Part shown: piece by piece, positions 1-64,000 of the stretch
Layout of the letters: each line of letters starts with the position of its first letter
Position numbering within the stretch: position 1 is the first letter of the stretch
Source: a virus
Reading direction: 5' to 3' (one strand)
Length of the DNA: 64,000 bases
IMG/VR virus record: IMGVR_UViG_3300028833_000004
Notes under the pieces: generated by a model
What the model saw: the letters and a program-made list of their open reading frames with translations, nothing else
Database searches by the model: none
Told to the model about the DNA's origin: nothing
Position numbers and translations under genes: made by a program

Positions 1-25
1 GGTAATTGTGGAGTGCTAGCCCTAA

Positions 26-70
26 GGCCCATCTATGGAGCAGGACACAGTTCGATTCTGTGTATGGGCC
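26..70 (+). ncRNA. tRNA-like minihelix (acceptor-like helix plus canonical T-arm); not a complete tRNA
   Basis: GGCCCAT (26-32) is the exact complement of ATGGGCC (64-70). Between them CACAG(46-50)-TTCGATT(51-57)-CTGTG(58-62) is a textbook T-arm. The 13 nt left over cannot form D or anticodon arms. Confidence 0.3.
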
Positions 71-349
71 CTATGCCTATGAAACAAGATGGAGTCCCTG
101 CTGGATGCATGCGATTTAACGTCGCCTTGTATCAAGCAAGACTCGAATCCTTGGAGAGTTTCTTAGGCTCTAATCCGTATGCCGGGGAATACGAACTGGC
201 CTTATGCTGGGGAGTATCTCTGTCCGCGGCAATAGCCACCATGCATAAAATAATGGTTGGGATTAGAGCCGGGATACTTCAATCAAAATTCCCAATAAAT
301 GGGAAGAAGATTGGAGTAAAAGGAAACTATTATGTCGTATATAAGGCAT

Positions 350-1150
350 AACTCCTGCAGAGGGATGCGTATTCTGCATTACTCATAACGCATAACGATA
401 GATCTTAGCTATTACAAAACACCTCCTTGTAATAGCCGGACAAGTATAGGAGGTATAAATTCGACAGACTATGAATATGTATGTCGACATGGCTGTAGAG
501 CCTCACGGCCCTACGTCTGAGAATGACATCGGGATTGCCATTCTACAGGCGTTAGAATCAAGATTGGAGAGTCCTAATGCTTTCTAGGCATCTCCAATCA
601 AGTACTGTCTGTACGCAAATTCTGATGAGGACATAGCCTATTTGAGATCTTGGATTTGTAGTAATCTTAGATCTACAAATGGCAAATCTGTCCTATCAGA
701 ATTTGACTACGGTCAGTAGTAGGGCTCCTGAGTAAGACTCCGAGTGTAATGAGCTCGGGAACAGAAATCATCCCTGTATTGATATTGGTTTATCATACAG
801 GCCTAAAGTTGGCCGTACATGGACACCACTATGTGTAGGGCCTAAATTAAAGAGCATCATCTCTCTAAACTGTCTAGCGGCTTGACCACATCCTTTCGGT
901 ACTGGCGGTGAAAATCCAAACCGGGCTAGCAAGCAGCTCATCTTGTAAAACCGAGCCACCTAAGCATTCATATATGTGAGCTTTCGGCAGCAGCATGTAT
1001 GAAAGACGGGCATCCTCAATATGATGTAAAACTATTGACATCAGATAAGATGTAAAAATCCCCACTACCGGGGTGACATGGTACTCGGATTGTTAATTGT
1101 CTGGCCGAGCGGACTAGAGCAGTTCTTGACCCACGGGCTGTCGACGATCC
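350..1150. ncRNA. candidate large structured noncoding RNA or structured noncoding DNA (unclassified)
   Basis: No convincing ORF; only short, mutually overlapping ORFs in different frames. Many long helices: 408-417/427-436 (10 bp perfect), 562-570/591-599 (9 bp), 617-633/689-704 (16 bp with one bulge) enclosing 654-661/673-680 (8 bp), and 773-779/795-801 (7 bp). The strand is not determined. Confidence 0.3.
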
Positions 1151-1180
1151 ACATTTTATGTGGATATTTTGGGTATTCAT

Positions 1181-1849
1181 ATGGCAACAAAGAATATTAT
1201 TGCCGAAGTAATTAATGCGAGCAAAGATGCTCGCCAATTTAGTGAGGAAGAGCTTCAAAAGAAGCTTGCCTCTCTAAATGGGCGAGATGGCTCGCCCCTC
1301 AAAGCCGAAGAGGAGCTTTGGCTCCTCCCGGTGCTCCTTCCAAGCTGGAAGTGGAAGGGCATTGAGGGTGAATACCCTGCACTTCCAGCCATCAACCAGA
1401 ACGGACACCTGGTCGTAATAGGTCTTGGAAGCCTCGCTGGAGGTTCTGGGTACCTAGAGGATCCAGGCGAAGGAACCTGGGAAATTTCGGAGACCGGATG
1501 GTGGTATCTAAAACCGTCTGAGGTCCCCGAAGGTGGTAGCAGGGCCACCAAAGTCTGGGGGTTGTCGAGGAGTCTTAAAGACTCATTCAACGACAACCTC
1601 GAGCTCAGAGGGGTCGTATCCCTCAAAGTAGAGGAGGACGGCTATTGTTACGGGCCGAGGCTCGTAAAGGCCGGGAGTCCCGACGAGGGACGAGAGAGGG
1701 CAAGCCTGCGCTTTAAGCGCAACACCCATTTCTGGGAAGGCAAGGCCCAGCCAATAACCGCCATTCCGAGCAAACTTAAAAAGTTTGCAGAGAAGCTGGG
1801 TTTACCGATGGAATGGCTAAAACCATTCCCAGCTGACTTCTACTGCTGA
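1181..1849 (+). CDS. hypothetical protein (G+C-rich ORFan, N-terminus MATKN)
   Basis: Long ORF with 33/60 G+C at 1381-1440. I place the start at ATG 1181 because its first codons ATGGCAACnAAnAAT (MATKN) recur at the next ORF. A perfect 14-bp terminator follows. No motif recognised. Confidence 0.55.
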   Translation: MATKNIIAEVINASKDARQFSEEELQKKLASLNGRDGSPLKAEEELWLLPVLLPSWKWKGIEGEYPALPAINQNGHLVVIGLGSLAGGSGYLEDPGEGTWEISETGWWYLKPSEVPEGGSRATKVWGLSRSLKDSFNDNLELRGVVSLKVEEDGYCYGPRLVKAGSPDEGRERASLRFKRNTHFWEGKAQPITAIPSKLKKFAEKLGLPMEWLKPFPADFYC

Positions 1850-1850
1850 A

Positions 1851-1892
1851 ATAAAGGATCCTAGAGAAATCTAGGATCCTTTATTTTTTTTG
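1851..1892. terminator. intrinsic (bidirectional-type) terminator
   Basis: ATAAAGGATCCTAG (1851-1864) pairs perfectly with CTAGGATCCTTTAT (1871-1884). The loop is AGAAAT, with a T-run at 1885-1891 and an A-rich 5' flank. Confidence 0.85.
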
Positions 1893-1970
1893 GCGACTCA
1901 TCATGGCCCCAGGTACTTTATAGCGCATAAAGCGTATTATTATTTTTTTTTAATTTAATATTTTTATTGT

Positions 1971-2639
1971 ATGGCAACGAAAAATTCGTATCTGGGTGAA
2001 AAATTCAACCCAGCAGATGAGAGCGATCGTGCTCTCAAAGACATGAAGGCACTCGAATCAGTTAATTTTGAGCGCCAAGCTCCATTAACTGAAGGTGCAA
2101 CTTATATCCTCCTACCGCAGGAAAATACAGCGGCTGTATATACTATCCCAGGAGTTGGTGATAGAGTTTCTCGCCGATTCTGGGCAGTTGAGCTTAACCG
2201 AAAGAATGAGCCTGTATCTATACGTAGTATAGGCTATTCATCGATAGCCAAAATGGGATATCAAGAAAAGACTTCAGCTCAACCTGCTGCACCAGAGGTT
2301 CCTGCATATCAGGATAAAGAAGGAAAATGGCACCCGAAACGTGGGTTAAGTTATGTGTTCTCATGCGAGGACCACAACTTCATTAAGGCAAACCCAGAGA
2401 CAATGCTTATGGAGATAAAGACTCCTACGGCATTGAAAGTGATGCGTAGAGCCGAAGTGTGGGTTGCATCCTTTAAGGATCAAGCATTAGTAGTAAAGGA
2501 CGGGATGATTGTTCCTGAAGTAGATGACCGATTCGTGTTCTTCAAAACCCTCGTAGCCCCAACTGAAGATATAGTTGAGGCTTGCAAAAAGGTCCTTGAA
2601 AATGAAGACTCAATTCAAGACTGCCTTTACCTGTTGTAA
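1971..2639 (+). CDS. hypothetical protein (second ORFan starting MATKN)
   Basis: 222-aa ORF preceded by an AT-rich leader. It shares the MATKN start with 1181..1849. No motif recognised. Confidence 0.6.
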   Translation: MATKNSYLGEKFNPADESDRALKDMKALESVNFERQAPLTEGATYILLPQENTAAVYTIPGVGDRVSRRFWAVELNRKNEPVSIRSIGYSSIAKMGYQEKTSAQPAAPEVPAYQDKEGKWHPKRGLSYVFSCEDHNFIKANPETMLMEIKTPTALKVMRRAEVWVASFKDQALVVKDGMIVPEVDDRFVFFKTLVAPTEDIVEACKKVLENEDSIQDCLYLL

Positions 2640-2709
2640 GGGTAGTCTTGAAGGTAACACTTTTAAAACCGAAAATATTTCATATAAGTGTTATTTTATA
2701 AAGGGCCGA

Positions 2710-2770
2710 CCGAAACCAGCAGACGGTGAAATAGTTTATGCCATGTTTCGCCGTCTGTCTGATGATTCGG
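2710..2770 (+). other. long imperfect hairpin downstream of ORF 1971..2639
   Basis: CAGACGG(T)GAAA (2720-2731) pairs with TTTC(G)CCGTCTG (2746-2757). The outer pair is CCGAA (2710-2714) with TTCGG (2766-2770). There is no clean T-run, so its role as a terminator is uncertain. Confidence 0.4.
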
Positions 2771-2779
2771 TATTATTAT

Positions 2780-3330
2780 TAATGTATCTCCCTGAATGGT
2801 CAGGAGTATAAATATTGTTGACCAGGAATTTGTCAGTAGTATTGAAACTGTCAATATGTAGTTATATAACATCCGCAGTATTATACATTGAAATATGTAT
2901 AATTGTCTAACAAGTTATGTATAATAAGTTGAAGGTGAAATCTAAATCCTAATCCTGTATAGTTAGACTACAGGTAGCATGTGCAATACCTATAGGTCAT
3001 GCTGTGTGTATATACCCTAAGAGTATCTAGTTCCTATGCTTATAAATGGAAATGGTAGGGGTATTATACACACAAAAAATTGTATTTTGTTAATCAAAAG
3101 TAGTTCAGTATTAAAATGAAGCATAGCGGCTGGTAACCGATTAGAGAGTACCAGACATAGAGTGAAGTCTGTGTCGAAACACATTGCTATAGGAAGACCT
3201 CTATAGATAAAAGGACAATGTGTATGCAATTTCCTTACTGCATAAATCCGAGACTGTTGGTAACAGTTGAACTTCACAGACAGCTATATAGGTGGACTAA
3301 CCATCCGCATCTAGACTATATAGCTTTTTT
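2780..3330 (+). ncRNA. candidate ~0.55-kb structured RNA ending at an intrinsic terminator (unclassified)
   Basis: ORF-free on the + strand. Helices at 3004-3017/3059-3073 (14 bp, one bulge) and 3253-3258/3262-3267. It ends with the 3283-3330 terminator. The 5' end is a guess. Confidence 0.3.
3283..3330 (+). terminator. intrinsic terminator not attached to an ORF
   Basis: GCTATATAG (3283-3291) pairs perfectly with CTATATAGC (3316-3324), followed by TTTTTT (3325-3330). Confidence 0.7.
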
Positions 3331-3581
3331 ACTCATACCACTGTGATAGGTGGTATGGGTCCTATCTTGCTTTCTGATATACAATCAGTGGACAACTGCT
3401 TACTTTGAAGAATAAAGGTATGGCAAGAGCTGCACTCTTACTAGGTTCTTGAGTGATAACTTCAAAGCGCTGCGTTTATTAGAGCGTGGAAACAGAAATC
3501 TAATACTCTATTTCTTATTCAGAGTATAACTGAATATATCCCATCCGATGGTAGTGAAAACGATGTAAAACTAAACCTACC

Positions 3582-3607
3582 AATTTTTATTAACAATCTA
3601 AAAATTA
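3582..3607 (+). promoter_or_regulatory. 26-nt upstream motif copy 1 (AATTTTTATTAACAATCTAAAAATTA)
   Basis: Matches 3993-4018 at 25 of 26 positions. Ends 8 nt before ATG 3616. Confidence 0.4.
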
Positions 3608-3615
3608 TTAGTAAT

Positions 3616-3984
3616 ATGCAAACAATTATGTATCAAGATGAAAAAGGATATAGATATATCCCAGTTTTCCAACCAGAGTTATCAAACTTGTTTGAATATA
3701 CTCGAAAAAAAGTATATCACATCTATACAGATAATCCTAAATGGTGTGGAAAAATATTACCAGAAGTAGTAAATGACACATCTATAGACGTAGGTACAAG
3801 AACTTATTGGCTGGAGAGAACTAATAACTCCATAGAGTGGGGACTAAAACCTTATCACAAGATATCATTTAAAGACATTGAAGAATTAGATGAAGATATA
3901 TGTGAAATATATAATTTTGAGTCAATTGGAATTGATTCAAGTGGAGTTTATGAATATGAAATTATCTATCCCTATGATGATTAG
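3616..3984 (+). CDS. hypothetical protein
   Basis: AT-rich 122-aa ORF ending on TAG. It is preceded by the conserved 26-nt motif. Confidence 0.65.
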   Translation: MQTIMYQDEKGYRYIPVFQPELSNLFEYTRKKVYHIYTDNPKWCGKILPEVVNDTSIDVGTRTYWLERTNNSIEWGLKPYHKISFKDIEELDEDICEIYNFESIGIDSSGVYEYEIIYPYDD

Positions 3985-3992
3985 GGATAGAT

Positions 3993-4018
3993 AATTTTTA
4001 TTAACAATTTAAAAATTA
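3993..4018 (+). promoter_or_regulatory. 26-nt upstream motif copy 2 (AATTTTTATTAACAATTTAAAAATTA)
   Basis: Second copy of the motif. Ends 6 nt before ATG 4025. Confidence 0.4.
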
Positions 4019-4024
4019 AAAAAT

Positions 4025-4324
4025 ATGAAAAAAGTATATAACGTTGTTCATCACTATGATGTTGATGGCGGAATTGGATATGCCATCAGTCAAAAAGAAG
4101 TTCTATTTATAACTTCTGTCAAAAAAGTGGCAGAAGAATTTATAGATAAATATTCCCATGATCATGTCTATGATGTTCCATATTCAGAACTTCATATGGG
4201 ATTATTAAAAGTGGAAGAATTCAATGTAATAGAATCTTGGGAGGATATCCCCAAAAATATAATTGAATGGGGAGATGAAAACAAAAGTGAGACAGACAAC
4301 TATAATCCGGATGACTATCATTAA
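4025..4324 (+). CDS. hypothetical protein
   Basis: 99-aa AT-rich ORF preceded by the conserved upstream motif. Confidence 0.65.
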   Translation: MKKVYNVVHHYDVDGGIGYAISQKEVLFITSVKKVAEEFIDKYSHDHVYDVPYSELHMGLLKVEEFNVIESWEDIPKNIIEWGDENKSETDNYNPDDYH

Positions 4325-4382
4325 GATTATGAGTTTTCTATCTCAGACTGGTTAGATTGGTAATTATTAAAATATATAAATT

Positions 4383-4601
4383 ATGAAGAAGATATTGAAT
4401 TATATACTGTTGTACGGCACAATAGTGTACAGCTTGCTATTTTTAATGGCGGCAGAGTCATTAATCGAAAGCCTTCCCGCAATAGCCTGTATTATGATTT
4501 TAATACAGGCAACATTAATATTCTTATGTATAGGAATATTTGGAGATGGAAAGTGGCGTGAATATGTACCTAAATGGATAAGTAGGATGGATGAAGATTA
4601 A
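4383..4601 (+). CDS. small membrane protein (two hydrophobic segments)
   Basis: 72-aa ORF with the hydrophobic stretches ILLYGTIVYSLLFLMAA and AIACIMILIQATLIFLCIGIF. Confidence 0.6.
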   Translation: MKKILNYILLYGTIVYSLLFLMAAESLIESLPAIACIMILIQATLIFLCIGIFGDGKWREYVPKWISRMDED

Positions 4602-4804
4602 TTAAATCATGATATATCCTTATATAATGAAACCCTTTTTGACTAACCATTTATGGAGGAATAAATGGAAGCAGGTAAGAAGACATAATAGAAATTGACC
4701 AATTTTCATTATCCTGAGGATCTGGGTACACACAGTATCCTGAAAGTCTTCAATTTGTTCCTAAGAGAGTGATATCTGTTAGGGGCACTAACCCTGCAAA
4801 GGGA

Positions 4805-4878
4805 TTTGTCGTATTAATTTGTGTTTTTCCTGTCGAGAGAGTCTTAATCCTTATTTGGTTGGAAGATGGTTTAGAAGA
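4805..4878 (+). repeat. 74-nt repeat, module order A(4805-4840)-B(4841-4878)
   Basis: A is TTTGTCGTATTAATTTGTGTTTTTCCTGTCGAGAGA. B is GTCTTAATCCTTATTTGGTTGGAAGATGGTTTAGAAGA. Both modules recur at 6350-6423 in the opposite order. Confidence 0.9.
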
Positions 4879-5101
4879 CATGCGCGTGCGGTTATATAAG
4901 TAGTGTGTCTTCCGAGTAGTGTGTCTTGCGAACGACTCGGATGAACGACTACAAATTAACGTTTTTTTAGTAACTTGTTTGGGCATGTTAAGTCTTGGTG
5001 TTGATTTCATGTTCTCGAAGTGTCCGTTTGAGGTATATTCGGACGATTTTTATATTACTATTTCAAAAGTGGAGGCACCACGATAAAAACTGTTTATTGT
5101 T

Positions 5102-5383
5102 ATGTATTTATTGAACGCATTTAGTTTGCAGATGGTGGAAACACCTGTATCTGTGAAATTTTCTGAAATAGAAGTGAACGAATTGCCCAAAGAATTAACA
5201 TCAGCCATCGGGCATGCGGATACTGCTGCTGTTCTTGGTGTTGAATGCAATCGCATAAATGTTAAATTAGCAAAAGGCGATACCGCATACGTTGCCCAAC
5301 TGATGGGCGGACGACTCCCCGAAGGGAGCACAACTCTCCCCGAAGGATTCCACTTCAAGTTTATTAAGGTGGACGTTGAATAA
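5102..5383 (+). CDS. STIV B116-like / DUF1874 family small protein
   Basis: YLLNAFSLQM near the N-terminus, then SAIGHADTAAVLG...NRINVKLAKGDTAYVAQLMGGRLPEG. This parallels my recollection of B116 (FLTNAFSINM...NAIGHDST...NRVEVKMNEGDEALIIM..RLEEG). Confidence 0.7.
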   Translation: MYLLNAFSLQMVETPVSVKFSEIEVNELPKELTSAIGHADTAAVLGVECNRINVKLAKGDTAYVAQLMGGRLPEGSTTLPEGFHFKFIKVDVE

Positions 5384-5499
5384 ATCCCTTATTCAAAATA
5401 ATCAATACGTCAAAGAGCTAATAAATAGGATTTTTGACTAAAATGACAAATCATAAATCCTTAATTAAAAATTACTTATATTTATAAACCTACAATCAA

Positions 5500-5925
5500 A
5501 TGCCATTTAATGAGATGTGGGAAAGTTTAGTGAATATGTATAAGAGTACTGTAATGTTTCTCCGCTCAAATCGGAGAAATCGTCAAACAAAAATGACGAG
5601 GGGCGAATATTGTCCAGGAGAGCTTAAAAGTTCTCAGGCAATTCGCCAAATACTTTTTGATTTGAGAGGTAAGTTAATTCACTTTCCCAAGGATTCTTGG
5701 GTGTACTACATCTTAAGAGACCTTAAGATGGAAGAGTTCCGAAGAGGTGAAATAACCTACTGGAGATGTTGCCCGTACTTTGAGAGGGTGTACATTAACT
5801 TCAATGATGAAGCTAATTGGAACGAACTCCAAAGTACAGGTAAACTCTCCTGGGCTCGGGATGAGTATATATCATGGCTAAAAGCTGTGATGCCGCTCCG
5901 TTCTGAGATTATCCAGGTAGAGTGA
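5500..5925 (+). CDS. hypothetical protein
   Basis: 141-aa ORF with no recognisable motif. Composition is intermediate. Confidence 0.5.
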   Translation: MPFNEMWESLVNMYKSTVMFLRSNRRNRQTKMTRGEYCPGELKSSQAIRQILFDLRGKLIHFPKDSWVYYILRDLKMEEFRRGEITYWRCCPYFERVYINFNDEANWNELQSTGKLSWARDEYISWLKAVMPLRSEIIQVE

Positions 5926-6259
5926 TCTCCATCGGAGTTCCCACTACAGCAATGTGAATGGCAAGAGAGTGGGTGAAAGAGAGTTGCCCGCTGGTCACGT
6001 AAGACCACAGTCGAAGGTTACACGGAATCTTAAAGATGTAACCGAGTATTTAAAGTTGGGGACAAGTGATTGGTTTTGCTTGTACTTTCTAAATGGGTGT
6101 ACGCCATTCCGTCGGGAATAGTATTCTACTACCATTCCTTGTAAACGACCCGACGCTAAATAATAAACGTTCGACAACGGAAGGACTTGTGCTATCAGGC
6201 TGAACGGGCGGAAATATAGCAATCGCATGGGTTAGGTGCGTCCGTGCGGTTGCTTTTTT
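5926..6259 (+). ncRNA. candidate ~330-nt structured RNA or 3' UTR element capped by a terminator (unclassified)
   Basis: 32/60 G+C at 5941-6000. Helices at 6016-6022/6037-6043 (7 bp), 6110-6116/6149-6155 (7 bp), and 6048-6055/6085-6094 enclosing 6062-6066/6079-6083. The terminator lies at 6219-6259. Confidence 0.3.
6219..6259 (+). terminator. intrinsic terminator
   Basis: GCAATCGCA (6219-6227) pairs with TGCGGTTGC (6245-6253) over 9 bp, one of them a G-U pair. TTTTTT follows at 6254-6259. Confidence 0.65.
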
Positions 6260-6349
6260 GTTATGCACCAAAACGATTTGAACGGATGAAGAGTCTGAAA
6301 ATTTGGCTTGTCAATGTATCTAATTGGCAAGTTGTAGAACATTGCGGCG

Positions 6350-6423
6350 GTCTTAATCCTTATTTGGTTGGAAGATGGTTTAGAAGATTTGTCGTATTAA
6401 TTTGTGTTTTACCTGTCGAGAGA
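6350..6423 (+). repeat. 74-nt repeat, module order B(6350-6387)-A(6388-6423)
   Basis: B is identical to 4841-4878. A differs from 4805-4840 by one substitution (TTTTTCC versus TTTTACC). Confidence 0.9.
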
Positions 6424-6480
6424 CAGTAAGATCCTGTTGTGAAACAGTGTCTCTGGCATTTTAGATGTTAATAATATACG

Positions 6481-6508
6481 GGTATAGGAGTTTGAATACT
6501 CCCATACC
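6481..6508. repeat. conserved hairpin element, copy 1
   Basis: GGTATAGGAGT, loop ttgaat, ACTCCCATACC. This gives 10 of 11 bp. The flanks GGGTATAG... and ...ATACCTyCTAA are shared with copy 2. Confidence 0.8.
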
Positions 6509-6575
6509 TCCTAAAGTAATAAAGTTGTTAAAACTTTGCTGAGGCCGAATATACTCGCTTAGGCTTTGTTACTTG

Positions 6576-6603
6576 GGTATAGAGATTTGGTTATCTCTAT
6601 ACC
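6576..6603. repeat. conserved hairpin element, copy 2
   Basis: GGTATAGAGAT, loop ttggtt, ATCTCTATACC. This gives 11 of 11 bp. Three stem positions differ from copy 1 on both strands in a compensatory way. Confidence 0.8.
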
Positions 6604-6667
6604 TTCTAATTTAATTGAAGAATTTATTTGTTGTTTATTGGGTTGTTTTGTTGAAGTTTGTCATGAG

Positions 6668-6723
6668 GATTACTTAATTGGGGTTAAGTAATCAGAACTC
6701 TCCCCTGAAATATGGGGAGAGTT
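6668..6723. terminator. tandem perfect hairpins at the 3' end of the - strand gene (possible terminator)
   Basis: GATTACTTAA (6668-6677) pairs with TTAAGTAATC (6684-6693). AACTCTCCCC (6696-6705) pairs with GGGGAGAGTT (6714-6723). The second hairpin abuts the stop of 6724..7476. T-runs are weak. Confidence 0.5.
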
Positions 6724-7476
6724 TTATAAAACTATATCTTGAAAATTAACTTTATTTTCTTGTATATGTTTTACCAGTGCATTAATTGTTTTAGATTGAT
6801 GTTCTAACTTCTCTTGTAATTGTTTATATTTAAGAGATAAATCATCATGTTCTGATTGTAGAGATTCAATTTTAGAATCTGTTTCTAAGAATTTAAGAGC
6901 AATAGTATTGGCGAATTCATTAAAATTATATATTCGCTGGTAATTACATTCTAAATCAGTATGCCCATTATCTGGGATTTTTACCAATATATTTTTATCT
7001 TCTAAGGATTTCTCATATTTTTGTAAAGTTCTGGGATCTATATTGAGATAATTTGCTAATTGTTTATTACTATATGTAATAATTCCATTTTGTGCAACTG
7101 GATCTTTAAACATAAATTGTTGACTCATTACAATCATCGACTTATCTCTAGAGGATAAATTAGAATCATTTAGAAAATCAAAAGAAAATATTTCAAATTT
7201 ATTATAATCATTAAAGGTATATATAGAAGATGTGCCAGGTCTCTTAGTTATATTAATATATCCTGCATTTTCTAACCTTTTAAGTCCATTTAAAATAGTT
7301 TTTCTATCTAATTCGGAATCTTTTACAATAGTGGAAATTTGTGGATATGCCTGTTTTGTTTCTAAATTCATATATTTTTTAATACAGGCATAGATATAGG
7401 GATCATTTAGTGTTAATCCTTGCTTTTTTAAATCCATATTTGGGATTTGTACGTGCTGTTTTGATAATTCATTCAT
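6724..7476 (-). CDS. double winged-helix DNA-binding protein (putative replication initiator or early regulator)
   Basis: Two wHTH-like segments: YPQISTIVKDSELDRKTILNGLKRLENAGYINITKR and ITYSNKQLANYLNIDPRTLQKYEKSLEDKNILVKI. The C-terminus is coiled-coil. It is the only - strand gene of the early arm and is divergent from the iteron cluster. Confidence 0.5.
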   Translation of the reverse strand: MNELSKQHVQIPNMDLKKQGLTLNDPYIYACIKKYMNLETKQAYPQISTIVKDSELDRKTILNGLKRLENAGYINITKRPGTSSIYTFNDYNKFEIFSFDFLNDSNLSSRDKSMIVMSQQFMFKDPVAQNGIITYSNKQLANYLNIDPRTLQKYEKSLEDKNILVKIPDNGHTDLECNYQRIYNFNEFANTIALKFLETDSKIESLQSEHDDLSLKYKQLQEKLEHQSKTINALVKHIQENKVNFQDIVL

Positions 7477-7640
7477 AATAACTTTTATTTTTTACAAAAT
7501 TACTAAAATATAAATATATAAAAAAGATAATGTTATTATTTTTAAAATAATCTAAAGAAGTTATTATTATTGCATAAATGTAATTAGGTAGTGTAATTTT
7601 TGTAATTATATTGGGAATTAAATAAACTTATTGGTATTGG

Positions 7641-7724
7641 TATACAAATTCGATACTACCCTATGCAAATTCGATACTACCCCCCTATGCAAAATTGGTA
7701 CTACCCTATGCAAAATTGGTACTC
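7641..7724 (+). repeat. four tandem ~21-nt iterons
   Basis: The four units are TATACAAATTCGATACTACC, CTATGCAAATTCGATACTACCC, CCTATGCAAAATTGGTACTACC and CTATGCAAAATTGGTACTCT. They sit in a very AT-rich divergent intergenic region. Confidence 0.85.
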
Positions 7725-7846
7725 TAACTATACTTATATATACTTATATAACTATACTTAACCGGCTAAGCCGGAACCTAGCCTCGAAATGTACAATAAT
7801 TGTACAAAAGAGGGCTACCATATGGTAAAAATAGAGCTGGGTCAAT

Positions 7847-7919
7847 GCCGCAATAGCTCAATGGATAGAGCAACTGACTTCTAATCAGTAGGTTGTAAGT
7901 TCGATTCTTACTTGCGGTA
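7847..7919 (+). tRNA. tRNA-Arg (anticodon TCT)
   Basis: The cloverleaf can be drawn by hand. Acceptor: GCCGCAA/TTGCGGT (G1-U72). D-arm: GCTC-AATGGATA-GAGC. Anticodon arm: ACTGA-CTTCTAA-TCAGT. T-arm: GTAAG-TTCGATT-CTTAC. Discriminator: A. Confidence 0.85.
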
Positions 7920-7990
7920 CTAGGGAGAGAGGAGTATCTCCACCCTCAAACACTCCCAACTGCTTACTAATCAGTTAAATATATTTTTTT

Positions 7991-8067
7991 ATGAGGTGAA
8001 CATTAGTATAACGTGTGTGCTTTTTTTGTTTTCATGTTTTTAGCTATCTATACTAATGTCACCTCAT
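7991..8067. terminator. long inverted repeat flanked by T-runs (bidirectional terminator candidate)
   Basis: ATGAGGTGAACATTAGTATA (7991-8010) pairs with TATACTAATGTCACCTCAT (8049-8067) over 19 bp with one bulge. T-runs lie on both sides. Confidence 0.6.
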
Positions 8068-8107
8068 TTCTTTTTTATGAACAGACTTAATATTAATATA
8101 TAAAATC

Positions 8108-8263
8108 ATGAAACCTATAATGATTCTTTTGCTTGTTTTATTTATTTTAACAAGTACATTTGGATTAGTTAATTTCAACTTTAATCCTAAACAAGAATTT
8201 CTTATACTCTTAATTATAGGATTATTTGGAACATTATTATCAATATTTTATTTTATGTTATGA
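8108..8263 (+). CDS. small membrane protein (51 aa)
   Basis: Translates as MKPIMILLLVLFILTSTFGL...LILLIIGLFGTLLSIFYFML. Its stop overlaps ATG 8260 of the next gene. Confidence 0.45.
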   Translation: MKPIMILLLVLFILTSTFGLVNFNFNPKQEFLILLIIGLFGTLLSIFYFML

Positions 8264-8592
8264 CAAACCAACAACTAGCCCGGAGAGAGAAACTTCGTAA
8301 AGTTATGAATTGTTACATTCTAACTGAAAACCAAACTCTGAGTACTCTTACTCAGTTTGTAGATTATGCTTTTATCTATAAATTAAAGCAATTAGGCTAT
8401 TTAATGAATAATGGCCGACTTCTTCGTTGGGTTAATAGAGAATTTTTATCAAATGTTGAGAGAAATTCTGAATTTATTATCCTACGTGGATGGGATGGAA
8501 TCAGCAAATTGCCAAAACTCGGAGAACCTAAATTACTCCAAGAATTTACTAATCAAGAATTAATGAATGAACTTTTAAGAAGATTATGCTAA
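8260..8592 (+). CDS. hypothetical protein
   Basis: 110-aa ORF in the packed + strand operon. Confidence 0.6.
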   Translation: MTNQQLARREKLRKVMNCYILTENQTLSTLTQFVDYAFIYKLKQLGYLMNNGRLLRWVNREFLSNVERNSEFIILRGWDGISKLPKLGEPKLLQEFTNQELMNELLRRLC

Positions 8593-8879
8593 ACACCTAC
8601 ATTAACGAGGGAAAACGCACTATAGTTGTAGTCCTCACAGAAGGTAATTTATCATTTGTTGGAAAAGCAAAATGCTCTCCAAATGATATTTTTGACGAAT
8701 CCAAAGGTAAGAAGATTGCTCTTAAAAGAGCACAAATCAAATTCTACAAGCACTTGAAGCAAATGAATTCTATTCGAATATCTATGCTTAATGGAGCAAT
8801 TAATCAATTACAAGTCGAAAAAGAAAAGTTTGGCTCCAAAATCCAAAAACTGGAACAACAACTTAAAGAATTAAATTAA
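8586..8879 (+). CDS. hypothetical protein (conserved-looking GKAKCSPNDIFDESKGKKIALKRA segment)
   Basis: 97-aa ORF that overlaps the upstream stop. The C-terminus is coiled-coil. Confidence 0.6.
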   Translation: MLNTYINEGKRTIVVVLTEGNLSFVGKAKCSPNDIFDESKGKKIALKRAQIKFYKHLKQMNSIRISMLNGAINQLQVEKEKFGSKIQKLEQQLKELN

Positions 8880-8899
8880 CTTTTTAAATATTTAAAAAC

Positions 8900-9136
8900 A
8901 TGGAACAAAACATTATTAATGTCTATGTAACCAAGAGAGGTATACGTAGAGTGTTGTCCTGCGATTACGACGGACAAAATGAAGTTGATATTATTTTCGA
9001 ACTATCGAAACCCGATCAACAAGTGTATAACTATATTAATCTTAATAGAAAAGAAGCACTGTGTCTTCTTTTCGAATTGTTAAGACAATTACTTCCTGGT
9101 AGTTTTCTTATTAAAAAGAAAAATCAAACTACTTAA
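8900..9136 (+). CDS. hypothetical protein
   Basis: 78-aa ORF followed by a terminator. Confidence 0.55.
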   Translation: MEQNIINVYVTKRGIRRVLSCDYDGQNEVDIIFELSKPDQQVYNYINLNRKEALCLLFELLRQLLPGSFLIKKKNQTT

Positions 9137-9144
9137 CTATCATA

Positions 9145-9179
9145 ACACACCTGTTCGTGAGAATGGGTGTGTTTTTTTT
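9145..9179 (+). terminator. intrinsic terminator
   Basis: ACACACC (9145-9151) pairs with GGTGTGT (9166-9172), followed by a T-run to 9179. Confidence 0.75.
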
Positions 9180-9199
9180 AACTAGTAAAAAAATATAAA

Positions 9200-10174
9200 A
9201 TGAAAATATTAACAGAAAGAGATGTGAATAAGCATGGCTGGGGTATAGTATCGGTAATTACATCCGACATGCTAGAGAAATATGGGTATACACAAATTGG
9301 AGATTATGCTTTTTGGGGCGATGATCTTGAATCAATCATAATACCTAATAGTATAACAAAAATTGGAATTGGCGCGTTCAGAAATTGTCCTAAACTGACT
9401 TCAGTAACAATCCCCAATAGTGTAACAATTATTGACTCTAGGGCTTTTTTAAATTGTAGTAATTTAACCTCAATCAAGATTCCAAATAGTGTAACAGGTA
9501 TTGGTATACATGCTTTTAATGGTTGTTCTAATTTAACTTCAATAGTAGTAGAAGCAGATAATCCAAATTATGATAGTAGAAACAATTGCAATGCTATAAT
9601 AGAGACTGCTACAAACACTCTTATCGCTGGTTGTAAAAATACAATTATTCCCAATAGTGTAACAAATATTGGAAGTTTTGCCTTCTATAGCTGTGATGAT
9701 TTGACATCTATAATAATTCCCGATAATGTAATTAGCATTGGAGATGATGCTTTCTGCAAAACAGGTTTGAAATCCATATCTATTCCAAATAGTGTTACAA
9801 GCATTGGATATTGTGCTTTTAAGGATTGTAAAATTAACATACCTAAAAAATATGATAGTCTGGGTAGACTAATTGCATATAAAGGATTTGATTCTAAGAT
9901 GCAATGTTATGATCATTTTCAATACATTGAAGGACATACTTATAAAACTTCTGAAGCTATATTATGTGAATGCGGATTCCACGCTTGTACTAATCCCTTA
10001 GATATATTTTCTTATTATTTCGGAAGAATAAATAAAAATGTATATATACATGAGGTATATCTTGATGATGTAAGTACTGAAAAGGGTACGGATAGTAAGG
10101 TTGTATCTAAGAAAATAACTATTGGTCGAAGATTAACCATTGAAGACATAAACAATATAATACAAGAAAAATAA
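9200..10174 (+). CDS. BspA-type leucine-rich-repeat protein with conserved Cys/His C-terminal domain (array copy 1)
   Basis: Repeats of about 23 aa with the pattern LTSIxIPNSVTxIGxxAFxxCxx. The C-terminal part reads [34 protein letters not shown]. Confidence 0.8.
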   Translation: MKILTERDVNKHGWGIVSVITSDMLEKYGYTQIGDYAFWGDDLESIIIPNSITKIGIGAFRNCPKLTSVTIPNSVTIIDSRAFLNCSNLTSIKIPNSVTGIGIHAFNGCSNLTSIVVEADNPNYDSRNNCNAIIETATNTLIAGCKNTIIPNSVTNIGSFAFYSCDDLTSIIIPDNVISIGDDAFCKTGLKSISIPNSVTSIGYCAFKDCKINIPKKYDSLGRLIAYKGFDSKMQCYDHFQYIEGHTYKTSEAILCECGFHACTNPLDIFSYYFGRINKNVYIHEVYLDDVSTEKGTDSKVVSKKITIGRRLTIEDINNIIQEK

Positions 10175-10221
10175 AAAAACATTTGTATAATTCAAAAACA
10201 AAGTAAAAAAAATAAACAAAC

Positions 10222-11070
10222 ATGAAAACATTAACACAAAATAGTGTAATTGAACACGGATGGGATAAATTATCAGTTATAACGGCTGATATGATAGAAA
10301 AATATAGGTATACACAAATTGGGAAAAATGCTTTTAATCATTGCCATAGCCTTACCTCAATTACTATACCTAATAGTGTAACAACCATTGGACTTTATGC
10401 TTTCTATGATTGCACTAATCTTACCTTAATAACCATTCCAAATAGTGTAACAAAAATTGGGGATTATGCTTTCTATAATTGCCGTAGTCTTACCTCAATA
10501 ACAATACCAAATAGTGTAATAGCCATTGGGTGTTGGACTTTTTATAGATGTAATAATCTTACCTCAATTACTATTCCAAATAGTGTAACATACATTGGAA
10601 ATGGTGCTTTCTATCATTGCAGTAATCTTACCTCTATAATCATACCTAATAGTGTAACAACCATTGAAGATGATGCTTTTGCTGATTGTGGAATAAACCT
10701 GCCTAAAAAATACGATAATCAAGGTAGGTTAATTGCATATAAGGGATTTGATAAACACATGCAATGTCGTGGTTTTCAATACATTGAGGGTGAAACCTAC
10801 GAAACAGATAAAGCTAAGTTATGTGTATGTGGTTTTCATGCTTGTACAAATCCTCTTGACATATTTAACTATTATGCTGGTGAAATAAATAATAAAATGT
10901 TTATTCACGAAGTGTATCTTGAAGATGTAAGTGGTGAGGAAAAAAATGATAGTAAAGTAGTTAGTAAGAAAATAACCATAGGTCGAAGATTAACAATTGA
11001 AGATATTAATAATATATTACAAGATGAAAGAGTTAACACGAGACAATGTAACCAAACATGGATGGAATGA
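10222..11070 (+). CDS. BspA-type LRR protein (array copy 2)
   Basis: Same architecture as copy 1. Its 3' end reads through the start codon of copy 3, giving a 47-nt overlap. Confidence 0.8.
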
Positions 11071-11845
11071 ACTATCGGTTATTACAGCCGATATGATAAA
11101 GGAATATGGCTATACTTCTATTGGAGAATACGCTTTCTATAATTGTAAAAATCTAGTTTCAATAACCTTACCAAATAGTATAACGAATATTAGAAGAAGT
11201 GCTTTTTTTAATTGTTATAAATTAGCCTTTATAACAATTCCTAATAGTGTAATCAGTATTGGAAATTATGCTTTCACATTTTGTCACAGCTTGACTTCGG
11301 TTATTATTCCTAATAGCGTAATAAATATTGGAAATAATGCATTCACTGGTTGTAATAGTCTAACCTCAGTCACAATTGGTAATGGTACAACAGGCATTGG
11401 AGATTGTACTTTTGCTTTTTGCAATAATCTTATTTCTATTATCATTCCTAATAGTATAAAAATTATTGGATTTCGTGCTTTTGGAGGTTGTAAAATAAAG
11501 TTGCCTAAAAAATATGATGCCCAAGGTAGATTAATTGCTTACAAAGGATTTAATAAAAACATGCAGTGTCGTAATTTTCAATATGCGGAAGGACAAACTT
11601 ATGAGACATACAAGGCGGAATTGTGTAAATGTGGCTTCCATGCCTGTACTAATCCTCTTGATGTATTTACTTATTATGCAGGTGAAATAGGTAAAGATAT
11701 GTTTATCCATGAAGTATATCTTGAAGAAGTGAATGATGAAGAAGATAGTGATAGCAAGATAGTTGCTAATAAAATAACTATTGGTAAACGTTTAACAATC
11801 AAAGATATTAATAAAATTATACAAAATGAAAATATTAACAGATGA
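11024..11845 (+). CDS. BspA-type LRR protein (array copy 3)
   Basis: I place the start at ATG 11024 ([14 protein letters not shown]), which aligns with the N-termini of the other copies. Same architecture. Confidence 0.8.
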
Positions 11846-12571
11846 TGAGGTAATTAAAAATGAATGGAATAAAAAGTCCATTATCACCTCCCATATGATA
11901 GAAAAATATGGATACACACAAATTGGAGATCATGCTTTTTTATTTGCCACAATCTTACCTCTATAACTCTTCCAGATAATATAACTAGTATTGAAGCTTA
12001 TGCTTTCTATGGTTGTAACAGGCTGACTTCGGTCACAATTGGCAATAGAGTAACAAGTATTGGAAAGTGTGCATTCGGAAATTGTAAAAAGCTTGCATCT
12101 ATAAATATACCAAATAGTATAATAAGTATTGGAGATTATGCTTTCCATGATTGCTATGGGCTTACTTCGATTGTTATATCAAATAATGTAACAAATATTG
12201 GATGTGGTGCGTTTAGAACAGGTAAATTAATAATTCCTTTAAAAAAATATGATAATCTAGGCAGGTTAATTGCTTATAAAGGTTTTCGTAGAGATATGAC
12301 TTGTCTTGGTTTTCAATACGAAGAGGGAAAGACCTTCGAAACAAATAGAGCAAAGTTATGCGAGTGTGGATTTCATGCTTGTATCAACCCATTGGATGTT
12401 TTCAATTACTATTATGGGAAAATAAATGAAGATATAGTTATTCATGAAGTATATCTTGAGGGCGTATCAGAAGATTTAAGCCCATTTTTATATGATAGTA
12501 AGGTCGTTGCAAAGAAAATCACTATTGGCAAAAGATTGTCTATAGAAGACATTAATAAAATTATACAATAA
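11826..12571 (+). pseudogene. BspA-type LRR protein (array copy 4) interrupted by a 1-nt frameshift in a T6 run
   Basis: The ATG 11826 frame ([14 protein letters not shown]...GDHAF) stops at TAA 11964-66. The homologous LRR and C-terminal domain continue in the +2 frame from about 11936 to 12571. Confidence 0.7.
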
Positions 12572-12581
12572 AATAAAAATT

Positions 12582-12980
12582 ATGTGTTTACTAGATACTA
12601 AAAGAATAAGATTTACAATCTTCCCAAAAAAAGTATATAAGATCGTATATGTTGAGGATGGGTGTTATTATTCTCCTTACAGATGTATCGATGTTAAACT
12701 AATGCAGGTGCAATATCCATACTTTAAAAATGTAGAACCATCTGTATTACACGGTGAAACAGAACTTTATGAATTCGGAGATGGATTTGTATTTGGATAT
12801 ACTGATTTAATAGAAGCTATATATGCGAAACACAATCTTGAAAGACAACATCCAAGATTTGAATATGTAATAATAAAAGGTATAATACCTCCATTTACAA
12901 GATATGCTCGTGAAGACCGTTATCCTCTATCCGAAGTATGTGCTAGAAAAATGTTTTGGTATAAAGTGTTAGGAAGATAA
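12582..12980 (+). CDS. hypothetical protein
   Basis: 132-aa ORF in the packed operon. Confidence 0.6.
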   Translation: MCLLDTKRIRFTIFPKKVYKIVYVEDGCYYSPYRCIDVKLMQVQYPYFKNVEPSVLHGETELYEFGDGFVFGYTDLIEAIYAKHNLERQHPRFEYVIIKGIIPPFTRYAREDRYPLSEVCARKMFWYKVLGR

Positions 12981-13018
12981 ATAACATTTGAAAACTAAAT
13001 AATAAAAGTAGTACTATA

Positions 13019-13270
13019 ATGAACAGATATATTGAACATAACAGAATAACTGAAAAGTGTCGAGGTTTTACATTTACATTTTTACAACCACGCCGATCAA
13101 TTTCTTATGGAGAAAATTATCTGATTAGAAAAGAAAGATTCAGAACAGATAGATCTGCTCTTATTGAGGTTTGGAGTGTATATAAAAATAATATATCTCT
13201 TGAAATATTCAAGACAAAGAAAGCAGCTGAAGAATATGTAAAAAGTAAAAATGAGTATGGAAATCAATAA
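13019..13270 (+). CDS. hypothetical protein
   Basis: 83-aa ORF in the packed operon. Confidence 0.55.
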   Translation: MNRYIEHNRITEKCRGFTFTFLQPRRSISYGENYLIRKERFRTDRSALIEVWSVYKNNISLEIFKTKKAAEEYVKSKNEYGNQ

Positions 13271-13970
13271 ACAATTATTTGAAGATGTTCTTTCAGGCAA
13301 ATTTAAAGGTACATTTGTGTTAAGAAATGAAGCAGTATACTCTTCCAATGATTTGCATAGAAATTATGGAACACTTAAACTCATGTATCCTTATAAGATA
13401 GGTTCTGTATCTTTTACACAAAGAGGATTATTTCTTTTAGGTGGTACATCTGCCTGTGATATTATTGATTTTAAACCAGATAAAAATATGAAAGAAAATG
13501 AATTGACAATCGAAATCCCAGACAACAAGGCTGTAGACTGGGAGGAATCCAAGAAACAAAACAAGATTATTTTAAAAGATAAGCAATTGACTTATGAGGA
13601 TGTTTGTAAGAAATATTTAAAAAACGACTTTTATTTTATAAGACCTAACGGTAGTATAGGTTATCTTTCAGATGCTCGTATTACACCCAATTGTTCAAAG
13701 ACTCAACATCAACTTGAATGCATTCTTGCAAAAAACAAACTTGCTAATATTGCATTATTCCTTAATGATGGTTGGAAACCATTATTTGATAGTAACATTT
13801 TTTTATTGAGACAAACATCAACAGGGGTTTCGGTATTTGAAGCTATGAATGGTAGCTGTGCATCTGATTGTGGTAGTATTTGGTTCAAATCTGAAGAACT
13901 TGCTAAACAAGCAATAGAAATTCTTGGAGAGAAAACTGTTAAACTTGCATTAAAACCTTTAGGAATATGA
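13251..13970 (+). CDS. hypothetical protein (C-terminal half distantly resembles the METxELKI family)
   Basis: 239-aa ORF. LTIEIPDNKAVDWEESKK...FKSEELAKQAIEILG parallels 14221..14733. Confidence 0.6.
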   Translation: MSMEINKQLFEDVLSGKFKGTFVLRNEAVYSSNDLHRNYGTLKLMYPYKIGSVSFTQRGLFLLGGTSACDIIDFKPDKNMKENELTIEIPDNKAVDWEESKKQNKIILKDKQLTYEDVCKKYLKNDFYFIRPNGSIGYLSDARITPNCSKTQHQLECILAKNKLANIALFLNDGWKPLFDSNIFLLRQTSTGVSVFEAMNGSCASDCGSIWFKSEELAKQAIEILGEKTVKLALKPLGI

Positions 13971-14239
13971 TATTAGTATTAGTAATTGTCTTTATGCTAT
14001 GGTCTTTTGGATTGTCTTTAATATGGATCTATCTTTTATCTGATGAATTTGAAGACAGCTTAGGTATATTTGGCGTCTTACTTATAGTAATAAGTGTAAT
14101 TATAGCTTTTTATCAGTTCTCAACAACACTAAATGAAAAAGATATTCTTACAGGTGAGGCAATTTACCAAGAAGATTTACATATTATTGATAATGATACA
14201 ATAAAAACTTATGAAATTATATGGAAACAAAAGAATTAA
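13967..14239 (+). CDS. small membrane protein (family with C-terminal TxKTYxIIWKQxN)
   Basis: Two hydrophobic segments. It is a paralog of 19227..19511. Confidence 0.6.
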   Translation: MILVLVIVFMLWSFGLSLIWIYLLSDEFEDSLGIFGVLLIVISVIIAFYQFSTTLNEKDILTGEAIYQEDLHIIDNDTIKTYEIIWKQKN

Positions 14240-14733
14240 AAATTGAAATTCCCACTGGATATGTTATTGACGAAAGCAAGTCAACTTTCGAAAAAATAGT
14301 CTTTAAAAAGAAAGATACTAAACCAAGAAGTTGGGAGGATTATTGTAAACAAGAACATCATGATAAACATGATGGTTATTATATAAATAATGGTTCTCGC
14401 ATATTCTCAGTAAATTGGGGAAACGTACAAGTAAACCGCACAGACTATTTAAATTATTCTAGAAATATTTTACCTTCTAAAGAATTAGCAGCAGTATTTT
14501 TAGCTATGATGCAACTCATGGCATTGAGACAATCGTGGATAGGAGATTGGAAAGCTGATTTTAGTAATTCTAATCAATGTAAATGGTGTATAGTAATAGA
14601 TAATAATCGAATAATTGATAGAGAGTCATTTTATGGGCGCTCTCATCCGTTATCTTTTCCAACAGAAGAAATGGCTATTGATTTTATTGACACATTTAAA
14701 GATTTAATAGAAATCGCTAAACCCCTGATATAA
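14221..14733 (+). CDS. hypothetical protein, METxELKI family
   Basis: Paralog of 19493..19984. Shared segments: METKELKIEIPTGY, PRSWEDYCKQ, MQLMALRQSWIGDW and SFPTEEMAIDFIDTFKDLIEIAKPLI. Confidence 0.65.
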   Translation: METKELKIEIPTGYVIDESKSTFEKIVFKKKDTKPRSWEDYCKQEHHDKHDGYYINNGSRIFSVNWGNVQVNRTDYLNYSRNILPSKELAAVFLAMMQLMALRQSWIGDWKADFSNSNQCKWCIVIDNNRIIDRESFYGRSHPLSFPTEEMAIDFIDTFKDLIEIAKPLI

Positions 14734-14898
14734 TGAAGTATAAAAAGCAAATACAAAACAAAGAATCAAGAATAAAAAATTGGGAAGTCAATCTTGCCAA
14801 AGATTCAGGTTATAGAAAACCAGGTAGTAATAAGAAATAATTCTATTTTTTACAAAAGCTAATATGCATATCCATAATTTTTATGGTATGTTAAAACG

Positions 14899-14930
14899 CC
14901 CTTAGGATATTGATTTATCCTAAGGGTTCT
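14899..14930 (+). terminator. hairpin terminator (homologous to 20000-20027)
   Basis: CCCTTAGGATA (14899-14909) pairs perfectly with TATCCTAAGGG (14916-14926). The loop is TTGATT. Confidence 0.6.
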
Positions 14931-14965
14931 AATTAAATATAAATTTTTATAAAAATTTTTAAATT

Positions 14966-15457
14966 ATGGCAGCAATAGACAAGATTTACATTAAAGATTA
15001 TTACACCTTTGATAGATTTCGTTTATGGTGTATAGCTCATAAACCAACTCTTTTATATCATTTTTATAAATGGAATATGACTGAAAAAGAGTGGGATGAG
15101 TTAAAAGAACACTATTATGAAAATAGTAAGAAGAATAGTGATCATGCCTATGATCGTTGTAGTTGTTTCGAATCATTAAGAAAATACTATGACTCTTTTT
15201 TGTTAGAATGTCCAGATAGTAGTAAAGTTTCTGATGAACAGGTTAAAAGAGAAGTATCATATTATCTTAGGGATAGAGTACAACTCCAAGATAAAGAAAC
15301 TTGGACTGAGAATTACCCCATTCCTATAACTAATTTTTCTTGTGAAGAAGATAAATATCTTTTATGGCATTGTCCTATTAAAGAAATTCGAGAATATTTA
15401 CATGAACAATGTGGATATAAAGAAAAATGGTATTATAAGTTATTTTTTAAATACTAA
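14966..15457 (+). CDS. hypothetical protein
   Basis: 163-aa ORF. Confidence 0.6.
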   Translation: MAAIDKIYIKDYYTFDRFRLWCIAHKPTLLYHFYKWNMTEKEWDELKEHYYENSKKNSDHAYDRCSCFESLRKYYDSFLLECPDSSKVSDEQVKREVSYYLRDRVQLQDKETWTENYPIPITNFSCEEDKYLLWHCPIKEIREYLHEQCGYKEKWYYKLFFKY

Positions 15458-15461
15458 TAAT

Positions 15462-16076
15462 ATGGAAGAAAATTACTTACCTAACACTCACAAAACACGT
15501 TATGTAAAAGCAACTATTTATCTTGAAGTTCCTGAAGACTTAGATGATGAAGACAAGATAGAACGTGAGATTGAACGTCTACTTAATTATGGTTCTTTGT
15601 ATTTTACAGGGCCGGCAGACGTAATGGTTAGTGAATGCGGCGGTGATGAACCAGAAAAATTCGATAGTCCAGTCGGTTATATTGCTCCTGACGGTAAGTT
15701 TTATCTCATGGAATCATCTGAGAATGGCCTTGCACATTTCGAATTAGCTCCTCTTATGCTCAAGATATATGGAGATAAATTAGATAGGACACTTCTATAT
15801 GGAGATGGGATGAGTATAGATTATGGTTTAGAAAAAGCAGGATTTGTAAAGGTACATGATTATGATATACGTTATCTGGCTCATTTTCAAGTCGGATTTG
15901 GCGATAATGAACGATACACACCAGATATTACAGATGCACAATTAGAATCTATAATTCATTATTGTGAGTTATGGAAGCATGATGGATATATTAATGTAAA
16001 CGATAAACTAGTAGAAGTATCTAAAATTAAACAAGCTGATAAGTATGCATTAAGAAAAATATTTAGTTTGATTTAA
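15462..16076 (+). CDS. hypothetical protein
   Basis: I place the start at ATG 15462 (MEENYLPN). This avoids the long overlap of track ORF 15342..16076 with the upstream gene. Confidence 0.6.
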   Translation: MEENYLPNTHKTRYVKATIYLEVPEDLDDEDKIEREIERLLNYGSLYFTGPADVMVSECGGDEPEKFDSPVGYIAPDGKFYLMESSENGLAHFELAPLMLKIYGDKLDRTLLYGDGMSIDYGLEKAGFVKVHDYDIRYLAHFQVGFGDNERYTPDITDAQLESIIHYCELWKHDGYINVNDKLVEVSKIKQADKYALRKIFSLI

Positions 16077-16079
16077 TAT

Positions 16080-16463
16080 ATGAGGGCAAATGAATTAATG
16101 ATGGAAGATTGGGTTCGATATAAATCATCTAAAAATCCTGTAATTATTAAGGATTACAGACAATTAGATGGTATAGAAACAGATTATTATGAACCTATTC
16201 CTCTTACAAATGAAATATTAGAGAATAATGAATTTGAATATGTTGAAGATGATACTTATATATATAAATATACTGATCAACAAAAATTAATTCGTATATA
16301 TTTAGATGATTGGAAAAATAACACATGGGCTATTACTATTAGTGTAATGGACAGAATTACAAAACAAGAATTTAAATATATGGCAGGAAATATTTCCATA
16401 AATGTTCATGAATTACAACATATTCTTAAAATTTGTAAAATAGAAAAAGAAATTGTATTATGA
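16080..16463 (+). CDS. hypothetical protein, ELMxxDWV / VHELQHxLKxCxIxKEIVL family
   Basis: Paralog of 20627..21022 and 29348..29746. Confidence 0.65.
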   Translation: MRANELMMEDWVRYKSSKNPVIIKDYRQLDGIETDYYEPIPLTNEILENNEFEYVEDDTYIYKYTDQQKLIRIYLDDWKNNTWAITISVMDRITKQEFKYMAGNISINVHELQHILKICKIEKEIVL

Positions 16464-16864
16464 CAACAATAAATCATGAATATTACGTATCACTTGAAGT
16501 GGCAAAATTGTTAAGAGAATCTGGATTTAATTGGGAATGCCGTAAGGTATATAAGACTGTTATGACAGAGGATTTAACCCTATTCACGTGTACGAAGGAG
16601 GAAGGATACAGAAACACATCTGAATTTATTTGTTCTGCTCCAACTCTAGATGTAGCACAAAGATGGTTAAGAGAAGTGAAAAATGCCCATATTGAAATCT
16701 CTTATGATAAAGAGAGAATGTGGAATGTTACATGTATATTTGATATTGATAAAACCGTAACTATTGATAATTATTATTATGAAAAGTATTTTGATTCTTA
16801 TGAAGACGCTCAAGAGAAGGGTATAAAGAAAGCACTTGAAATGATTTTAGAGGAAGGAGAATAA
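16460..16864 (+). CDS. hypothetical protein, SAPTxxVxQRWLREVKNxHI family
   Basis: Paralog of 21019..21459. It has an ATGA overlap with the upstream gene. Confidence 0.65.
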   Translation: MTTINHEYYVSLEVAKLLRESGFNWECRKVYKTVMTEDLTLFTCTKEEGYRNTSEFICSAPTLDVAQRWLREVKNAHIEISYDKERMWNVTCIFDIDKTVTIDNYYYEKYFDSYEDAQEKGIKKALEMILEEGE

Positions 16865-16865
16865 T

Positions 16866-17000
16866 ATGGAAATTTTTATTATTTTTATTACTTCAGTAAT
16901 AGCAGGACTTTTGCTTTTTATTGCATTAACTATAAACTCTATCAGTCATGACTTATTTAGTATTAAACGATTTTTAAAAAAGAGAGAAGAAGAATTATGA
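16866..17000 (+). CDS. small membrane protein (44 aa)
   Basis: Translates as MEIFIIFITSVIAGLLLFIALTI.... GGAGA lies upstream. Its stop overlaps ATG 16997. Confidence 0.4.
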   Translation: MEIFIIFITSVIAGLLLFIALTINSISHDLFSIKRFLKKREEEL

Positions 17001-17185
17001 CTAAAGAAGAAATTAAACAATTGTTTGAGAATACACTTAATAAAGAAATGCTTAATGAAATATATAAGCATGATTATCAAGACAGTTCTCATCTAATTAA
17101 TCCGTATTTGATTGATACTCAAAAACTGATAAAATTAATTAATAACATAAGAAAAAGTAAAAATTATGACAAGTTTATATTATAA
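16997..17185 (+). CDS. hypothetical protein
   Basis: 62-aa ORF. Confidence 0.5.
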   Translation: MTKEEIKQLFENTLNKEMLNEIYKHDYQDSSHLINPYLIDTQKLIKLINNIRKSKNYDKFIL

Positions 17186-17375
17186 TAATAATAGGACTAA
17201 TGTTACAATTACTATTGTTTTTAATGTTGCTGATGATTATCATTATCCATACATTACAAAAATAGTTGTTGGGGGCACTACTCTTAAAGAGAATAAGTTT
17301 GAAACACAAGAAGAAGCATTGCGTGACTTTATGTGGTTAGTATCAAGTAATATTCTGAAGGAAGAAAATGTGTAA
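17166..17375 (+). CDS. hypothetical protein
   Basis: 69-aa ORF. Confidence 0.5.
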   Translation: MTSLYYNNNRTNVTITIVFNVADDYHYPYITKIVVGGTTLKENKFETQEEALRDFMWLVSSNILKEENV

Positions 17376-17464
17376 TTATGACCGCGAAAGTAAAAGAAAT
17401 AGATACTGCCATAGATGTTGGTTAATTAGGCATCATTGTCTGCAAAAAGAAGGAGAATAAGATT

Positions 17465-17683
17465 ATGAATAAACAAAAAATTATCGCTTGGATAGCAAGA
17501 AATGAAGATACTAGTTTGTACATCTATATAGGAGAATGTCCATATAAAACAGATTGTAATTGGGATGTCATTTATCGAGATGGAGTAAACATACAGGAAC
17601 TAAATAGCGATTTGTATCCTCAAGTTAAATGGGAAGACCACGAACCCACTAAAGTTGAATTAACAATTAATATTTGTGAGTAA
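17465..17683 (+). CDS. hypothetical protein
   Basis: 72-aa ORF with AAGGAGA upstream. Confidence 0.55.
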   Translation: MNKQKIIAWIARNEDTSLYIYIGECPYKTDCNWDVIYRDGVNIQELNSDLYPQVKWEDHEPTKVELTINICE

Positions 17684-17685
17684 AT

Positions 17686-17859
17686 ATGAATTTATTACAG
17701 GCTTTGACTCTTATTAAAGAGCCTAATTATACTACATTAGAACAATCAAAGCGCCTTACGGACTTAGGTTTGCCTAAAGAAAGTGCAGATATGTACTACA
17801 AACTACAATATAAAGATGTTTGTGCAGGGGAATCCTTGAAGATATTGACAAACTTGTAA
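17686..17859 (+). pseudogene. truncated member of the TTPEQSKRLLELGLPADSADMYY family
   Basis: 57 codons: MNLLQALTLIKEPNYTTLEQSKRLTDLGLPKESADMYYKLQ.... It lacks the PCWSVGRLIEI and FSKLEE parts that the three full copies carry. Confidence 0.5.
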
Positions 17860-18055
17860 GCAATTTGTTCAATAAAGATGTGCACCCACAACACACGGGA
17901 GATATTTTTCATTATGGCTGGCGTAAAATTGAAATTGCGCAACATAAAGAGAAAGGAAACGAGAAATGAAAAAGATAATGTATAATGAACAGTTTGGCTT
18001 GCAGCAAGCCACGTTTGAACGAAATAACATTATTAACAATTAAAACACAAACATT

Positions 18056-18358
18056 ATGACAGATTACACAGGAAAGAAAGTAATTGTCCGCTCGCACGGA
18101 GCGGGAGTGTTCTTCGGAACGTTGAAAGAATTTGATGCCGCCAACGGTATCGTAGAGTTAACAAACTGCCGCCGTGTGTGGTACTGGAGCGGTGCAACCT
18201 CGCTGTCCCAACTCGCTTGCGAGGGCGTTAAGAATGCCGGAGGCAGCAAGATAACGCAAGAGGTTGCGTCTATATGCGTTACACAAGTTTTGGAAATTAT
18301 TCCATGCACGGAAGAGGCTATTGAAAATCTAAATCGTGTGCCGGTATGGAAGATGTAA
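18056..18358 (+). CDS. hypothetical protein (G+C-rich cassette)
   Basis: 100-aa ORF (GKKVIVRSHGAGVFFGTL...RRVWYWSGATSLSQLACEGV). No function assignable. Confidence 0.65.
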   Translation: MTDYTGKKVIVRSHGAGVFFGTLKEFDAANGIVELTNCRRVWYWSGATSLSQLACEGVKNAGGSKITQEVASICVTQVLEIIPCTEEAIENLNRVPVWKM

Positions 18359-19065
18359 TTAAACGCTTTTTAGCAGTAGAATATGGCTATGGTTATGGTT
18401 ATGGCTTTGGCTATGGCTATGGCTATGGCGATGGCGATGGCTCTGGCGATGGCTCTGGCTCTGGCTATAGCGATGGCGATGGCGATGGCTCTGGCGATGG
18501 CTCTGGCTTTGGCTATAGCGATGGCTATGGCTATGGTTATGGCTCTGGCTTTGGCTATGGCTCTGGCGATGGCGATGGCTCTGGCGATGGCGATGGCTCT
18601 GGCATAAAATCTTTTTGTGGGCAAAAAGTCTATATCATAGATAGCGTGCAAACTCTTATCGATAGTATACATGGCAATTATGCAAGAGGTGCGATACTCA
18701 AATCTGATTTGACTACCGAGTCTTGCTACATAGCTAAGGTAGGCAATTTCTTTGCTCACGGCACTACGCTCAAGCAGGCGTTTGCAGACGCACAAGAAAA
18801 GTACGACAGGAACAGATCTATAAAAGAACGCATTGCAGATTTCGTGCAGCAATACCCGACACTTGACACAAAGTGCAAGGGCGCAGACCTCTTCCGGTGG
18901 CACAATGTCCTAACGGGCTCGTGCCAATTAGGCAGAGAGCAGTTTTGCAACGAGCGTGGCATTAACCCCGATACCGTTACGATGACTGTAAGAGAGTTTA
19001 TAGAACTGACAAAAAACGCCTACGGCAGTAAGGCAATCCTACTACTGCGTGAAGCGTATAACTAA
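18346..19065 (+). CDS. protein with N-terminal (GY/GD/GS)n low-complexity region and globular C-terminal domain
   Basis: 239-aa ORF. Residues from about 13 to 86 are Gly-X dipeptides. The C-terminal 150 aa are of normal composition. Confidence 0.7.
   Translation: MEDVIKRFLAVEYGYGYGYGFGYGYGYGDGDGSGDGSGSGYSDGDGDGSGDGSGFGYSDGYGYGYGSGFGYGSGDGDGSGDGDGSGIKSFCGQKVYIIDSVQTLIDSIHGNYARGAILKSDLTTESCYIAKVGNFFAHGTTLKQAFADAQEKYDRNRSIKERIADFVQQYPTLDTKCKGADLFRWHNVLTGSCQLGREQFCNERGINPDTVTMTVREFIELTKNAYGSKAILLLREAYN
18382..18603 (+). repeat. hexanucleotide (GGC-NNN type) tandem repeat tract inside a CDS
   Basis: Units such as tatggc, gatggc, tctggc and tttggc repeat for about 220 nt. All six frames are open here, which produces artefactual ORFs. 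Confidence 0.9.
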
Positions 19066-19226
19066 CATTAACGGCTGTGCTATCGGCTTGACGGGCATTG
19101 ATTATGAAGACAAAAATTGTGCCGTTCGACTTGGAGACGGCAAAGGCACATGGGAAAGTAACCCGCTTGTCTTTGCTTACGAATACAAGCGAATTGACTA
19201 AATTCAGGTACTAAAACGATAAGACA

Positions 19227-19511
19227 ATGATAACATTAGGAATTATTTTATTAGTAGTAGCATTTTTATGCGCGAGTACCTATTTTGTATCAATTTTTAT
19301 TGATTGTTATAATGAATCGGTTTTGAAAATTATTATGATATTGGGGGGCGTAACAGCTTTGTTAGGTGCAATTATAATAATAGTTTCTATAGCCTAAAAA
19401 CCGACCGATAAAGATGTATTGGATGGCAAAGCCGAGTATCGAGAAACACAAATAATAACAGGTACTGATACTGTTAAAACTTATCATATTATATGGAAAC
19501 AAGAGAATTAA
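19227..19511 (+). pseudogene. small membrane protein paralog interrupted by an in-frame TAA
   Basis: MITLGIILLVVAFL...IIIIVSIA, then TAA (19395-97), then KPTDKDVLDGKAEYRETQIITGTDTVKTYHIIWKQEN. It aligns end to end with 13967..14239. Confidence 0.55.
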
Positions 19512-19984
19512 AGATTGATGTGCCGGAAGGGTATGAGATAGACAAAGAAAAGTCTACTTTTGAACACATTGTGCTTAGAAAAATTTCTAATTCATTACCA
19601 AGGAGTTGGGATGAATATTGTAGGCAACAAAAAGATATGGGTCTTACTGGGTATTATCTTAATAATACTAAAATAAATGAATGTTCATGGAGAGATATGA
19701 GCATTCCTTCTAACTGGAGTAGTGTTTTACCTTCCAGAGAATTAGCAGAAGCAGTTTGTGCTTTGATGCAATTAATGTCCCTTAGACAAGCATGGATTGG
19801 TGACTGGGAACCTAATTGGGATGGATATACGTGCCATCATTGTATTGTTACTATTGAAAACAAATATTGTGTCCAACAATATTATGACTCTTATCGAGCT
19901 TTATCTTTTCCAACATCAGAAAAGGCAGAAGATTTTATGAATACCTTTAAAGATTTATTGGAAATTGCCAAGTCTTTAATATGA
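19493..19984 (+). CDS. hypothetical protein, METxELKI family
   Basis: Paralog of 14221..14733. Confidence 0.65.
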   Translation: METRELKIDVPEGYEIDKEKSTFEHIVLRKISNSLPRSWDEYCRQQKDMGLTGYYLNNTKINECSWRDMSIPSNWSSVLPSRELAEAVCALMQLMSLRQAWIGDWEPNWDGYTCHHCIVTIENKYCVQQYYDSYRALSFPTSEKAEDFMNTFKDLLEIAKSLI

Positions 19985-19999
19985 TGAAGTCTTAATTTA

Positions 20000-20027
20000 T
20001 CTTTAGGATATTGATTTATTCTAAAGA
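20000..20027 (+). terminator. hairpin terminator (homolog of 14899-14930)
   Basis: TCTTTAGGATA pairs with TATTCTAAAGA (one G-U pair). The loop TTGATT is identical to that of the other copy. Confidence 0.55.
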
Positions 20028-20053
20028 TACTAATTTTAAAATTTATTTTATTT

Positions 20054-20203
20054 ATGAATCCAAAATGGTGCAATTACCCGGACAATGAATTAGGAGATGC
20101 CACTACTCCAGGCTTAGGTTGTTGGGGATTATTAAATAAATTTGTAAAATCTGAAGAAGATTGTAAAGATTGTGAATTATATAAAAAATTAAAACAAGTA
20201 TGA
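20054..20203 (+). CDS. small Cys-containing protein (49 aa)
   Basis: Translates as MNPKWCNYPDNELGDATTPGLGCWGLLNKFVKSEEDCKDCELYKKLKQV. Its stop overlaps ATG 20200. Confidence 0.4.
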   Translation: MNPKWCNYPDNELGDATTPGLGCWGLLNKFVKSEEDCKDCELYKKLKQV

Positions 20204-20625
20204 AACAGTTACAAAGCGATTTTACAACCCCTGAGCAGTCAAAGAGACTGTTAGAATTAGGGCTTCCCGCTGATAGCGCGAATATGCATTATAAACAATA
20301 TTCTGAAGCGGTTGTTTATGTAGGTGAAGTCGGAGATGTTCCACAACCGAAAACATATTACATTCATGAGCCTGAATTAAGGCACATTAATCCAGAAGGA
20401 ACATGGACTTACAAAGATGGAGAAAAGATGAATTTAAGTGGAAAGTATGATGAATTAAGAAAAACAGACATTCCTTGTTGGTCAGTCGGTAGGCTGATTA
20501 AGATATACTTTATTTGCAGTTATCAGTCCGAAATTTTAATAGATTACACAATGGAAGATTTAGTTGATTATCTTGTATCACTCTTTGAGAGCGTAGCAAT
20601 GAACTTTTCAAAATTGGAGGAATAA
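20200..20625 (+). CDS. hypothetical protein, TTPEQSKRLLELGLPADSA family
   Basis: Carries DFTTPEQSKRLLELGLPADSANMHY, PCWSVGRLIKI and FSKLEE. Paralog of 27658..28008 and 28011..28370. Confidence 0.65.
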   Translation: MKQLQSDFTTPEQSKRLLELGLPADSANMHYKQYSEAVVYVGEVGDVPQPKTYYIHEPELRHINPEGTWTYKDGEKMNLSGKYDELRKTDIPCWSVGRLIKIYFICSYQSEILIDYTMEDLVDYLVSLFESVAMNFSKLEE

Positions 20626-20626
20626 T

Positions 20627-21022
20627 ATGGAAACAACAGATTTAATGATTGGAGATTGGGTTTTTTATAAAAATTTCAAAGGTAATTTAGTACCTCATAA
20701 AATTATATGTATTAGTGAAACCTTTGCGGAATTTGAAGACCCTCCTTATAATTTGTATAAATATGAAAGAATGTATCCAATTCCTCTCACACCCGAGATA
20801 TTGGAGAAGAATGGGTTTGTAATATCAAGTGAACATGCAAATCTTTATTTTTCAGAAGGTGATGAAAAAATGAGTTTTTGCTTAAGAAAAATGTATGATA
20901 AATTAAACAACTTTGTGTTTTATGGGTCAATATGTTATAATATAGTGAGTCCAATTAAATATGTTCACGAACTCCAACACGCACTTAAACTTTGTAAAAT
21001 TGATAAGGAGATTGTATTATGA
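20627..21022 (+). CDS. hypothetical protein, ELMxxDWV family
   Basis: Paralog of 16080..16463. GGAGG lies 6 nt upstream. Confidence 0.65.
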   Translation: METTDLMIGDWVFYKNFKGNLVPHKIICISETFAEFEDPPYNLYKYERMYPIPLTPEILEKNGFVISSEHANLYFSEGDEKMSFCLRKMYDKLNNFVFYGSICYNIVSPIKYVHELQHALKLCKIDKEIVL

Positions 21023-21459
21023 CTCACGAACAATTTATAGAACTTGAAACAGCCAAATTCGCTAAACAAGCAGGGTTTGATTGGGAAATAAATAGTTATC
21101 TATCGTATTATGGTAATTGCCCAGACAATCCACATTGGGCTGTATCTATTCAGCAAGAATATAAAGATTGGAATAATTACAAATTTAAACATATTCATGA
21201 GGCTTATTCCGCGCCCACTCAATCCGTCTTGCAAAGGTGGTTGAGAGAGATTAAGAATATACATATACAAATAATGTTTGATAGTAGTATAACTGTTAAT
21301 AAATACTATGTTATAATAAAAATAAAAGATGTAACAAAAACAAAAAATATTTATTATAATTTCTTAATGAGAGATAATCATATTTCTTATTTCGATACTT
21401 TCGAAGATGCTCTTGAAGCAGGCTTGAAACAATGTTTAACACTTTTAATTGAGAAATAA
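21019..21459 (+). CDS. hypothetical protein, SAPTxxVxQRWLREIKNIHI family
   Basis: Paralog of 16460..16864. Confidence 0.65.
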   Translation: MTHEQFIELETAKFAKQAGFDWEINSYLSYYGNCPDNPHWAVSIQQEYKDWNNYKFKHIHEAYSAPTQSVLQRWLREIKNIHIQIMFDSSITVNKYYVIIKIKDVTKTKNIYYNFLMRDNHISYFDTFEDALEAGLKQCLTLLIEK

Positions 21460-21677
21460 TGTTAGTTAGATTTGCAATAATATGGGCATTGCTAAACATA
21501 GGTTGCCTGATTCGTGAAATAATGGAATATAGGAAGTCCAGTCGTTGGGGATGGAAATGGTGGTTAAAATACCACATAAGCGAACTGACAAGATTTGTAA
21601 TCTCTATAAACAAGGTGCTTATACTCGCTGCTATTGTGTATTGGGTATTAACTGGCTTCAAATTAAAGATATTATGA
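21459..21677 (+). CDS. small membrane protein
   Basis: 72-aa ORF with hydrophobic N- and C-terminal segments. Confidence 0.5.
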   Translation: MLVRFAIIWALLNIGCLIREIMEYRKSSRWGWKWWLKYHISELTRFVISINKVLILAAIVYWVLTGFKLKIL

Positions 21678-22108
21678 CCGAAGAACAAATCAAACAAAAC
21701 GCAGATATATATGCCGATAAATTGTATAAAGACGGCAGATGTATAGAAAGTACTGCCCCAACAATACAGGAAATATACATCGCAGGTGCTTATAGTCGTG
21801 ATGAGGAGATTGAACATTACCGCAGAATCGCCACTGCATATAAGATAGATGCACAAGATACGGCAGCTGAATGCGAAAGGCTACACGACATTATTGACAA
21901 ACTCCACAATCCGTGGATTAGCGTGGAGGATAGGTTGCCGGAAAAGATAAACACGTTTATGTCAGAGCCTGTCTTATGCCGTTATACAAGAGGCAACAAA
22001 GAATACTATCACGTTTGTCAATACGACTACGAGTTTGACGAGTGGCAAATAAGCAAAGTCACCCACTGGATGCCTATCCCAGAACTGCCGAAAGGAGGTG
22101 AGAAATGA
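21674..22108 (+). CDS. DUF551-like phage protein
   Basis: I place the start at ATG 21674, which has an ATGA overlap. The C-terminus WISVEDRLPE...VTHWMPIPELP matches the DUF551 pattern as I recall it. Confidence 0.5.
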   Translation: MTEEQIKQNADIYADKLYKDGRCIESTAPTIQEIYIAGAYSRDEEIEHYRRIATAYKIDAQDTAAECERLHDIIDKLHNPWISVEDRLPEKINTFMSEPVLCRYTRGNKEYYHVCQYDYEFDEWQISKVTHWMPIPELPKGGEK

Positions 22109-22341
22109 AACGTAAAAAGTTTTATATAGTATGTAGAGAATATTTAGATGGAAAGTTTTATTTAGGAGTGGATGATGAATTTGATAATTATCATGCTGGG
22201 GCTTTTGATAGTCAGAATTGGATATTAAAATTATTTCCAACTAAAGAATCAGCAAAATACTATTTACCTCCTTATGTTAAATTAGATGATTGTGATATAT
22301 ATTTAGAAGAGGTTTATATAGAATATTCTAAAAATTTATAA
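22105..22341 (+). CDS. hypothetical protein
   Basis: 78-aa ORF with GGAGG 6 nt upstream. Confidence 0.6.
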   Translation: MKRKKFYIVCREYLDGKFYLGVDDEFDNYHAGAFDSQNWILKLFPTKESAKYYLPPYVKLDDCDIYLEEVYIEYSKNL

Positions 22342-22557
22342 GACGATCAAGATATAAAATAGGTGATGTTGTTTTACTTAAAAGTATTCATGGTTATAAG
22401 CATGTCCTTAAAATAGAGGATATGAAATATAATTTTAATGAAGGAGAATATGTTTATTATGACAGTGTTTCATTTGTTTATGAATCTAATATATTAGGTC
22501 TATTATCAGACTCTGAGGTAAAAGAATATGAACTATATTTAAAATTAAAAGAGAAAT

Positions 22558-22710
22558 ATGGATAAATATATCAGATTACCATGGCCTGAATATCAATCAT
22601 ATATGGAATATGAGGGTTATGAAGAAAATGCAGTATATGATGTATATAATAATACTGTATTTATGAGAGAAGATTGGTTTACTAAAATGAATGAAAAATA
22701 TGGGAACTAA
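22558..22710 (+). CDS. hypothetical small protein (50 aa)
   Basis: Translates as MDKYIRLPWPEYQSYMEYEGYEENAVYDVYNNTVFMREDWFTKMNEKYGN. Confidence 0.4.
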   Translation: MDKYIRLPWPEYQSYMEYEGYEENAVYDVYNNTVFMREDWFTKMNEKYGN

Positions 22711-23125
22711 TTTTTATTGTGCTTACAGAATAACTCCTGAGAAGCATAAAACTCTACAAGAGTTATTAGATAAGAACATGTATAAAGAGTTAATTGATAC
22801 TCTTATGAATTTTACTAAAGAAATTCATATTGGTAAAAGAAGTTGTGGTTGGCAATTTCTTTTTGAATCAGGTCCTTGGGAATGTAATTTACAATCTATT
22901 AAAGATTTCTTGAGTCAACCTGATATAGAAATTTATGATGAATATGGTATTTATTTCACCTCTGAAGAATTTTGGAAAGAGATTGAAGATTGTTTATATA
23001 GAGATGAAAATCATGGTAATGCTAAAGACTATGACAAGAAATATCCATCAGGTTACTGTGTAGCTCCTTATGAATTTACTTCTGAAGACGGTTTAAGATT
23101 TTCTAAAAATATAGATTTTTTCTAA
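22691..23125 (+). CDS. hypothetical protein
   Basis: 144-aa ORF. Confidence 0.6.
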   Translation: MKNMGTNFYCAYRITPEKHKTLQELLDKNMYKELIDTLMNFTKEIHIGKRSCGWQFLFESGPWECNLQSIKDFLSQPDIEIYDEYGIYFTSEEFWKEIEDCLYRDENHGNAKDYDKKYPSGYCVAPYEFTSEDGLRFSKNIDFF

Positions 23126-23200
23126 TGAATAAAGTATTTTTCTTTTTAGGTATAATTTGTATAGTACTAGGTGTAGTATTATATTTTAAATTTTTTAATA

Positions 23201-23422
23201 ATGATTTATTTTGTTAATATAGAAAATAGTGAGCTTATTGCTCAAAGTTTTGAAAATAATAGTCCAATTATTCCTTAAAAAGGTGATGAAATTTTTTTAA
23301 AAAATGATAATTAGCTAGTTGAAGAACGTAATTTTACATATGAAGATACTGAAGGAGCTGACGCTCATGTATCTTATAAAACTTTATATGTTTGTTTAAA
23401 AAAGATAAAAGAAAATGAATGA
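23201..23422 (+). pseudogene. decayed small ORF with in-frame TAA (23276-78) and TAG (23312-14)
   Basis: The frame from ATG 23201 reads MIYFVNIENSELIAQSFENNSPIIP*KGDEIFLKNDN*LVEERNFTYEDTEGADAHVSYKTLYVCLKKIKENE. Confidence 0.35.
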
Positions 23423-23541
23423 AGAATTATTAGCTCAGTCTTATTGTAATAAGATGGGATATTATCCAGAAGATGACTGGAGTAATCAATTAATTTCATT
23501 AATTAAACTCGCTTTTATAGCAGGTTATAAACTTAAAAGAG

Positions 23542-25629
23542 ATGAAAACATTAGTTCAAGCAATGAATGAGCATTTTAAACAAATGCTTACAAAATCAGA
23601 TACCTTATATAAGGTACAAGTTTCTGGTGAAGACCTTTGGGAAACTTATTTAAATGGATTTAATAAGAAACCAATTTTTAGAGATCCTGCATCTTCTGAA
23701 TATAATTGTAATAATTGTAAACATTTCATTACGCATTATGGAAATATTGTTATTATAAATAATGACAATTCCATTACATCTATCTTTGATTTTAAAGTTC
23801 CTGATGAATGTAAAGATGAATATGAAAAAACTATCAAAGATTTAAGTAATCTTATTCATTCATCTGTTGTAGGTAATGTTTTTAGTATAACTAAACATAC
23901 TATTGAAAGATCTAATTATAGTAAATGTTATACTCCTAAATACCGACATATAGGAATTTCTGAGAATCATAAAATTTATACTCAAGAAGAGGCTGATAAA
24001 TTTGGAGTAGTTAAGCCAAATCAATTATATACATTTTATCATTTCTATTTAGAAATTCCTGAACGATATATACTTGATACAGAAGAGTCTTTAGAATCAA
24101 TAAATGCCAAACATTTATCTGATTTTGAAGCACTTTATAAAGCCTTGAATGAATTTTCTTCAGATACTATAGAATTGGCTATAGAGTTAATTAAGAATCA
24201 AGCACTTTTAAATGCTGAGAAAGATGTTTATAAATTAACTGCTTTATTAAACTTAAAAAAGGAGTTTGATCTAGTACCTAAATCTCAACGACATAATTGG
24301 GTATGGAAACAATGTGTTTCTTTTAAGTATTGTCATATTTATGGGGAACTTATTGGTACACTATTAAAAGATTTATCTTCAAAAGATTTGGAAGATGCTT
24401 GCAGAGATTGGAATTACAGAGTTGATCCAATAAATTATATGCGGGCTCAGAAACCAATTACTAAAAATCAAATAAAATTAGCTCAGCAGTTTGTTGAAGA
24501 AAATGGATATTTGGAATCCTTTGATAGAAGATGTGCAACTATCGATGATATTTCAGTATCCGAGATAATTCATATTAATAATAAATCTAAATCAATATCA
24601 ATTTTTGATACATTAATATCAAAAACCACTACTAAACCTATTGATTTTGAGAATATTCCAGAAATTCCAATTCAAGAATTTATGGATAATATTCTGCCAA
24701 AATGTACTTCATTAGAAGCTTATTTTGACAATAAACATGTTAATAATTTAGTAACTCTTATTACCGCAAAAAATAAAGAGTCTAAACCAATGTTTAAATG
24801 GAAAAACAACTTCTCATGGACTTATATAGGAGATTTATCTGGAAAATCTTTGATTACTCAAGCAGTAAAAAATGCTGGAGGCTTTGTTGATGCACCATTT
24901 AGATTTTCTATAATGTGGAATGAAGATGGGCGAAGTATTTGTGATTTAGATGCACATTGTGTCACACCTCTTTTCAGAGAAATCTTTTTTGCAAATAAAT
25001 TTGATTCTACAAGTGGTGGTACCTTAGATGTTGATATGATTAGACCTGCTGGAGTGGGTGTAGAAAATATTTTCTGGAAAGATACTTCTAAAATACCTGA
25101 TGGTAATTATGAGTTTTTCATAGTTAATTACGATTGTGGAAGAAATTCTGGATGTAAGGCTGAACTATGTTTCTTAGATCAAGTTTGGACATATCAAATT
25201 GATAAAATGATTACCGATAGAATTTATATAGCAACACTTTCTATTAAGGGTGGAAAACTTATAGATATTAAACATTCTATAGAACCTATAGAGGTTAATA
25301 AGACTGTTTATAATATTTCTACAAACCAATTTTATCCAGTAAAATTAATGTGTTTGTCTCCAAATTATTGGGGAGATAATGTAGGGAATAAACATTATTT
25401 CTTCTTCTTAGAAGGATGTAGAACAGATGAAAAACTAAGGGGATTCCATAATGAATTTCTATGTGATGAATTAAAAAATCATCGCAAGGTTTTAGATGTT
25501 CTAGCATACTCTATGAAAGTTGAACCTGATAAGAATCAATTATCTGGTTTGGGATTTAATTCAACGGTTAAAGATGAATTAATTGTTAAAGCACATGGTA
25601 TTAATAAATTATTTAAAATTATTTTTTAA
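23542..25629 (+). CDS. large hypothetical protein (695 aa)
   Basis: Longest ORF without an assignable function. The N-terminus has YNCNNCKHFITHYGNIV. The C-terminus has DLDAHC...GGTLDVDM...GVENIFW. Confidence 0.75.
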   Translation: MKTLVQAMNEHFKQMLTKSDTLYKVQVSGEDLWETYLNGFNKKPIFRDPASSEYNCNNCKHFITHYGNIVIINNDNSITSIFDFKVPDECKDEYEKTIKDLSNLIHSSVVGNVFSITKHTIERSNYSKCYTPKYRHIGISENHKIYTQEEADKFGVVKPNQLYTFYHFYLEIPERYILDTEESLESINAKHLSDFEALYKALNEFSSDTIELAIELIKNQALLNAEKDVYKLTALLNLKKEFDLVPKSQRHNWVWKQCVSFKYCHIYGELIGTLLKDLSSKDLEDACRDWNYRVDPINYMRAQKPITKNQIKLAQQFVEENGYLESFDRRCATIDDISVSEIIHINNKSKSISIFDTLISKTTTKPIDFENIPEIPIQEFMDNILPKCTSLEAYFDNKHVNNLVTLITAKNKESKPMFKWKNNFSWTYIGDLSGKSLITQAVKNAGGFVDAPFRFSIMWNEDGRSICDLDAHCVTPLFREIFFANKFDSTSGGTLDVDMIRPAGVGVENIFWKDTSKIPDGNYEFFIVNYDCGRNSGCKAELCFLDQVWTYQIDKMITDRIYIATLSIKGGKLIDIKHSIEPIEVNKTVYNISTNQFYPVKLMCLSPNYWGDNVGNKHYFFFLEGCRTDEKLRGFHNEFLCDELKNHRKVLDVLAYSMKVEPDKNQLSGLGFNSTVKDELIVKAHGINKLFKIIF

Positions 25630-25631
25630 TT

Positions 25632-26006
25632 ATGTATAAAGAAGCTTCTAAAATGAAATTAAGATTTTCATCTAAAAAGGGAAATCTTACAGTTGAACAA
25701 TTATGGGATTTAACTATGTCCGATTTAAAGGATATTATTATAAATCTATATAATTCAAAACAAAAACCTAATCTTTCTGAGTTAGATTTCTTGCAAGTAG
25801 TATCTGAAGAAGATGAAATATCTAATTTAGCATACAATATTGCTGTTGACGTTTATAAGACACGACAAAAAGAATCTGAAGAGTATAAAAATAAACTTGA
25901 GAAAAAGGCTTATAATCAACACCTTGCTGATATTATTGCTGAAAAAGAAGATGCTGAATTGAGAAACAAATCAATTGAAGAATTAAAGGCAATGCTTAAA
26001 GATTAA
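25632..26006 (+). CDS. hypothetical protein (charged, coiled-coil-like C-terminus)
   Basis: 124-aa ORF. Confidence 0.6.
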   Translation: MYKEASKMKLRFSSKKGNLTVEQLWDLTMSDLKDIIINLYNSKQKPNLSELDFLQVVSEEDEISNLAYNIAVDVYKTRQKESEEYKNKLEKKAYNQHLADIIAEKEDAELRNKSIEELKAMLKD

Positions 26007-26044
26007 TCTTATTAAGGGAGTGGGAAACCACTCCCTTTTACATT

Positions 26045-26443
26045 ATGAAAAATAAATTACATAAAATTCCAATTGATGTATATAATCTTGATTTATTAAT
26101 ATTTTTTGGACATATGTCAGAGTGTTGTAAACTTTTGTCTAAAAGATTAGATCAGAGATATATAGACAAGTTAATGGAAATGGGATCTGATAATAAGGGT
26201 TTGTTTTTTCATGTTCAAGATGTATATTTAATTTGGCTTCCAGATATTCCAAATACTTTTAGAAAATACGCGATATTAGTTCATGAGCTTGAGCATGCTA
26301 CCTATAGAATACTCACTTATAAAGACTTAATACATACTGCAGAAAGTGATGAAGGATATGCATATTTATTAGAGTATTTATATTATAAATCATTAGTACT
26401 TATAAATAATTTAAAAAAGAATAGAGATGAAAAAGAAATATAA
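26045..26443 (+). CDS. hypothetical protein with HExxH motif (possible zinc metallopeptidase)
   Basis: HELEH sits within LVHELEHATYRIL. There is no other support. Confidence 0.3.
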   Translation: MKNKLHKIPIDVYNLDLLIFFGHMSECCKLLSKRLDQRYIDKLMEMGSDNKGLFFHVQDVYLIWLPDIPNTFRKYAILVHELEHATYRILTYKDLIHTAESDEGYAYLLEYLYYKSLVLINNLKKNRDEKEI

Positions 26444-27656
26444 TATTATTGGGGATATTCATGGAAGATCCTGGTGGAAGAAGTTACTAATTGATGATGG
26501 GATAAATGTATTTGTAGGAGATTATTTTTCACCATATGAAGAAATTTCTTGGGAAAATCAAAAACAGAATTTTCTAAATATTTTGGATCTGAAGAAAGAA
26601 AATCCCAATATGTATGTACTATTAATAGGTAATCATGATGAAGATCATTGGCATTGGGGTGAGGAGTGCTCCAGACATGATTCGGAACATGAACAAGAAA
26701 TTAGGCAATTATTTGAGGAAAATAAAGAATATTTTCAAATGGCCTATAATATTGAAGAATTTGGTATTGTAACACATGCTGGAGTATCAGCTTATTGGTA
26801 TGTCAATAACCTTTATGATAAAAACATAATTCATGCACATTCAGATTTAAAAAGTTGCGTAGATGGAGATTTAGTTTATTCAAAAGGATTTTTTTATAAA
26901 AATGGTGATGAATTAATAAAGTTATCTGAAATTAAACCTTCTGAATTATCTAAAACAATTAACGATTTATGGAAACAAAATCCTCAAATCTTTAGTTTTT
27001 TTAATTGTGATGTAAATTATTTAGATACTTATGGTGATTTAATAACACAGTCACCTTGTTGGATACGTCCTAATTCATTATATAAATCTAATATCTATAG
27101 AAATTCTGAATTATTTCAAATCGTTGGGCATACTCAATTTTATGAAATTGTTCCATTACAAAAATTGACAGATTCAAATGATAAACTGTATTTTATTGAT
27201 TGTCTAGGATTTCAACCTCAATCTTTGGTTATTACTACCGATTCTGAAACTTATGAGGTTAGTACCAATAAAATACTTATAGCAAATCGATGGAAAACTC
27301 CTGATGGAACAATTCTTCATTCTAAGCATGTGCATGATTATGTAAGTCACACTGATAAGAATGGTGAACATTATTTTATCGACGGAGGAACTGATTATAT
27401 CAGAAGGTCGGTAAATAATGAACTTATGGAAAATATGTGCATTTATTCTGATTCTCCATTTGATGTTATTCGTACTGTATTGTATAGATTTCCAGCTAAT
27501 AAACCTATTTGTGAATTATCTAATGAACATTTACAAAATATTATTACTTATGAGTTAGATCATGGTAAAGATAATTCTCTATATGTCAATTATATTAGAA
27601 AAGAAATTGAATATAGAGCAAAGCACCATATTAAAATAGAGGATAATTATGATTAA
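26427..27656 (+). CDS. calcineurin-like metallophosphoesterase with extra C-terminal domain
   Basis: Motifs present in order: IIGDIHGR, GDYFSPY, LIGNHDE and THAG. Confidence 0.7.
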   Translation: MKKKYNIIGDIHGRSWWKKLLIDDGINVFVGDYFSPYEEISWENQKQNFLNILDLKKENPNMYVLLIGNHDEDHWHWGEECSRHDSEHEQEIRQLFEENKEYFQMAYNIEEFGIVTHAGVSAYWYVNNLYDKNIIHAHSDLKSCVDGDLVYSKGFFYKNGDELIKLSEIKPSELSKTINDLWKQNPQIFSFFNCDVNYLDTYGDLITQSPCWIRPNSLYKSNIYRNSELFQIVGHTQFYEIVPLQKLTDSNDKLYFIDCLGFQPQSLVITTDSETYEVSTNKILIANRWKTPDGTILHSKHVHDYVSHTDKNGEHYFIDGGTDYIRRSVNNELMENMCIYSDSPFDVIRTVLYRFPANKPICELSNEHLQNIITYELDHGKDNSLYVNYIRKEIEYRAKHHIKIEDNYD

Positions 27657-27657
27657 T

Positions 27658-28008
27658 ATGAGAAAACTGCAAAATAATTTTACTACCTCTGAACAATCAG
27701 AACAACTTCTTAAATTAGGAGTGCCTGCTGATAGTGCTGATATGTATTATAAGCGTACGATGCTTGATCCTTACATATTTACTCTTGGTGTTCGTTTTTC
27801 TGTATATGCAGAAGTAGAAGATATAGTTCCTTGTTGGTCTGTAGGCCGACTGATAGAAATATTAAGGATTTGTGTAACTGATGAAGAAGAAATAGTTGAA
27901 ATAATGGAAAATCTTATATATTGGACACTATTAGACCTTACAGATTTTTTATTACAAACATATCAAGAGTATAAAGAGGTTATTGATTTTTCAAAACTGG
28001 AGGATTGA
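27658..28008 (+). CDS. hypothetical protein, TTPEQSxxLLxLGxPADSA family
   Basis: Carries NNFTTSEQSEQLLKLGVPADSADMYY, PCWSVGRLIEI and FSKLED. Confidence 0.65.
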   Translation: MRKLQNNFTTSEQSEQLLKLGVPADSADMYYKRTMLDPYIFTLGVRFSVYAEVEDIVPCWSVGRLIEILRICVTDEEEIVEIMENLIYWTLLDLTDFLLQTYQEYKEVIDFSKLED

Positions 28009-28010
28009 GT

Positions 28011-28370
28011 ATGAAACAATTATCAAATAATTTCACGACCCCTGAACAGTCAAAAAGATTGCTTGAGTTGGGACTGCCTGCTGATAGTTCTGATTGTTAC
28101 TATGATTGGTATGGTATGAAGTCTGAATCATATCCATATAAAGTTATATCAGTATTTAATGGAGATGATACTTTTTCTATTTTAAAAGATAGATTTAAAA
28201 GAGAACTTCTTCCCTGCTGGTCTGTTGGAAGGTTGATTGAGATACTATGTATTTGTAAAAAAGGCGAAGAAGTATCATTTTATACTTGGTCAGATAAAGT
28301 TGATTTAGTAGAATGGATAATTTATAAAATAGAAGTAGCAGAACCCGACTTTTCAAAACTGGAGGAATGA
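28011..28370 (+). CDS. hypothetical protein, TTPEQSKRLLELGLPADS family
   Basis: Tandem paralog of the previous gene. GGAGGA lies upstream of ATG 28011. Confidence 0.65.
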   Translation: MKQLSNNFTTPEQSKRLLELGLPADSSDCYYDWYGMKSESYPYKVISVFNGDDTFSILKDRFKRELLPCWSVGRLIEILCICKKGEEVSFYTWSDKVDLVEWIIYKIEVAEPDFSKLEE

Positions 28371-28372
28371 TT

Positions 28373-28750
28373 ATGAAACAAATTTATAATTATACACAGC
28401 AGTCTATTTCGTATGATGGTGGATGGGATGATTATCGATACTACCAATGTGAAACAGAGGAAGAGTATAGGCAGTGTGTCGCTAAGGCACTGAGTGATGT
28501 TGAGGACTATACTCGGCGAGGTTATGCTGCTTTCATTAATATTGACCAAGATACCAAGATAGTTACTCGTCAGTATCATTCGCCCGGTTGCGGATGGATT
28601 GGTAGAATCTTCGATGCCGAAGGTTTGGCTGTACATAAGCGCTTTGAGCGAAGTAATGAACATTGTTATTATATTCGTCCCGACACGTTTGTCGAGCAAC
28701 CACAACCTAAGCGAGAAGTATCATTCATGGACGCATTAACAGACTCATAA
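28373..28750 (+). CDS. hypothetical protein
   Basis: About 125-aa ORF. GGAGGA lies upstream and composition is G+C-richer. Confidence 0.6.
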   Translation: MKQIYNYTQQSISYDGGWDDYRYYQCETEEEYRQCVAKALSDVEDYTRRGYAAFINIDQDTKIVTRQYHSPGCGWIGRIFDAEGLAVHKRFERSNEHCYYIRPDTFVEQPQPKREVSFMDALTDS

Positions 28751-28763
28751 AAGAAGCATAATT

Positions 28764-29336
28764 ATGACTTATACATTTGTAAAAATCAAGTCCAAGATGG
28801 ATGGAAAAACCTACTGGTACTTTCGTCCCAAAGATGAACTACAAGTAATTGAACATTGGTACAAATACCCAGCCTCAGTCATTAAGGAGGGCACACATAT
28901 TATGGTACGAAAGGGATTAAAAACTGCTATTGGACATTTTCAAAATAATTTCGAAATAGGCGTAGAAGCATTTATGGCAGCTACCGGTTCTGACTTAAGA
29001 ACAGCCCTAGTTACAGTAGAAAATGAAGCCTTCAACTCACGTCTTAAAGACTTTGGAAAACGTGAGATATACCTTAATCATGATATGCAAGTCTTATTGC
29101 TTGATGAACGTATTGCTGAAATTGTAGAGACCATAGAAAAAGACACACTCACATTTCCTGATGAAGAAAAGCCAGAAATGAAGAATGTGAGGTTTCTTGT
29201 ATGGCCTGGGGGTTCTCATTACTATGCTAAGATAGGAAGTCTTGACGTTACTGATGAACAGGGTAATCAGAAATGGAACACAAAAGCCGAAGCGATGAAA
29301 GCTGCTGAATGGTATATCAAAAATAATTGGAAATAG
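28764..29336 (+). CDS. hypothetical protein
   Basis: 190-aa ORF ending on TAG. Confidence 0.6.
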   Translation: MTYTFVKIKSKMDGKTYWYFRPKDELQVIEHWYKYPASVIKEGTHIMVRKGLKTAIGHFQNNFEIGVEAFMAATGSDLRTALVTVENEAFNSRLKDFGKREIYLNHDMQVLLLDERIAEIVETIEKDTLTFPDEEKPEMKNVRFLVWPGGSHYYAKIGSLDVTDEQGNQKWNTKAEAMKAAEWYIKNNWK

Positions 29337-29347
29337 GAGGATTAAAT

Positions 29348-29746
29348 ATGAAACCAGAAGAATTAATGATTAATGACTGGGTTATGGCTGATGGAACTCC
29401 TACACAAATCTTATCGTTAGGAAGTAAAGGTGCAATAATCACTGGTGGTTTTGACAAGGTATGTTATTATGATAATATGCAGGGAATTCTACTTACTCCA
29501 GAGATACTAGAGAAGAATGATTTTACTTTCTTTAATAATCTCGAAAATAATGTTGTATATAAGTATTTAATTGATGATATTTATCTAAATTTTATATGCA
29601 TCACTATTATAAATACTACAGAATTTTATTATTCTTATTATTCTGATGACGATAATAAAGTAATTTCACTTTTACCAATTCATTATATTCATGAACTTCA
29701 ACATGCTTTCAAACTTTGTGGGATCGATAAAGAAATAGTATTATGA
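29348..29746 (+). CDS. hypothetical protein, ELMxxDWV family
   Basis: MKPEELMINDWV...IHELQHAFKLCGIDKEIVL. GGAGG lies 7 nt upstream. Confidence 0.65.
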   Translation: MKPEELMINDWVMADGTPTQILSLGSKGAIITGGFDKVCYYDNMQGILLTPEILEKNDFTFFNNLENNVVYKYLIDDIYLNFICITIINTTEFYYSYYSDDDNKVISLLPIHYIHELQHAFKLCGIDKEIVL

Positions 29747-29780
29747 ATTATTAGAAGGTTTTCATAAAATTTTTTAAAAT

Positions 29781-30092
29781 ATGTATTCAAATAAATTTAT
29801 ATTAGACAACATTGTAGAATACCTTAATGAAAATTTTAGTCAGGACTCTGAACACTATGAATGGTTGGAAGATCCAAACTCCCCAATTATACCATACGGC
29901 AGTTCTTTAATTTCTCTATGGGCTTGTGGTGCCGTTGTTTGTATAGGACATCTTTTGTATTTTATTACAGAAGATGATGGAAGTTGGTTTATTGATGAAA
30001 CTGAAAATGATTGTGGTGTTCAGAATAGTTTTAGTATTGCTTGGGCAGATAGTTTTACTACTGCAATACAAAAATTAAGAGAACTTAGATAA
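29781..30092 (+). CDS. hypothetical protein
   Basis: 103-aa ORF. Confidence 0.6.
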   Translation: MYSNKFILDNIVEYLNENFSQDSEHYEWLEDPNSPIIPYGSSLISLWACGAVVCIGHLLYFITEDDGSWFIDETENDCGVQNSFSIAWADSFTTAIQKLRELR

Positions 30093-30120
30093 TATAAAAC
30101 ATTTTAAAATTTAAAAAAAA

Positions 30121-30450
30121 ATGAACAAATTTCAAAAACTTATTGCTGATTCATCCAGCAATACACTTAAAAGACGTGCTAAAAGTATTAGCACACAAGC
30201 AGAAATTGCTCAACAAACTGTTGTTAATACTTTAAAAAGTAAAGTATCAGAATTAGAACTTAAGGTTGAAAATCTTACAGATTTTGCCCCAAGTAGTACT
30301 TATTCCCTGCGTCCCGGAACAGATAACTGGAATCCTTCTGAATGGGCTACTGAATTACAAAGAACTAAATGGGAAGTATTCTTAGCAAAACAACAACTTG
30401 AAATAGCTGAAAATACTTATAAAGAATTTTTTGAAGAAGATAAACAATGA
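30121..30450 (+). CDS. hypothetical protein
   Basis: 109-aa ORF. Confidence 0.6.
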   Translation: MNKFQKLIADSSSNTLKRRAKSISTQAEIAQQTVVNTLKSKVSELELKVENLTDFAPSSTYSLRPGTDNWNPSEWATELQRTKWEVFLAKQQLEIAENTYKEFFEEDKQ

Positions 30451-30776
30451 AAAAGATGTATTTATTTATAAATGGTTATTCAGATATAATATTATCTGAG
30501 AATCCTCCTGTATATAATGAGGAAGACGATTCATATTGGACAGATTCCAAAAACCCTGGTGCACACATTGTATTAGACACTGATGATTCCGGATTTGATT
30601 TTTTTAATAAGAATTCTTATGGAAATGATGGAGATGGACCTCAATATTATTTTGAACTTGTTCCCCATAAATGTGGAGAAGAAGTGAGTTCAAGTATAAT
30701 ACAAACTGATTCTAAAAATTCACCTCAAAAATTATCAGGAGATCTTTTAAATTTTGATATCAAATCAATAATTTAA
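30447..30776 (+). CDS. hypothetical protein
   Basis: 109-aa ORF with an ATGA overlap. Confidence 0.6.
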   Translation: MKKMYLFINGYSDIILSENPPVYNEEDDSYWTDSKNPGAHIVLDTDDSGFDFFNKNSYGNDGDGPQYYFELVPHKCGEEVSSSIIQTDSKNSPQKLSGDLLNFDIKSII

Positions 30777-30881
30777 CAATGTATTACGTTAAATCTAAGG
30801 ATGAAATAAAAGAATTTGATTCTTATAATGAAGCATTTGATTATGCTTTAGAAAAAAATGGGTATATTGTAAGTAAAGAAT

Positions 30882-31544
30882 ATGAAAAAATTTAAATTTA
30901 TTTGGAAACGATTATGTAAATTTGTTCCAGAGGTATATTTAATTAAAGAAGACTCCTCTGGATTATATTTTAAATTTAGATTAAGTGAAGGAATTCTTAA
31001 AGTGGTTGAATGTTTTGTAACGACAGATGGACAAACTATTGATCTTCCAAATTCGATTTTTTTATATGATTTTAAGGATGATTTAAAGGGAGTTTTAGAT
31101 GATGATGAGTTTAATCCTTATAAAGAAAAAATTGAATCAAAATTAAAAAAATATATTATTAAAGAATCAATTAGAAGATGGTTTAGTCAAAAATTTTTTA
31201 AAGTTCAAGATTATTATCTCGATTTAAGAAATTTCATTAAACATTCAATATATTTAAGAAAAGAACTTTCTTTGGATTGTGATTCCTCAGATTTTAGTCT
31301 TGAATTATTTATGAAATCTTTACAGTTATTAAAAAATAATATGTTAAAGAATGGTTATAATTTAGAGGATGATAAGATTGAAGAAATTGATAGATTAATT
31401 AAACTTTTAAAAGATTTTGATTCTTTTGATTCAGATCCAGTAATTAGAATGGAGAATCGTCATAATCGATATAAAGAAGTATTTACATTACTGGAGGGAT
31501 CTAAAAATTGTATAAATTCAGGAATTGAAACATGGTATTATTAA
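30882..31544 (+). CDS. hypothetical protein
   Basis: 220-aa ORF. Confidence 0.6.
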   Translation: MKKFKFIWKRLCKFVPEVYLIKEDSSGLYFKFRLSEGILKVVECFVTTDGQTIDLPNSIFLYDFKDDLKGVLDDDEFNPYKEKIESKLKKYIIKESIRRWFSQKFFKVQDYYLDLRNFIKHSIYLRKELSLDCDSSDFSLELFMKSLQLLKNNMLKNGYNLEDDKIEEIDRLIKLLKDFDSFDSDPVIRMENRHNRYKEVFTLLEGSKNCINSGIETWYY

Positions 31545-31545
31545 T

Positions 31546-32241
31546 ATGAATATGGATTATAGTAAATTTGCAATGTCTCGTGATGATATTTTAAGCGAGA
31601 TTATTTTAAAATGTAAGCGCGAATTATATGAGCGTGCTCAACCATCTGCTAATTATGATGAATTACTTGAAAATTGGCGTAAAAGTGAGAATAGAGATAA
31701 GGAAAAGTATTTTGACAAATATTATCTATCTCAGAGCGAATTTAAGTATGTAGTAGAAAAATATGCAGAAAATTATGGTATAAAAAGTAAATTTAAGGAT
31801 CATCTAGAATTATTAATTGCTAATATGAAAGATGGCACCATTAAAGATAAATGGATACCTGAACGTACTGATGAACATGGAACTCATCCTGGATATAGAG
31901 GATATGAAGATGTAGCTCCAATAAAGAAAATGATTGGTGAGGAAAATGCTCAATATGTAATTAATTATATTAACGATCGAATTAAGTTTTATAGTAGAGA
32001 CCGTGACTATAACTCATTTACATTCAGTATTTACTTAAGTGATACTCCAACATCAAATTTAGAAACTGTTAAGGAGTATTGGAAATCTCAAGGAGTAGAT
32101 TTAGATATTGATAAAAGAGCACACGATTCTGATTATTTCTGGTGTGAAGAGCATGGATATTTAGAGGATGAAGAAGAATATTCATCTGAATATAATATAC
32201 AGGAAGAATCAGATAAGGATCTCTCAGATGAGGTCAAGTAA
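31546..32241 (+). CDS. hypothetical protein
   Basis: I place the start at ATG 31546, just after the upstream stop. The C-terminal tail is acidic. Confidence 0.6.
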   Translation: MNMDYSKFAMSRDDILSEIILKCKRELYERAQPSANYDELLENWRKSENRDKEKYFDKYYLSQSEFKYVVEKYAENYGIKSKFKDHLELLIANMKDGTIKDKWIPERTDEHGTHPGYRGYEDVAPIKKMIGEENAQYVINYINDRIKFYSRDRDYNSFTFSIYLSDTPTSNLETVKEYWKSQGVDLDIDKRAHDSDYFWCEEHGYLEDEEEYSSEYNIQEESDKDLSDEVK

Positions 32242-32400
32242 TTCCAATGTAAATAGACAATTACTGATTAATATGGGAAAAACATTTAGAAATATTTCTT
32301 TTACAAAAAAGAAATCTAAAAAAGATTATACCTTTAATGAGGAAAATTTTAAAAAGTATAATCATAAAAATCTTAATATTAATAAATTACCTGAAGAATA

Positions 32401-33171
32401 ATGTTGTTTATTAACCCTAATGTAATACCTCTAATCCAAGAACCTGGGTTGGAAGGTATTTTTAAACAAATTGCCTATTCTGGCCATATTTGTTATAAAT
32501 CCGAAAGAGTTGGAGGTGAAAAAGAGTTTGTTGAAAGCCTAATTAAAAGGGGACATTTAAGTCCACTGGAACATGGTACTATTTATTTAGAAATTCCATA
32601 TGATTCAGAATTTAATTATACTATTGGTAAATATACAGATAATAAATTTTCAAAGGTTAATGAAAATTATATAACAACTAATTATAGAGTAATTATAGAA
32701 AATGGATGGGATGATGATTTAAAATACTTAGTAAATCCAACAGACACTCATGAAAAAAGATATTCTTTTCACATTACCTGTTCTAGGGGTATTATGGATG
32801 AATTCGTAAGACACAGAGTATTTTCATTTAGCTGTGAATCAACAAGATACTGTAATTACTCTAAAAATAAATTTGGAAATGAATTAACTTTTATTTTACC
32901 CTATTGGTATGGATCTGCAACTTCTGAACAAAAAATTATGTTTGTTAATAGTTGTAAAAATGATGAACAAACTTATCTTAAATTAATAAACTTAACTTTA
33001 AAACCACAGGAAGCTCGTGAAGTTCTTCCGTTAAGTTTAAAATCAGAATTTGTTATGACTGGTTTTAAGTCTGATTGGGAACATTTCTTCAAACTTAGAT
33101 GTGATTCTGCAGCCCATCCAGATGCACAATCAATAGCTAATAAAATTAAAACCTTATTAAAAGATGAATAA
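32401..33171 (+). CDS. thyX: flavin-dependent thymidylate synthase ThyX
   Basis: The ThyX signature RHRxxSxxxxSxRY is present as RHRVFSFSCESTRY. The N-terminal SGHICYKS...KRGHLSPLEH is also present. Confidence 0.85.
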   Translation: MLFINPNVIPLIQEPGLEGIFKQIAYSGHICYKSERVGGEKEFVESLIKRGHLSPLEHGTIYLEIPYDSEFNYTIGKYTDNKFSKVNENYITTNYRVIIENGWDDDLKYLVNPTDTHEKRYSFHITCSRGIMDEFVRHRVFSFSCESTRYCNYSKNKFGNELTFILPYWYGSATSEQKIMFVNSCKNDEQTYLKLINLTLKPQEAREVLPLSLKSEFVMTGFKSDWEHFFKLRCDSAAHPDAQSIANKIKTLLKDE

Positions 33172-33433
33172 AAATAATAAAGATCTAAAGTTAACTCCAA
33201 ATAGTTCTATAGTATTCAATACTTATGAAACTAACTGGTTGGGACAAAAAATAACTACTAAAACTATAATGTCCCCTGAATGTGTACAATTTTTCATATC
33301 TGATTCTGGAAATCCCAATCCCAAAAAATATGGACAAAATTCTTGGAAAAATATGGATAAATTGTCTAGACTAGTTGTAAATTTATTATATTCTGCAGAC
33401 AATAAAAATTTTGAATATCAGATAGTACAATGA
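33164..33433 (+). CDS. hypothetical protein
   Basis: 89-aa ORF. Confidence 0.55.
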   Translation: MNKNNKDLKLTPNSSIVFNTYETNWLGQKITTKTIMSPECVQFFISDSGNPNPKKYGQNSWKNMDKLSRLVVNLLYSADNKNFEYQIVQ

Positions 33434-34473
33434 GTGAGAAGGATATTGAATCTTTAGTTAAACAATTTATTAATACTCCAAATATAATTGAGGATGGGGA
33501 TAAGTATTTCTTATCTAAATATTATAATAATTATATAATCTATATAGATAAAGAAACCCGTGATTATAAAATGTATACCCCTGCCGGAAGAATTTCTAGA
33601 AAGAGTTGTTATGCATTTATAGGTCCAGATTTAGAATCATATAATATAAGATATGTTAAATCTAAATATTTATTTACTAAATATTTTAAATTAGATGTAT
33701 CATTTAGATCTGTAGATAAAATCATTAGTAATTTAAACGATACTCAAATTAAGTTTATTACAGAACATAATCATTATAATTTTAATGGGGAATTGTTAGC
33801 ATTAATTAATTTTAAATCTGTTAATTTTAAAGATTTTTTGCGAATATTATATAATCGAGCTATCCTATATGCGTTCGATGATTTAACTAATGTATCAATT
33901 AAAGAATTATTAGAGGTTCCTGTATACTCTGATGTTGGTGTTTTTCGTGATTATCTTAGAATGAGAAAAGAACTTAATAAGATTCTTGATATTAAATTTA
34001 AAAAATATCCAGATCCGAGAGATCTTTTTCTTGAGCATGATATGATTCTAAAACGATTTAATAGTTACTCAAAAGAAATCATAGAAATGCAAAATAAAGA
34101 GTTGAATGAACAATATAATAATGTTCGCACCAAACTTCTAAAATATGAATATATTGAGGATGATTATTCAATTATTGTTCCAAATAGTTTGTCAGAAATA
34201 ACTAGAGAGGGAACGGAGTTATGTCACTGTGTTGGTTCTTATATAAATCAAATAGTTCAAGAAGATACTATTATTTTATTCTTAAGATATACTAAAGAGT
34301 TTGACAAACCTTTTTATACATTAAATCTTTCAAAGGATGGCTCAAAGATATTACAACTTCATGGAAAATATAATAGACTTTTGTATAAGGAATCTGATCA
34401 TGATTCAATATATGATTTTATGAGTCAGTGGTGTAATTTACATAATATAATTTGTACTAATTTTAATATTTAA
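33430..34473 (+). CDS. PcfJ-like protein
   Basis: The C-terminal region EGTELCHCVGSYINQIVQEDTIILFLR...PFYTLNL...LQLHGKYN resembles the PcfJ-like domain as I recall it. Confidence 0.5.
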   Translation: MSEKDIESLVKQFINTPNIIEDGDKYFLSKYYNNYIIYIDKETRDYKMYTPAGRISRKSCYAFIGPDLESYNIRYVKSKYLFTKYFKLDVSFRSVDKIISNLNDTQIKFITEHNHYNFNGELLALINFKSVNFKDFLRILYNRAILYAFDDLTNVSIKELLEVPVYSDVGVFRDYLRMRKELNKILDIKFKKYPDPRDLFLEHDMILKRFNSYSKEIIEMQNKELNEQYNNVRTKLLKYEYIEDDYSIIVPNSLSEITREGTELCHCVGSYINQIVQEDTIILFLRYTKEFDKPFYTLNLSKDGSKILQLHGKYNRLLYKESDHDSIYDFMSQWCNLHNIICTNFNI

Positions 34474-34477
34474 TTAT

Positions 34478-34996
34478 ATGAATTTACAGGATATTAAAAA
34501 TTTTAAAGCAAAGACCTCAAAAAAGGGTCCGGATTTTATGAAATTATTTTCATTAGTTAAATCAGGAGATATTGTTCCTATATTTGATGAAAAAGATAAT
34601 GTAGTTGGATTTTCTCATTTACCTAAATCTCCTATTAGAGGTATAAAAACTAAAATAATTAATAATGTTACATTTAGAGGAGATACTGAAGAACAACTAA
34701 ATGAGGATATGGAAAATTATGAATGGATGAAAACAGAATTTATAGATGTTTTCAGTCACGACGCAGTAATAAATGTTTTGAATTTATGCTTTAAATTAGT
34801 TAACGCAGATATAACTCCAGATACTATATTTCTTAATAAATTTGGAGCAGTATATTTCATTGTAGCTAAGGATCGAAAATTGTATGATGATAAGTATAAT
34901 GCAATATGTATGATAAATGACGATGAGATTGATACATCGACATCTAATAAAGTTATAATAAATATGCTATTACTTAAATTTGAAACCCTAGAATGA
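34478..34996 (+). CDS. hypothetical protein
   Basis: 172-aa ORF. Confidence 0.6.
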   Translation: MNLQDIKNFKAKTSKKGPDFMKLFSLVKSGDIVPIFDEKDNVVGFSHLPKSPIRGIKTKIINNVTFRGDTEEQLNEDMENYEWMKTEFIDVFSHDAVINVLNLCFKLVNADITPDTIFLNKFGAVYFIVAKDRKLYDDKYNAICMINDDEIDTSTSNKVIINMLLLKFETLE

Positions 34997-35391
34997 TTTC
35001 TGTTTATACTGATGGTGCCTATTCCTCTGATAGAAATATCGGAGGATGGGCATTTTATATACCTGAATGGAATATTAGAGTTGGCGGAAAAGCTGCTAAT
35101 ACAACCAATAATAGAATGGAATTAATGGCTGTTTTACAAGCTTTAAAATTTTTATCAGAATTAAATACCTTGGAACCCATTGTAATTTATTCTGATTCTA
35201 TGTATGTTATAGGAGGATTAAATTTAAGTTGGAGTAAAGCTAAAAATTCTGATTTATGGTCAGATATTTCATTTATCTTAGATTTAATGATAAATAATAT
35301 TACTTTTAAGCATGTAAAAGGACATGATTCTTGTAAAGAAAATTGCATTGTGGATAGTATAGCTGTTAAAATGACAAAATTATATGAATGA
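34993..35391 (+). CDS. ribonuclease HI
   Basis: Catalytic pattern present: VYTDGA, TNNRMELMA, IYSDSMYV and HVKGH...N. Confidence 0.8.
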   Translation: MISVYTDGAYSSDRNIGGWAFYIPEWNIRVGGKAANTTNNRMELMAVLQALKFLSELNTLEPIVIYSDSMYVIGGLNLSWSKAKNSDLWSDISFILDLMINNITFKHVKGHDSCKENCIVDSIAVKMTKLYE

Positions 35392-35531
35392 GAAATTAAT
35401 GAAAATGCTTATTGCGGCACAGATTATAGGTGCTCAGAGTTTGAAATCAGATAATTTAGATATTGATGATGAGATAGTAAATAAAAAATTTGAGTTGATT
35501 ACTAAATTAACTGATTTAATTTACGAAAAGT

Positions 35532-35756
35532 ATGCGTGAATTTAAAATAGAAGAAGCTAATAATTCACATATTGTAACAAGAGACGGAAAGTCTGTTAGA
35601 ATTATATGTACAGACCATTATCATAATAAATACGGTGGACCTATAATTGCCTTAGTAAAAGCTAAGGGATCTCGATATGAAGCTATAGTTCAGTATAATA
35701 GAAATGGTCAACAGGTAAACAGACTTCCTGAATATGATTTATTTATAGATGATTGA
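35532..35756 (+). CDS. hypothetical protein
   Basis: 74-aa ORF. Confidence 0.55.
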   Translation: MREFKIEEANNSHIVTRDGKSVRIICTDHYHNKYGGPIIALVKAKGSRYEAIVQYNRNGQQVNRLPEYDLFIDD

Positions 35757-36141
35757 TATTATTTTTAAGATTCTTATATCTATTTTATTAGGTGTTTTAA
35801 TTGGTTTAGAACGAGAATCGTCGGGAAAAGCTGTTGGAACTAGAACAGTTTCTTTAATTATTCTAGGAAGCGCTTTATTTTCATATATGTCCATTAATTT
35901 ACCTGGATGTGATTCTGCTAGAATTATTGCCCAAATTGTTTGTGGAGTGGGATTTTTAGGTGCTGGAGTATTGGTTAAGAATGGAAATAAAATAAGTGGA
36001 TTAACTACTGCTGCAACTATTTGGGCAAGTGCTTCTATAGGTTGTTTAGTTGGAATATCCTGGTATAAGGAAGCTATTATAGCAACAATTTCTGTGTGTA
36101 TTATAAATTTATTATTTAGTTATTTAAAATTTAAGTTATGA
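35749..36141 (+). CDS. mgtC: MgtC/SapB family membrane protein
   Basis: LGVLIGLERESSGKAVGTRTVSLIILGSALF plus further hydrophobic helices match the N-terminal pattern of the MgtC family. Confidence 0.7.
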   Translation: MIDIIFKILISILLGVLIGLERESSGKAVGTRTVSLIILGSALFSYMSINLPGCDSARIIAQIVCGVGFLGAGVLVKNGNKISGLTTAATIWASASIGCLVGISWYKEAIIATISVCIINLLFSYLKFKL

Positions 36142-36434
36142 TTACAAAAGAACATTTTGTTAATATATTATTGAATCATGTCAAATTTGAATTAGAGGTT
36201 CAAAAAATTGAAAAATTTTTTAATGTACAATTATTTGAAAGTAATCTATGTGATTCTGAAGCAAGATTATTTGACTCTACGATGGATTCAATTTTTACAG
36301 AAGATCAGAAGGATATTATATATGACACTATATATAGTATAAATTCTCCTTTTGATGATCCACAAACCCCCGAATCTAAATTAATTTCTTTAATAGAAGA
36401 TTTGTATGAAGAAATTTTTTCAGAAACTAAATAA
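36138..36434 (+). CDS. hypothetical protein
   Basis: 98-aa ORF. Confidence 0.55.
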   Translation: MITKEHFVNILLNHVKFELEVQKIEKFFNVQLFESNLCDSEARLFDSTMDSIFTEDQKDIIYDTIYSINSPFDDPQTPESKLISLIEDLYEEIFSETK

Positions 36435-37290
36435 GATTATTAAAAGTACTATTCTTTGTATAAAGTATCCATTTTTATATCCGAGAAATAGATTTGATGA
36501 TAAACATCACACCTATATTCTTAATAATCTGCTATACAAAATACGTAAGAAAGCAATCATGTCCTTTACGATTCAGAGGAAAGAGTTAACTGATAAAGAT
36601 ATTTGTTATAGCTTATATTATTTTGCTGAATATCAAATTTCATTACTAAAGGATTTAAATAAAATAGTTATTAAAGGCCCAATTGATATTAAAGAAGTAA
36701 ATCTTTCTGAATTTATGAATGTGAATGATTATATTATTAAGGGTTTAGATGTGCAATTTTTAATAATGGGTACTCCAATAATTAGACTTTATACGGTATC
36801 TAAAAATAATATTCATACTATAAATTCAAAACAGGTTGATTTAATCTTAAATAGGAAATATAAATTGTTATATAATTTATTAGATTGGTTTAACAATTTT
36901 TTAGATAAAATATTTATATTACCTATATATACGGAATGGGATGCTGTCCCAGAGGGCTGGAGGATTGCTTTTGGAGATCAATATTTGCGGGATTTAAAGA
37001 ATCAGCTAAAGAAAGATGGAATGCTTTATAGTTGGCGTATTCTCCAAATTAAGGAAAAGTTTGGAACACTCAGGTTATATTGCAATATGGGATCTGAAGA
37101 TTTATATAAGTTAATTGATAAATATGAAGATTTATCTTGGAATACATGTATAAATTGTGGTAAGCCTGCAACAAAAATTTCTAATGGATGGATAAGTCCC
37201 TATTGTGATGATTGTTTTCCAGAAACTTCTGAAATATATCAACAAAAAATTAAAAATAAATGGGAGGTAAATGATGATTTTTCATACTAA
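36406..37290 (+). CDS. hypothetical protein with C-terminal CxxC...CxxC zinc-ribbon-like motif
   Basis: CINCGKPATKISNGWISPYCDDC near the C-terminus. Confidence 0.6.
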   Translation: MKKFFQKLNKIIKSTILCIKYPFLYPRNRFDDKHHTYILNNLLYKIRKKAIMSFTIQRKELTDKDICYSLYYFAEYQISLLKDLNKIVIKGPIDIKEVNLSEFMNVNDYIIKGLDVQFLIMGTPIIRLYTVSKNNIHTINSKQVDLILNRKYKLLYNLLDWFNNFLDKIFILPIYTEWDAVPEGWRIAFGDQYLRDLKNQLKKDGMLYSWRILQIKEKFGTLRLYCNMGSEDLYKLIDKYEDLSWNTCINCGKPATKISNGWISPYCDDCFPETSEIYQQKIKNKWEVNDDFSY

Positions 37291-37762
37291 AGAAGATTTA
37301 TTTAATGGGATAAAAAATGGATCAGCTAGTTTAGATGATCTTCAAGAGTTTTTACGAAATTACCGGAATAACATTATGTCCCGCCCTGACATAAATTCGG
37401 AATTAATTAATCAGGTAATATATGGTTTTATTGATGACAAAAAACTTGTTGATGGAATGCCTTTAAGTAAGATTAATGATTATTTAATTGACATAGATCA
37501 TCCATTACTAGATCATACTGACTTCTATCAAAATCTTGATAAAATTGAGGAAAATGCACGAGATGTATGTCAATCGGCTTTAAATGAGTTCTATTCTGCG
37601 ATGGATTTAAACGAACCATTTGATGGTTGTCGAGTTAGTTCTGGGACATTTACAGCTCACGTTTATACTGAGGATAACCAATTAATTTTAGAATTAATCT
37701 TTACACCGAATATGACCTCTACAAGTATCGAATTAAATACAATTAAAGATGCCGAAAACTAA
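37271..37762 (+). CDS. hypothetical protein
   Basis: 163-aa ORF. Confidence 0.6.
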   Translation: MMIFHTKEDLFNGIKNGSASLDDLQEFLRNYRNNIMSRPDINSELINQVIYGFIDDKKLVDGMPLSKINDYLIDIDHPLLDHTDFYQNLDKIEENARDVCQSALNEFYSAMDLNEPFDGCRVSSGTFTAHVYTEDNQLILELIFTPNMTSTSIELNTIKDAEN

Positions 37763-37893
37763 AAAATTATTTGATTGGGAAGTTTTTGAAAATGGAGAAT
37801 TAATTGATATTATTTCTATGACCCGAAATACTTCTAAAGTATATAAAGAAAAATTTCCCAATAGAGAAATATTTGAAATAGGCTATACAAATA

Positions 37894-38184
37894 ATGAATG
37901 ATGAAACACTTCATGTAACATTAATCCAAAAACAAGAAGGAATTTATACTATATATGTATTTAAAAAAGATTCTGGTGAATATATTATGTGTACCAAACT
38001 GCCGAATTGGGGAGTTTATAATATTAATCCCGGAGATAGTGGATTTTTAACCGTTACTTATGCTATTGCTGGGCAAGAATATTATGAACGTTCCACAAAT
38101 CAAAAGAAGACATATAGATTTGATCAGATCTATTTTAAAGAGTTTGTTAAAGATTTAGATAATATTAAAGATATAATTTTATAG
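37894..38184 (+). CDS. hypothetical protein
   Basis: 96-aa ORF ending on TAG. Confidence 0.6.
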   Translation: MNDETLHVTLIQKQEGIYTIYVFKKDSGEYIMCTKLPNWGVYNINPGDSGFLTVTYAIAGQEYYERSTNQKKTYRFDQIYFKEFVKDLDNIKDIIL

Positions 38185-38217
38185 ATAATTATAAAGATAA
38201 TTTAAAATATAAAAACA

Positions 38218-39030
38218 GTGAGTTCTTTAGAAAATTATATTTGGAAGAAAGATAGATATGGAACTGAACAAGATGAGTGTCGTCTTATAGATATGTCCCA
38301 AGAAGAATTACAAAAAGCATATGATCATTGTAAACATATGTTATATAATTCTGACTCAAAAAATCCTGGTAGAATGGTTATTTTAGATAAAATAGATGAA
38401 CAAATTCGTGATTGCAATGCTGAATTAGCTTTACGATGGTTAAAATCTATTACTGATAGTGATGGAAAATTTATTAATTCTGATATTAGTATTTTAATTG
38501 ATTTAAGAGAATTATTGAAAAATAAATCCTTAAGCCTAAATACTAAGTATTCAGAAATTGCTGAAATTCCAACTGATTATAAAAATGTTACTATTGAACA
38601 ACTAATTAATCATGCGAGAGATATAAAGTATTTTGATTATTCCAAAATTACTTTAGCTTTTATTTATAGGCTGGGAATATATTTTACGCCTAAAGAGTTG
38701 GATGAAATGAATTATTTTACTGTTGGACATACTATTAATGAAAAATTTGATGTTCTTAAAGCTCAACTAGGCTTAGCTGATGACATAGTTTTACATTCTG
38801 ATCCTAATGGATTATCTGAAAATGAATTTAGGGATATGATTCATTTGAAGAAAATGAAGGGATATAATAGATGTAAATATTCAAAGCTAACTACTGGACA
38901 ATTAAAAACTCTTCAACAAAAGGTTTTATATGCTTTAGAAGAAGAGATAATTAAACAAATTAATGTTTGGAAAACGTTAATGGAACAAATTGAAGAAGTT
39001 GCAAATTTTAAACAATATATAATAAAATGA
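38218..39030 (+). CDS. hypothetical protein (GTG start in ORF track)
   Basis: 270-aa ORF. Confidence 0.6.
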   Translation: MSSLENYIWKKDRYGTEQDECRLIDMSQEELQKAYDHCKHMLYNSDSKNPGRMVILDKIDEQIRDCNAELALRWLKSITDSDGKFINSDISILIDLRELLKNKSLSLNTKYSEIAEIPTDYKNVTIEQLINHARDIKYFDYSKITLAFIYRLGIYFTPKELDEMNYFTVGHTINEKFDVLKAQLGLADDIVLHSDPNGLSENEFRDMIHLKKMKGYNRCKYSKLTTGQLKTLQQKVLYALEEEIIKQINVWKTLMEQIEEVANFKQYIIK

Positions 39031-39305
39031 TTACTTTTAAAGATGTTACAGATAAACTGACTAAAATATATGAGGAAAAAAATCACTTTTATGGAGATAG
39101 TTTTGAAAAAACTTATGCACAATTTGGATTAGTTTCAGCTGTTGTTAGAATAAATGATAAAGTTAATAGACTCAACTCTCTTACTGCACTTGGTGGAATA
39201 TCAATTCCTAGGGAGGAGTCTATTGATGATACCTTATTAGATCTAGCAAACTATGCAATACTAACTTATTTAATTAGAAATAAAAACAATGATTTACCTT
39301 GTTAG
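39027..39305 (+). CDS. DUF1599-like small protein
   Basis: KNHFYGDSF...VVRINDKVNRL...DTLLDLANYA resembles the DUF1599 pattern. This is from recollection only. Confidence 0.45.
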   Translation: MITFKDVTDKLTKIYEEKNHFYGDSFEKTYAQFGLVSAVVRINDKVNRLNSLTALGGISIPREESIDDTLLDLANYAILTYLIRNKNNDLPC

Positions 39306-41448
39306 TAAAGAACCGAAGTTATTTTCACCTGAAAATTATGAGATAATTTCAGTTGAAATGGCTTTAGAAATTTTGGAACCTATAAAAATCGTTGCGGCTG
39401 ATACTGAAACTGAAGGTCTAGATCCATATACTAAAAGATTATTATCCGTTCAATTAGGTGATAGTGAAAATCAAGTTGTAATAGATTGCACAACTATAGA
39501 TATTCAATTATTTAAAGAATACTTGGAGTCTGATAGAATTTTTATTTTCTGGAATGCTGCATTTGATTTAAAGTTCTTTTACCATCAAAGGATTGTAATT
39601 AAAAATGTATGGGATGGCTTTATAGCTGAAAAGCTATTATATCTTGGATATGGTGATCAACATGAATATAGTTTAAAAGCCGCAGGATATAATTATTTAG
39701 GAATAGAGCTAGATAAATCCGTTAGAGGTAAAATTATTACAGTGGGACTCACTGAAGAAGTTGTTATTTATGCTGCCAATGATATTAAATATGAATTGGA
39801 TATTCGTGAAAAACAACTAGAGGAGCTGAAAAAGAAGGGATTAATAAACGCTATAGATTTTGAAAATAAGTTTACACCTGTTTTAGCTTATATTGAATAT
39901 TGTGGTGTTAAGTTAGATGTTGACAAATGGAAAGAAAAGATGCGCCGTGATGAAGAGTCTCTACAAAAAGCTGAACAAGATTTAAATTCATTTGTTATAA
40001 ATTTCTACAAAGAGCACTCAAAATCTAAAGGCAAAGTTTGTATATCAAAACTCATTCAAACTATTTGGTTTGATAGAGATACTGAATTTTATGATTATAA
40101 CGATAAACCCCTCGAAGTTTCTAAAGTAAAACGAGCTGATGGATCTGGTATAGATATTATAGGTACTTTTGAATATAATTTTCCATATGTTTATAAGGAT
40201 CTCCAAGGTGATTTATTTTCCGGATTTAATACAGATTATCAATGTAATATTAATTGGAATAGTGGTAAACAAGTAATTCCTCTATTTAAATTATTGGGAA
40301 TTAATTGTGAAGTATTTGATCCGAAAACTAAGCAAACTAAAGAATCAATTGTTGAAAAAGTTTTAGCACCTCAGATTAAAGATTTTCCTATTCTTAAAAT
40401 ATATTTAGATTATAAAGGAGCACAAAAGTTAACTTCAACTTATGGGCAAAACTGGTTAGATGCTATCAATCCTGTTTCTGGAAGAATTCATGTAAATTTA
40501 TTTCAATTAGGAACAGATACTGGCAGATTAAGTTCTGGTGGTCTTCCTTATAAATTAAATATTCAAAATCTTCCAAAAGATGTTTTTACTAGATCTTGTT
40601 TTATTTCAGAACCTGGTAATAGTTGGATATCTAGTGATTATGAGGGCCAAGAGTCCGTATTAATGGCATCAATTGCAAATGATGAAGTTATGTTAGACTT
40701 ACTAAAATCTGGCAAAGATATGCATAGTTTCGTTGCCAAACTATCATGGCCTGAAATAATAGGAGATACTCCTTTGGAAGAGATTAAACCTAAATTTAAA
40801 GACATAAGACAAGATGCAAAAAGTGTTGAATTTGCTATTGCTTATGGTGGAAATGCTGTCACAATTTCCAAAAATAATGGAATTCCTATGGAGGAAGCCA
40901 CTAAAATCTATGAAAATTACATGAACGGATTTAAAGGTGTTGCGGCATATCAAGCTTTTAGAAGAAAGGATTTTAAGAATAAGGGATATATTTTAATTAA
41001 TTCATTAACTGGTCATAAAGTATTCTTTCCTGACTGGGATTATATTCAAACAGAATTAAATAAACGAAAATCTAAAGAGTTTTGGGAAGAGTATAGATTA
41101 GCAAAAGAAACCGGAGATAAAGATTTTTTAAAATCTTATAAAGAATTTAAAAAATTAATAGATGAGTTAGAAAAACAAAGTATTAATTATGTTATTCAGG
41201 GTAATGGTGCTTTATGTTTCAAATTATCATCTATAAAATTATTTAATTATTTAGTAAAAAATAATTTGTTATTTAAGGTTCTTTATTGTATACCAGTTCA
41301 TGATGAAATTAATATAGAATGTCCATCTGAAATTAGTGAAGAAATGTCTAAAGTACTATTAAAATGTATGGAAGATGGTGCTGAGCCTTTTTGTACAAAA
41401 CTTAAATTAACTGCCGATCCAGTTATTGGCGATCATTGGATTCATTAA
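39289..41448 (+). CDS. family A DNA polymerase with 3'-5' exonuclease domain
   Basis: Exo I DTETEGL, Exo II NAAFDLKF and Exo III YAANDIKY. Motif A SSDYEGQES, motif B RQDAKSVEFAIAYGG and motif C PVHDEI. Confidence 0.9.
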   Translation: MIYLVSKEPKLFSPENYEIISVEMALEILEPIKIVAADTETEGLDPYTKRLLSVQLGDSENQVVIDCTTIDIQLFKEYLESDRIFIFWNAAFDLKFFYHQRIVIKNVWDGFIAEKLLYLGYGDQHEYSLKAAGYNYLGIELDKSVRGKIITVGLTEEVVIYAANDIKYELDIREKQLEELKKKGLINAIDFENKFTPVLAYIEYCGVKLDVDKWKEKMRRDEESLQKAEQDLNSFVINFYKEHSKSKGKVCISKLIQTIWFDRDTEFYDYNDKPLEVSKVKRADGSGIDIIGTFEYNFPYVYKDLQGDLFSGFNTDYQCNINWNSGKQVIPLFKLLGINCEVFDPKTKQTKESIVEKVLAPQIKDFPILKIYLDYKGAQKLTSTYGQNWLDAINPVSGRIHVNLFQLGTDTGRLSSGGLPYKLNIQNLPKDVFTRSCFISEPGNSWISSDYEGQESVLMASIANDEVMLDLLKSGKDMHSFVAKLSWPEIIGDTPLEEIKPKFKDIRQDAKSVEFAIAYGGNAVTISKNNGIPMEEATKIYENYMNGFKGVAAYQAFRRKDFKNKGYILINSLTGHKVFFPDWDYIQTELNKRKSKEFWEEYRLAKETGDKDFLKSYKEFKKLIDELEKQSINYVIQGNGALCFKLSSIKLFNYLVKNNLLFKVLYCIPVHDEINIECPSEISEEMSKVLLKCMEDGAEPFCTKLKLTADPVIGDHWIH

Positions 41449-41449
41449 T

Positions 41450-42679
41450 ATGCAAACAGTTTCAAAAACTATAAAATATTTAATGGGAATTTCTCCCTAT
41501 TATGGTATATTCTGTGTTGGATTAAATAAAAGATTTGCAGATGAATATCCAACTCTTTGGGTATCTATGGATGGGATTAATTATAGCTTAAATATAAATA
41601 GAGAATATTGGAATTCTTTAACAAATAATCAAAGGATAGGTGGTATATGGCATGAGTTACTTCATATTGTTTTATTTCATCTTCCAGATTATCAACAATA
41701 TATAGCTAAGTTTCCTGATGCTAAATTATTAAATATAGCTATGGATTTATCTGTTGAATCTTATATTCCAGAAATTTATTGGGATGAACAAGCTACTGCA
41801 GAGATATTATTTAGACAATTTAAAACACTTCCAAAATGTCAAAGTGTTGAATATTATTGGAATTTTTTAAAATCTCTACAGCAGTTTGATTCTTCTAAAG
41901 TTCCTGATCCTGATGGTGAATATTCAGGTCAATTATCAGAATTCAGTCAGAAATCTCAAGAACAACAAGATTATATTAAGAGTATTATATCTTCTAATAA
42001 TTTACATCAATCTTGGAATGATATTTTATCAAGTGAGGAATGGGATAAAATCAAGGATTTAGTTAAAAACCAAGTAGAGTTTCAAATGAAAGAAACTGCT
42101 AAATCTTGTTCTAGAGGGATCTATCCATCTGAAATTGCTGATAAAATTAGAGAATTACTTTATCCAAAACCTCCAATATTTAACTGGAAAGCTTACTTTA
42201 GAAGGGTTTTGGGAATTTCTTTTGATATTTATAATAAAAAGACTAGAAGGAAAGAGTCTAAAAGATTCTCTGACAGTCCCGGATTAAAATTAAAGAAAAA
42301 ACATAAAATTTTAGTCGGTATAGATACTTCTGGAAGTGTTAATTCTGAAGAATTTTCAGAGTTCTTTAATGAAATTAAGCACATTTATAAAGCAGGTGCT
42401 GAAGTGTATATTATAGAATGTGATACTAAAATTTCTGCACAATATGCTTATAAAGGAAAAACCCCAGAAGTTGTTCATGGGCGTGGTGGAACTAGTTTCT
42501 TGCCTGTAGTGGATTTTTACAATAAATCTGATTATACTACCTGTGTGTATTTTACAGATGGGTATGGCGATCAAGATGAATGTACACCCACTAAACCTAT
42601 GATTTGGATAATAACTTCTAATGGAGCTCAAGGAGCAAAATATCCAGGAATGAAAATTTGTATACCTCAAAAAAAATAA
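41450..42679 (+). CDS. putative metallopeptidase (HExxH) fused to a VWA-like domain
   Basis: WHELLHIVLFH, plus the MIDAS-like sequence VGIDTSGSV. Architecture resembles DUF2201-type proteins that partner MoxR ATPases. Confidence 0.7.
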   Translation: MQTVSKTIKYLMGISPYYGIFCVGLNKRFADEYPTLWVSMDGINYSLNINREYWNSLTNNQRIGGIWHELLHIVLFHLPDYQQYIAKFPDAKLLNIAMDLSVESYIPEIYWDEQATAEILFRQFKTLPKCQSVEYYWNFLKSLQQFDSSKVPDPDGEYSGQLSEFSQKSQEQQDYIKSIISSNNLHQSWNDILSSEEWDKIKDLVKNQVEFQMKETAKSCSRGIYPSEIADKIRELLYPKPPIFNWKAYFRRVLGISFDIYNKKTRRKESKRFSDSPGLKLKKKHKILVGIDTSGSVNSEEFSEFFNEIKHIYKAGAEVYIIECDTKISAQYAYKGKTPEVVHGRGGTSFLPVVDFYNKSDYTTCVYFTDGYGDQDECTPTKPMIWIITSNGAQGAKYPGMKICIPQKK

Positions 42680-42684
42680 TTAAT

Positions 42685-43890
42685 ATGAATATAGAACAAG
42701 TAGAAAAAACATTAAATTATCTCTTAGATAATAATTTGAAATTAGTAGAACAAGGACTTGATAAGATCTCTGTTAATCTTTGTGGCAATGCTGGAATTGC
42801 TAAAACTAGTATAGTTAAACAATTAGCTGAAAAACGTAATGCTAAGTATGTAAGAATTAATTTAGCTGAATTAGAAGAAATTGGTGATTTAGTAGGAATT
42901 CCTCAAAAAGAGTATTTAATGGAAAAAGATGGAGATGAGCGTTGGGTGACTGAAAAAACTGTTCAACAATACTCTAGTATGGGATATACTCTATGTCCAC
43001 ATTGTTTGCCTCGCATGTCCTATGCTATTCCAGCATGGGTTCCAGATGGAGACGATGAAGTTGTTGTTTGTTTAGATGATTTTTTGAGAGGCTCTCCATT
43101 ATTTCAACAAGCAATTATGTCATTAATTCAATTTGGTGAATATATTTCGTGGAGATTACCTAAAAAAGCACAACTTATATTAACTTCAAACCCATCTGAT
43201 AATTATAATAATATGTCTGAACTTGATTCAGCTCAACAATCTAGAATGTTAACTTTAAATGTAGAATTTGATGTAAATTGTTGGGCTAAATGGGCTGAAG
43301 ATAAGCTAAGGGGTGAATTTATAAACTTTGCTTTATATTCTCCAGAAATTTTTGAGCGTAGTCACGTAATTAATTCAAGGTCATATACTTTATTTGCCAA
43401 TGCTTTATCTAGTATATCCGATTTATCCTCTATTGATGCTATGGAACTAGCACACTTACTTGCAATGGGTTCTTTTGGCGAAAATGGTGAATATGTTTCT
43501 GGTTTATATGTTCAATTTATTAATAATAAATTAGATAAACTTCCAAGTCCAAAAGAAATTCTTGAAGGTGATTATGAGCCACTTATTAAATCTTTAAAGG
43601 GTGCTTTATATACCTCAGGTGACTATCGTGCAGATATTGGAGGTTTGATTACAATTAGATTAATAAATTATATTGCAAATCATATTCCATCAGTTGAAGA
43701 TAAGGCTAAATATAAAAAACTTTCTGAAAGACTTCTAAAATTGATTTCTTATTCGGAAGATAATTACCCATTTTTATTGGCCGATGATTTAGTTACAAAA
43801 CTCATGCAAACCATTAATTCTATATATCCTAATGTAGGTAAAGAATTAATGAGTAATTCAATAATTAGAAAAAAGATTTCAATTATATGA
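42685..43890 (+). CDS. MoxR-like AAA+ ATPase
   Basis: Walker A is GNAGIAKTS and Walker B is VVCLDDF. It is adjacent to the VWA protein. Confidence 0.7.
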   Translation: MNIEQVEKTLNYLLDNNLKLVEQGLDKISVNLCGNAGIAKTSIVKQLAEKRNAKYVRINLAELEEIGDLVGIPQKEYLMEKDGDERWVTEKTVQQYSSMGYTLCPHCLPRMSYAIPAWVPDGDDEVVVCLDDFLRGSPLFQQAIMSLIQFGEYISWRLPKKAQLILTSNPSDNYNNMSELDSAQQSRMLTLNVEFDVNCWAKWAEDKLRGEFINFALYSPEIFERSHVINSRSYTLFANALSSISDLSSIDAMELAHLLAMGSFGENGEYVSGLYVQFINNKLDKLPSPKEILEGDYEPLIKSLKGALYTSGDYRADIGGLITIRLINYIANHIPSVEDKAKYKKLSERLLKLISYSEDNYPFLLADDLVTKLMQTINSIYPNVGKELMSNSIIRKKISII

Positions 43891-44930
43891 TAGTAATACC
43901 TAATATTAATTATTTTAGTAAAATTTATAATTTATCTGATAATTTTACACATACCACTGCGGTTGATACTGATTTTGATTGGTATTCAAGAGATCTCTTA
44001 GTTCGCCCATTAATATTAATGCATAAGGATGAATCTATAAATTTTAACGATAGTCCGATAGATGTTGGGGATAAGTTATTTTTTGGAGACAAGATTCCTT
44101 TTCCAGTTAGTAAACTTCATAAATTAACTAAAAGAGTAAAAAGAACCGTTAATATTAATAATTGTGATACATTAGTTATAGAAGATTCATATCTTCAGTT
44201 TGATAATTTTTCAAACTCCTATAAATATATTATTGCCATAGATCCAGAGAATTTCGCACATATAAATTTAAGTTGTCCTTATTGGGAAATTGACGAGAAC
44301 CAATATAAACGTTATGAAGATCACTTTGGTGCAGATAATGTATATATAGTCAACTTTTTAAGAAAAGATATTGATTATAACAACTTATGTATTTTAGAAC
44401 AATGTAAAAATAAAAAAATAGCATCTTTATCCAGCTTAAGTAGATTCTTAATTCCAGATTTAGATTCCTTAGATAAAGAGAATTTTGAATATTATTCAGC
44501 TTTATTAACATCGGATTCAGAAGATTCAGTGGCATTGGCTTTAGAAGCTTTAACTTACTACAATCTAGAGCCCTGGAAATCTCATCTGATTATAACTATG
44601 TTTAAAACGCCTATATTAAATAATATAGCTTATAAATATTTAAAATTTCAACTTGGAAATAGTTTAGATTTTACTACACGATTCTATAGAGCAAATGTTG
44701 ATTATATCTTTAATGGAGGATATTATTCAAATGTAGTTTTTAATGTTATTAAAGGTTTTTATTCCGATCCAAATTCAAGTAAAGAGCTTATGGACAATAC
44801 AAAAGAATTAATTAAGCAGAGAATCCTAACTATCATTCAGAATAATTCTGATATAATGGATGATTTAAATTTAATAAATTGTACAATAAGTATAGATGAC
44901 CCGAACGGAACGTCAGATACAAGCAATTGA
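43887..44930 (+). CDS. hypothetical protein
   Basis: 347-aa ORF. Confidence 0.65.
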   Translation: MIVIPNINYFSKIYNLSDNFTHTTAVDTDFDWYSRDLLVRPLILMHKDESINFNDSPIDVGDKLFFGDKIPFPVSKLHKLTKRVKRTVNINNCDTLVIEDSYLQFDNFSNSYKYIIAIDPENFAHINLSCPYWEIDENQYKRYEDHFGADNVYIVNFLRKDIDYNNLCILEQCKNKKIASLSSLSRFLIPDLDSLDKENFEYYSALLTSDSEDSVALALEALTYYNLEPWKSHLIITMFKTPILNNIAYKYLKFQLGNSLDFTTRFYRANVDYIFNGGYYSNVVFNVIKGFYSDPNSSKELMDNTKELIKQRILTIIQNNSDIMDDLNLINCTISIDDPNGTSDTSN

Positions 44931-46116
44931 AAAATGGAAAGCATCAGGTTGTAGAGCGAGTTTTGTGATGCCCACCGGGTTTGGAAAGACTCGAACAGCA
45001 TTAACAGCTGTTTCTAGAGTTATTTCTAAAAATCCATGGATGAAAGTTGTTATAGTTGTTCCAACTAAAGTTTTAAAAGATCAATGGGAAGAAAAATTGG
45101 ATGAGAATAATATAAAAGCTGATATATTAATTATGAATACCGCAGCAAAGAAATTCTTTGATTGTGATTTTCTTATTATAGATGAATGTCAACATATTTC
45201 ATCTACTGTATTAGCTAATATATTTCAAAATTGTTTTCCAAAGTTTATTTTAGGACTTACTGCTACGTATGAACGGTTAGATGGTTTAGAGAAATTTGTG
45301 TTAGATAAATATGCTCCTGTATGTGACACTGTTACAATGATGGAGGCTGAAGAAAATGGCTGGATTAGTCCTTATTATGAATATAAAGTTCTTTTGGATG
45401 TTGATTTAACTGAATATAATGAGGCTAATAAAACATTTATGAGTAATTTTGCATTTTTTGATTTTGTATGGGATGATTTTATGAATTGTGTAACTAATGC
45501 CATATTTAGAAATAAATATGCAAAGTACAAAGGTGTTTCTGTAAAAGATGTTACAGCTTGCGCTTTTGCATGTAATAGAGCTATGCAATTTAGAAAAAAT
45601 TTTATATATAATCATCCAAAAAAGATTGAAATTGCAAAATTAATTTTAGAAAATAGAAAGGATTCAAAAGCCATCACATTTAATGGCAGTATTAAGCAAT
45701 GTCAAGAATATGGATTTGGATATATTTTACATTCTAAGAAGTCTAAAAAAGAAAATGAGCAATTATTAGAAGAATTTTCTAAACAGACTTCTGGAGTCCT
45801 TCATACATCTAAAATGGCTGATGAGGGATTAGATATATCTGGATTAAATCTTGCCATAATAACAGGATTTAATTCTTCTCAAATTTCTAAAAGACAAAGA
45901 CTTGGTAGAGTATTACGAGTTGAGCCAAATAAAAAATCTGAAGTATTTACATTAATTTTAAGAGGGACTCAAGAAGATAAGTGGTTTAAAAAATCAACTG
46001 AGGGTTTGTCTTATATTGAAATTAATGAAACTGAATTAATTAAAGTCTTAAATTATGAGCCTTTAATTAATAAACAAAAGCAAATTCAAAATGAAGAAAA
46101 AACATTCAGATTCTAA
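44896..46116 (+). CDS. superfamily 2 DNA/RNA helicase
   Basis: Motif I MPTGFGKT, motif II IIDECQH, motif III TATYER and motif VI QRLGRVLR. Confidence 0.85.
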   Translation: MTRTERQIQAIEKWKASGCRASFVMPTGFGKTRTALTAVSRVISKNPWMKVVIVVPTKVLKDQWEEKLDENNIKADILIMNTAAKKFFDCDFLIIDECQHISSTVLANIFQNCFPKFILGLTATYERLDGLEKFVLDKYAPVCDTVTMMEAEENGWISPYYEYKVLLDVDLTEYNEANKTFMSNFAFFDFVWDDFMNCVTNAIFRNKYAKYKGVSVKDVTACAFACNRAMQFRKNFIYNHPKKIEIAKLILENRKDSKAITFNGSIKQCQEYGFGYILHSKKSKKENEQLLEEFSKQTSGVLHTSKMADEGLDISGLNLAIITGFNSSQISKRQRLGRVLRVEPNKKSEVFTLILRGTQEDKWFKKSTEGLSYIEINETELIKVLNYEPLINKQKQIQNEEKTFRF

Positions 46117-46423
46117 ATGTTTAACTCCAGAAATGCAAAGAAATTTTTTGGCATTTTATGCAAGATTATCTACTTTTGATGCTAAACTATTCTATCTTAT
46201 GTCTTTATGTAATACTTATTGCATAGAACCAATAACTGTAAACTTTTTTGCGCCGGTATGGTTTTACGATCGTTCTTTTGATGAAATAGTCAGGATTGCT
46301 GCACAGATATATCTAGCACAGGATCGTTTTAAATATATCACCATACCCTATAGGAAGCAACTAAAACAACTTAGACGTTATGGAACTATCTGGAAACCTG
46401 GTAAATATTTAAATAAACATTAA
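46091..46423 (+). CDS. hypothetical protein
   Basis: 110-aa ORF. Confidence 0.55.
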   Translation: MKKKHSDSKCLTPEMQRNFLAFYARLSTFDAKLFYLMSLCNTYCIEPITVNFFAPVWFYDRSFDEIVRIAAQIYLAQDRFKYITIPYRKQLKQLRRYGTIWKPGKYLNKH

Positions 46424-46490
46424 TTTTAATATTAAAATGGTAAGTATTTAGTGGCGAAAGCATATAATTAAATACTGTTTGTACTTACCA

Positions 46491-47093
46491 ATGAAATATT
46501 TAGAATTAAGTATTGAAAGAGAATTAGATTTCTTGATAAAATATGGATTAACTCCAAATGAACTTTTCACTATGAAGTTAATCTTTTATGCTCAAGATGA
46601 ACATCCTGAGTTTTTATCAAGATTTTTTACTGAAACAAATCTTTTACCTTTAAGAGATATATTACAATCTTTACAAGATAAAGGAATTATAAATAAAAGT
46701 TATAAAATTCAAGATTTTGGTGAGGTATTCAATCCAAGAGATGTTGATTTTAATAAAAATATTTTAAAAAGTTTTCTACAGCATAGCAGTGAACTTGGAA
46801 TGGATTTATTTATGAATTATCCAAGTAGTACTACTATTAATGGAAAAACTTTTAGTCTTAGGAATATCACTAAACTATATAAAAGTATAGATGATCTTAG
46901 TTTCAATTATGGTAAACTTATAAATTTTTCACCTGAAAAACATAAAGAAGTTTTAGAGTTATTGGAATGGGGTAAAGAAAATCATTTAATTCAGAGCGGT
47001 ATATGTGATTTCATATCCTCTATGAAATGGTTAGATCTACAAGAATTAAAAGATAATGATATGGGAATTTTTAATACAAATACCCTTGTATGA
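46491..47093 (+). CDS. hypothetical protein (its position upstream of the helicase suggests a loader or organizer; unproven)
   Basis: I place the start at ATG 46491. No motif recognised. Confidence 0.55.
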   Translation: MKYLELSIERELDFLIKYGLTPNELFTMKLIFYAQDEHPEFLSRFFTETNLLPLRDILQSLQDKGIINKSYKIQDFGEVFNPRDVDFNKNILKSFLQHSSELGMDLFMNYPSSTTINGKTFSLRNITKLYKSIDDLSFNYGKLINFSPEKHKEVLELLEWGKENHLIQSGICDFISSMKWLDLQELKDNDMGIFNTNTLV

Positions 47094-48118
47094 TTGTAGA
47101 TAATTTATTCCATGATATAGTTCGGGGAAAGAATGGTCTTAATGCCGGATTAAGTTCGGGCATTGACAAGATAGATAAGATAACTTATGGTATTCAAAGA
47201 AAGTGGTTTACTACTATATTTGGAGATTCAGGCTCAGGTAAGAGTCAGCTCAGTTTATATACTGCTGTGTATTATCCATTTAAGCAATTAATGGAAAATC
47301 CAAGCTTAAATATAAACTGGCTAATTTTTAGTTTTGAGATGAGCTCAGAAGTACTACTAGCTAAACTATTATCTTTACATATATATGATGAATATCATCT
47401 AGTTGTACCCTATGAACATATTTTATCTTTAAGAGGCATTATTTCAGAACAAGAATATGTTTTAGTCATGAAGTCTAAACCATGGCTTGAAGAATTTGAA
47501 AAAAGATGCCAAATTATAGATAAACCAGTAACATCTAGAGCTCTTTACGGTATATGTAAGGAATGGAGTAGAAAATTTGGTAACTATAAAGAGATTGAGA
47601 GGACTGATGAATATTTAAAGGAAGACTATATTCCCAATGATCCACAACAATATTTAATTGTAATTGTGGATCATGTTAGTCTTCTTTCTTTAGATTCTGG
47701 ACATACTAAAAAACAAGAAATTGATATGGCTTGTGAATATTTAATACATTTCAGGAATAAATGTAATTTTACTGTATATGTAGTTCAACAAGCTAATAGA
47801 AATTTCAAGTCTATGGACAGGCGACAAGGCGGCTATCAACTATTACAATTAGATGATGCAGCTGATTCATCAGGTCCTTCACAAGCTAGTGAAGTAGTTA
47901 TTGGCATATTTCATCCATTCAGAGAACGTTTACCGACATGTGAAAAATATGATATAAGAAAACTGCAAGACCGATTTAGGTTATGCCAAGTCTTAAAACA
48001 AAGATTTGGTGTAGCTGATAGAAGTGTTGGTTGTGCTTTTTGGGGTGAGATTGGATATTGGAAAGATCTTCCCCTACCTAATGAAATTACAGATTATTCT
48101 CAATATTTAAATCCTTAA
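47090..48118 (+). CDS. DnaB-like replicative helicase (RecA-fold domain)
   Basis: Walker A is GDSGSGKSQ and Walker B is LIVIVDHVSLL. FRNKCNFTVYVVQQANR is also present. Confidence 0.7.
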   Translation: MIVDNLFHDIVRGKNGLNAGLSSGIDKIDKITYGIQRKWFTTIFGDSGSGKSQLSLYTAVYYPFKQLMENPSLNINWLIFSFEMSSEVLLAKLLSLHIYDEYHLVVPYEHILSLRGIISEQEYVLVMKSKPWLEEFEKRCQIIDKPVTSRALYGICKEWSRKFGNYKEIERTDEYLKEDYIPNDPQQYLIVIVDHVSLLSLDSGHTKKQEIDMACEYLIHFRNKCNFTVYVVQQANRNFKSMDRRQGGYQLLQLDDAADSSGPSQASEVVIGIFHPFRERLPTCEKYDIRKLQDRFRLCQVLKQRFGVADRSVGCAFWGEIGYWKDLPLPNEITDYSQYLNP

Positions 48119-48154
48119 GATTATAAAACATTTTTATTTTAAAACATTACTATT

Positions 48155-48886
48155 ATGAGTATCTTACCACAAACAAAAACCGTTAAAAAGACTGATGATC
48201 CTAAAAACTTGATTATATTTGGATTGCCTAAGGTAGGCAAGACTTCAAGTTTAGCAAAACTTCCAAATAATCTTATTATTGACCTTGAAGACGGAACTGA
48301 TTATATTGAAGGTTTTGTATATAAAGCAAATAAAATCAAAGATTTATATGAAGTGTCACAAGCACTTCGTAATGAGGAACATCAGTTTAAATTTGTAACT
48401 ATTGATACAATTACAGCCCTTGAAGAATTAGCTATTAAATTAGCTTGTAAAAACGAGGGTGTAGAATCTAAAGAGCAATTATTTAATCTTCCATATGGAA
48501 GAGGATATTCAGCTCATAGAGATGCGGTTAAAGAGATATTAAGCTGGTTTTATGGAATTGGTGTCAATGTAATTCTTACAGCGCACGTAAAAGACAAATC
48601 TTTGGCAGAAGGATCAACTGAACTTAACGTGAAGACACTAGATTTGGGAGGTAAACTCTCAAACATCCTTTCTGCAGACTCAGATGCTATCTGTTATGTT
48701 TATCGTGATGTTGAGAATGGTAATCTAATGGCTAACTTCGGTGATATGAATTCAGTTTTAACTGGAGCCAGATCAGCGCACTTAGCTGGTAAAACTATTT
48801 GTCTTGCTGAACGTAAACAATTAGAAAATGGAAATTATGATTTAATCACACATTGGGACACCATTTATCCAAGCTTAAATGAATAA
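48155..48886 (+). CDS. AAA_24/Sak4-like RecA-fold ATPase
   Basis: Walker A is GLPKVGKTS and Walker B is FVTIDTITALEE. Confidence 0.65.
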   Translation: MSILPQTKTVKKTDDPKNLIIFGLPKVGKTSSLAKLPNNLIIDLEDGTDYIEGFVYKANKIKDLYEVSQALRNEEHQFKFVTIDTITALEELAIKLACKNEGVESKEQLFNLPYGRGYSAHRDAVKEILSWFYGIGVNVILTAHVKDKSLAEGSTELNVKTLDLGGKLSNILSADSDAICYVYRDVENGNLMANFGDMNSVLTGARSAHLAGKTICLAERKQLENGNYDLITHWDTIYPSLNE

Positions 48887-49274
48887 TCTTGAAAATTATG
48901 ATGTTGAATTGTTGGAGAATAAATTGATTTTATCTCCAACAATTATTTCTTTATTAAATGCCCAGGTTGGAGATAGAATTGAGATAGAATATATCGAAAA
49001 AGATGGAGTAATTATTCCAATTATTATCAAATCACAAGCTGGGAATAAATTAACTAAAAGTAATACAGTATCTTTTAGGGGTAAAGCTAATGTAGATTTA
49101 GCTTCTTATGGAACTAAATTTAAGGCTGAATTAATAGATTCTATTATATGCTTATATGGAAATAATCCTGAGTATAAAATATATAATGGAGTTCAGTCTG
49201 CTTTGAAAAATATAGATAAATCAATAATAGAAAACACTAATTTTAACATTAACATTAATTCATTCACATTATGA
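48879..49274 (+). CDS. hypothetical protein
   Basis: 131-aa ORF. Confidence 0.55.
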   Translation: MNNLENYDVELLENKLILSPTIISLLNAQVGDRIEIEYIEKDGVIIPIIIKSQAGNKLTKSNTVSFRGKANVDLASYGTKFKAELIDSIICLYGNNPEYKIYNGVQSALKNIDKSIIENTNFNININSFTL

Positions 49275-49897
49275 ACTTTAGTTTTGTAGAAAATGTAAAA
49301 GTATCTGCTCCTGTTTTGGAACCTAATAAAATTCACTCTGTAGTATTTAATGGCTGTGAAGCTCGTACAATTGAATCTGCCAAAGGTAAATATGATGTTT
49401 TGGATATTAAATTTTCCAATGCTGATGGACAATTTACCGACACAGTATTTGATCCGGGTGAAGATGTGGATACAGATGGTATGTTTGGAAAAAATCCATC
49501 TAATGTAAAAGCCTTGGCTGTAAAAGTTAAACATTTGTTGGATGCAGTGTGCCCAGAAAATTCTCCTAAAGTTTCACAACTTCAAGGTTCATGGCTGGAA
49601 ATTCGTAATCAAATTATTGAACTTACTGCTCCAGGTATTGGTAAAGAGACTAAAATTAAATTATTAGGTCGAGAGCGTGCAGATCAAATGGGAAATAAAT
49701 CTATTTATCCAGAATTTCCTGGATTCTTTGCTAAATATGATAGAAACGGAAATCTTTATTTAGCTACCAATTTTATTGGAAATTCTGTTTATTTTAAATC
49801 TTCTGAGTTAACTAAAATTAAAAATATGCAAACAGCTACACCAACTCCTATGGGTTCAGAAGAGTCTGGTAGTAAAACAGTAGATTATGATTTTTAA
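49271..49897 (+). CDS. hypothetical protein (candidate ssDNA-binding protein by position only)
   Basis: 208-aa ORF between the recombination-type ATPase and the primase. No motif verified. Confidence 0.55.
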   Translation: MNFSFVENVKVSAPVLEPNKIHSVVFNGCEARTIESAKGKYDVLDIKFSNADGQFTDTVFDPGEDVDTDGMFGKNPSNVKALAVKVKHLLDAVCPENSPKVSQLQGSWLEIRNQIIELTAPGIGKETKIKLLGRERADQMGNKSIYPEFPGFFAKYDRNGNLYLATNFIGNSVYFKSSELTKIKNMQTATPTPMGSEESGSKTVDYDF

Positions 49898-50901
49898 TGA
49901 AATTTCCAGATTTAGAAACTAGGATAACAAAAGATTTTTTACTTTCTAAAAATTCTGAAGAAACTTATATGCAGACCTACTTAGGAGTCCCCGTAAAAAA
50001 GGGACTCCTAATAAGTCCACTTAGAAATGATAGAAGACCTACTGCGAGTTTTTATAGAAATAAAAATAATGAATTAATTTTTCATGATTTTGGAACTGGT
50101 TTTCATAGTAATTTTATAGGTGTTGTTATGTTTAAACATAATTGCACTTATCACGAAGCTTTAAAAATAATTGCTGAAGATTTTGGATATATTGAAAAGG
50201 AATCGAATAGACCCGAAGTTAAAATCAAGCAATCTAAAATTCAGATAGAAGAAAAACAAGAAACAATTATTCAAATAGAAAAACAAAATTTTCAAGATTA
50301 TGAATTAAAGTGGTGGGAATCATTTGGAATACATAAAGAAACATTAGAAAAATTTAAAGTTTACTCTTGTAAATCTGTATTTTTAAATGGTACATATTTA
50401 GCATCATCATCTAAAAATAGTATGATTTTTGGATATTATTTTGGGAAACGTGGTGGAAATGAAATTTGGAGAATATATTTTCCACAAAGAAAACAATATA
50501 GATTCCTGAGTAATTCCGATAAATTAATTGTTCAAAATTCTTTAAATATTCCAAAGACTGGAGATCTATTAGTAATATGTAAATCTATGAAGGATTGTTT
50601 ATTATTTTATGAATTAGGAATTCCGGCAATTGCCCCATGTAGTGAAGTTCAATTTGTATCAGATCAACAATTGGCTAGATTAAAATCTAGATTTAAAGTA
50701 ATTGTTGTATGTTATGATAATGATATGACTGGAATACATTTTATGCGAAAAATAAAAAAGAAGCATCCAGAACTTCATTATTTTTTTATTCCTAGAAAAT
50801 ATGCTAAAGATCCCAGTGATTTTTGTAAAGCTTTCGGAATTGAAGAAACTAAAAAACAAGTTGAGTTATTAAAACAATATTATTTAAATGAAGAAAAATA
50901 A
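49897..50901 (+). CDS. DNA primase (Toprim-type)
   Basis: The N-terminus has PLRNDRRPTASFY...FHDFGTG. Toprim-like segments are LLVICKSMKDCLLFYELGIPAIA and VVCYDNDMTG. Confidence 0.55.
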   Translation: MKFPDLETRITKDFLLSKNSEETYMQTYLGVPVKKGLLISPLRNDRRPTASFYRNKNNELIFHDFGTGFHSNFIGVVMFKHNCTYHEALKIIAEDFGYIEKESNRPEVKIKQSKIQIEEKQETIIQIEKQNFQDYELKWWESFGIHKETLEKFKVYSCKSVFLNGTYLASSSKNSMIFGYYFGKRGGNEIWRIYFPQRKQYRFLSNSDKLIVQNSLNIPKTGDLLVICKSMKDCLLFYELGIPAIAPCSEVQFVSDQQLARLKSRFKVIVVCYDNDMTGIHFMRKIKKKHPELHYFFIPRKYAKDPSDFCKAFGIEETKKQVELLKQYYLNEEK

Positions 50902-51262
50902 AAAAGAATTAGCCCAACTTGGTAAAAGAAATAAAAGGAAAGGCAACAGATTTGAACTTGAGGTTATTAAGAAACTGAAAGAAATTGGATATGCTGATTG
51001 TGTTTCTAGTAGAAATCAAGACAAGACTGCTGATGCTAATAAAGTAGATATTATAAGTAAAAGTTTACCTGTATTAATTCAATGTAAATATACAAAGAAT
51101 ACCCCAAATTATTTTGGAATTGAAAATGATTGTTTAGACAAATCTAAACCATTTACAATAATTTGGAAAAAATCAGGTGAAAATGGACATAATAGTCCTG
51201 GTACAGTAGCAATGATTCCTTTCGATTATTTTTTGACATTGCTATCGTCTGAGGGACGTTAA
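50888..51262 (+). CDS. PD-(D/E)XK nuclease, Holliday-junction-resolvase-like
   Basis: GNRFELEVIKKLKEIGY...KVDIISK...IQCKYTKN. This follows the E...D...(Q/E)xK arrangement typical of Hjc-like or endonuclease-like folds. Confidence 0.45.
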   Translation: MKKNKKELAQLGKRNKRKGNRFELEVIKKLKEIGYADCVSSRNQDKTADANKVDIISKSLPVLIQCKYTKNTPNYFGIENDCLDKSKPFTIIWKKSGENGHNSPGTVAMIPFDYFLTLLSSEGR

Positions 51263-51284
51263 ATATTACGATAAAAATAACAAA

Positions 51285-51719
51285 ATGATAAACATAGAGA
51301 ATGTAACTAGACCTAAAGGATTTGCTCCTTTTAGAAATATAAAAAGATATTATCATGAAAAATATGTGGAGCAATTTCTAATAGCCTCTTTAAAAGAAGG
51401 ATTAATTGATGATTTTGAAAGTGAATATAGACTCTATATTCAAACAGCATTTGCTAAAAAGCAGGTATTTTTAGATTTCGTTATTAAGAAGGGGAATTCC
51501 ATAGGATTCATAGAAGTCGATGGACCTCAACATTTTAAATACATAGAACAATTCCATAAAAACGGAATTTCCGATTTTATAAAGCAGCAAAACAGAGATA
51601 AAATTGTTAATAAATTCTGTTTAGAGCATGGAAAATTACTTAGATTACCTACAACCCTCGAAGATAATAAAGTTGATAAAAAATTAAAACTCTTTATTAA
51701 TACATTATGCGAGGATTAG
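51285..51719 (+). CDS. PD-(D/E)XK-like endonuclease (DUF559/Vsr-like pattern)
   Basis: FLDFVIKKGNSIGFIEVDGPQHF. Ends on TAG. Confidence 0.4.
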   Translation: MINIENVTRPKGFAPFRNIKRYYHEKYVEQFLIASLKEGLIDDFESEYRLYIQTAFAKKQVFLDFVIKKGNSIGFIEVDGPQHFKYIEQFHKNGISDFIKQQNRDKIVNKFCLEHGKLLRLPTTLEDNKVDKKLKLFINTLCED

Positions 51720-52222
51720 GTATTGTATGTGATTGCGATCAATGTATTGCTGACTTTTGTGGTGGTTTTGAAAAAGAATTCAATGTTTCTTATCAAGATT
51801 TAACTTCAGAAGAAATTACGCAGAAGGTTACAGATTTAAAATATAATTATAAATTTTGGGAAAATTTACCAAAACTAAATGATTTAGATTTTGAACCTTT
51901 AGCTTATTGTACTGCCCGAATAAATTCTAAATATACCACTAAAAAATGGCTCAAAAAGAATAATTTTCCAAATAGTCCTGTATATCAGGTGATGGGATAT
52001 AAATTAAGTAAAGTCAGTCAATTAAAAAGAATTCCATTAAAAGATAATGAAATTAAGATATTTATAGATGATAGCTGGAAAAATGTGTCAGATGCCTTAA
52101 ATGCAGGTATTCCAGCTTTTTTGTATAATACTCCATATAATCAGGATATTGACACGCCTCTTAGAATTATGGATTTAAAATTTAAAACTATTTGTCATGC
52201 TTATAGAAAATTTTATTTCTAA
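51707..52222 (+). CDS. HAD-like 5'(3')-deoxyribonucleotidase candidate
   Basis: The N-terminal IVCDCDQCIADF resembles HAD motif I (DxDxx). Size and context fit NT5C-like enzymes. Support is weak. Confidence 0.35.
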   Translation: MRGLGIVCDCDQCIADFCGGFEKEFNVSYQDLTSEEITQKVTDLKYNYKFWENLPKLNDLDFEPLAYCTARINSKYTTKKWLKKNNFPNSPVYQVMGYKLSKVSQLKRIPLKDNEIKIFIDDSWKNVSDALNAGIPAFLYNTPYNQDIDTPLRIMDLKFKTICHAYRKFYF

Positions 52223-53264
52223 TTCAACTGTTCAGGTTGTTGATGTTACTGGTGGAAAGATGCCTGATTCGGAATATTTTAAGATTCCAGCAATTAGTAA
52301 TTCAAAATTAAGTTTACTTAATGCAGATCAGGGTGGGGATAAAGCTAAATATTTAGCAGGATTTCAACATGGCTTTAATAGTTCTCTTCTTTTGGGAACT
52401 TGTGTACATGGAAAGATATTATCCGAAGATGAAATATTAGTTAGTGATTATGAGGGAAAGCCTTCAGGTAAACTTGGTTATTTTATTGAGAAAGTTTATA
52501 AATATCGAAAACTTGGAGAATCTATAGAGTCCTCTATATCTAAGGCCTCTATTGACGCTGATTATTATAAGAATAAAATCACTCCAAAAATACTCAGAAA
52601 TGCTTTACAAAAAGGTCTAGATTATTATATAAGATTATCACATGGGGAATTTGATGACCCAATAAAAGATGTATATGTTTTACCTAAAAAAGATTTAGAA
52701 ACTTGTAACAGATGTGTAAAATCTATCAAGAATAATTTCTTTATAAAAAGAATTTTATCTGAAAATCTTATTCAAGAAAAGAAGTTTATGAATGAGTATG
52801 CATTTTTTGCAGATTTCTTAGTAACTCTCCCGGATAAATCCCAAATGACCTTAAAGTTAAAAGGCAAAGCCGATAGTATCGTAATAGATCCAGAGAAGAA
52901 AATAATATATTTAAATGATGTAAAAACTACTAGTAAACCTATTTATAATTTTATGGATAAAGTTATAAATGGACAAATAGTATCTGGAGTATTATCTCAT
53001 CATCATTATTATAGACAATTTGCTCTATATATGTTATTTTTAAAATGGTATTGCGAGAAAACGTTACATTTAACAGGATATACTTATAGAGTTAATGTTT
53101 GGGCAGTAGAAACTACAGGGGAAAATAAAGCTGAAAACTTTCCAATCAATCAAGCTTGGTTAGATTTAGGTAAAAAAGAGTTAAAATCATTATTAATTCA
53201 AATAGCATTTTATCAATTATATGGCTGGGACAAAGACTACGAACAATATGTGCGAGACCTATGA
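52197..53264 (+). CDS. PD-(D/E)XK exonuclease (RecB/Cas4-like fold)
   Basis: LKGKADSIVID...IYLNDVKTT gives a D...D/ExK core. Confidence 0.55.
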   Translation: MLIENFISNSTVQVVDVTGGKMPDSEYFKIPAISNSKLSLLNADQGGDKAKYLAGFQHGFNSSLLLGTCVHGKILSEDEILVSDYEGKPSGKLGYFIEKVYKYRKLGESIESSISKASIDADYYKNKITPKILRNALQKGLDYYIRLSHGEFDDPIKDVYVLPKKDLETCNRCVKSIKNNFFIKRILSENLIQEKKFMNEYAFFADFLVTLPDKSQMTLKLKGKADSIVIDPEKKIIYLNDVKTTSKPIYNFMDKVINGQIVSGVLSHHHYYRQFALYMLFLKWYCEKTLHLTGYTYRVNVWAVETTGENKAENFPINQAWLDLGKKELKSLLIQIAFYQLYGWDKDYEQYVRDL

Positions 53265-53619
53265 AAGTAAATCAAACTTTTATATGATGAATTATTCCTT
53301 AGGCACACTAACTTCTGGAAGTTTTAAAGAAAAGTTAGAACTTATAGAATTGATATGTTATCTTACATTTCAATTACGCGAAAAAGATTCAAGTAAATAT
53401 AAAAATACAAAAGATGTATTAGAGGAACTTTTTGGAAAAACTTTCACAGTTGGAAATGGTAAAGATGATTATTTTATAAATTTAAGTCTTTTATGTGATG
53501 ATCTTTTATATCAAGTAATAACAGTTAATAAACCAGATAAATATAAAGATTTAGATAAAGTTGGTAATATAATTGCACAACGGATTAGAGAAATAACTGA
53601 TCAGTGGTGCCCATTTTAA
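53221..53619 (+). CDS. hypothetical protein (start uncertain)
   Basis: This is the ORF-track ORF. Internal ATGs at 53248 and about 53284 would reduce the overlap with the upstream gene. Confidence 0.55.
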   Translation: MAGTKTTNNMCETYESKSNFYMMNYSLGTLTSGSFKEKLELIELICYLTFQLREKDSSKYKNTKDVLEELFGKTFTVGNGKDDYFINLSLLCDDLLYQVITVNKPDKYKDLDKVGNIIAQRIREITDQWCPF

Positions 53620-53624
53620 TAGAC

Positions 53625-54248
53625 ATGAAATTACAAATTAAAGAATGTACTGGATTTACCAAAGAGGAGGCTTTTCAAGAGTTAAATTTTCACCCATGCC
53701 ATGCTGCAATTCCAGGTACAAATTGTACACAGGCATGGACGAAGGCTGGAAGTCCTGTTCCTGGAACTAAAGACTTTTCAATTTTTGCTGCAGAACAATT
53801 AGCCGAAAAAACAAAAAATACCCCAGGTTTAGGATTATATGTTGTATTAAGCCCCCCAGTAAAGGATACAAGAATACGACCCTATAAAATATATAATAAT
53901 ATTGTAGAAAGTACTAGAGAGTGGACTTTTAATTATATGATTGTAGAGGCAAATATCTCTATGGAAACTTTTCCAGAAATAGATACAACTGATGATGGGG
54001 ATATAATTAAAACATATTATGAAGAGCCTGATATTGTAGAATATGGGAAAATTATAAAATTTGTAGATAATAAGGCTGAAGCATTGTCGGAAATTAAGAG
54101 ATTAACGGCAAAAAATCATAAAGATTATGCAATAATGGCTGTTAAAGTTCCAGATATAGTTCCTATTGCTGGTTATTCTATATATACACCATCAGCAGGA
54201 ACTTGTGTAGGTAAGTATATAGCTTTTGGATTTGATAAGGAGGATTGA
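53625..54248 (+). CDS. hypothetical protein
   Basis: I place the start at ATG 53625, after the upstream stop. Confidence 0.6.
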   Translation: MKLQIKECTGFTKEEAFQELNFHPCHAAIPGTNCTQAWTKAGSPVPGTKDFSIFAAEQLAEKTKNTPGLGLYVVLSPPVKDTRIRPYKIYNNIVESTREWTFNYMIVEANISMETFPEIDTTDDGDIIKTYYEEPDIVEYGKIIKFVDNKAEALSEIKRLTAKNHKDYAIMAVKVPDIVPIAGYSIYTPSAGTCVGKYIAFGFDKED

Positions 54249-54249
54249 T

Positions 54250-54555
54250 ATGGAAGTAGTAATTATTTTAATGTTAATATTTAGTATTGGGGTTTTAATT
54301 AATATTGGAAATGATGTTAGAGGCCTCCTATCAGCATTAAAGAATGACTTTACTGAAGAATGGTTTTGTAATGATCCGGAAATAAATTCAGAATTAAATA
54401 AAAGACCCATTGTTCAAAATTTTTTCACAAAGCCTCAGTTATATAAAATTATAAATATTATAGCCCAAATTTATTCCTATTCTAAACTTATTATTTATTC
54501 TCTTACAATAATAGGATTAGATGTTATAGCAATATTATTTTATAAAGGTTTATGA
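54250..54555 (+). CDS. membrane protein
   Basis: Hydrophobic segments MEVVIILMLIFSIGVLINI and LIIYSLTIIGLDVIAILFY. Confidence 0.55.
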   Translation: MEVVIILMLIFSIGVLINIGNDVRGLLSALKNDFTEEWFCNDPEINSELNKRPIVQNFFTKPQLYKIINIIAQIYSYSKLIIYSLTIIGLDVIAILFYKGL

Positions 54556-55310
54556 TTGAATTATTAAGTGAAGTATTAAAGGGGAAATCAACAATAATAA
54601 AAAACAAGCAGTATTTATCGTCAGAGTCTTATATTCAACCTTTTATAGATAGATTTAAGGATTTTGATGTTACAATTACATGTAATGTTAAACCTGCCAA
54701 TCAATTATCTGTAACAGATAATATTACAGATATAGTATATAACAGGGTGCATATTCAAGTTGTTTTTAATTCACCTGGAACCTATGAAAATGTAATAGGA
54801 ATGATTTATGGTTTAGATACTAGAATGCCTGTTGCAAAATTTTATAGAGGATTATTAGATTCAAATGGAAATTTCATTTCTTTTAATTCTGACGATTTGC
54901 AATGCCAAAAAATTGAAGAAGAATTAACATTAGACTATTCTTTTGTTGATGAATCTATAGACATGTTTAAAAATCAAGATAAGTGGAATAAACTAGCTTT
55001 AGATGAAATAGATGCTTTATCAAATTGTAGTGTTCCATATATGGAATTGACTCAATTGTTGGGAGAATGGGTTGATAAATCTCTATCATTAATTGATATT
55101 TCTGATTTTGGAAAGGTTAAATTAGCTACGTCTATTCCAATTAATGGATATAAATATTTAGTAAAAGATGTGTCAAGTCCTTATTTCACTGAGGTTGATA
55201 CTAATAAATTTAATATTTATAGAGCATTGCTTCAAGCACTTTCAGATGAAGATGATATAATTAATATAATTGAAAAAACCTATTTAATAAATAAGCTTAT
55301 AGGGCTATGA
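54552..55310 (+). CDS. hypothetical protein
   Basis: 252-aa ORF. Confidence 0.6.
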   Translation: MIELLSEVLKGKSTIIKNKQYLSSESYIQPFIDRFKDFDVTITCNVKPANQLSVTDNITDIVYNRVHIQVVFNSPGTYENVIGMIYGLDTRMPVAKFYRGLLDSNGNFISFNSDDLQCQKIEEELTLDYSFVDESIDMFKNQDKWNKLALDEIDALSNCSVPYMELTQLLGEWVDKSLSLIDISDFGKVKLATSIPINGYKYLVKDVSSPYFTEVDTNKFNIYRALLQALSDEDDIINIIEKTYLINKLIGL

Positions 55311-55651
55311 CAGAACAAGAATTAAATGAATTTATAACTCAAATAACTTTAGGGCAATTTAACTCTGATAGATATGTATTAAATGTTTATAATGACGGAT
55401 TATATATTAGAGATGTTGACCTAGACGTTATGGTTTATTTTACTTTATATGATAAGGATATAAATCCCTTTAAAAATATTTATAGGAGATTTAAATACGG
55501 AAGTGTTTATCTTGTTACAATAGATGATCCATATGAAATAATTCCAATTTCAAAAGAAACTTTTATAAGATTTAATTCTTTATTAAAAACTTTTTATGAT
55601 AAAGAAAAAGCTAAAGTTCTTAGTGATCGAAAGAAAGCTTTTAATTTTTAA
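55307..55651 (+). CDS. hypothetical protein
   Basis: 114-aa ORF followed by a terminator. Confidence 0.6.
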   Translation: MTEQELNEFITQITLGQFNSDRYVLNVYNDGLYIRDVDLDVMVYFTLYDKDINPFKNIYRRFKYGSVYLVTIDDPYEIIPISKETFIRFNSLLKTFYDKEKAKVLSDRKKAFNF

Positions 55652-55656
55652 TATAA

Positions 55657-55693
55657 AATTCCCCCTTTAAATTTTGTTTATTGGGGGAATTTT
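55657..55693 (+). terminator. intrinsic terminator
   Basis: AATTCCCCC (55657-55665) pairs with GGGGGAATT (55683-55691), followed by TTTT. Confidence 0.7.
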
Positions 55694-55731
55694 AGTAACT
55701 TTGTATCTTTTCACTTTTAAATAAAAATCTT

Positions 55732-57885
55732 ATGAAAGTACTAAAACGAAATGGACAAATTGTTGATTATGAGCCTGATAAGATTAAGAAGGCTATTTTT
55801 AATTGTTTTTTAAGTGTCAATCATGAATTTCCAGACATGATTACTGAACATGTTTTTGACAATGTTGTTGGAGAACTTATGCAACAAGATTATGATGGGC
55901 GAACTGATCCATTCTCAGTTGAAGAAATTCAAGATCTTGTTGAAAAATCTATGATGGATGAGAAGGAATATGACGCCGCTAAAGCTTATATTTTGTATAG
56001 AGAGAAGCATAAAAATTTAAGAGATTTAGCACAATCGGATGTTGAATTTATCACAAACTTTGTTAATTCAAAAAATGCTGCTAACGCTACAATTGATGAT
56101 AATTCTAATGTTGGGACTAAGGGAGTCGGGGTATTAAACGCAGAAATACATAAAGCAATTAATGCTAATACTAATATGTATCTTTGGGAGAATGAGGTAA
56201 AGAAACTTTATCCAGAACTTTCTATAAAACAAATGAGGACTGATTTTAAAACAATTTGTTATCCTCACGATTTTTCTAGCCAAATTCTCATGTCATACTG
56301 TATGTCTGTTTCAATGTATCCATTTTTAACTGATGGAATTGCTAAGCTTGGAGGTAAATCTGTCACACCAAAATCTTTGGAGTCTTTCTGTGGAATATTT
56401 ATTAATCTTGTATTTGCTTTAGCAAGTGAAGTAAAGGGGGCAGTCGCCTGTCCAGAAGTTTTAATGTATATGGATTCATTTGCACGAAAGGATTACGGTG
56501 AAGATTATATATACCATTTGAATGATAAAATTGGAAATAGAACAATCAGACAACAATTACATCAATATTTTCAACAAATAACCTATTCTATTAATCAAGT
56601 TGCCGGATCACGTGGAATGCAGAGCCCGTTTACTAATTTTTCTTTCTTTGATAAATACTTCTTTGAGGGAATGTTTGGTGATTTTTATTTCCCAGATGGA
56701 AGTAAGCCGGTTTGGGAAACCACTAATTGGTTACAACAAGAATATTTACACTGGTTGAATCAGGAGAGATTAAAATGTATTTTAACCTTTCCAGTTTGCA
56801 GCTACGCTTGTTTAATTGAAAATGGTGATTTTAAAGATAAGTCTACTTTTGATTTTGTATGCCAAGAATATTCTGAAGGTAATTCATTCTTTCTATATAC
56901 CAGTAAAACAGTTGATTCTTTGAGCAGTTGCTGCCGTTTACAAAATTCTTTAACTGAGAACACATTCAACTTCACAAATGGGCAAATAGGAGTAATGACT
57001 GGATCAAAAAATGTAATTACCTTAGATTTAAATCGAATAATGCAAGATTTTCAAAAGTCACAAGGATACTTTGATTTCCCAATAAATAGACCTATTGATG
57101 ATTGGATTGATGATTTTAAATTATATTTAATAAACATTTTGGATAGGGTTTATAAATATCAAACGGCTTATAATAAGTTACTTCATTGGGCGAAAGACCA
57201 TCATTTATATGCAGCATATGATGCCGGATTTATTGATCTAGACAAACAATATTTAACTATTGGAATAAATGCACTTAATCAAATGGCTGAAGTTGTAGGA
57301 ATAAAATGTAATAACAATCCAGATTATAAAAGACTGTGTAGAGAATTATTTGGATTAATAAAAGAACAGAATTCTTTACATCGTACTGAAACAGAGAGGT
57401 TTAACTGTGAACAGGTTCCTGCGGAGTCCGCCTCCATAAAATTATATAATAGAGATAAAAATGATGGATATTGGACACCTTCTGATACTAATCTTTATGC
57501 TAGTTATATATTTAAACCAAATGATTTAGAAATAAGTGTTCTTGATAAAATAATTTTACATAGTTCTGAATTTGCAGCCGATCAAATGGATGGTGGGCAG
57601 GCATGCCATATAAATTTAGATTCACATCTATCAAAAGAACAATACAGAAAATTATTATTATTTGCTGCACAAAAAGGATGTAAATATCTTACCTTTAATA
57701 TCCCTAATTGTGAATGTGATGATTGTGGTTATATAGCTAAACAACCATTTAAAGTATGTCCCAAATGCGGAAGTACTCATATTTCTTTATGGGATAGGGT
57801 AATTGGATATCTTACAAAAATTAAAAATTGGTCTGAGGGACGTCAGATAGAACAGAAAACTAGAGTATATTCTAAAAATATTTAA
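55732..57885 (+). CDS. nrdD: anaerobic (class III) ribonucleoside-triphosphate reductase
   Basis: N-terminal ATP-cone (VLKRNGQIVDYEPDKIKKAI). C-terminal zinc ribbon CECDDCGY...CPKCGS. Glycyl-radical motif RVIGYL. Confidence 0.9.
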   Translation: MKVLKRNGQIVDYEPDKIKKAIFNCFLSVNHEFPDMITEHVFDNVVGELMQQDYDGRTDPFSVEEIQDLVEKSMMDEKEYDAAKAYILYREKHKNLRDLAQSDVEFITNFVNSKNAANATIDDNSNVGTKGVGVLNAEIHKAINANTNMYLWENEVKKLYPELSIKQMRTDFKTICYPHDFSSQILMSYCMSVSMYPFLTDGIAKLGGKSVTPKSLESFCGIFINLVFALASEVKGAVACPEVLMYMDSFARKDYGEDYIYHLNDKIGNRTIRQQLHQYFQQITYSINQVAGSRGMQSPFTNFSFFDKYFFEGMFGDFYFPDGSKPVWETTNWLQQEYLHWLNQERLKCILTFPVCSYACLIENGDFKDKSTFDFVCQEYSEGNSFFLYTSKTVDSLSSCCRLQNSLTENTFNFTNGQIGVMTGSKNVITLDLNRIMQDFQKSQGYFDFPINRPIDDWIDDFKLYLINILDRVYKYQTAYNKLLHWAKDHHLYAAYDAGFIDLDKQYLTIGINALNQMAEVVGIKCNNNPDYKRLCRELFGLIKEQNSLHRTETERFNCEQVPAESASIKLYNRDKNDGYWTPSDTNLYASYIFKPNDLEISVLDKIILHSSEFAADQMDGGQACHINLDSHLSKEQYRKLLLFAAQKGCKYLTFNIPNCECDDCGYIAKQPFKVCPKCGSTHISLWDRVIGYLTKIKNWSEGRQIEQKTRVYSKNI

Positions 57886-57889
57886 AATC

Positions 57890-58036
57890 ATGACTGTAGA
57901 AGAATTTATTTCAGAAATTAGCGAACATAAAGATTGTAAACTAATATTTCAATATTTTGATACTGAAGTACCTTTAGATACTTGCGAGTTATTATATAGT
58001 AAAAAGAAAAATAAATTAATAATTAAATTTGAATAA
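57890..58036 (+). CDS. small protein (48 aa), xxEFISE family
   Basis: MTVEEFISEISEHKDCKLIFQYFD.... Paralog of 58038..58208. Confidence 0.45.
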   Translation: MTVEEFISEISEHKDCKLIFQYFDTEVPLDTCELLYSKKKNKLIIKFE

Positions 58037-58037
58037 T

Positions 58038-58208
58038 ATGAAAGTAAGTGAATTTATTTCAGAATTTAAAGGATTTGAGGATTATGATTTCATTCTTCGA
58101 GTTAATGGTGGCGACTATTTGTCGGATGAAGAGTTAGAAGGTATGGAATTTTTAGTAGGTGCCAAAAAGAAAAAATTTATTCTAAATTTATCAGAATTTT
58201 TATTATGA
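58038..58208 (+). CDS. small protein (56 aa), xxEFISE family
   Basis: MKVSEFISEFKGFEDYDFILRVNG.... Its stop overlaps ATG 58205. Confidence 0.45.
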   Translation: MKVSEFISEFKGFEDYDFILRVNGGDYLSDEELEGMEFLVGAKKKKFILNLSEFLL

Positions 58209-58507
58209 TTTACGAAGTAACAAAAAATAGTTTAAGTTTAGATTTATCAGGTTTTACACTAGTCGACTTTTATGCCGACTGGTGTGGGCCTTGTAAGGTA
58301 TTATCAAATAATCTACAAGAATTTGAAAAAATTTATCCAAACATTAATATTAAAAAAGTTAATGTTGATGAGAATGATGAATTAGTTGAAAAATATAAGA
58401 TTAGAAATGTTCCTTCAATAATCTGTTTTAAACAGGGTATAGAATATTGGAGACATTCTGGTTTAATGACTCTAGATCAATTAAGAGAAAAATTTATTGA
58501 ACTATGA
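58205..58507 (+). CDS. trxA: thioredoxin
   Basis: Active site WCGPCK within a 100-aa thioredoxin-sized ORF. Confidence 0.9.
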   Translation: MIYEVTKNSLSLDLSGFTLVDFYADWCGPCKVLSNNLQEFEKIYPNINIKKVNVDENDELVEKYKIRNVPSIICFKQGIEYWRHSGLMTLDQLREKFIEL

Positions 58508-58656
58508 CTTTAAGAGAAATACTTAATGCATACCCCGAACAGGTTTATGATTATGAAATTATCCTTAGAAATGCTTATACACCTGATACTGAAATGCAGG
58601 TATATGATGCACTTATAAATCGTCAAGATGAACATTTAATTATTGAATATGTATGA
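58504..58656 (+). CDS. small protein (50 aa), probably same family as 57890/58038
   Basis: MTLREILNAYPEQVYDYEIILRNAY...LIIEYV. It has ATGA overlaps at both ends. Confidence 0.4.
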   Translation: MTLREILNAYPEQVYDYEIILRNAYTPDTEMQVYDALINRQDEHLIIEYV

Positions 58657-59018
58657 TTTCGTCTTTACAAAATCCCGAAACTGAACATAATTTACCAATT
58701 GTTAGAGCCGAATTAAGTATTAGTGAGACTTTTAGCAAAAGTGTTACTGTTCCTACTGTCAATTATATTTCTACTGGTATAGAAAAGGATGAAGATGGTA
58801 ATGCGGATCTTAATATAGATTGGAAAAATAGTGATTTATCAGAAATATATTCTGAGAGATATTTAACTTTGAAGGAAATATTAGAACAAGTCCCAAAAGT
58901 TTTTTCAGAGATATTAGATTATCAATTACCTCCTAATTTAAAGAAAAGATTAAAGGTATTAAGAGATAACTGCCTTAATTGGGATGAAAATGAATGCGAA
59001 ATAATAAGTGAAAAATAA
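58653..59018 (+). CDS. hypothetical protein
   Basis: 121-aa ORF. Confidence 0.6.
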   Translation: MISSLQNPETEHNLPIVRAELSISETFSKSVTVPTVNYISTGIEKDEDGNADLNIDWKNSDLSEIYSERYLTLKEILEQVPKVFSEILDYQLPPNLKKRLKVLRDNCLNWDENECEIISEK

Positions 59019-59233
59019 TGGATAAGGCATTTACTGATAAAGAATTAACAGAATTATTAAAATTTGAGAATGAACATTTAAAGAGAAAATGCTATAAATT
59101 GCCTGATAGTAAATTTAAAACTATGGGATTTACTATCAGGCAATCTTTTAGTAGTAATATAGGAATTTCTACAATAATCACATGTGATTGTTGTAATGAA
59201 AGTAAAGATGTAACTGATTATGATGTTTGGTAA
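59018..59233 (+). CDS. hypothetical protein
   Basis: 71-aa ORF. Confidence 0.5.
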   Translation: MDKAFTDKELTELLKFENEHLKRKCYKLPDSKFKTMGFTIRQSFSSNIGISTIITCDCCNESKDVTDYDVW

Positions 59234-59306
59234 TTATAGAAGACATTATTACAAGAATACTATAATGATGATAGTGCTTCATATTAAATGAAAATAGTAA
59301 ATCTAT

Positions 59307-59867
59307 ATGCTTAAATATACAACAACTCAAGTAACATTTAGAGAAATTCCAGATGAAATTACTCTATGTATAAACATTTCAAACTGCCCAATACACTGCC
59401 CAGATTGTCATTCTAAAGAACTTTGGAAAGATATTGGTGCCGAACTTACAGTAGAAACATTAATTAAATTATGTGATGATAATGATGGTGTTACTACCAT
59501 TTGTTTTTTAGGTGGAGATTCTGACACAGAAGAATTGGGATATTTAATTAATGCATTATGTCAATCTCACGATAATTGTTTTACTAAAAACATTGCTTGG
59601 TACTCTGGAAGGGATAATTTAAAAGAAGTATCTGGTATAAGTTATGTAAATCTCGATTATATTAAATTGGGTCATTTTGATAAAAATCGTGGTGGCTTAG
59701 ATAAACCTACAACTAATCAGCGATTATATAAATTATGGTCCACTTCTCCAGATACAGAATTAATTGCTGGATTAGGAGATGGAGATATCATGACAATAGA
59801 CGTAGAAGATATAACTTATAAATTTTGGAATAATGTTAATATTCAGAAAACCGGGTTGGATACTTAA
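59307..59867 (+). CDS. nrdG: anaerobic RNR activating enzyme (radical SAM)
   Basis: CxxxCxxC cluster, present as CPIHCPDC near the N-terminus. Size and context next to nrdD fit. Confidence 0.8.
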   Translation: MLKYTTTQVTFREIPDEITLCINISNCPIHCPDCHSKELWKDIGAELTVETLIKLCDDNDGVTTICFLGGDSDTEELGYLINALCQSHDNCFTKNIAWYSGRDNLKEVSGISYVNLDYIKLGHFDKNRGGLDKPTTNQRLYKLWSTSPDTELIAGLGDGDIMTIDVEDITYKFWNNVNIQKTGLDT

Positions 59868-60033
59868 TCCAAGTGATAAAATAGTTAATTCAATTATTAA
59901 AAAAATTGATTTAAATAATGGAGAATGCCCATGTAATAATCCTGGGAAAACTCATGAGGATAGAATCTGTCCCTGTAAAGAATATAGGGAAAATAATATA
60001 TGTCACTGTTCATTGTATATAAAACAAATATGA
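59833..60033 (+). CDS. ferredoxin-thioredoxin reductase catalytic-subunit-like Cys-motif protein
   Basis: GWILNPSDKIV...CPCNNPGKTHEDRICPCKEYRENNICHCSLY reproduces the CPC...CPC...CHC spacing of FTR catalytic chains. Confidence 0.55.
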   Translation: MLIFRKPGWILNPSDKIVNSIIKKIDLNNGECPCNNPGKTHEDRICPCKEYRENNICHCSLYIKQI

Positions 60034-60377
60034 AAAAACTAGATGAATTTACAGAAGGAATGTCTATAGGAAATATTATTCTTCCTAACTATGGTGAAAA
60101 AATCAAATTCGATTTAGAAGAATTAAATAAAATTATAGATAAGTCTGATTTTATTTATATAATTGGCGGAGATTATGATTTAGATGCAAAAAAAGATTTA
60201 GTTGCTTATATATCATGGTATAAACCAGATGTTTATACTTGTGGAGTAACTAATAAAAAATTCTATGTAGATAATGAGGGACTTTTTTATGATTTTTATA
60301 AAACACCAAAAATAGTTTATAGAAATAGACACAATCCAGATAATTCAACAACAATAAATATTTTTGATTATGAATGA
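60030..60377 (+). CDS. hypothetical protein
   Basis: I place the start at ATG 60030, which has an ATGA overlap. Confidence 0.55.
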   Translation: MKKLDEFTEGMSIGNIILPNYGEKIKFDLEELNKIIDKSDFIYIIGGDYDLDAKKDLVAYISWYKPDVYTCGVTNKKFYVDNEGLFYDFYKTPKIVYRNRHNPDNSTTINIFDYE

Positions 60378-60846
60378 CATAGAAATAAAAATAGTAAATA
60401 CAAGTAAAAATCCCCTTCCTACATATAGCAAGGATGGGGATGCATGTGTAGACTTACGTGCGGTTATTGAGCCTAACTCTATATCTAATTTAGCAAATGC
60501 TGCAATGCATAATGGTTCGTTATTAATATATCCAGATGGGCGAGCTCTTATTGGAACTGGTCTACACATACAATTTCCAAGAGGATATATGTTTAAAATC
60601 CAAGAACGATCTGGTTTAGGTGCAGACGGAATTAAAGTTTCTGGCGGTGTAGTTGATTCCAATTATACAGGAGAAATAAAAATAGCACTTCTAAATACTT
60701 CCAGCAATGTATTTTCTGTAAACTATGGAGATAGAATTGCTCAGGGATGTCTAATTCCTATTCCACACATGGTTTTTAAGGAGGTTGATACTTTAGATGA
60801 AACTAATAGAGGTTCTGATGGATTTAATTCTACTGGTGTAAAATGA
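60364..60846 (+). CDS. dut: dUTP pyrophosphatase (trimeric type)
   Basis: All five motifs are present: GDACVDLRA, ERSGLG, GVVDSNYTGEI, GDRIAQ and RGSDGFNSTG. Confidence 0.9.
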   Translation: MIMNDIEIKIVNTSKNPLPTYSKDGDACVDLRAVIEPNSISNLANAAMHNGSLLIYPDGRALIGTGLHIQFPRGYMFKIQERSGLGADGIKVSGGVVDSNYTGEIKIALLNTSSNVFSVNYGDRIAQGCLIPIPHMVFKEVDTLDETNRGSDGFNSTGVK

Positions 60847-62012
60847 AAAGTGAATATTTAGTAAAATTAAATAATAAGAACAGAATTCAAAGGGTTAAAA
60901 TTAGTTTAACTGCTCAAGATGAAATATATTTATTAGAAAGAATAACTGGTCAATTTGGTGGGAAAGAAACCCACCAACCAGTTATTAAAATTGAATCTGG
61001 CAAAGCGGGAAGAAATATTGCTGAGCAGGCTTCACTTATGTATAATTCTTATCTGAAGAAATATTTGGATTCTGGATATGTAAGACTTTCAAAATTAACC
61101 TACAAAAAAGAGTCTGAATTATCTGAAGATGATATTAAAACATTATTAGGAGATTCTGTTACTGATCAATCTGGAATACCAAAACCAATGCTTGCTAAAT
61201 CATCAGATCAATGTTCTGTAAATATTTTTGATAAGGAGTGGTATGTGAGCAGAAAATTAAATGGAGTGCGTTGTTTAATGTACTTTAAAGACGGAGAAGT
61301 TCATACAGCATCCAGAGGCGGTGGAACTTATGATATTGCCACCACCCATATAAGAACAGATGAACATGTAATAAACTTCTTTCAACAAAATCCAGATATT
61401 ATTTTAGACGGAGAATTGTATAAACATGATGTATTATATCCTCTTCAAAGAATATCGGGCTTAGCCAGACTGCAAGAATGGGATGATGAATGTTCCAAAT
61501 TAGAATATTGGGTATATGATTTAATATCAAAAGAGCCATTCAGTAAAAGATATGAATTTTTAGAAAACTCTGAATGGTACTTTGAAAACACAAATATAAA
61601 AATCTTAGAACAGAAACCTTTAAGTGGCTGGCAGAAAATTGAGAAAGAACATAACTTATATGTTAGTGAGGGGTTTGAAGGACTTGTAGCTCGAAATCCA
61701 AATAAGGAGTATGGAATTAATAAACGATCTGGTATTTATATGGTAAAACTTAAAAAATATCAAGATCAAGAATTTGAAATAGTGGGAGTAAAAGAAGGAC
61801 TTAGACCTGAAGATATGTGTTTTATTTTAAAGACTGCTGAAGGAAAGGAATTCTCAGCAAAGCCAACAGGTAATGCAGACACTAGAGTTTATTATATAGA
61901 ACATCCAGAAGACTTTATTGGCAAACAAGCTACCTGTAAATTCTTTGAGTGGTCTTCTGATAATATACCCCTACAACCAATTTTAATACATATTAGACCA
62001 GAAGATGAATAA
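60843..62012 (+). CDS. ATP-dependent DNA ligase
   Basis: Motif I is KLNGVR (adenylation Lys). EGLVAR and LKKYQD follow, with a downstream OB-like region. Confidence 0.8.
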   Translation: MKSEYLVKLNNKNRIQRVKISLTAQDEIYLLERITGQFGGKETHQPVIKIESGKAGRNIAEQASLMYNSYLKKYLDSGYVRLSKLTYKKESELSEDDIKTLLGDSVTDQSGIPKPMLAKSSDQCSVNIFDKEWYVSRKLNGVRCLMYFKDGEVHTASRGGGTYDIATTHIRTDEHVINFFQQNPDIILDGELYKHDVLYPLQRISGLARLQEWDDECSKLEYWVYDLISKEPFSKRYEFLENSEWYFENTNIKILEQKPLSGWQKIEKEHNLYVSEGFEGLVARNPNKEYGINKRSGIYMVKLKKYQDQEFEIVGVKEGLRPEDMCFILKTAEGKEFSAKPTGNADTRVYYIEHPEDFIGKQATCKFFEWSSDNIPLQPILIHIRPEDE

Positions 62013-62352
62013 AAAAGTATATAGAGTCCATCTAACTGAAGGATATCAATTAAAAGCCGCTGATGAATTGATTAGTAAATTGAATATAAGACTTGGTGAA
62101 TCTGAGTCTTATATTCAAGAATTACAATATGATAATAAACAGCTTCAAGACAAGAATAAAGATCTAGAAAAAGAAGTTGAAAGACTTAAAGAATTATTTA
62201 AAAGATTTTTAGATAAATATTCTTCCGATGTAAAAGAACTTCGTAAAGAACCTTTTATTAAAGAATATACAGAAGAAATTGCTAAACTTAAAGAGAGTGT
62301 TCAGAATTTAGAAAAAGTTAGAGATAATTTGATATTTAAACTAAATGCATAA
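62005..62352 (+). CDS. coiled-coil protein
   Basis: 115-aa ORF with heptad-like charged repeats. Confidence 0.55.
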   Translation: MNKKVYRVHLTEGYQLKAADELISKLNIRLGESESYIQELQYDNKQLQDKNKDLEKEVERLKELFKRFLDKYSSDVKELRKEPFIKEYTEEIAKLKESVQNLEKVRDNLIFKLNA

Positions 62353-62366
62353 CTACTATTATATAT

Positions 62367-62633
62367 ATGAAAGAAATTTTTTCTAAATGGCTTCAAGCTA
62401 AACAATTAACATTGGAAGATATTATTACAATCTTACTGGAGTATGATTCATTATATAATGATGGATCATTAACTCCAGAGAAGGTTGTTTTTCTTTTAAA
62501 TTCTGTAAGTCTTCCAGTTAAAACTATGATAAATTCAGCAATGTTTAAAATTGCATATAAAAATGGATGGGATATTACATCCGTATATGATAAAAATGGA
62601 AAATTAATAATGAGATTTACAAATATTAATTAA
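62367..62633 (+). CDS. hypothetical protein
   Basis: 88-aa ORF, the last sizeable + strand gene. Confidence 0.55.
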   Translation: MKEIFSKWLQAKQLTLEDIITILLEYDSLYNDGSLTPEKVVFLLNSVSLPVKTMINSAMFKIAYKNGWDITSVYDKNGKLIMRFTNIN

Positions 62634-62795
62634 AATAAAACTTATGACTTCAGAACAAATTATAGAAAGATTGCTAGAAAATGATCAAATAACTGCTTCT
62701 GAAGCACTACAACTTTTACGAGATATAAGCAGTAATATCCATATATTATTCCAAATCAAATAACCTATCCATATAATCAAATTATATATTAAATC

Positions 62796-62839
62796 AATAA
62801 CCCCTATCGGAGAAATCCGATAGGGGTTATTTTTTTTTT
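62796..62839. terminator. bidirectional intrinsic terminator at the convergence of the + and - gene sets
   Basis: AATAACCCCTATCGGA (62796-62811) pairs perfectly with TCCGATAGGGGTTATT (62816-62831). The loop is GAAA. A T-run reaches 62839 and there are A residues upstream. Confidence 0.85.
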
Positions 62840-64000
62840 AAACTAAATGAGTATCTTTTATTATACTAAATAAATCATTTGAGAAATTTAATAAACTATA
62901 TTCATCAGACTCAATGGTTTTGGCTGCATCCTAGAATGTTTTTTGTATAAAATCAGTTCCAATTATTCCAAATTGATCTACTGGTTTAATTAAAGATTCA
63001 TAAATATTCAATTCCCTAGCTGTTCTATCAAATAAATCTACAGTTGTAGCAACCGTAGCATTTTTCTTCAAATCTGAAAAATTTTCCATAATTGCTGCTA
63101 TAATTGCTGATACTATGGCTGCAAATAGTAAATTAAACAAAAATAATTTAGTATTTTCCCATTGTTGTGGATTTTCTCTGATATGTTGAATATCTCCAGT
63201 AGCAACATCATGAATTGTTTTAGCTGTAGACACGGCTAAACCTTCAATCGGGTTAGCTTTCCATTCAAGAACTGGTTCCAAAGCCTCTCCTGTCGTCGTG
63301 TCAATTCCATTTTCAGAAATACCATTTTCTCCAGCGACTACCTTTCTAGTCAATTTAATTTTATCATCATATTTGTAATATAATTTCTTACCTGAAATTG
63401 GATCTTCTAAATGAACTGTAGAACCTACCGATGAATCTATACCAACAGCCAGATATTTTCTTATTTCCGCAGGCATGAAAGTTAAGAAATTGGTATACAT
63501 AGTCCACCACCAACCTTTCTACATGTTTGCACGTTCCTCATGTCCATAATAACCATATATTAAACCAATCTATTCTTTTATTGAATTCTACTCCTAGACA
63601 GTATAAGCTCTTGGTAGAGGATCGTAAATTGGGTTATTTGAGTCATCTGTAACCTAACCAAATCTTAATTCCCCACCCTAGGCATTTTTCCAGCCTTCAT
63701 GAGAAAATTGTTGCATTTTGACTGTGTATAAAGCTTTCTATTCAACCCATTTTTTATCTTTTGTAAGATTTTTATGTCTATTTTTCCAGAAATAATTTAT
63801 ACGTTCATCTTTTTCGATGTCATAGACCAATTTACCATCAACTTCAGAATGTGCATTAAATGTACCATCCGCCTTCATTTTTGCAATAAATATAATCATT
63901 CTATTAAACCAATCTGGTGCAACTACATTTAAATATAACATTCGAGATCCTAAATTATGTATACCCCATCTGTCAAAGGCTAATGTTTCACCGATTACAT
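62838..64000 (-). CDS. C-terminal part of a large late (virion-type) protein containing 8 in-frame TAG codons; 5' end lies outside the window
   Basis: I translated the - strand frame by hand from 64000 down to TAA 62838-40. The only stops are TAG at 62931, 63519, 63570, 63588, 63594, 63654, 63678 and 63738 (codon start coordinates). It fuses track ORFs 63738..63941 and 62931..63500. No function is assignable. Confidence 0.8.

Follow-up and report, generated by a model that had tools for sequence, protein, structure and literature searches.

A probable viral CRISPR mimic enclosing an anti-CRISPR operon in a Bacteroidota-type phage

Analysis of the 64-kb window, that is, the whole stretch of viral DNA under study, revealed two repeated modules, A and B, which occur in the order A-B to the left (4804-4878) and B-A to the right (6350-6423) of an anti-CRISPR operon. 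Since B corresponds to the type III CRISPR repeat of a presumed host, A has the size of a spacer and the enclosed cargo carries an AcrIII-1 gene, we consider the locus to be probably a viral CRISPR mimic with an anti-CRISPR operon at its centre, and not a transposon-like junction. The layout therefore reads spacer, repeat, anti-type III operon, repeat, spacer, which is a repeat-spacer-repeat mini-array circularly permuted around its cargo. A predicted AcrIII-1, a protein family that destroys the type III second messenger, is framed here by exact repeats of that same type, and the locus suggests that a large phage of Bacteroidota, from samples of gut or rumen type, counters this defence by protein and RNA together.

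Layout of the locus and its cargo

The repeat finder, together with direct reading of the sequence, returned a 38-nt pair with 97% identity for module A (4803-4840 and 6386-6423), and a second 38-nt pair with 100% identity was returned by the repeat finder for module B (4841-4878 and 6350-6387). All copies lie in direct orientation, and the functional edges reported in Table 1 assign 37 nt to each module. The two B copies are identical at 38/38 positions and the two A copies at 36/37, the single differing base being T4827 versus A6410, while two nucleotides (GA) are common to both modules at the B-A junction. The base preceding A1 (G4803) is the same as that preceding A2, and A4878, just past B1, is also duplicated. 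A preliminary description had reported these swapped-order repeats, with identical B copies and A copies one substitution apart, and on both points the repeat finder agreed with it, as did independent assemblies on the order of the modules; the small internal repeats it had mentioned within A and B are present as well. Its coordinates were correct to within 2 nt, the length of A being 37 nt and the functional length of B also 37 nt.

A pattern search allowing up to 3 mismatches found exactly two copies each of A and B in 64 kb, against 0 expected in 100 shuffles. The two B copies are separated by 1472 nt in every long contig, the nearest other copy lies 1509 nt off, and both are located in non-coding stretches. 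Each stands as a solitary repeat, as no further full or partial repeat occurs within 100 bp and nhmmer found no degenerate copy in the flanks. Additional degenerate copies suspected by eye and local alignment (A0, B0, A' and B3*) were within the window-wide background and were also missed by the CRISPR-repeat profile, and were discarded. No two repeats are separated by a spacer-sized gap and a third repeat is absent from the window, so that the linear genome is devoid of a canonical repeat-spacer-repeat.

Table 1. Features of the locus, in window coordinates
Feature	Coordinates	Strand	Basis
A1, 37-nt spacer-sized module (ATTTGTCG...GAGAGA), directly 5' of B1	4804..4840	+	Repeat finding, pattern search
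B1, exact copy of the predicted type III CRISPR repeat, GTCTTAATCCTTATTTGGTTGGAAGATGGTTTAGAAG	4841..4877	+	37/37 to host array, repeat profile
Cargo leader with 16-nt tandem repeat (4899-4930), GAACGACT twice	4878..5101	+	Repeat finding
Predicted AcrIII-1 / Crn2-type gene (DUF1874, STIV_B116-like), 93 aa, SAIGH motif	5102..5383	+	Pfam, phrog_5063, PDB
141-aa gene, function unassigned, small family with YWR..P.W motif	5500..5925	+	Family alignment, AF2
Strong intrinsic terminator, 15-bp stem and T-run, closing the cargo operon	6218..6262	+	Terminator search
B2, second exact copy of the repeat	6350..6386	+	37/37 to host array, repeat profile
A2, second spacer-sized module, directly 3' of B2	6387..6423	+	Repeat finding, pattern search
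Hairpin, last bases of A2 paired with the right flank	6414..6458	+	-16 kcal/mol, z -1.95
Replication-initiator-like gene (HTH_36 / DnaD_N), converging on the locus	6724..7476	-	Pfam, PHROG; synteny anchor

The bracketed 1.47 kb consists of the AcrIII-1/DUF1874 gene, a small conserved gene and a terminator. The 93-aa product matched PF08960 in Pfam (34.9 bits versus a gathering cut-off of 26), phrog_5063 (8e-16) and the PDB entries 2j6b (1.2e-4), 2x4i, 6scf and 2j85, and has 36 viral homologues. Its SAIGH motif aligns with SAIGH of AFV3-109 and with SIGH of 2x4i, and the His of the IGH motif is presumably the catalytic one. Membership of the AcrIII-1 family predicts that the protein is a ring nuclease destroying cA4. 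Its start codon lies 224 nt from the end of B1 and its stop codon 967 nt from the start of B2, placing both repeats within the 1 kb used to associate solitary repeat units with acr genes.

The 141-aa protein had no match in Pfam or PHROG, and its AF2 model (pLDDT 87) had no fold match in the PDB; as judged from the family alignment, the true start of the gene may be M13, at 5536. The preliminary description had placed a DUF1874 gene, an ORFan and a terminator-capped structured segment in the cassette. The terminator proved real, and a structured RNA in 5926-6262 beyond it was unsupported, the fold z being only -1.76. Rfam searches gave only chance matches in 4400-6900 and 1-3700, the sole match in the window being a tRNA-Arg.

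The repeat, its matching array and its orientation

The CRISPR identity of B, absent from the preliminary description, reframes the whole feature. A metagenome scan with a 20-mer of B led to contig Ga0326513_10000242 (L178), whose CRISPR repeat is 37/37 identical to the first 37 nt of B. The array comprises 14 repeats with a period of 69-77 nt and spacers of 32-40 nt (median 38), and is accompanied by a RAMP protein (Csm5/Cmr6/Cmr4-like), a CARF protein (TIGR02221/DxTHG), cas1, CAPP type B (1e-114) and cas2. The type III call is based on these neighbours, Cas10 falling outside the stretch examined. The same order of cas1, CAPP_B, cas2 and array was found in L057, L059 (with a CARF protein) and L074, and L119 has a like succession of ORFs, as judged by their sizes. 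CAPP_B has been reported as a type III protein nearly confined to Bacteroidetes (PMC8211822). The presence of a CARF effector in the system matching B suggests signalling by cyclic oligoadenylate.

A family scan, which required three GTCTTAATCC starts with the 10-mers 50-80 nt apart, matched more than 120 arrays. The 37-nt repeats from Bacteroidales agreed with B at 23-31 of 37 positions (best 21/27 outside the forced 10-mer), and a profile of 26 of them matched only B1 and B2 in the window (E 6e-6). By sequence comparison, B is a member of a 37-nt repeat family common in Bacteroidales and an exact copy of a Bacteroidota type III CRISPR repeat. Exact scans returned no match for the B core in IMG/VR or for a B 23-mer in GTDB genomes, and a literature search for the repeat or tag sequence gave nothing useful. 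The leader and trailer of the host array showed no similarity to the phage flanks or cargo. When the 13 L178 spacers and 1212 spacers from related arrays were compared with the window, only chance matches were obtained, the best being a 19-nt match to a ribosome-binding site. As no examined spacer targets the window, the presumed link between phage and host rests on repeat identity and on translation signals: a Shine-Dalgarno sequence precedes only 7 of the 74 window genes, a scarcity shared with the host loci, which indicates a Bacteroidota-type phage.

Module A adjoins B without a gap at the edge of the repeat, flanks each B copy on the outside and, with its 37 nt, falls within the spacer range of the matching array. 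No match to A was found in IMG/VR (exact and further scans, both strands), in JGI metagenomes, or among the 13 L178 spacers and the 1212 spacers of related arrays, these sequence collections being incomplete as a source of targets. When A was compared with relatives and host cas loci, the best match was 25/37; it fell within an AbiEi-like gene, had the wrong sense and was treated as chance.

We infer that the crRNA-sense strand of B is the minus strand of the window, opposite to the acr genes, and that B is consequently antisense on the plus strand. This orientation derives from the direction of the cas operon, which runs into the array, from a degenerate repeat at the distal end and a conserved leader beside cas2, and also from a hairpin with an 8-nt tail after it in gammaproteobacterial members of the family. 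B starts with GUCUUAAU, which exactly complements the 5' tag inferred for the crRNA, AUUAAGAC, and in 7 of the 8 phage groups with the B repeat family the flanking genes have the antisense-of-crRNA strand as their coding strand.

The locus would most likely act as the RNA arm of an anti-type III module, in which transcripts bearing B engage the RNA machinery of the host type III system. Transcripts of the minus strand would be repeat or crRNA mimics occupying Cas6 and effector subunits, while B read together with the acr genes would give an anti-repeat/anti-tag RNA, complementary both to the repeats of the pre-crRNA and to the 5' tag of the crRNA. Either strand could complement the protein inhibitor, as in Racr/Acr pairs. 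The B pair and the A pair would also serve as substrates of homologous recombination, by which the cargo could be looped out or amplified, and the product of A x A recombination would hold a canonical repeat-spacer-repeat. Type III CRISPR systems tolerate mutations in the protospacer, which makes escape hard for a phage, and to our knowledge few type III counter-measures have been described, AcrIII-1 being the main one. The locus offers a concrete candidate type III repeat mimic, for which the matching host array and the cas locus are available, and ties an uncultivated phage lineage of about 158 kb to probable hosts with CAPP_B-type type III systems. The strand bias among phage groups suggests that anti-repeat/anti-tag RNA may be a general trick.

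A bolder and quite unlikely possibility is that the phage deliberately places the type III repeat antisense on its own transcripts. If so, A1-B1 would form a perfect 'self' target, in which an anti-tag follows the protospacer and whose RNA would be bound by type III complexes while Cas10 stayed off, and the anti-repeat RNA could pair with every pre-crRNA repeat of the host, blocking crRNA maturation. Such an antisense RNA anti-CRISPR beside AcrIII-1 would represent a mechanism so far undescribed.

Phage context and alternative readings

The window carries replication genes, the intergenic repeats have phage genes as neighbours, and no cas, integrase or recombinase genes were found among the 20 largest ORFs. 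When the locus was compared by BLAST with INPHARED phages, a tRNA was the sole match. The phage L179, which is 43% related, has the same acr gene (73% amino acid identity) in syntenic position beside the rep gene and no A or B, so that the cargo looks resident and not inserted. None of the relatives examined showed an A/B footprint; their content was unrelated, or they had the acr gene and no repeats. The DRR855036 variant diverges in sequence directly past the rep gene. No repeat of the B family occurs near the 36 other viral DUF1874 loci, and direct repeats around DUF1874 genes followed no common pattern in 12 other viral loci. Repeats of the B family are present elsewhere among phages: a solitary one in the related phage L052, intergenic and often partial copies in about nine IMG/VR phage groups, and two mini-arrays 2.8 kb apart in the phage-like contig L207.

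The arrangement was found unchanged in other assemblies. Two contigs, one of 117 kb from JGI and one of 158 kb from ENA, were 100% identical to window positions 1-11383, two more JGI contigs (4803-6942 and 4823-6791) spanned both copies, and both B copies were perfectly conserved in every sample. The same structure in independent assemblies shows that the arrangement is no assembly artefact, a possibility the preliminary description had raised. Its suggestion of a unit existing as a circle or tandem array finds a hint in the Logan contig L011, where 5768-6387 is joined directly to 4841-5489 to give cargo-B-cargo, and in the JGI contig L007, which begins exactly at 4803, the first base common to the L-A1 and B2-A2 contexts; these hints of repeat recombination also fit other explanations. 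Effects of the k=31 graph or transcript ends would equally produce the L011 junction and the L007 start, and the Logan contigs end as expected where a k=31 graph meets a 38-nt repeat. Should the sample 3300024342 / SRR7634052 be RNA, the contig ends at 4757 and 4803 would be those of transcripts. A protein database search for ORFs spanning alternative junctions returned none.

The permuted order might instead be the scar of recombination or integration, with little present function, an origin that we regard as rather unlikely. In this model A is native phage sequence, a protospacer that the host took up as a spacer, and a crossover of this protospacer with the host array, or the repair of a break, copied the adjoining repeat, A-B-A being formed in the phage and the cargo later coming to lie between duplicated repeats. 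In a variant, the nested 37-38-bp repeats are target-site duplications made by the host Cas1-Cas2-CAPP integrase with the 37-nt repeat as its ruler; the nested duplications could then be footprints of this integrase and the acr operon a giant 'spacer' in a phage neo-CRISPR locus. Both nested direct repeats have the repeat length of the matching system, the junctions fall exactly at repeat borders, the GA shared at the B-A junction agrees with such an event, and the single mismatch in the outer pair (A) against none in the inner pair (B) is what an earlier outer duplication would leave. The hairpin between the end of A2 and the right flank, which 7 of 200 shuffles equalled in folding, is a weak hint that the two once formed one contiguous unit. 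Spacer-protospacer recombination also occurs. Phage integration into CRISPR repeats has been documented (bioRxiv 10.1101/2020.10.09.333658), as has the integrase activity of CAPP-associated Cas1-Cas2 (PMC8211822). However, an empty site (L-A-R or L-A-B-A-R) was absent from all contigs examined, a 1.47-kb insert is far beyond known prespacer sizes, and the acr gene is syntenic in a repeat-free relative. Moreover, the perfect conservation of B in every sample argues for a recent origin or for selection, and at least two rare events would be needed. A working viral mini-array, used in inter-virus conflict or to reprogram host Cas proteins, appears still less probable. The reverse complement of B1 followed by that of A1 on the minus strand, or the repeat-spacer-repeat from A x A recombination, would be cut by host Cas6 into a crRNA aiming the type III complex at a rival phage or at a transcript of the host, or diluting host crRNAs. 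A type III crRNA needs the upstream repeat only, as its 3' end is trimmed, and this single-repeat requirement favours the proposal, as do the repeat identical to that of the host, the typical spacer length and the genuine B-family mini-arrays of L207. Viral mini-arrays with host-identical repeats target related viruses (PMC11656645), and crispr-like regulatory RNAs synergising with Acr proteins have been described (bioRxiv 10.1101/2024.10.29.618823). Against it, no protospacer of A on either strand was found in IMG/VR, the JGI sets, relatives or host cas loci, the linear genome holds no repeat-spacer-repeat, and the described Cracr classes are types V-A and I only. In addition, the spacer would match the phage's own plus strand at A1 and A2, the latter without a protective anti-tag.

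The mobile cassette originally envisaged, a 1.5-kb element with att-like A and B modules, excised as a circle and moved between phages by a recombinase acting in trans, is very unlikely. It would account for the cargo-B-cargo junction of L011, the start of L007 at 4803 and a contig (L009) of 1539 nt, equal to 1509 + 30, and the GC content of the cargo (0.40-0.46) exceeds that of the phage (about 0.28). Yet segments 1-3500 of the phage are likewise GC-rich, the Logan contig ends are those expected from the assembly graph, and B is a CRISPR repeat and not an att core; the preliminary description had itself considered the permuted repeat to be unlike an ordinary duplication, inverted repeat or att core, with which we concur. 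The cassette is further weakened by the lack of a recombinase in the cargo or among the 20 largest ORFs, by the syntenic acr gene without A/B in L179, and by the scans that found no other A/B in IMG/VR, no A in JGI metagenomes and no B 23-mer in GTDB; neither a recombinase nor empty or alternative sites emerged from the ORFs and relatives scanned. As for ordinary promoter, terminator or regulator-binding motifs outside CRISPR, the short internal direct repeats in A and B do resemble operator half-sites. However, the 37/37 identity of B to a CRISPR repeat and the occurrence of two copies only in 64 kb speak against them, no sigma-70 match lies inside A or B, the Bacteroidetes -33/-7 pattern is not enriched and no terminator signal was found in either module. 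A likeness of reverse-complement A to the T7 promoter (AAATTAATACGAC) was dismissed, since the promoter of a phage RNA polymerase would be expected in many copies. The proposal of protein- or RNAP-binding modules thus survives in that B is a recognition sequence of the Cas/crRNA machinery, and fails as to a promoter or terminator motif. Together with the identical structure in independent assemblies, the repeat identity effectively refutes this reading and that of an assembly artefact.

Comparison with known systems

Read as a CRISPR mimic, the locus is of the viral solitary-repeat/mini-array kind, differing by the bracketed acr operon and the permuted order. A likeness is also offered by the PeSL-type mobile regulatory cassettes of T4-like phages, where short direct repeats flank small accessory genes in a hyperplastic region and mini-circles can form. 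PeSLs are promoter and stem-loop units of constant order and many copies, whereas the repeat described here is a CRISPR repeat in two copies and permuted order.

Solitary repeat units (SRUs) of viruses, which show enrichment at distances of up to 1 kb from acr genes, function as RNA anti-CRISPRs, and joint expression of Racr and Acr has been proposed (PMC10651486). The locus resembles the SRU/Racr elements of Camara-Wilpert et al. 2023 (PMC10651486) in carrying an intergenic copy of a host repeat, away from cas genes and no more than 1 kb from an acr gene. Unlike them, it has two identical full-length repeats 1.5 kb apart around the acr operon, each fused to a spacer-sized unit on opposite sides, and the repeat belongs to a type III, CAPP_B-associated Bacteroidota system. 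A classical Racr is a sense RNA co-transcribed with the acr gene, which the orientation proposed for B does not fit, B being probably antisense to the crRNA on the gene strand.

Viral mini-arrays (Faure 2019, Medvedeva 2019) carry repeats identical to those of the host, according to a review (PMC11656645). With mini-arrays and Cracrs (bioRxiv 10.1101/2024.10.29.618823) the locus shares host-identical repeats, a neighbour of spacer length and the association with an Acr. In contrast to mini-arrays, its repeats are parted by a 1.47-kb operon, its spacer is duplicated outside the repeats, and this spacer has no viral or host target in IMG/VR, the JGI sets, relatives and host loci searched. Cracrs are known for types I and V-A only (bioRxiv 10.1101/2024.10.29.618823).

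AcrIII-1 is a ring nuclease that destroys the type III cA4 signal (Athukoralage et al. 2020, as cited in PMC11656645). The cargo gene conforms to AcrIII-1/Crn2 in its DUF1874 domain, its conserved GH motif and its occurrence in a virus whose probable host has a type III system signalling by cOA. Its predicted 93-aa product is shorter than the AcrIII-1/Crn2 proteins of archaeal viruses and, unlike other members, its gene is flanked by the repeat of the very system it would inhibit.

Finally, the segment lying between direct CRISPR repeats, the spacer and repeat homology as substrate and the involvement of an Acr recall the recombination between phages and CRISPR arrays (Varble et al.; bioRxiv 10.1101/2020.10.09.333658). 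There the segment lies in a host array of type II-A, whereas here it resides inside a virulent-type phage genome with no integrase and the system is of type III. With its order of spacer, repeat, cargo, repeat and spacer, the locus forms a bridge between solitary repeats, mini-arrays and recombination involving CRISPR arrays.

Swapped-order repeats and the identity of module B

The arrangement reported in the preliminary description, two modules ordered A-B at the left end and B-A at the right end, was confirmed by sequence inspection, a repeat finder and a pattern search. All copies lie on one strand, and the right-hand B-A junction has 2 nt (GA) common to both modules. The proposed motif search, allowing up to three mismatches, returned exactly two copies of each module within the 64-kb window, against a chance expectation of none. 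An assembly artefact, named there as a possible refutation, was ruled out because the same structure is also present in contigs of 117 kb (JGI) and 158 kb (ENA), both matching window 1-11383 at 100% identity, and in two more JGI contigs that cover both repeat copies (4803-6942 and 4823-6791). These contigs were retrieved by exact-protein look-ups of the flanking and internal genes.

Features of the locus, of its surroundings and of a contig with related mini-arrays (window coordinates unless stated)
Feature	Coordinates	Strand	Remarks
Module A pair	4803-4840 / 6386-6423	same	38 nt, 1 mismatch; repeat finder and sequence inspection
Module B pair	4841-4878 / 6350-6387	same	38 nt, identical; repeat finder and sequence inspection
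Leader of cargo			224 nt; 16-nt tandem repeat inside
Leader repeats	4899-4930; 4931-4955		tandem 16-mer (AGTAGTGTGTCTTCCG / AGTAGTGTGTCTTGCG); then GAACGACT twice
141-aa gene, partner of acrIII-1	5500-5925		7-sequence family, YWR..P.W motif
Terminator, strong	6218-6262		closes the cargo operon
Two similar hairpins	6481-6509; 6577-6605		GGGTATAGGAG...CTCCCATACC and GGGTATAGAGA...TCTCTATACC
rep terminator	6699-6722
rep gene	6724-7476	minus	HTH_36/DnaD_N
Four iteron-like repeats	7641-7723; 7847-7920		about 21 nt (TATRCAAAWTYGRTACTACCC), upstream of rep, then tRNA-Arg(TCT)
GC-rich stretch	352-1159		GC 0.40-0.47, long, no credible ORF
45-nt block	727-771		CCTGAGTAAGACTCCGAGTGTAATGAGCTCGGGAACAGAAATCA; nearly identical in L052 (region 13760-13910)
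MATKN paralogues	1160-1849; 1971-2639		about 225 aa, MATKN at or near both N-termini
Second long non-coding stretch	2640-3615		block 3129-3379 conserved with L052 8978-9253
Four tandem paralogues	9200-12571		BspA-like leucine-rich repeat (LRR_5) and DUF7666; 69-nt internal repeats
GC-rich island	18336-18647		GC 0.48, due to 12- and 18-nt tandem repeats in ORF 18346-19065
L207 mini-arrays	4441-4539; 7337-7646 (L207)		2 and 4 repeats; bracket 2.8-kb segment with Bro-N gene

Module B starts with GTCTTAATCC, which resembles the beginning of a CRISPR repeat. When GTDB genomes were scanned for exact matches to a 23-mer of B, none appeared. A further scan for three GTCTTAATCC starts with array-like spacing (10-mers 50-80 nt apart) matched at least 120 CRISPR arrays; among the matches listed, 37-nt Bacteroidales array repeats had 23-31 of 37 positions in common with B, and a Bacteroidales UBA3297 repeat did best (21 identities in the 27 positions not fixed by the 10-mer). 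Hosts of such repeats included Bacteroides, Parabacteroides, Prevotella (rumen MAGs among them), Porphyromonas and Muribaculaceae. A profile built from 26 Bacteroidales repeats gave significant matches at the left and right copies of B and nowhere else in the window (E 6e-6). A metagenome scan with a central 20-mer of B led to JGI contig Ga0326513_10000242, which carries a 14-repeat array whose repeat, GTCTTAATCCTTATTTGGTTGGAAGATGGTTTAGAAG, equals B over all 37 positions; the other two matches were chance occurrences inside coding sequence. Base 38 of B varies across the matching array and is thus the first spacer base, giving a repeat of 37 nt.

Genes next to the matching array encode a RAMP protein (Csm5/Cmr6/Cmr4-like), an AbiEi-like product and a CARF-family protein (TIGR02221, DxTHG motif); they also include cas1 and cas2, between which a CRISPR-associated primase-polymerase type B (CAPP_B, 1e-114) is encoded. 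The order cas1, CAPP_B, cas2, array was also found in Parabacteroides massiliensis, a Bacteroidales MAG and a Bacteroidaceae MAG, the last with a CARF protein too, while a rumen Prevotella MAG showed unannotated ORFs of matching size and order. Zabrady et al. report CAPP_B mostly from type III operons and, with few exceptions, from Bacteroidetes (PMC8211822). This gene context (RAMP, CARF, CAPP_B) identifies B as belonging to a type III system that signals by cyclic oligoadenylate, the very kind that AcrIII-1 inhibits.

Module A and the sense of the crRNA

With B taken as 37 nt, A also measures 37 nt (4804-4840 and 6387-6423) and in either copy meets B precisely at the edge of the repeat. The matching array has spacers of 32-40 nt (median 38); A is thus spacer-sized and in spacer position, and the locus reads as spacer-repeat, cargo, repeat-spacer. 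Neither half of A had an exact match in IMG/VR or in JGI metagenomes. A matched none of the spacers of the matching array nor any of 1212 spacers of related arrays, reached nothing above 25/37 against host loci, and showed no likeness to the conserved leader of host arrays. A weakly significant hairpin, in which the last seven bases of the right-hand A pair with the right flank, hints that the two may be an old contiguous unit. The 300 nt from this copy to rep consist of two hairpins and the rep terminator.

In the host loci that were annotated, the cas operon points at the array and GTCTTAATCC is on the opposite strand; a degenerate repeat sits at the array end distant from cas2, and a leader-like motif is conserved in the flank next to cas2. 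Gammaproteobacterial family members form a hairpin, CCCT...AGGG, followed by exactly 8 nt (ATTAAGAC), solely in the reverse-complement orientation; a hairpin with an 8-nt tail is the classic shape of a Cas6 product. Together these features point to a crRNA sense of ...AAGGATTAAGAC with the 5' tag AUUAAGAC. In the phage genome that sense would then lie on the minus strand, and the plus strand, which encodes the acr genes, would be the anti-repeat, starting with the exact anti-tag GUCUUAAU.

A family-motif scan of IMG/VR returned 26 contigs, three of them with arrays, and about nine independent phage groups with intergenic, often partial, solitary copies. GTCTTAATCC lay on the coding strand of the flanking genes in 7 of the 8 informative groups, which include the window and its relative L052, a suggestive bias (about p = 0.035) that comes from few groups and depends on the inferred orientation. 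The exception, IMG/VR phage L208 (10272-11536), has three family copies oriented in crRNA sense, two of them immediately upstream of an ATG and the third 11 nt upstream of one, a strand logic opposite to that of the other groups. In L207, a phage-like IMG/VR contig, two mini-arrays of the same repeat family, whose crRNA sense runs with the contig's genes, provide a possible parallel to the window architecture.

The cargo, its phage and its relatives

The window is a phage genome segment of about 28% GC with nearly all genes on the plus strand, encoding DNA polymerase A, helicases, primase, ThyX, NrdD and ligase; no cas gene or integrase was found among its 20 largest ORFs. A Shine-Dalgarno sequence precedes only 7 of 74 genes, and such scarcity is usual in Bacteroidota. 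The 1.47-kb cargo comprises a leader, a DUF1874 gene, a 141-aa gene and a terminator. The leader repeats look like an operator for an Aca-type regulator. The 93-aa DUF1874/STIV_B116-like product (Pfam 34.9 bits, cut-off 26) also matches phrog_5063, and it aligns, SAIGH motif included, with AFV3-109, SIRV ORF114, entry 6scf and STIV B116; the DUF1874 family is that of the AcrIII-1/Crn2 ring nucleases (PMC11656645). The 141-aa protein gave a confident AlphaFold model (pLDDT 87) with no fold match in the PDB, and is a candidate for a new protein of anti-defence or regulation.

To the right lies a convergent replication-initiator-like gene, rep, whose upstream iteron-like repeats probably mark an origin. 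Homologues of its product occur on 107-172-kb contigs, and the region from rep to the next conserved block is hypervariable. In contig L004 (DRR855036, 996-1091), rep is 98.8% identical to that of the window and unrelated sequence begins right past its stop codon; close relatives thus hold different content at this locus. In the related phage L052 (Rep identity 54%), a single solitary repeat of B's family lies in a long non-coding stretch, right after a tRNA-like T-arm/acceptor minihelix. Phage L179 (43%) has an AcrIII-1 homologue (73% aa identity) in the syntenic place beside rep, with neither a repeat of B's family nor flanking direct repeats. The acr gene therefore looks resident in the phage group, with A and B looking like lineage-specific additions, which weakens the earlier proposal of a recently inserted mobile cassette. 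Neither A, B nor B's repeat family was found near 36 other viral DUF1874 loci.

In L052 the 45-nt block is followed by the minihelix (GGTTCGATTCC...) and then directly by the solitary repeat. In the window, the GC-rich stretch containing this block is possibly a large, conserved non-coding RNA; neither Rfam nor ARAGORN returned anything for it, and Rfam gave no match for the second non-coding stretch. The MATKN paralogues, with GC up to 0.57 in this 28% GC phage, matched no family; their homologues stand in tandem in relatives L052, L182 and L184.

Origin, population variants and possible function

The permutation can most simply be seen as a circle, made up of repeat-spacer-repeat and cargo, in linear form. 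It could have originated by homologous recombination at A (protospacer x spacer), by repair of a break in A from both ends with a host array as template, yielding A-B-A, or by nested 37-38-bp target duplications by Cas1-Cas2-CAPP. Logan contigs (k=31) break exactly as predicted for a 38-nt repeat (L049 ends at 4870, L010 spans 4849-6379, L002 and L003 begin at 6358). In contig L011 (SRR10838750), 5768-6387 is joined straight to 4841-5489, giving cargo-B-cargo, the join that a B x B circle or tandem duplication would have, and contig L009 measures 1539 nt, that is 1509 + 30. Contigs of 3300024342 / SRR7634052 (L050, L051, L007) show ends at 4757 and another start at 4803, the first base common to the left flank-A and right-hand B-A contexts, as would be seen with a coexisting B-A-B junction. 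The L011 junction, the L009 length and the 4803 start are leads and no proof; low-coverage tip clipping can also yield the first two and the 4757/4803 ends. These ends could otherwise be transcript ends, if the sample is RNA (metatranscriptome), or the gap a structural variant in the population. The 45 nt directly left of the left-hand A are unassembled in these data sets, which may be the same sample (JGI and Logan, respectively).

The best-supported reading of the locus is a two-armed anti-type-III module. AcrIII-1 would remove the cA4 signal, and a repeat-bearing RNA would engage the host crRNA machinery, either as a minus-strand repeat and spacer unit processed into a decoy or guide crRNA, or as a plus-strand anti-repeat/anti-tag RNA.

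Taken singly, AcrIII-1 and the solitary repeats and mini-arrays of viruses are already known. The novelty lies in a phage carrying an exact copy of a type III repeat (CAPP_B-associated, Bacteroidota), in two such repeats being paired around an AcrIII-1 operon, in the permuted order spacer-repeat...repeat-spacer and in an apparent bias towards the antisense strand. The locus is directly testable and of clear interest for the CRISPR/anti-CRISPR field. Solitary repeat units have been demonstrated to act as RNA anti-CRISPRs and associate with acr genes (PMC10651486), an association matched by B and acrIII-1 in the window; the existence of viral mini-arrays (PMC11656645) and the synergy of Cracr arrays with Acr proteins (bioRxiv 10.1101/2024.10.29.618823) likewise match a two-armed module.

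Follow-up and report, generated by a model that had tools for sequence, protein, structure and literature searches.

Reassignment of TAG to glutamine or of TGA to tryptophan, mostly in late genes, is known from hundreds of crAss-like phages, among which the code switches at short phylogenetic distance (Yutin 2021, PMC7886860). Recoding is also found in other gut phage clades, and has been proposed to time the expression of late and lysis genes (Borges 2021, bioRxiv 10.1101/2021.08.26.457843). In two crAss-like phages, code 15 was confirmed by metaproteomics (Peters 2022, PMC9523058). The Zeta crAss-like phages, with genomes of 155-190 kb, display a layout of forward replication genes and reverse virion genes (PMC12386605), as is seen here.

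The window analysed here, namely the whole stretch of 64,000 nucleotides from IMG/VR virus record IMGVR_UViG_3300028833_000004, very probably belongs to a distantly crAss-like, uncultivated phage of the gut or rumen type, in which the + strand replication block follows the standard code and the - strand block reads TAG as an amino acid, almost certainly glutamine. From gene content and synteny, we infer that the - strand block is the late one. It contains giant proteins and a lysis cassette, in addition to putative virion genes, which are assigned by analogy with the related scaffold MT835492.

The phage shares several features with the code-15 gut phages, including the crAss-like Beta, Delta and Zeta groups and the clades of Borges 2021. 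TAG is confined to one contiguous block with the lysis and large late genes, the replication module uses the standard code with some genes ending on TAG, and the two gene blocks are opposed. Moreover, the TAG positions align with Gln, and among close relatives all three codes occur (standard, TAG to Gln and TGA to Trp). Unlike for some code-15 gut phages, no gene for a suppressor tRNA, RF2 or GlnRS was seen in the part read. The initial annotation had named as established that crAss-like and other gut phages can reassign TAG in late genes, and the recoding observed here matches the published code-15 cases (PMC7886860). The late-gene TAG recoding is real here, but the habit is already well described in crAss-like and other gut phages; the phage adds one more independent case of a standard-code early block against a recoded late and lysis block, a split thought to time late-gene expression.

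Three scaffolds from human stool, MT835470 (117 kb, standard code), MT835492 (121.6 kb, TAG-recoded) and MT837483, resemble the phage in gene order. In each of them, the late block ends with an orthologous gene for the 1544-aa late protein described below, oriented convergently to the replication genes. These orthologues share 20-27% protein identity; the scaffolds are unannotated, and no published description of any of the three was found.

The last gene of the - strand block

The right end of the window comprises the following features, where the P numbers denote homologues of the encoded protein.

62838..64000, - strand: 3' end of the last gene in the - block, with the last 386 codons and the stop of a 1544-codon gene, the remainder of which lies beyond the window end
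63738..63740, - strand: TAG 1, at codon 87 of the window frame, the stop of the code-11 ORF 63738..63941; A or Q in homologues
63678..63680, - strand: TAG 2, opposite D in P0001
63654..63656, - strand: TAG 3, opposite Q in P0001
63594..63596, - strand: TAG 4, opposite K in P0001 and Q in P0010
63588..63590, - strand: TAG 5, opposite E in P0001
63570..63572, - strand: TAG 6, in the motif SIKE-TAG-IG; most listed family members, P0001 among them, have Q
63519..63521, - strand: TAG 7, in the motif ERANM-TAG-K; nearly all listed family members, P0001, P0019 and P0021 among them, have Q
62931..62933, - strand: TAG 8, the stop of the code-11 ORF 62931..63500; opposite G in P0002
62838..62840, - strand: TAA, the real stop of the late gene
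62796..62831, unstranded: bidirectional intrinsic terminator, a hairpin with a 16-bp stem, flanked by an A run and, on the opposite side, a T run

Translation of 62838..63998 on the - strand yielded 387 codons, in which the internal stops are eight TAGs and the terminal stop is the TAA at 62838-62840. The two ORFs 63738..63941 and 62931..63500, which the initial annotation had assigned to one - strand frame, are indeed both pieces of this frame, and the computed peptide matches the one it had read across the gaps and regarded as sensible. Its statements that every interruption is TAG, eight in total, and that neither TAA nor TGA occurs down to the TAA at 62838-40 beside a 16-bp terminator hold as well. 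An example of a predicted table-15 peptide across TAG sites, read with Gln, is SIKEQIGLIYGYYGHEER. The terminator hairpin starts 6 nt past the TAA of the late gene and parts the convergent + and - gene blocks. With an A run before it and a T run behind it, the hairpin scores as a terminator on both strands; the terminator scoring, performed on both strands, found 4 sites against 0.1 expected.

A six-frame scan of the 64-kb window demonstrated that 62838..63998 on the - strand is the sole long frame that is free of TAA and TGA and carries many TAGs. Out of frame, TAA and TGA together occur at 5.6-12.5% per codon in the phage genome (29% G+C), and thus 386 codons without either would arise by chance with P < ~1e-9. 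A chance origin of this frame is excluded.

The same phage is present in public assemblies, from which contigs were recovered by exact look-up of the window proteins. Identical overlaps with the window were found in Logan SRR9006729_1055 (93,808 nt), ENA k141_6601460 (158,647 nt), JGI Ga0310694_10000118 (117,361 nt) and several short contigs. The segment 45732..64000 of the window is identical to part of the Logan contig, on which the whole late gene occupies 17107..21741 (L003, - strand), with 1544 codons, 45 in-frame TAGs, a terminal TAA and no other in-frame stop before it. The Logan gene calls on this contig already read TAG as sense, giving products of 1544 aa and 3685 aa. At its N-terminus the 1544-aa protein has a PD-(D/E)XK-like domain, which matches Pfam PDDEXK_1 at borderline strength (21.6 bits, cut-off 22), and at its C-terminus a hydrophobic helix. 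The sequence read corresponds to window-equivalent positions -9,936..72,633 (82.6 kb), and the genome is estimated at more than ~129 kb because exact look-ups of PolA and of the last + gene miss the 117-kb JGI contig.

Homologues of the late protein, and further sequence of the phage genome, were sought in several collections. Megablast at an identity of at least 85% gave no match of window 56000-64000 in the phage collection, and none of the PHROG families fits the 386-aa product. For further genome sequence, IMG/VR was searched with the C-terminus of the giant gene and the JGI metagenomes with a 96-aa left-flank protein, and neither yielded a related locus; three concatenated anchors used as one query also remained without a match, and exact look-up of the 189-aa code-11 fragment gave no record. 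A HMMER scan of 1.84 billion representatives, with P0001, the 189-aa ORF and P0002 as queries, revealed 59 family members, mostly of 1457-1629 aa. Thus the homologues are single proteins with sense residues at the TAG positions, and not the separate short genes that the initial annotation had named as the contrary case. The fragment homologues P0001-P0003 span the window TAG positions with D, Q, K, E, Q, Q, with G and with A, respectively.

Orthologues of this one gene use all three codes, which makes the lineage useful for comparison. The orthologue of MT835470 is a clean standard-code ORF of 1529 codons, and that of MT837483 contains 45 in-frame TAGs. In addition, a profile search gave three full-length Logan proteins, of which, on a check of the DNA, one reads TAG as Gln (19 TAGs), and the other two read TGA as Trp (17 and 20 TGAs) and use TAG as a real stop.

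Under code 11 the frame in the window is broken eight times, which would fit a decaying pseudogene or TAGs that are errors of sequencing or assembly. Against this reading, the interruptions across more than 5000 late codons are all TAG, with neither TAA nor TGA. The sequence is also identical in the JGI, ENA and Logan assemblies, which are independent and come from different samples, so the TAGs are not assembly errors, and the orthologues in other phages carry 19-48 in-frame TAGs or 17-20 TGAs. A pseudogene or error is therefore vanishingly improbable, and effectively refuted.

Use of TAG in the two gene blocks

The + strand block and the genes in it that end on TAG are as follows.

13..62633, + strand: standard-code block for replication and nucleotide metabolism, with ~95 ORFs, ~17.6 thousand codons and no in-frame TAG
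3982..3984, + strand: TAG stop of gene 3616..3984; read-through adds 18 codons, through a second TAG
29334..29336, + strand: TAG stop of gene 28764..29336; TAA 2 codons later
38182..38184, + strand: TAG stop of gene 37894..38184; TAA 6 codons later
39303..39305, + strand: TAG stop of gene 39027..39305; TAA immediately next
51717..51719, + strand: TAG stop of gene 51285..51719; read-through adds 27 codons, overlapping the next gene

The + block encodes PolA, helicases, a DnaB-like protein, a primase, NrdD/NrdG, a thioredoxin, a dUTPase, a DNA ligase, ThyX and RNase H, in addition to three BspA-type LRR proteins. Two adjacent ORFs of 222 aa (1181..1849 and 1971..2639), considered as a pair of paralogues, turned out not to be paralogous. 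The 95 non-overlapping + ORFs stop on TAA (60), TGA (30) or TAG (5). Four of the TAG stops, those of the genes ending at 3984, 29336, 38184 and 51719, had been listed by the initial annotation and were all recovered; the one at 39305, absent from its list, is the fifth. Read-through of the five would add 53 codons in all, which contain one more TAG and run into the next genes, and the post-TAG extensions of the + genes do not look coding. As the + strand TAGs sit exactly at gene ends and are followed by extensions of noncoding appearance, TAG is a stop in the + block and a sense codon in the - block.

The rest of the - strand block also uses TAG as sense. The upstream neighbour of the 1544-codon gene is a giant gene, called as 3685 aa, whose last 1720 codons include 38 TAGs but neither TAA nor TGA. 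The other end of the block begins ~1 kb left of the window start, in a flank where JGI, calling with code 11, lists pieces of 30-124 aa, compared to genes of 179-570 aa in the ENA calls, and where six - strand ORFs have 4-22 TAGs each. A lysis cassette lies further on in the - block. Its GH24 lysozyme gene (PF00959, E 1.2e-10) carries 9-10 TAGs and the gene of its 133-aa membrane protein carries 3; TGA is the stop codon of both, which rules out an avoidance of TGA stops by late genes. In the first eight late ORFs tallied, 95 of 3526 codons are TAG (2.7%), with no in-frame TAA or TGA. Reading TAG as sense is required in every translatable - gene except one Cys-rich ORF of 100 codons that has no TAG; a Cpn60/GroEL-like - gene, known from the JGI call alone, appears to be TAG-free. 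The late proteins have almost no PHROG or Pfam matches.

The initial annotation had suggested comparing the coding density of each strand under the two codes. When TAG is changed from stop to sense, ORF coverage rises from 0.31 to 1.00 in the right late region and from 0.37 to 0.84 in the left late region, and that of the + block stays essentially the same (0.90 vs 0.93). Reading TGA as sense brings no comparable gain, with 0.31 to 0.31 on the right and 0.37 to 0.50 on the left. For annotation, this means that the - block genes of the phage and its relatives need table 15, and otherwise shatter into fragments.

One code 15 throughout the genome, and possibly in the host too, would make the + strand TAGs Gln codons that precede a nearby TAA. 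The Logan calls do treat the whole contig as code 15, extending the TAG-ending genes by a few codons, and a back-up TAA lies 0 to 27 codons past the + strand TAGs. Yet ~17.6 thousand + strand codons are devoid of TAG, compared to 2.7% TAG in the late genes; the + strand TAGs lie exactly where the code-11 ORFs end and the next gene starts, and the 53 codons of would-be extension include one more TAG and overlap the next genes. We consider a single code highly improbable. The two codes claimed by the initial annotation are instead supported by the TAG-free + block with its five TAG stops and by the - block, which needs TAG as sense.

The relative MT835492 displays the same two-code layout. Its - block has 604 TAGs in 19,007 codons, including the gene of the major head protein, and its + block uses the standard code with a TAG stop in 9 of 92 ORFs, as in the + block of the phage (5 of 95).

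The residue and the decoding machinery at TAG

The TAG codons of the - block almost certainly encode glutamine (translation table 15), as judged from composition and alignment. In the 1544-aa protein, CAA/CAG Gln (1.5%) and TAG (2.9%) sum up to 4.4%, compared to a Gln content of 3.4-4.5% in three DNA-checked orthologues without TAG recoding; in the wider family, some members of which may have been translated with table 15, it is mostly 2.6-5.2%. CAA/CAG Gln accounts for 3.18% of early genes versus 1.82% of late genes, in which TAG supplies 2.69%. Accordingly, Gln is depleted by 1.4 percentage points in the late genes, and Thr is higher there.

Homologues have sense residues opposite the TAGs, a check that the initial annotation had proposed, and Q is the most enriched of them. 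Across 48 aligned homologues, the 45 TAG columns contain Q more often than any other residue (15.4%, ~3.6x the family background), a value that table-15 translation of some database homologues could inflate at shared TAG positions by circularity. Q is also the maximum-likelihood class at these columns, with the residue classes of the protein itself as reference. Among the full-length homologues, the three closest (39-41% identity) show Q in 34, 29 and 30% of the TAG columns, compared to 29, 17 and 13% of the columns of the late gene's own CAA/CAG codons, so the TAG positions are at least as Gln-like as real Gln codons. Moreover, one TAG coincides with the invariant Gln in QxxxY, a motif of the PD-(D/E)XK-like domain; this position is Q in three DNA-checked orthologues without TAG recoding and in two TAG-recoded orthologues. 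Within the window, the 237-aa fragment P0001, taken as a code-11 call, has Q at 3 of 6 TAG sites, and the short fragments P0001, P0019 and P0021, likewise taken as code-11 calls, have Q at two conserved sites. Aligned to solved structures, the lysozyme covers one TAG at a variable position, which is uninformative on the residue.

A different amino acid at TAG, such as Thr, Glu, Lys or pyrrolysine, is very unlikely. It gains some support from the distant set alone (three DNA-verified orthologues and three fragments), in which Thr and Gln are about equal and Thr has a marginally higher likelihood, and many TAG columns are variable, with D, K, E, A and G in the closest fragments. However, it is Gln that is depleted in late genes, with Thr higher, Gln that ranks first with the 3.6-fold enrichment among the 48 homologues, and Gln that is invariant at the QxxxY position; the match rate of Q at TAG columns also equals or exceeds that at true Gln codons. 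In addition, TAG to Gln is the only change seen in phages whose code differs from that of the host (bioRxiv 10.1101/2021.08.26.457843).

How the phage would read these codons is proposed by analogy. Early genes would be translated by the unmodified host machinery; the phage would then render TAG readable, classically via a phage tRNA(CUA) charged with Gln by the host GlnRS, and the late and lysis proteins would be completed only after this switch. The suppressor step rests on analogy with the literature, because no suppressor was seen in the sequence read. The sole tRNA in the window is not a suppressor.

7847..7920, + strand: tRNA-Arg(TCT)

In the window, ARAGORN and an Rfam search relaxed to E values up to 1 revealed no tRNA(CUA) and no tRNA beyond Arg(TCT), and a custom scan for a 5-bp stem round a YTCTARN loop, followed by a T-loop motif, gave nothing tRNA-like. 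The left flank encodes tRNAs for Asn(GTT), Cys(GCA) and Trp(CCA), the anticodon loops of which were checked by eye. The tRNA with a CUA anticodon and the release-factor-related genes that the initial annotation had suggested looking for did not turn up: no tRNA(CUA) was found in the 82.6 kb read (-9,936..72,633), and the precomputed Pfam tables of the window genes list no release-factor or aminoacyl-tRNA-synthetase domains. The missing tRNA(CUA) does not refute recoding, because more than one third of the genome (estimated at > ~129 kb) lies outside the 82.6 kb read. A phage CUA suppressor tRNA is frequent but not universal in code-15 phages, and the accessory code-change genes (RF2, GlnRS) are optional and rare even among the known ones. 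In a published survey, only ~40% of the TAG-recoded phages had a detected suppressor (bioRxiv 10.1101/2021.08.26.457843), and recoding and suppressor tRNAs match imperfectly (Yutin 2021, PMC7886860).

The TAG-recoded relative MT835492 (121.6 kb) encodes six tRNAs, namely Asn, Asp, Thr, Met, Tyr and Ala, and no CUA suppressor. An extra Rfam tRNA in this scaffold was rejected as a suppressor, as its anticodon is UGU (Thr). The scaffold lacks a terminal repeat, and one ORF extends past its end.

The late genes might also read TAG as sense without a canonical phage tRNA(CUA), via a host tRNA (e.g. near-cognate tRNA-Gln(CUG)) combined with phage interference with release factor 1, via a host-encoded suppressor, or via a very aberrant phage tRNA that the tools miss. 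A CUA tRNA is found neither in 82.6 kb here nor in 121.6 kb of MT835492, and the surveys that find suppressors in ~40% raise the same options (bioRxiv 10.1101/2021.08.26.457843; PMC7886860). On the other hand, the tRNA search covered 82.6 kb, less than two thirds of the genome, MT835492 may be incomplete given its ends, and near-cognate reading of 3% of late codons would need very efficient suppression. Altogether, we regard such decoding as a minority possibility, and find it somewhat less likely still that the lineage as a whole reads UAG as Gln at ~3% of late codons without a canonical phage tRNA(CUA). If it did, the switch would need an undescribed mechanism, for example a non-canonical RNA, a host tRNA-Gln with inhibition of RF1, or the product of an unannotated + strand gene.

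Relationship to the crAss-like phages

The two-code phage resembles the Crassvirales (e.g. IAS virus, cr111_1, PhiCrAssBcn and the Zeta-group Lera, PMC12386605) in its forward replication and reverse virion blocks, and in the run of giant ORFs (3685 aa and 1544 aa) that ends the late block. Its genome of more than ~129 kb agrees in size with the large Zeta or Epsilon crAss groups. The PolA of the phage is closest to that of MT835470 (50.6% identity), and is 45-50% identical to the PolA proteins of IAS virus, cr111_1, cr106_1 and PhiCrAssBcn. As a difference from the Crassvirales, annotated crAss genomes contain no more than a marginal match to the 1544-aa protein (E 5e-4, covering 86 aa within the nuclease domain). 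No capsid, portal or terminase gene of the phage was seen in the 82.6 kb read. The major head protein of MT835492 matches phrog_11589 (2e-8), and weakly the crAss major head proteins, with 24-26% identity and E values of 1e-5 to 7e-4. Based on the PolA identity of 45-50%, the weak head protein match of the relative and the marginal match of the 1544-aa protein, we describe the phage as distantly crAss-like rather than as a proven member of Crassvirales. As a minor observation, a 3401-aa giant protein of MT835492, which has no PHROG match, contains a DxDxD-like string (cf. the giant virion RNA polymerase block of crAss phages).

Codes and recoded genes of the late block

Among these phages, three genetic codes are used for orthologues of one late protein of 1500-1600 residues (L001, L002, L014, L015, L016 and MT835492). 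The orthologue of MT835470 is written in the standard code, TAG encodes glutamine in those of the window phage, MT837483, MT835492 and L015, and TGA encodes tryptophan in those of L014 and L016, where the real stop is TAG. Two further features of the late block are located on L011, a locus to the left of the window:

L011 480..1666, - strand, ~8.3-9.5 kb before the start of the window: TAG-recoded lysis cassette
L011 1..489, - strand, within the recoded block: Cpn60/GroEL-like gene and Cys-rich 100-aa ORF

The lysis cassette consists of two genes, both terminated by TGA: one encodes a GH24 lysozyme (PF00959) and has 9-10 in-frame TAGs, and the other encodes a 133-residue protein that has three TAGs and a hydrophobic segment at each end. 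Despite their location in the recoded block, the Cpn60/GroEL-like gene (at least 486 residues in the JGI code-11 call) and the Cys-rich ORF appear to be free of TAG, and both could be translated ahead of the switch in code.

Giant late genes

L023 15106..20267, - strand: gene of the 3685-aa giant, upstream of the late gene, with an HEFTH motif
MT835492 70709..80914, - strand: gene of the 3401-aa giant of this relative, with the string GADYDIDKAY

The HEFTH motif (HExxH, zincin-like) of the 3685-aa giant is located ~170 residues before its C-terminus. The 3401-aa giant had no PHROG match; its GADYDIDKAY resembles the DxDxD string of crAss virion RNA polymerases.

tRNA genes and the + strand block

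L006 2963..3359, - strand, left flank: tRNA cluster of Asn(GTT), Cys(GCA) and Trp(CCA)
Window 6724-7476, - strand: lone HTH_36/DnaD-like gene within the + strand block
Window 9200-12571, + strand: three tandem BspA-type LRR_5 paralogues, then a 91-aa ORF
Window 41426-43890, + strand, directly after PolA: DUF2201 protein and MoxR-type AAA_5 ATPase

The Asn-Cys spacer of the tRNA cluster, 157 nt in length, is relatively G+C-rich and contains many hairpins; it had no Rfam match. The lone - strand gene, which adjoins the sole tRNA gene of the window, encodes a 250-residue DNA-binding protein and contains no in-frame TAG. The LRR_5 paralogues (324, 282 and 282 residues) carry DUF7666 at the C-terminus, which is the only domain of the 91-aa ORF. 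The DUF2201 protein is VWA/metallopeptidase-like, and its pairing with the MoxR-type ATPase also occurs near the orthologous late gene of the relative L014.

The G+C content reaches 41-46% at window positions 1-2000 and 18001-20000, compared to 26-31% in the rest of the genome. These two islands may represent recently acquired DNA; one ORF in them carries DUF6948, and the others matched no family.
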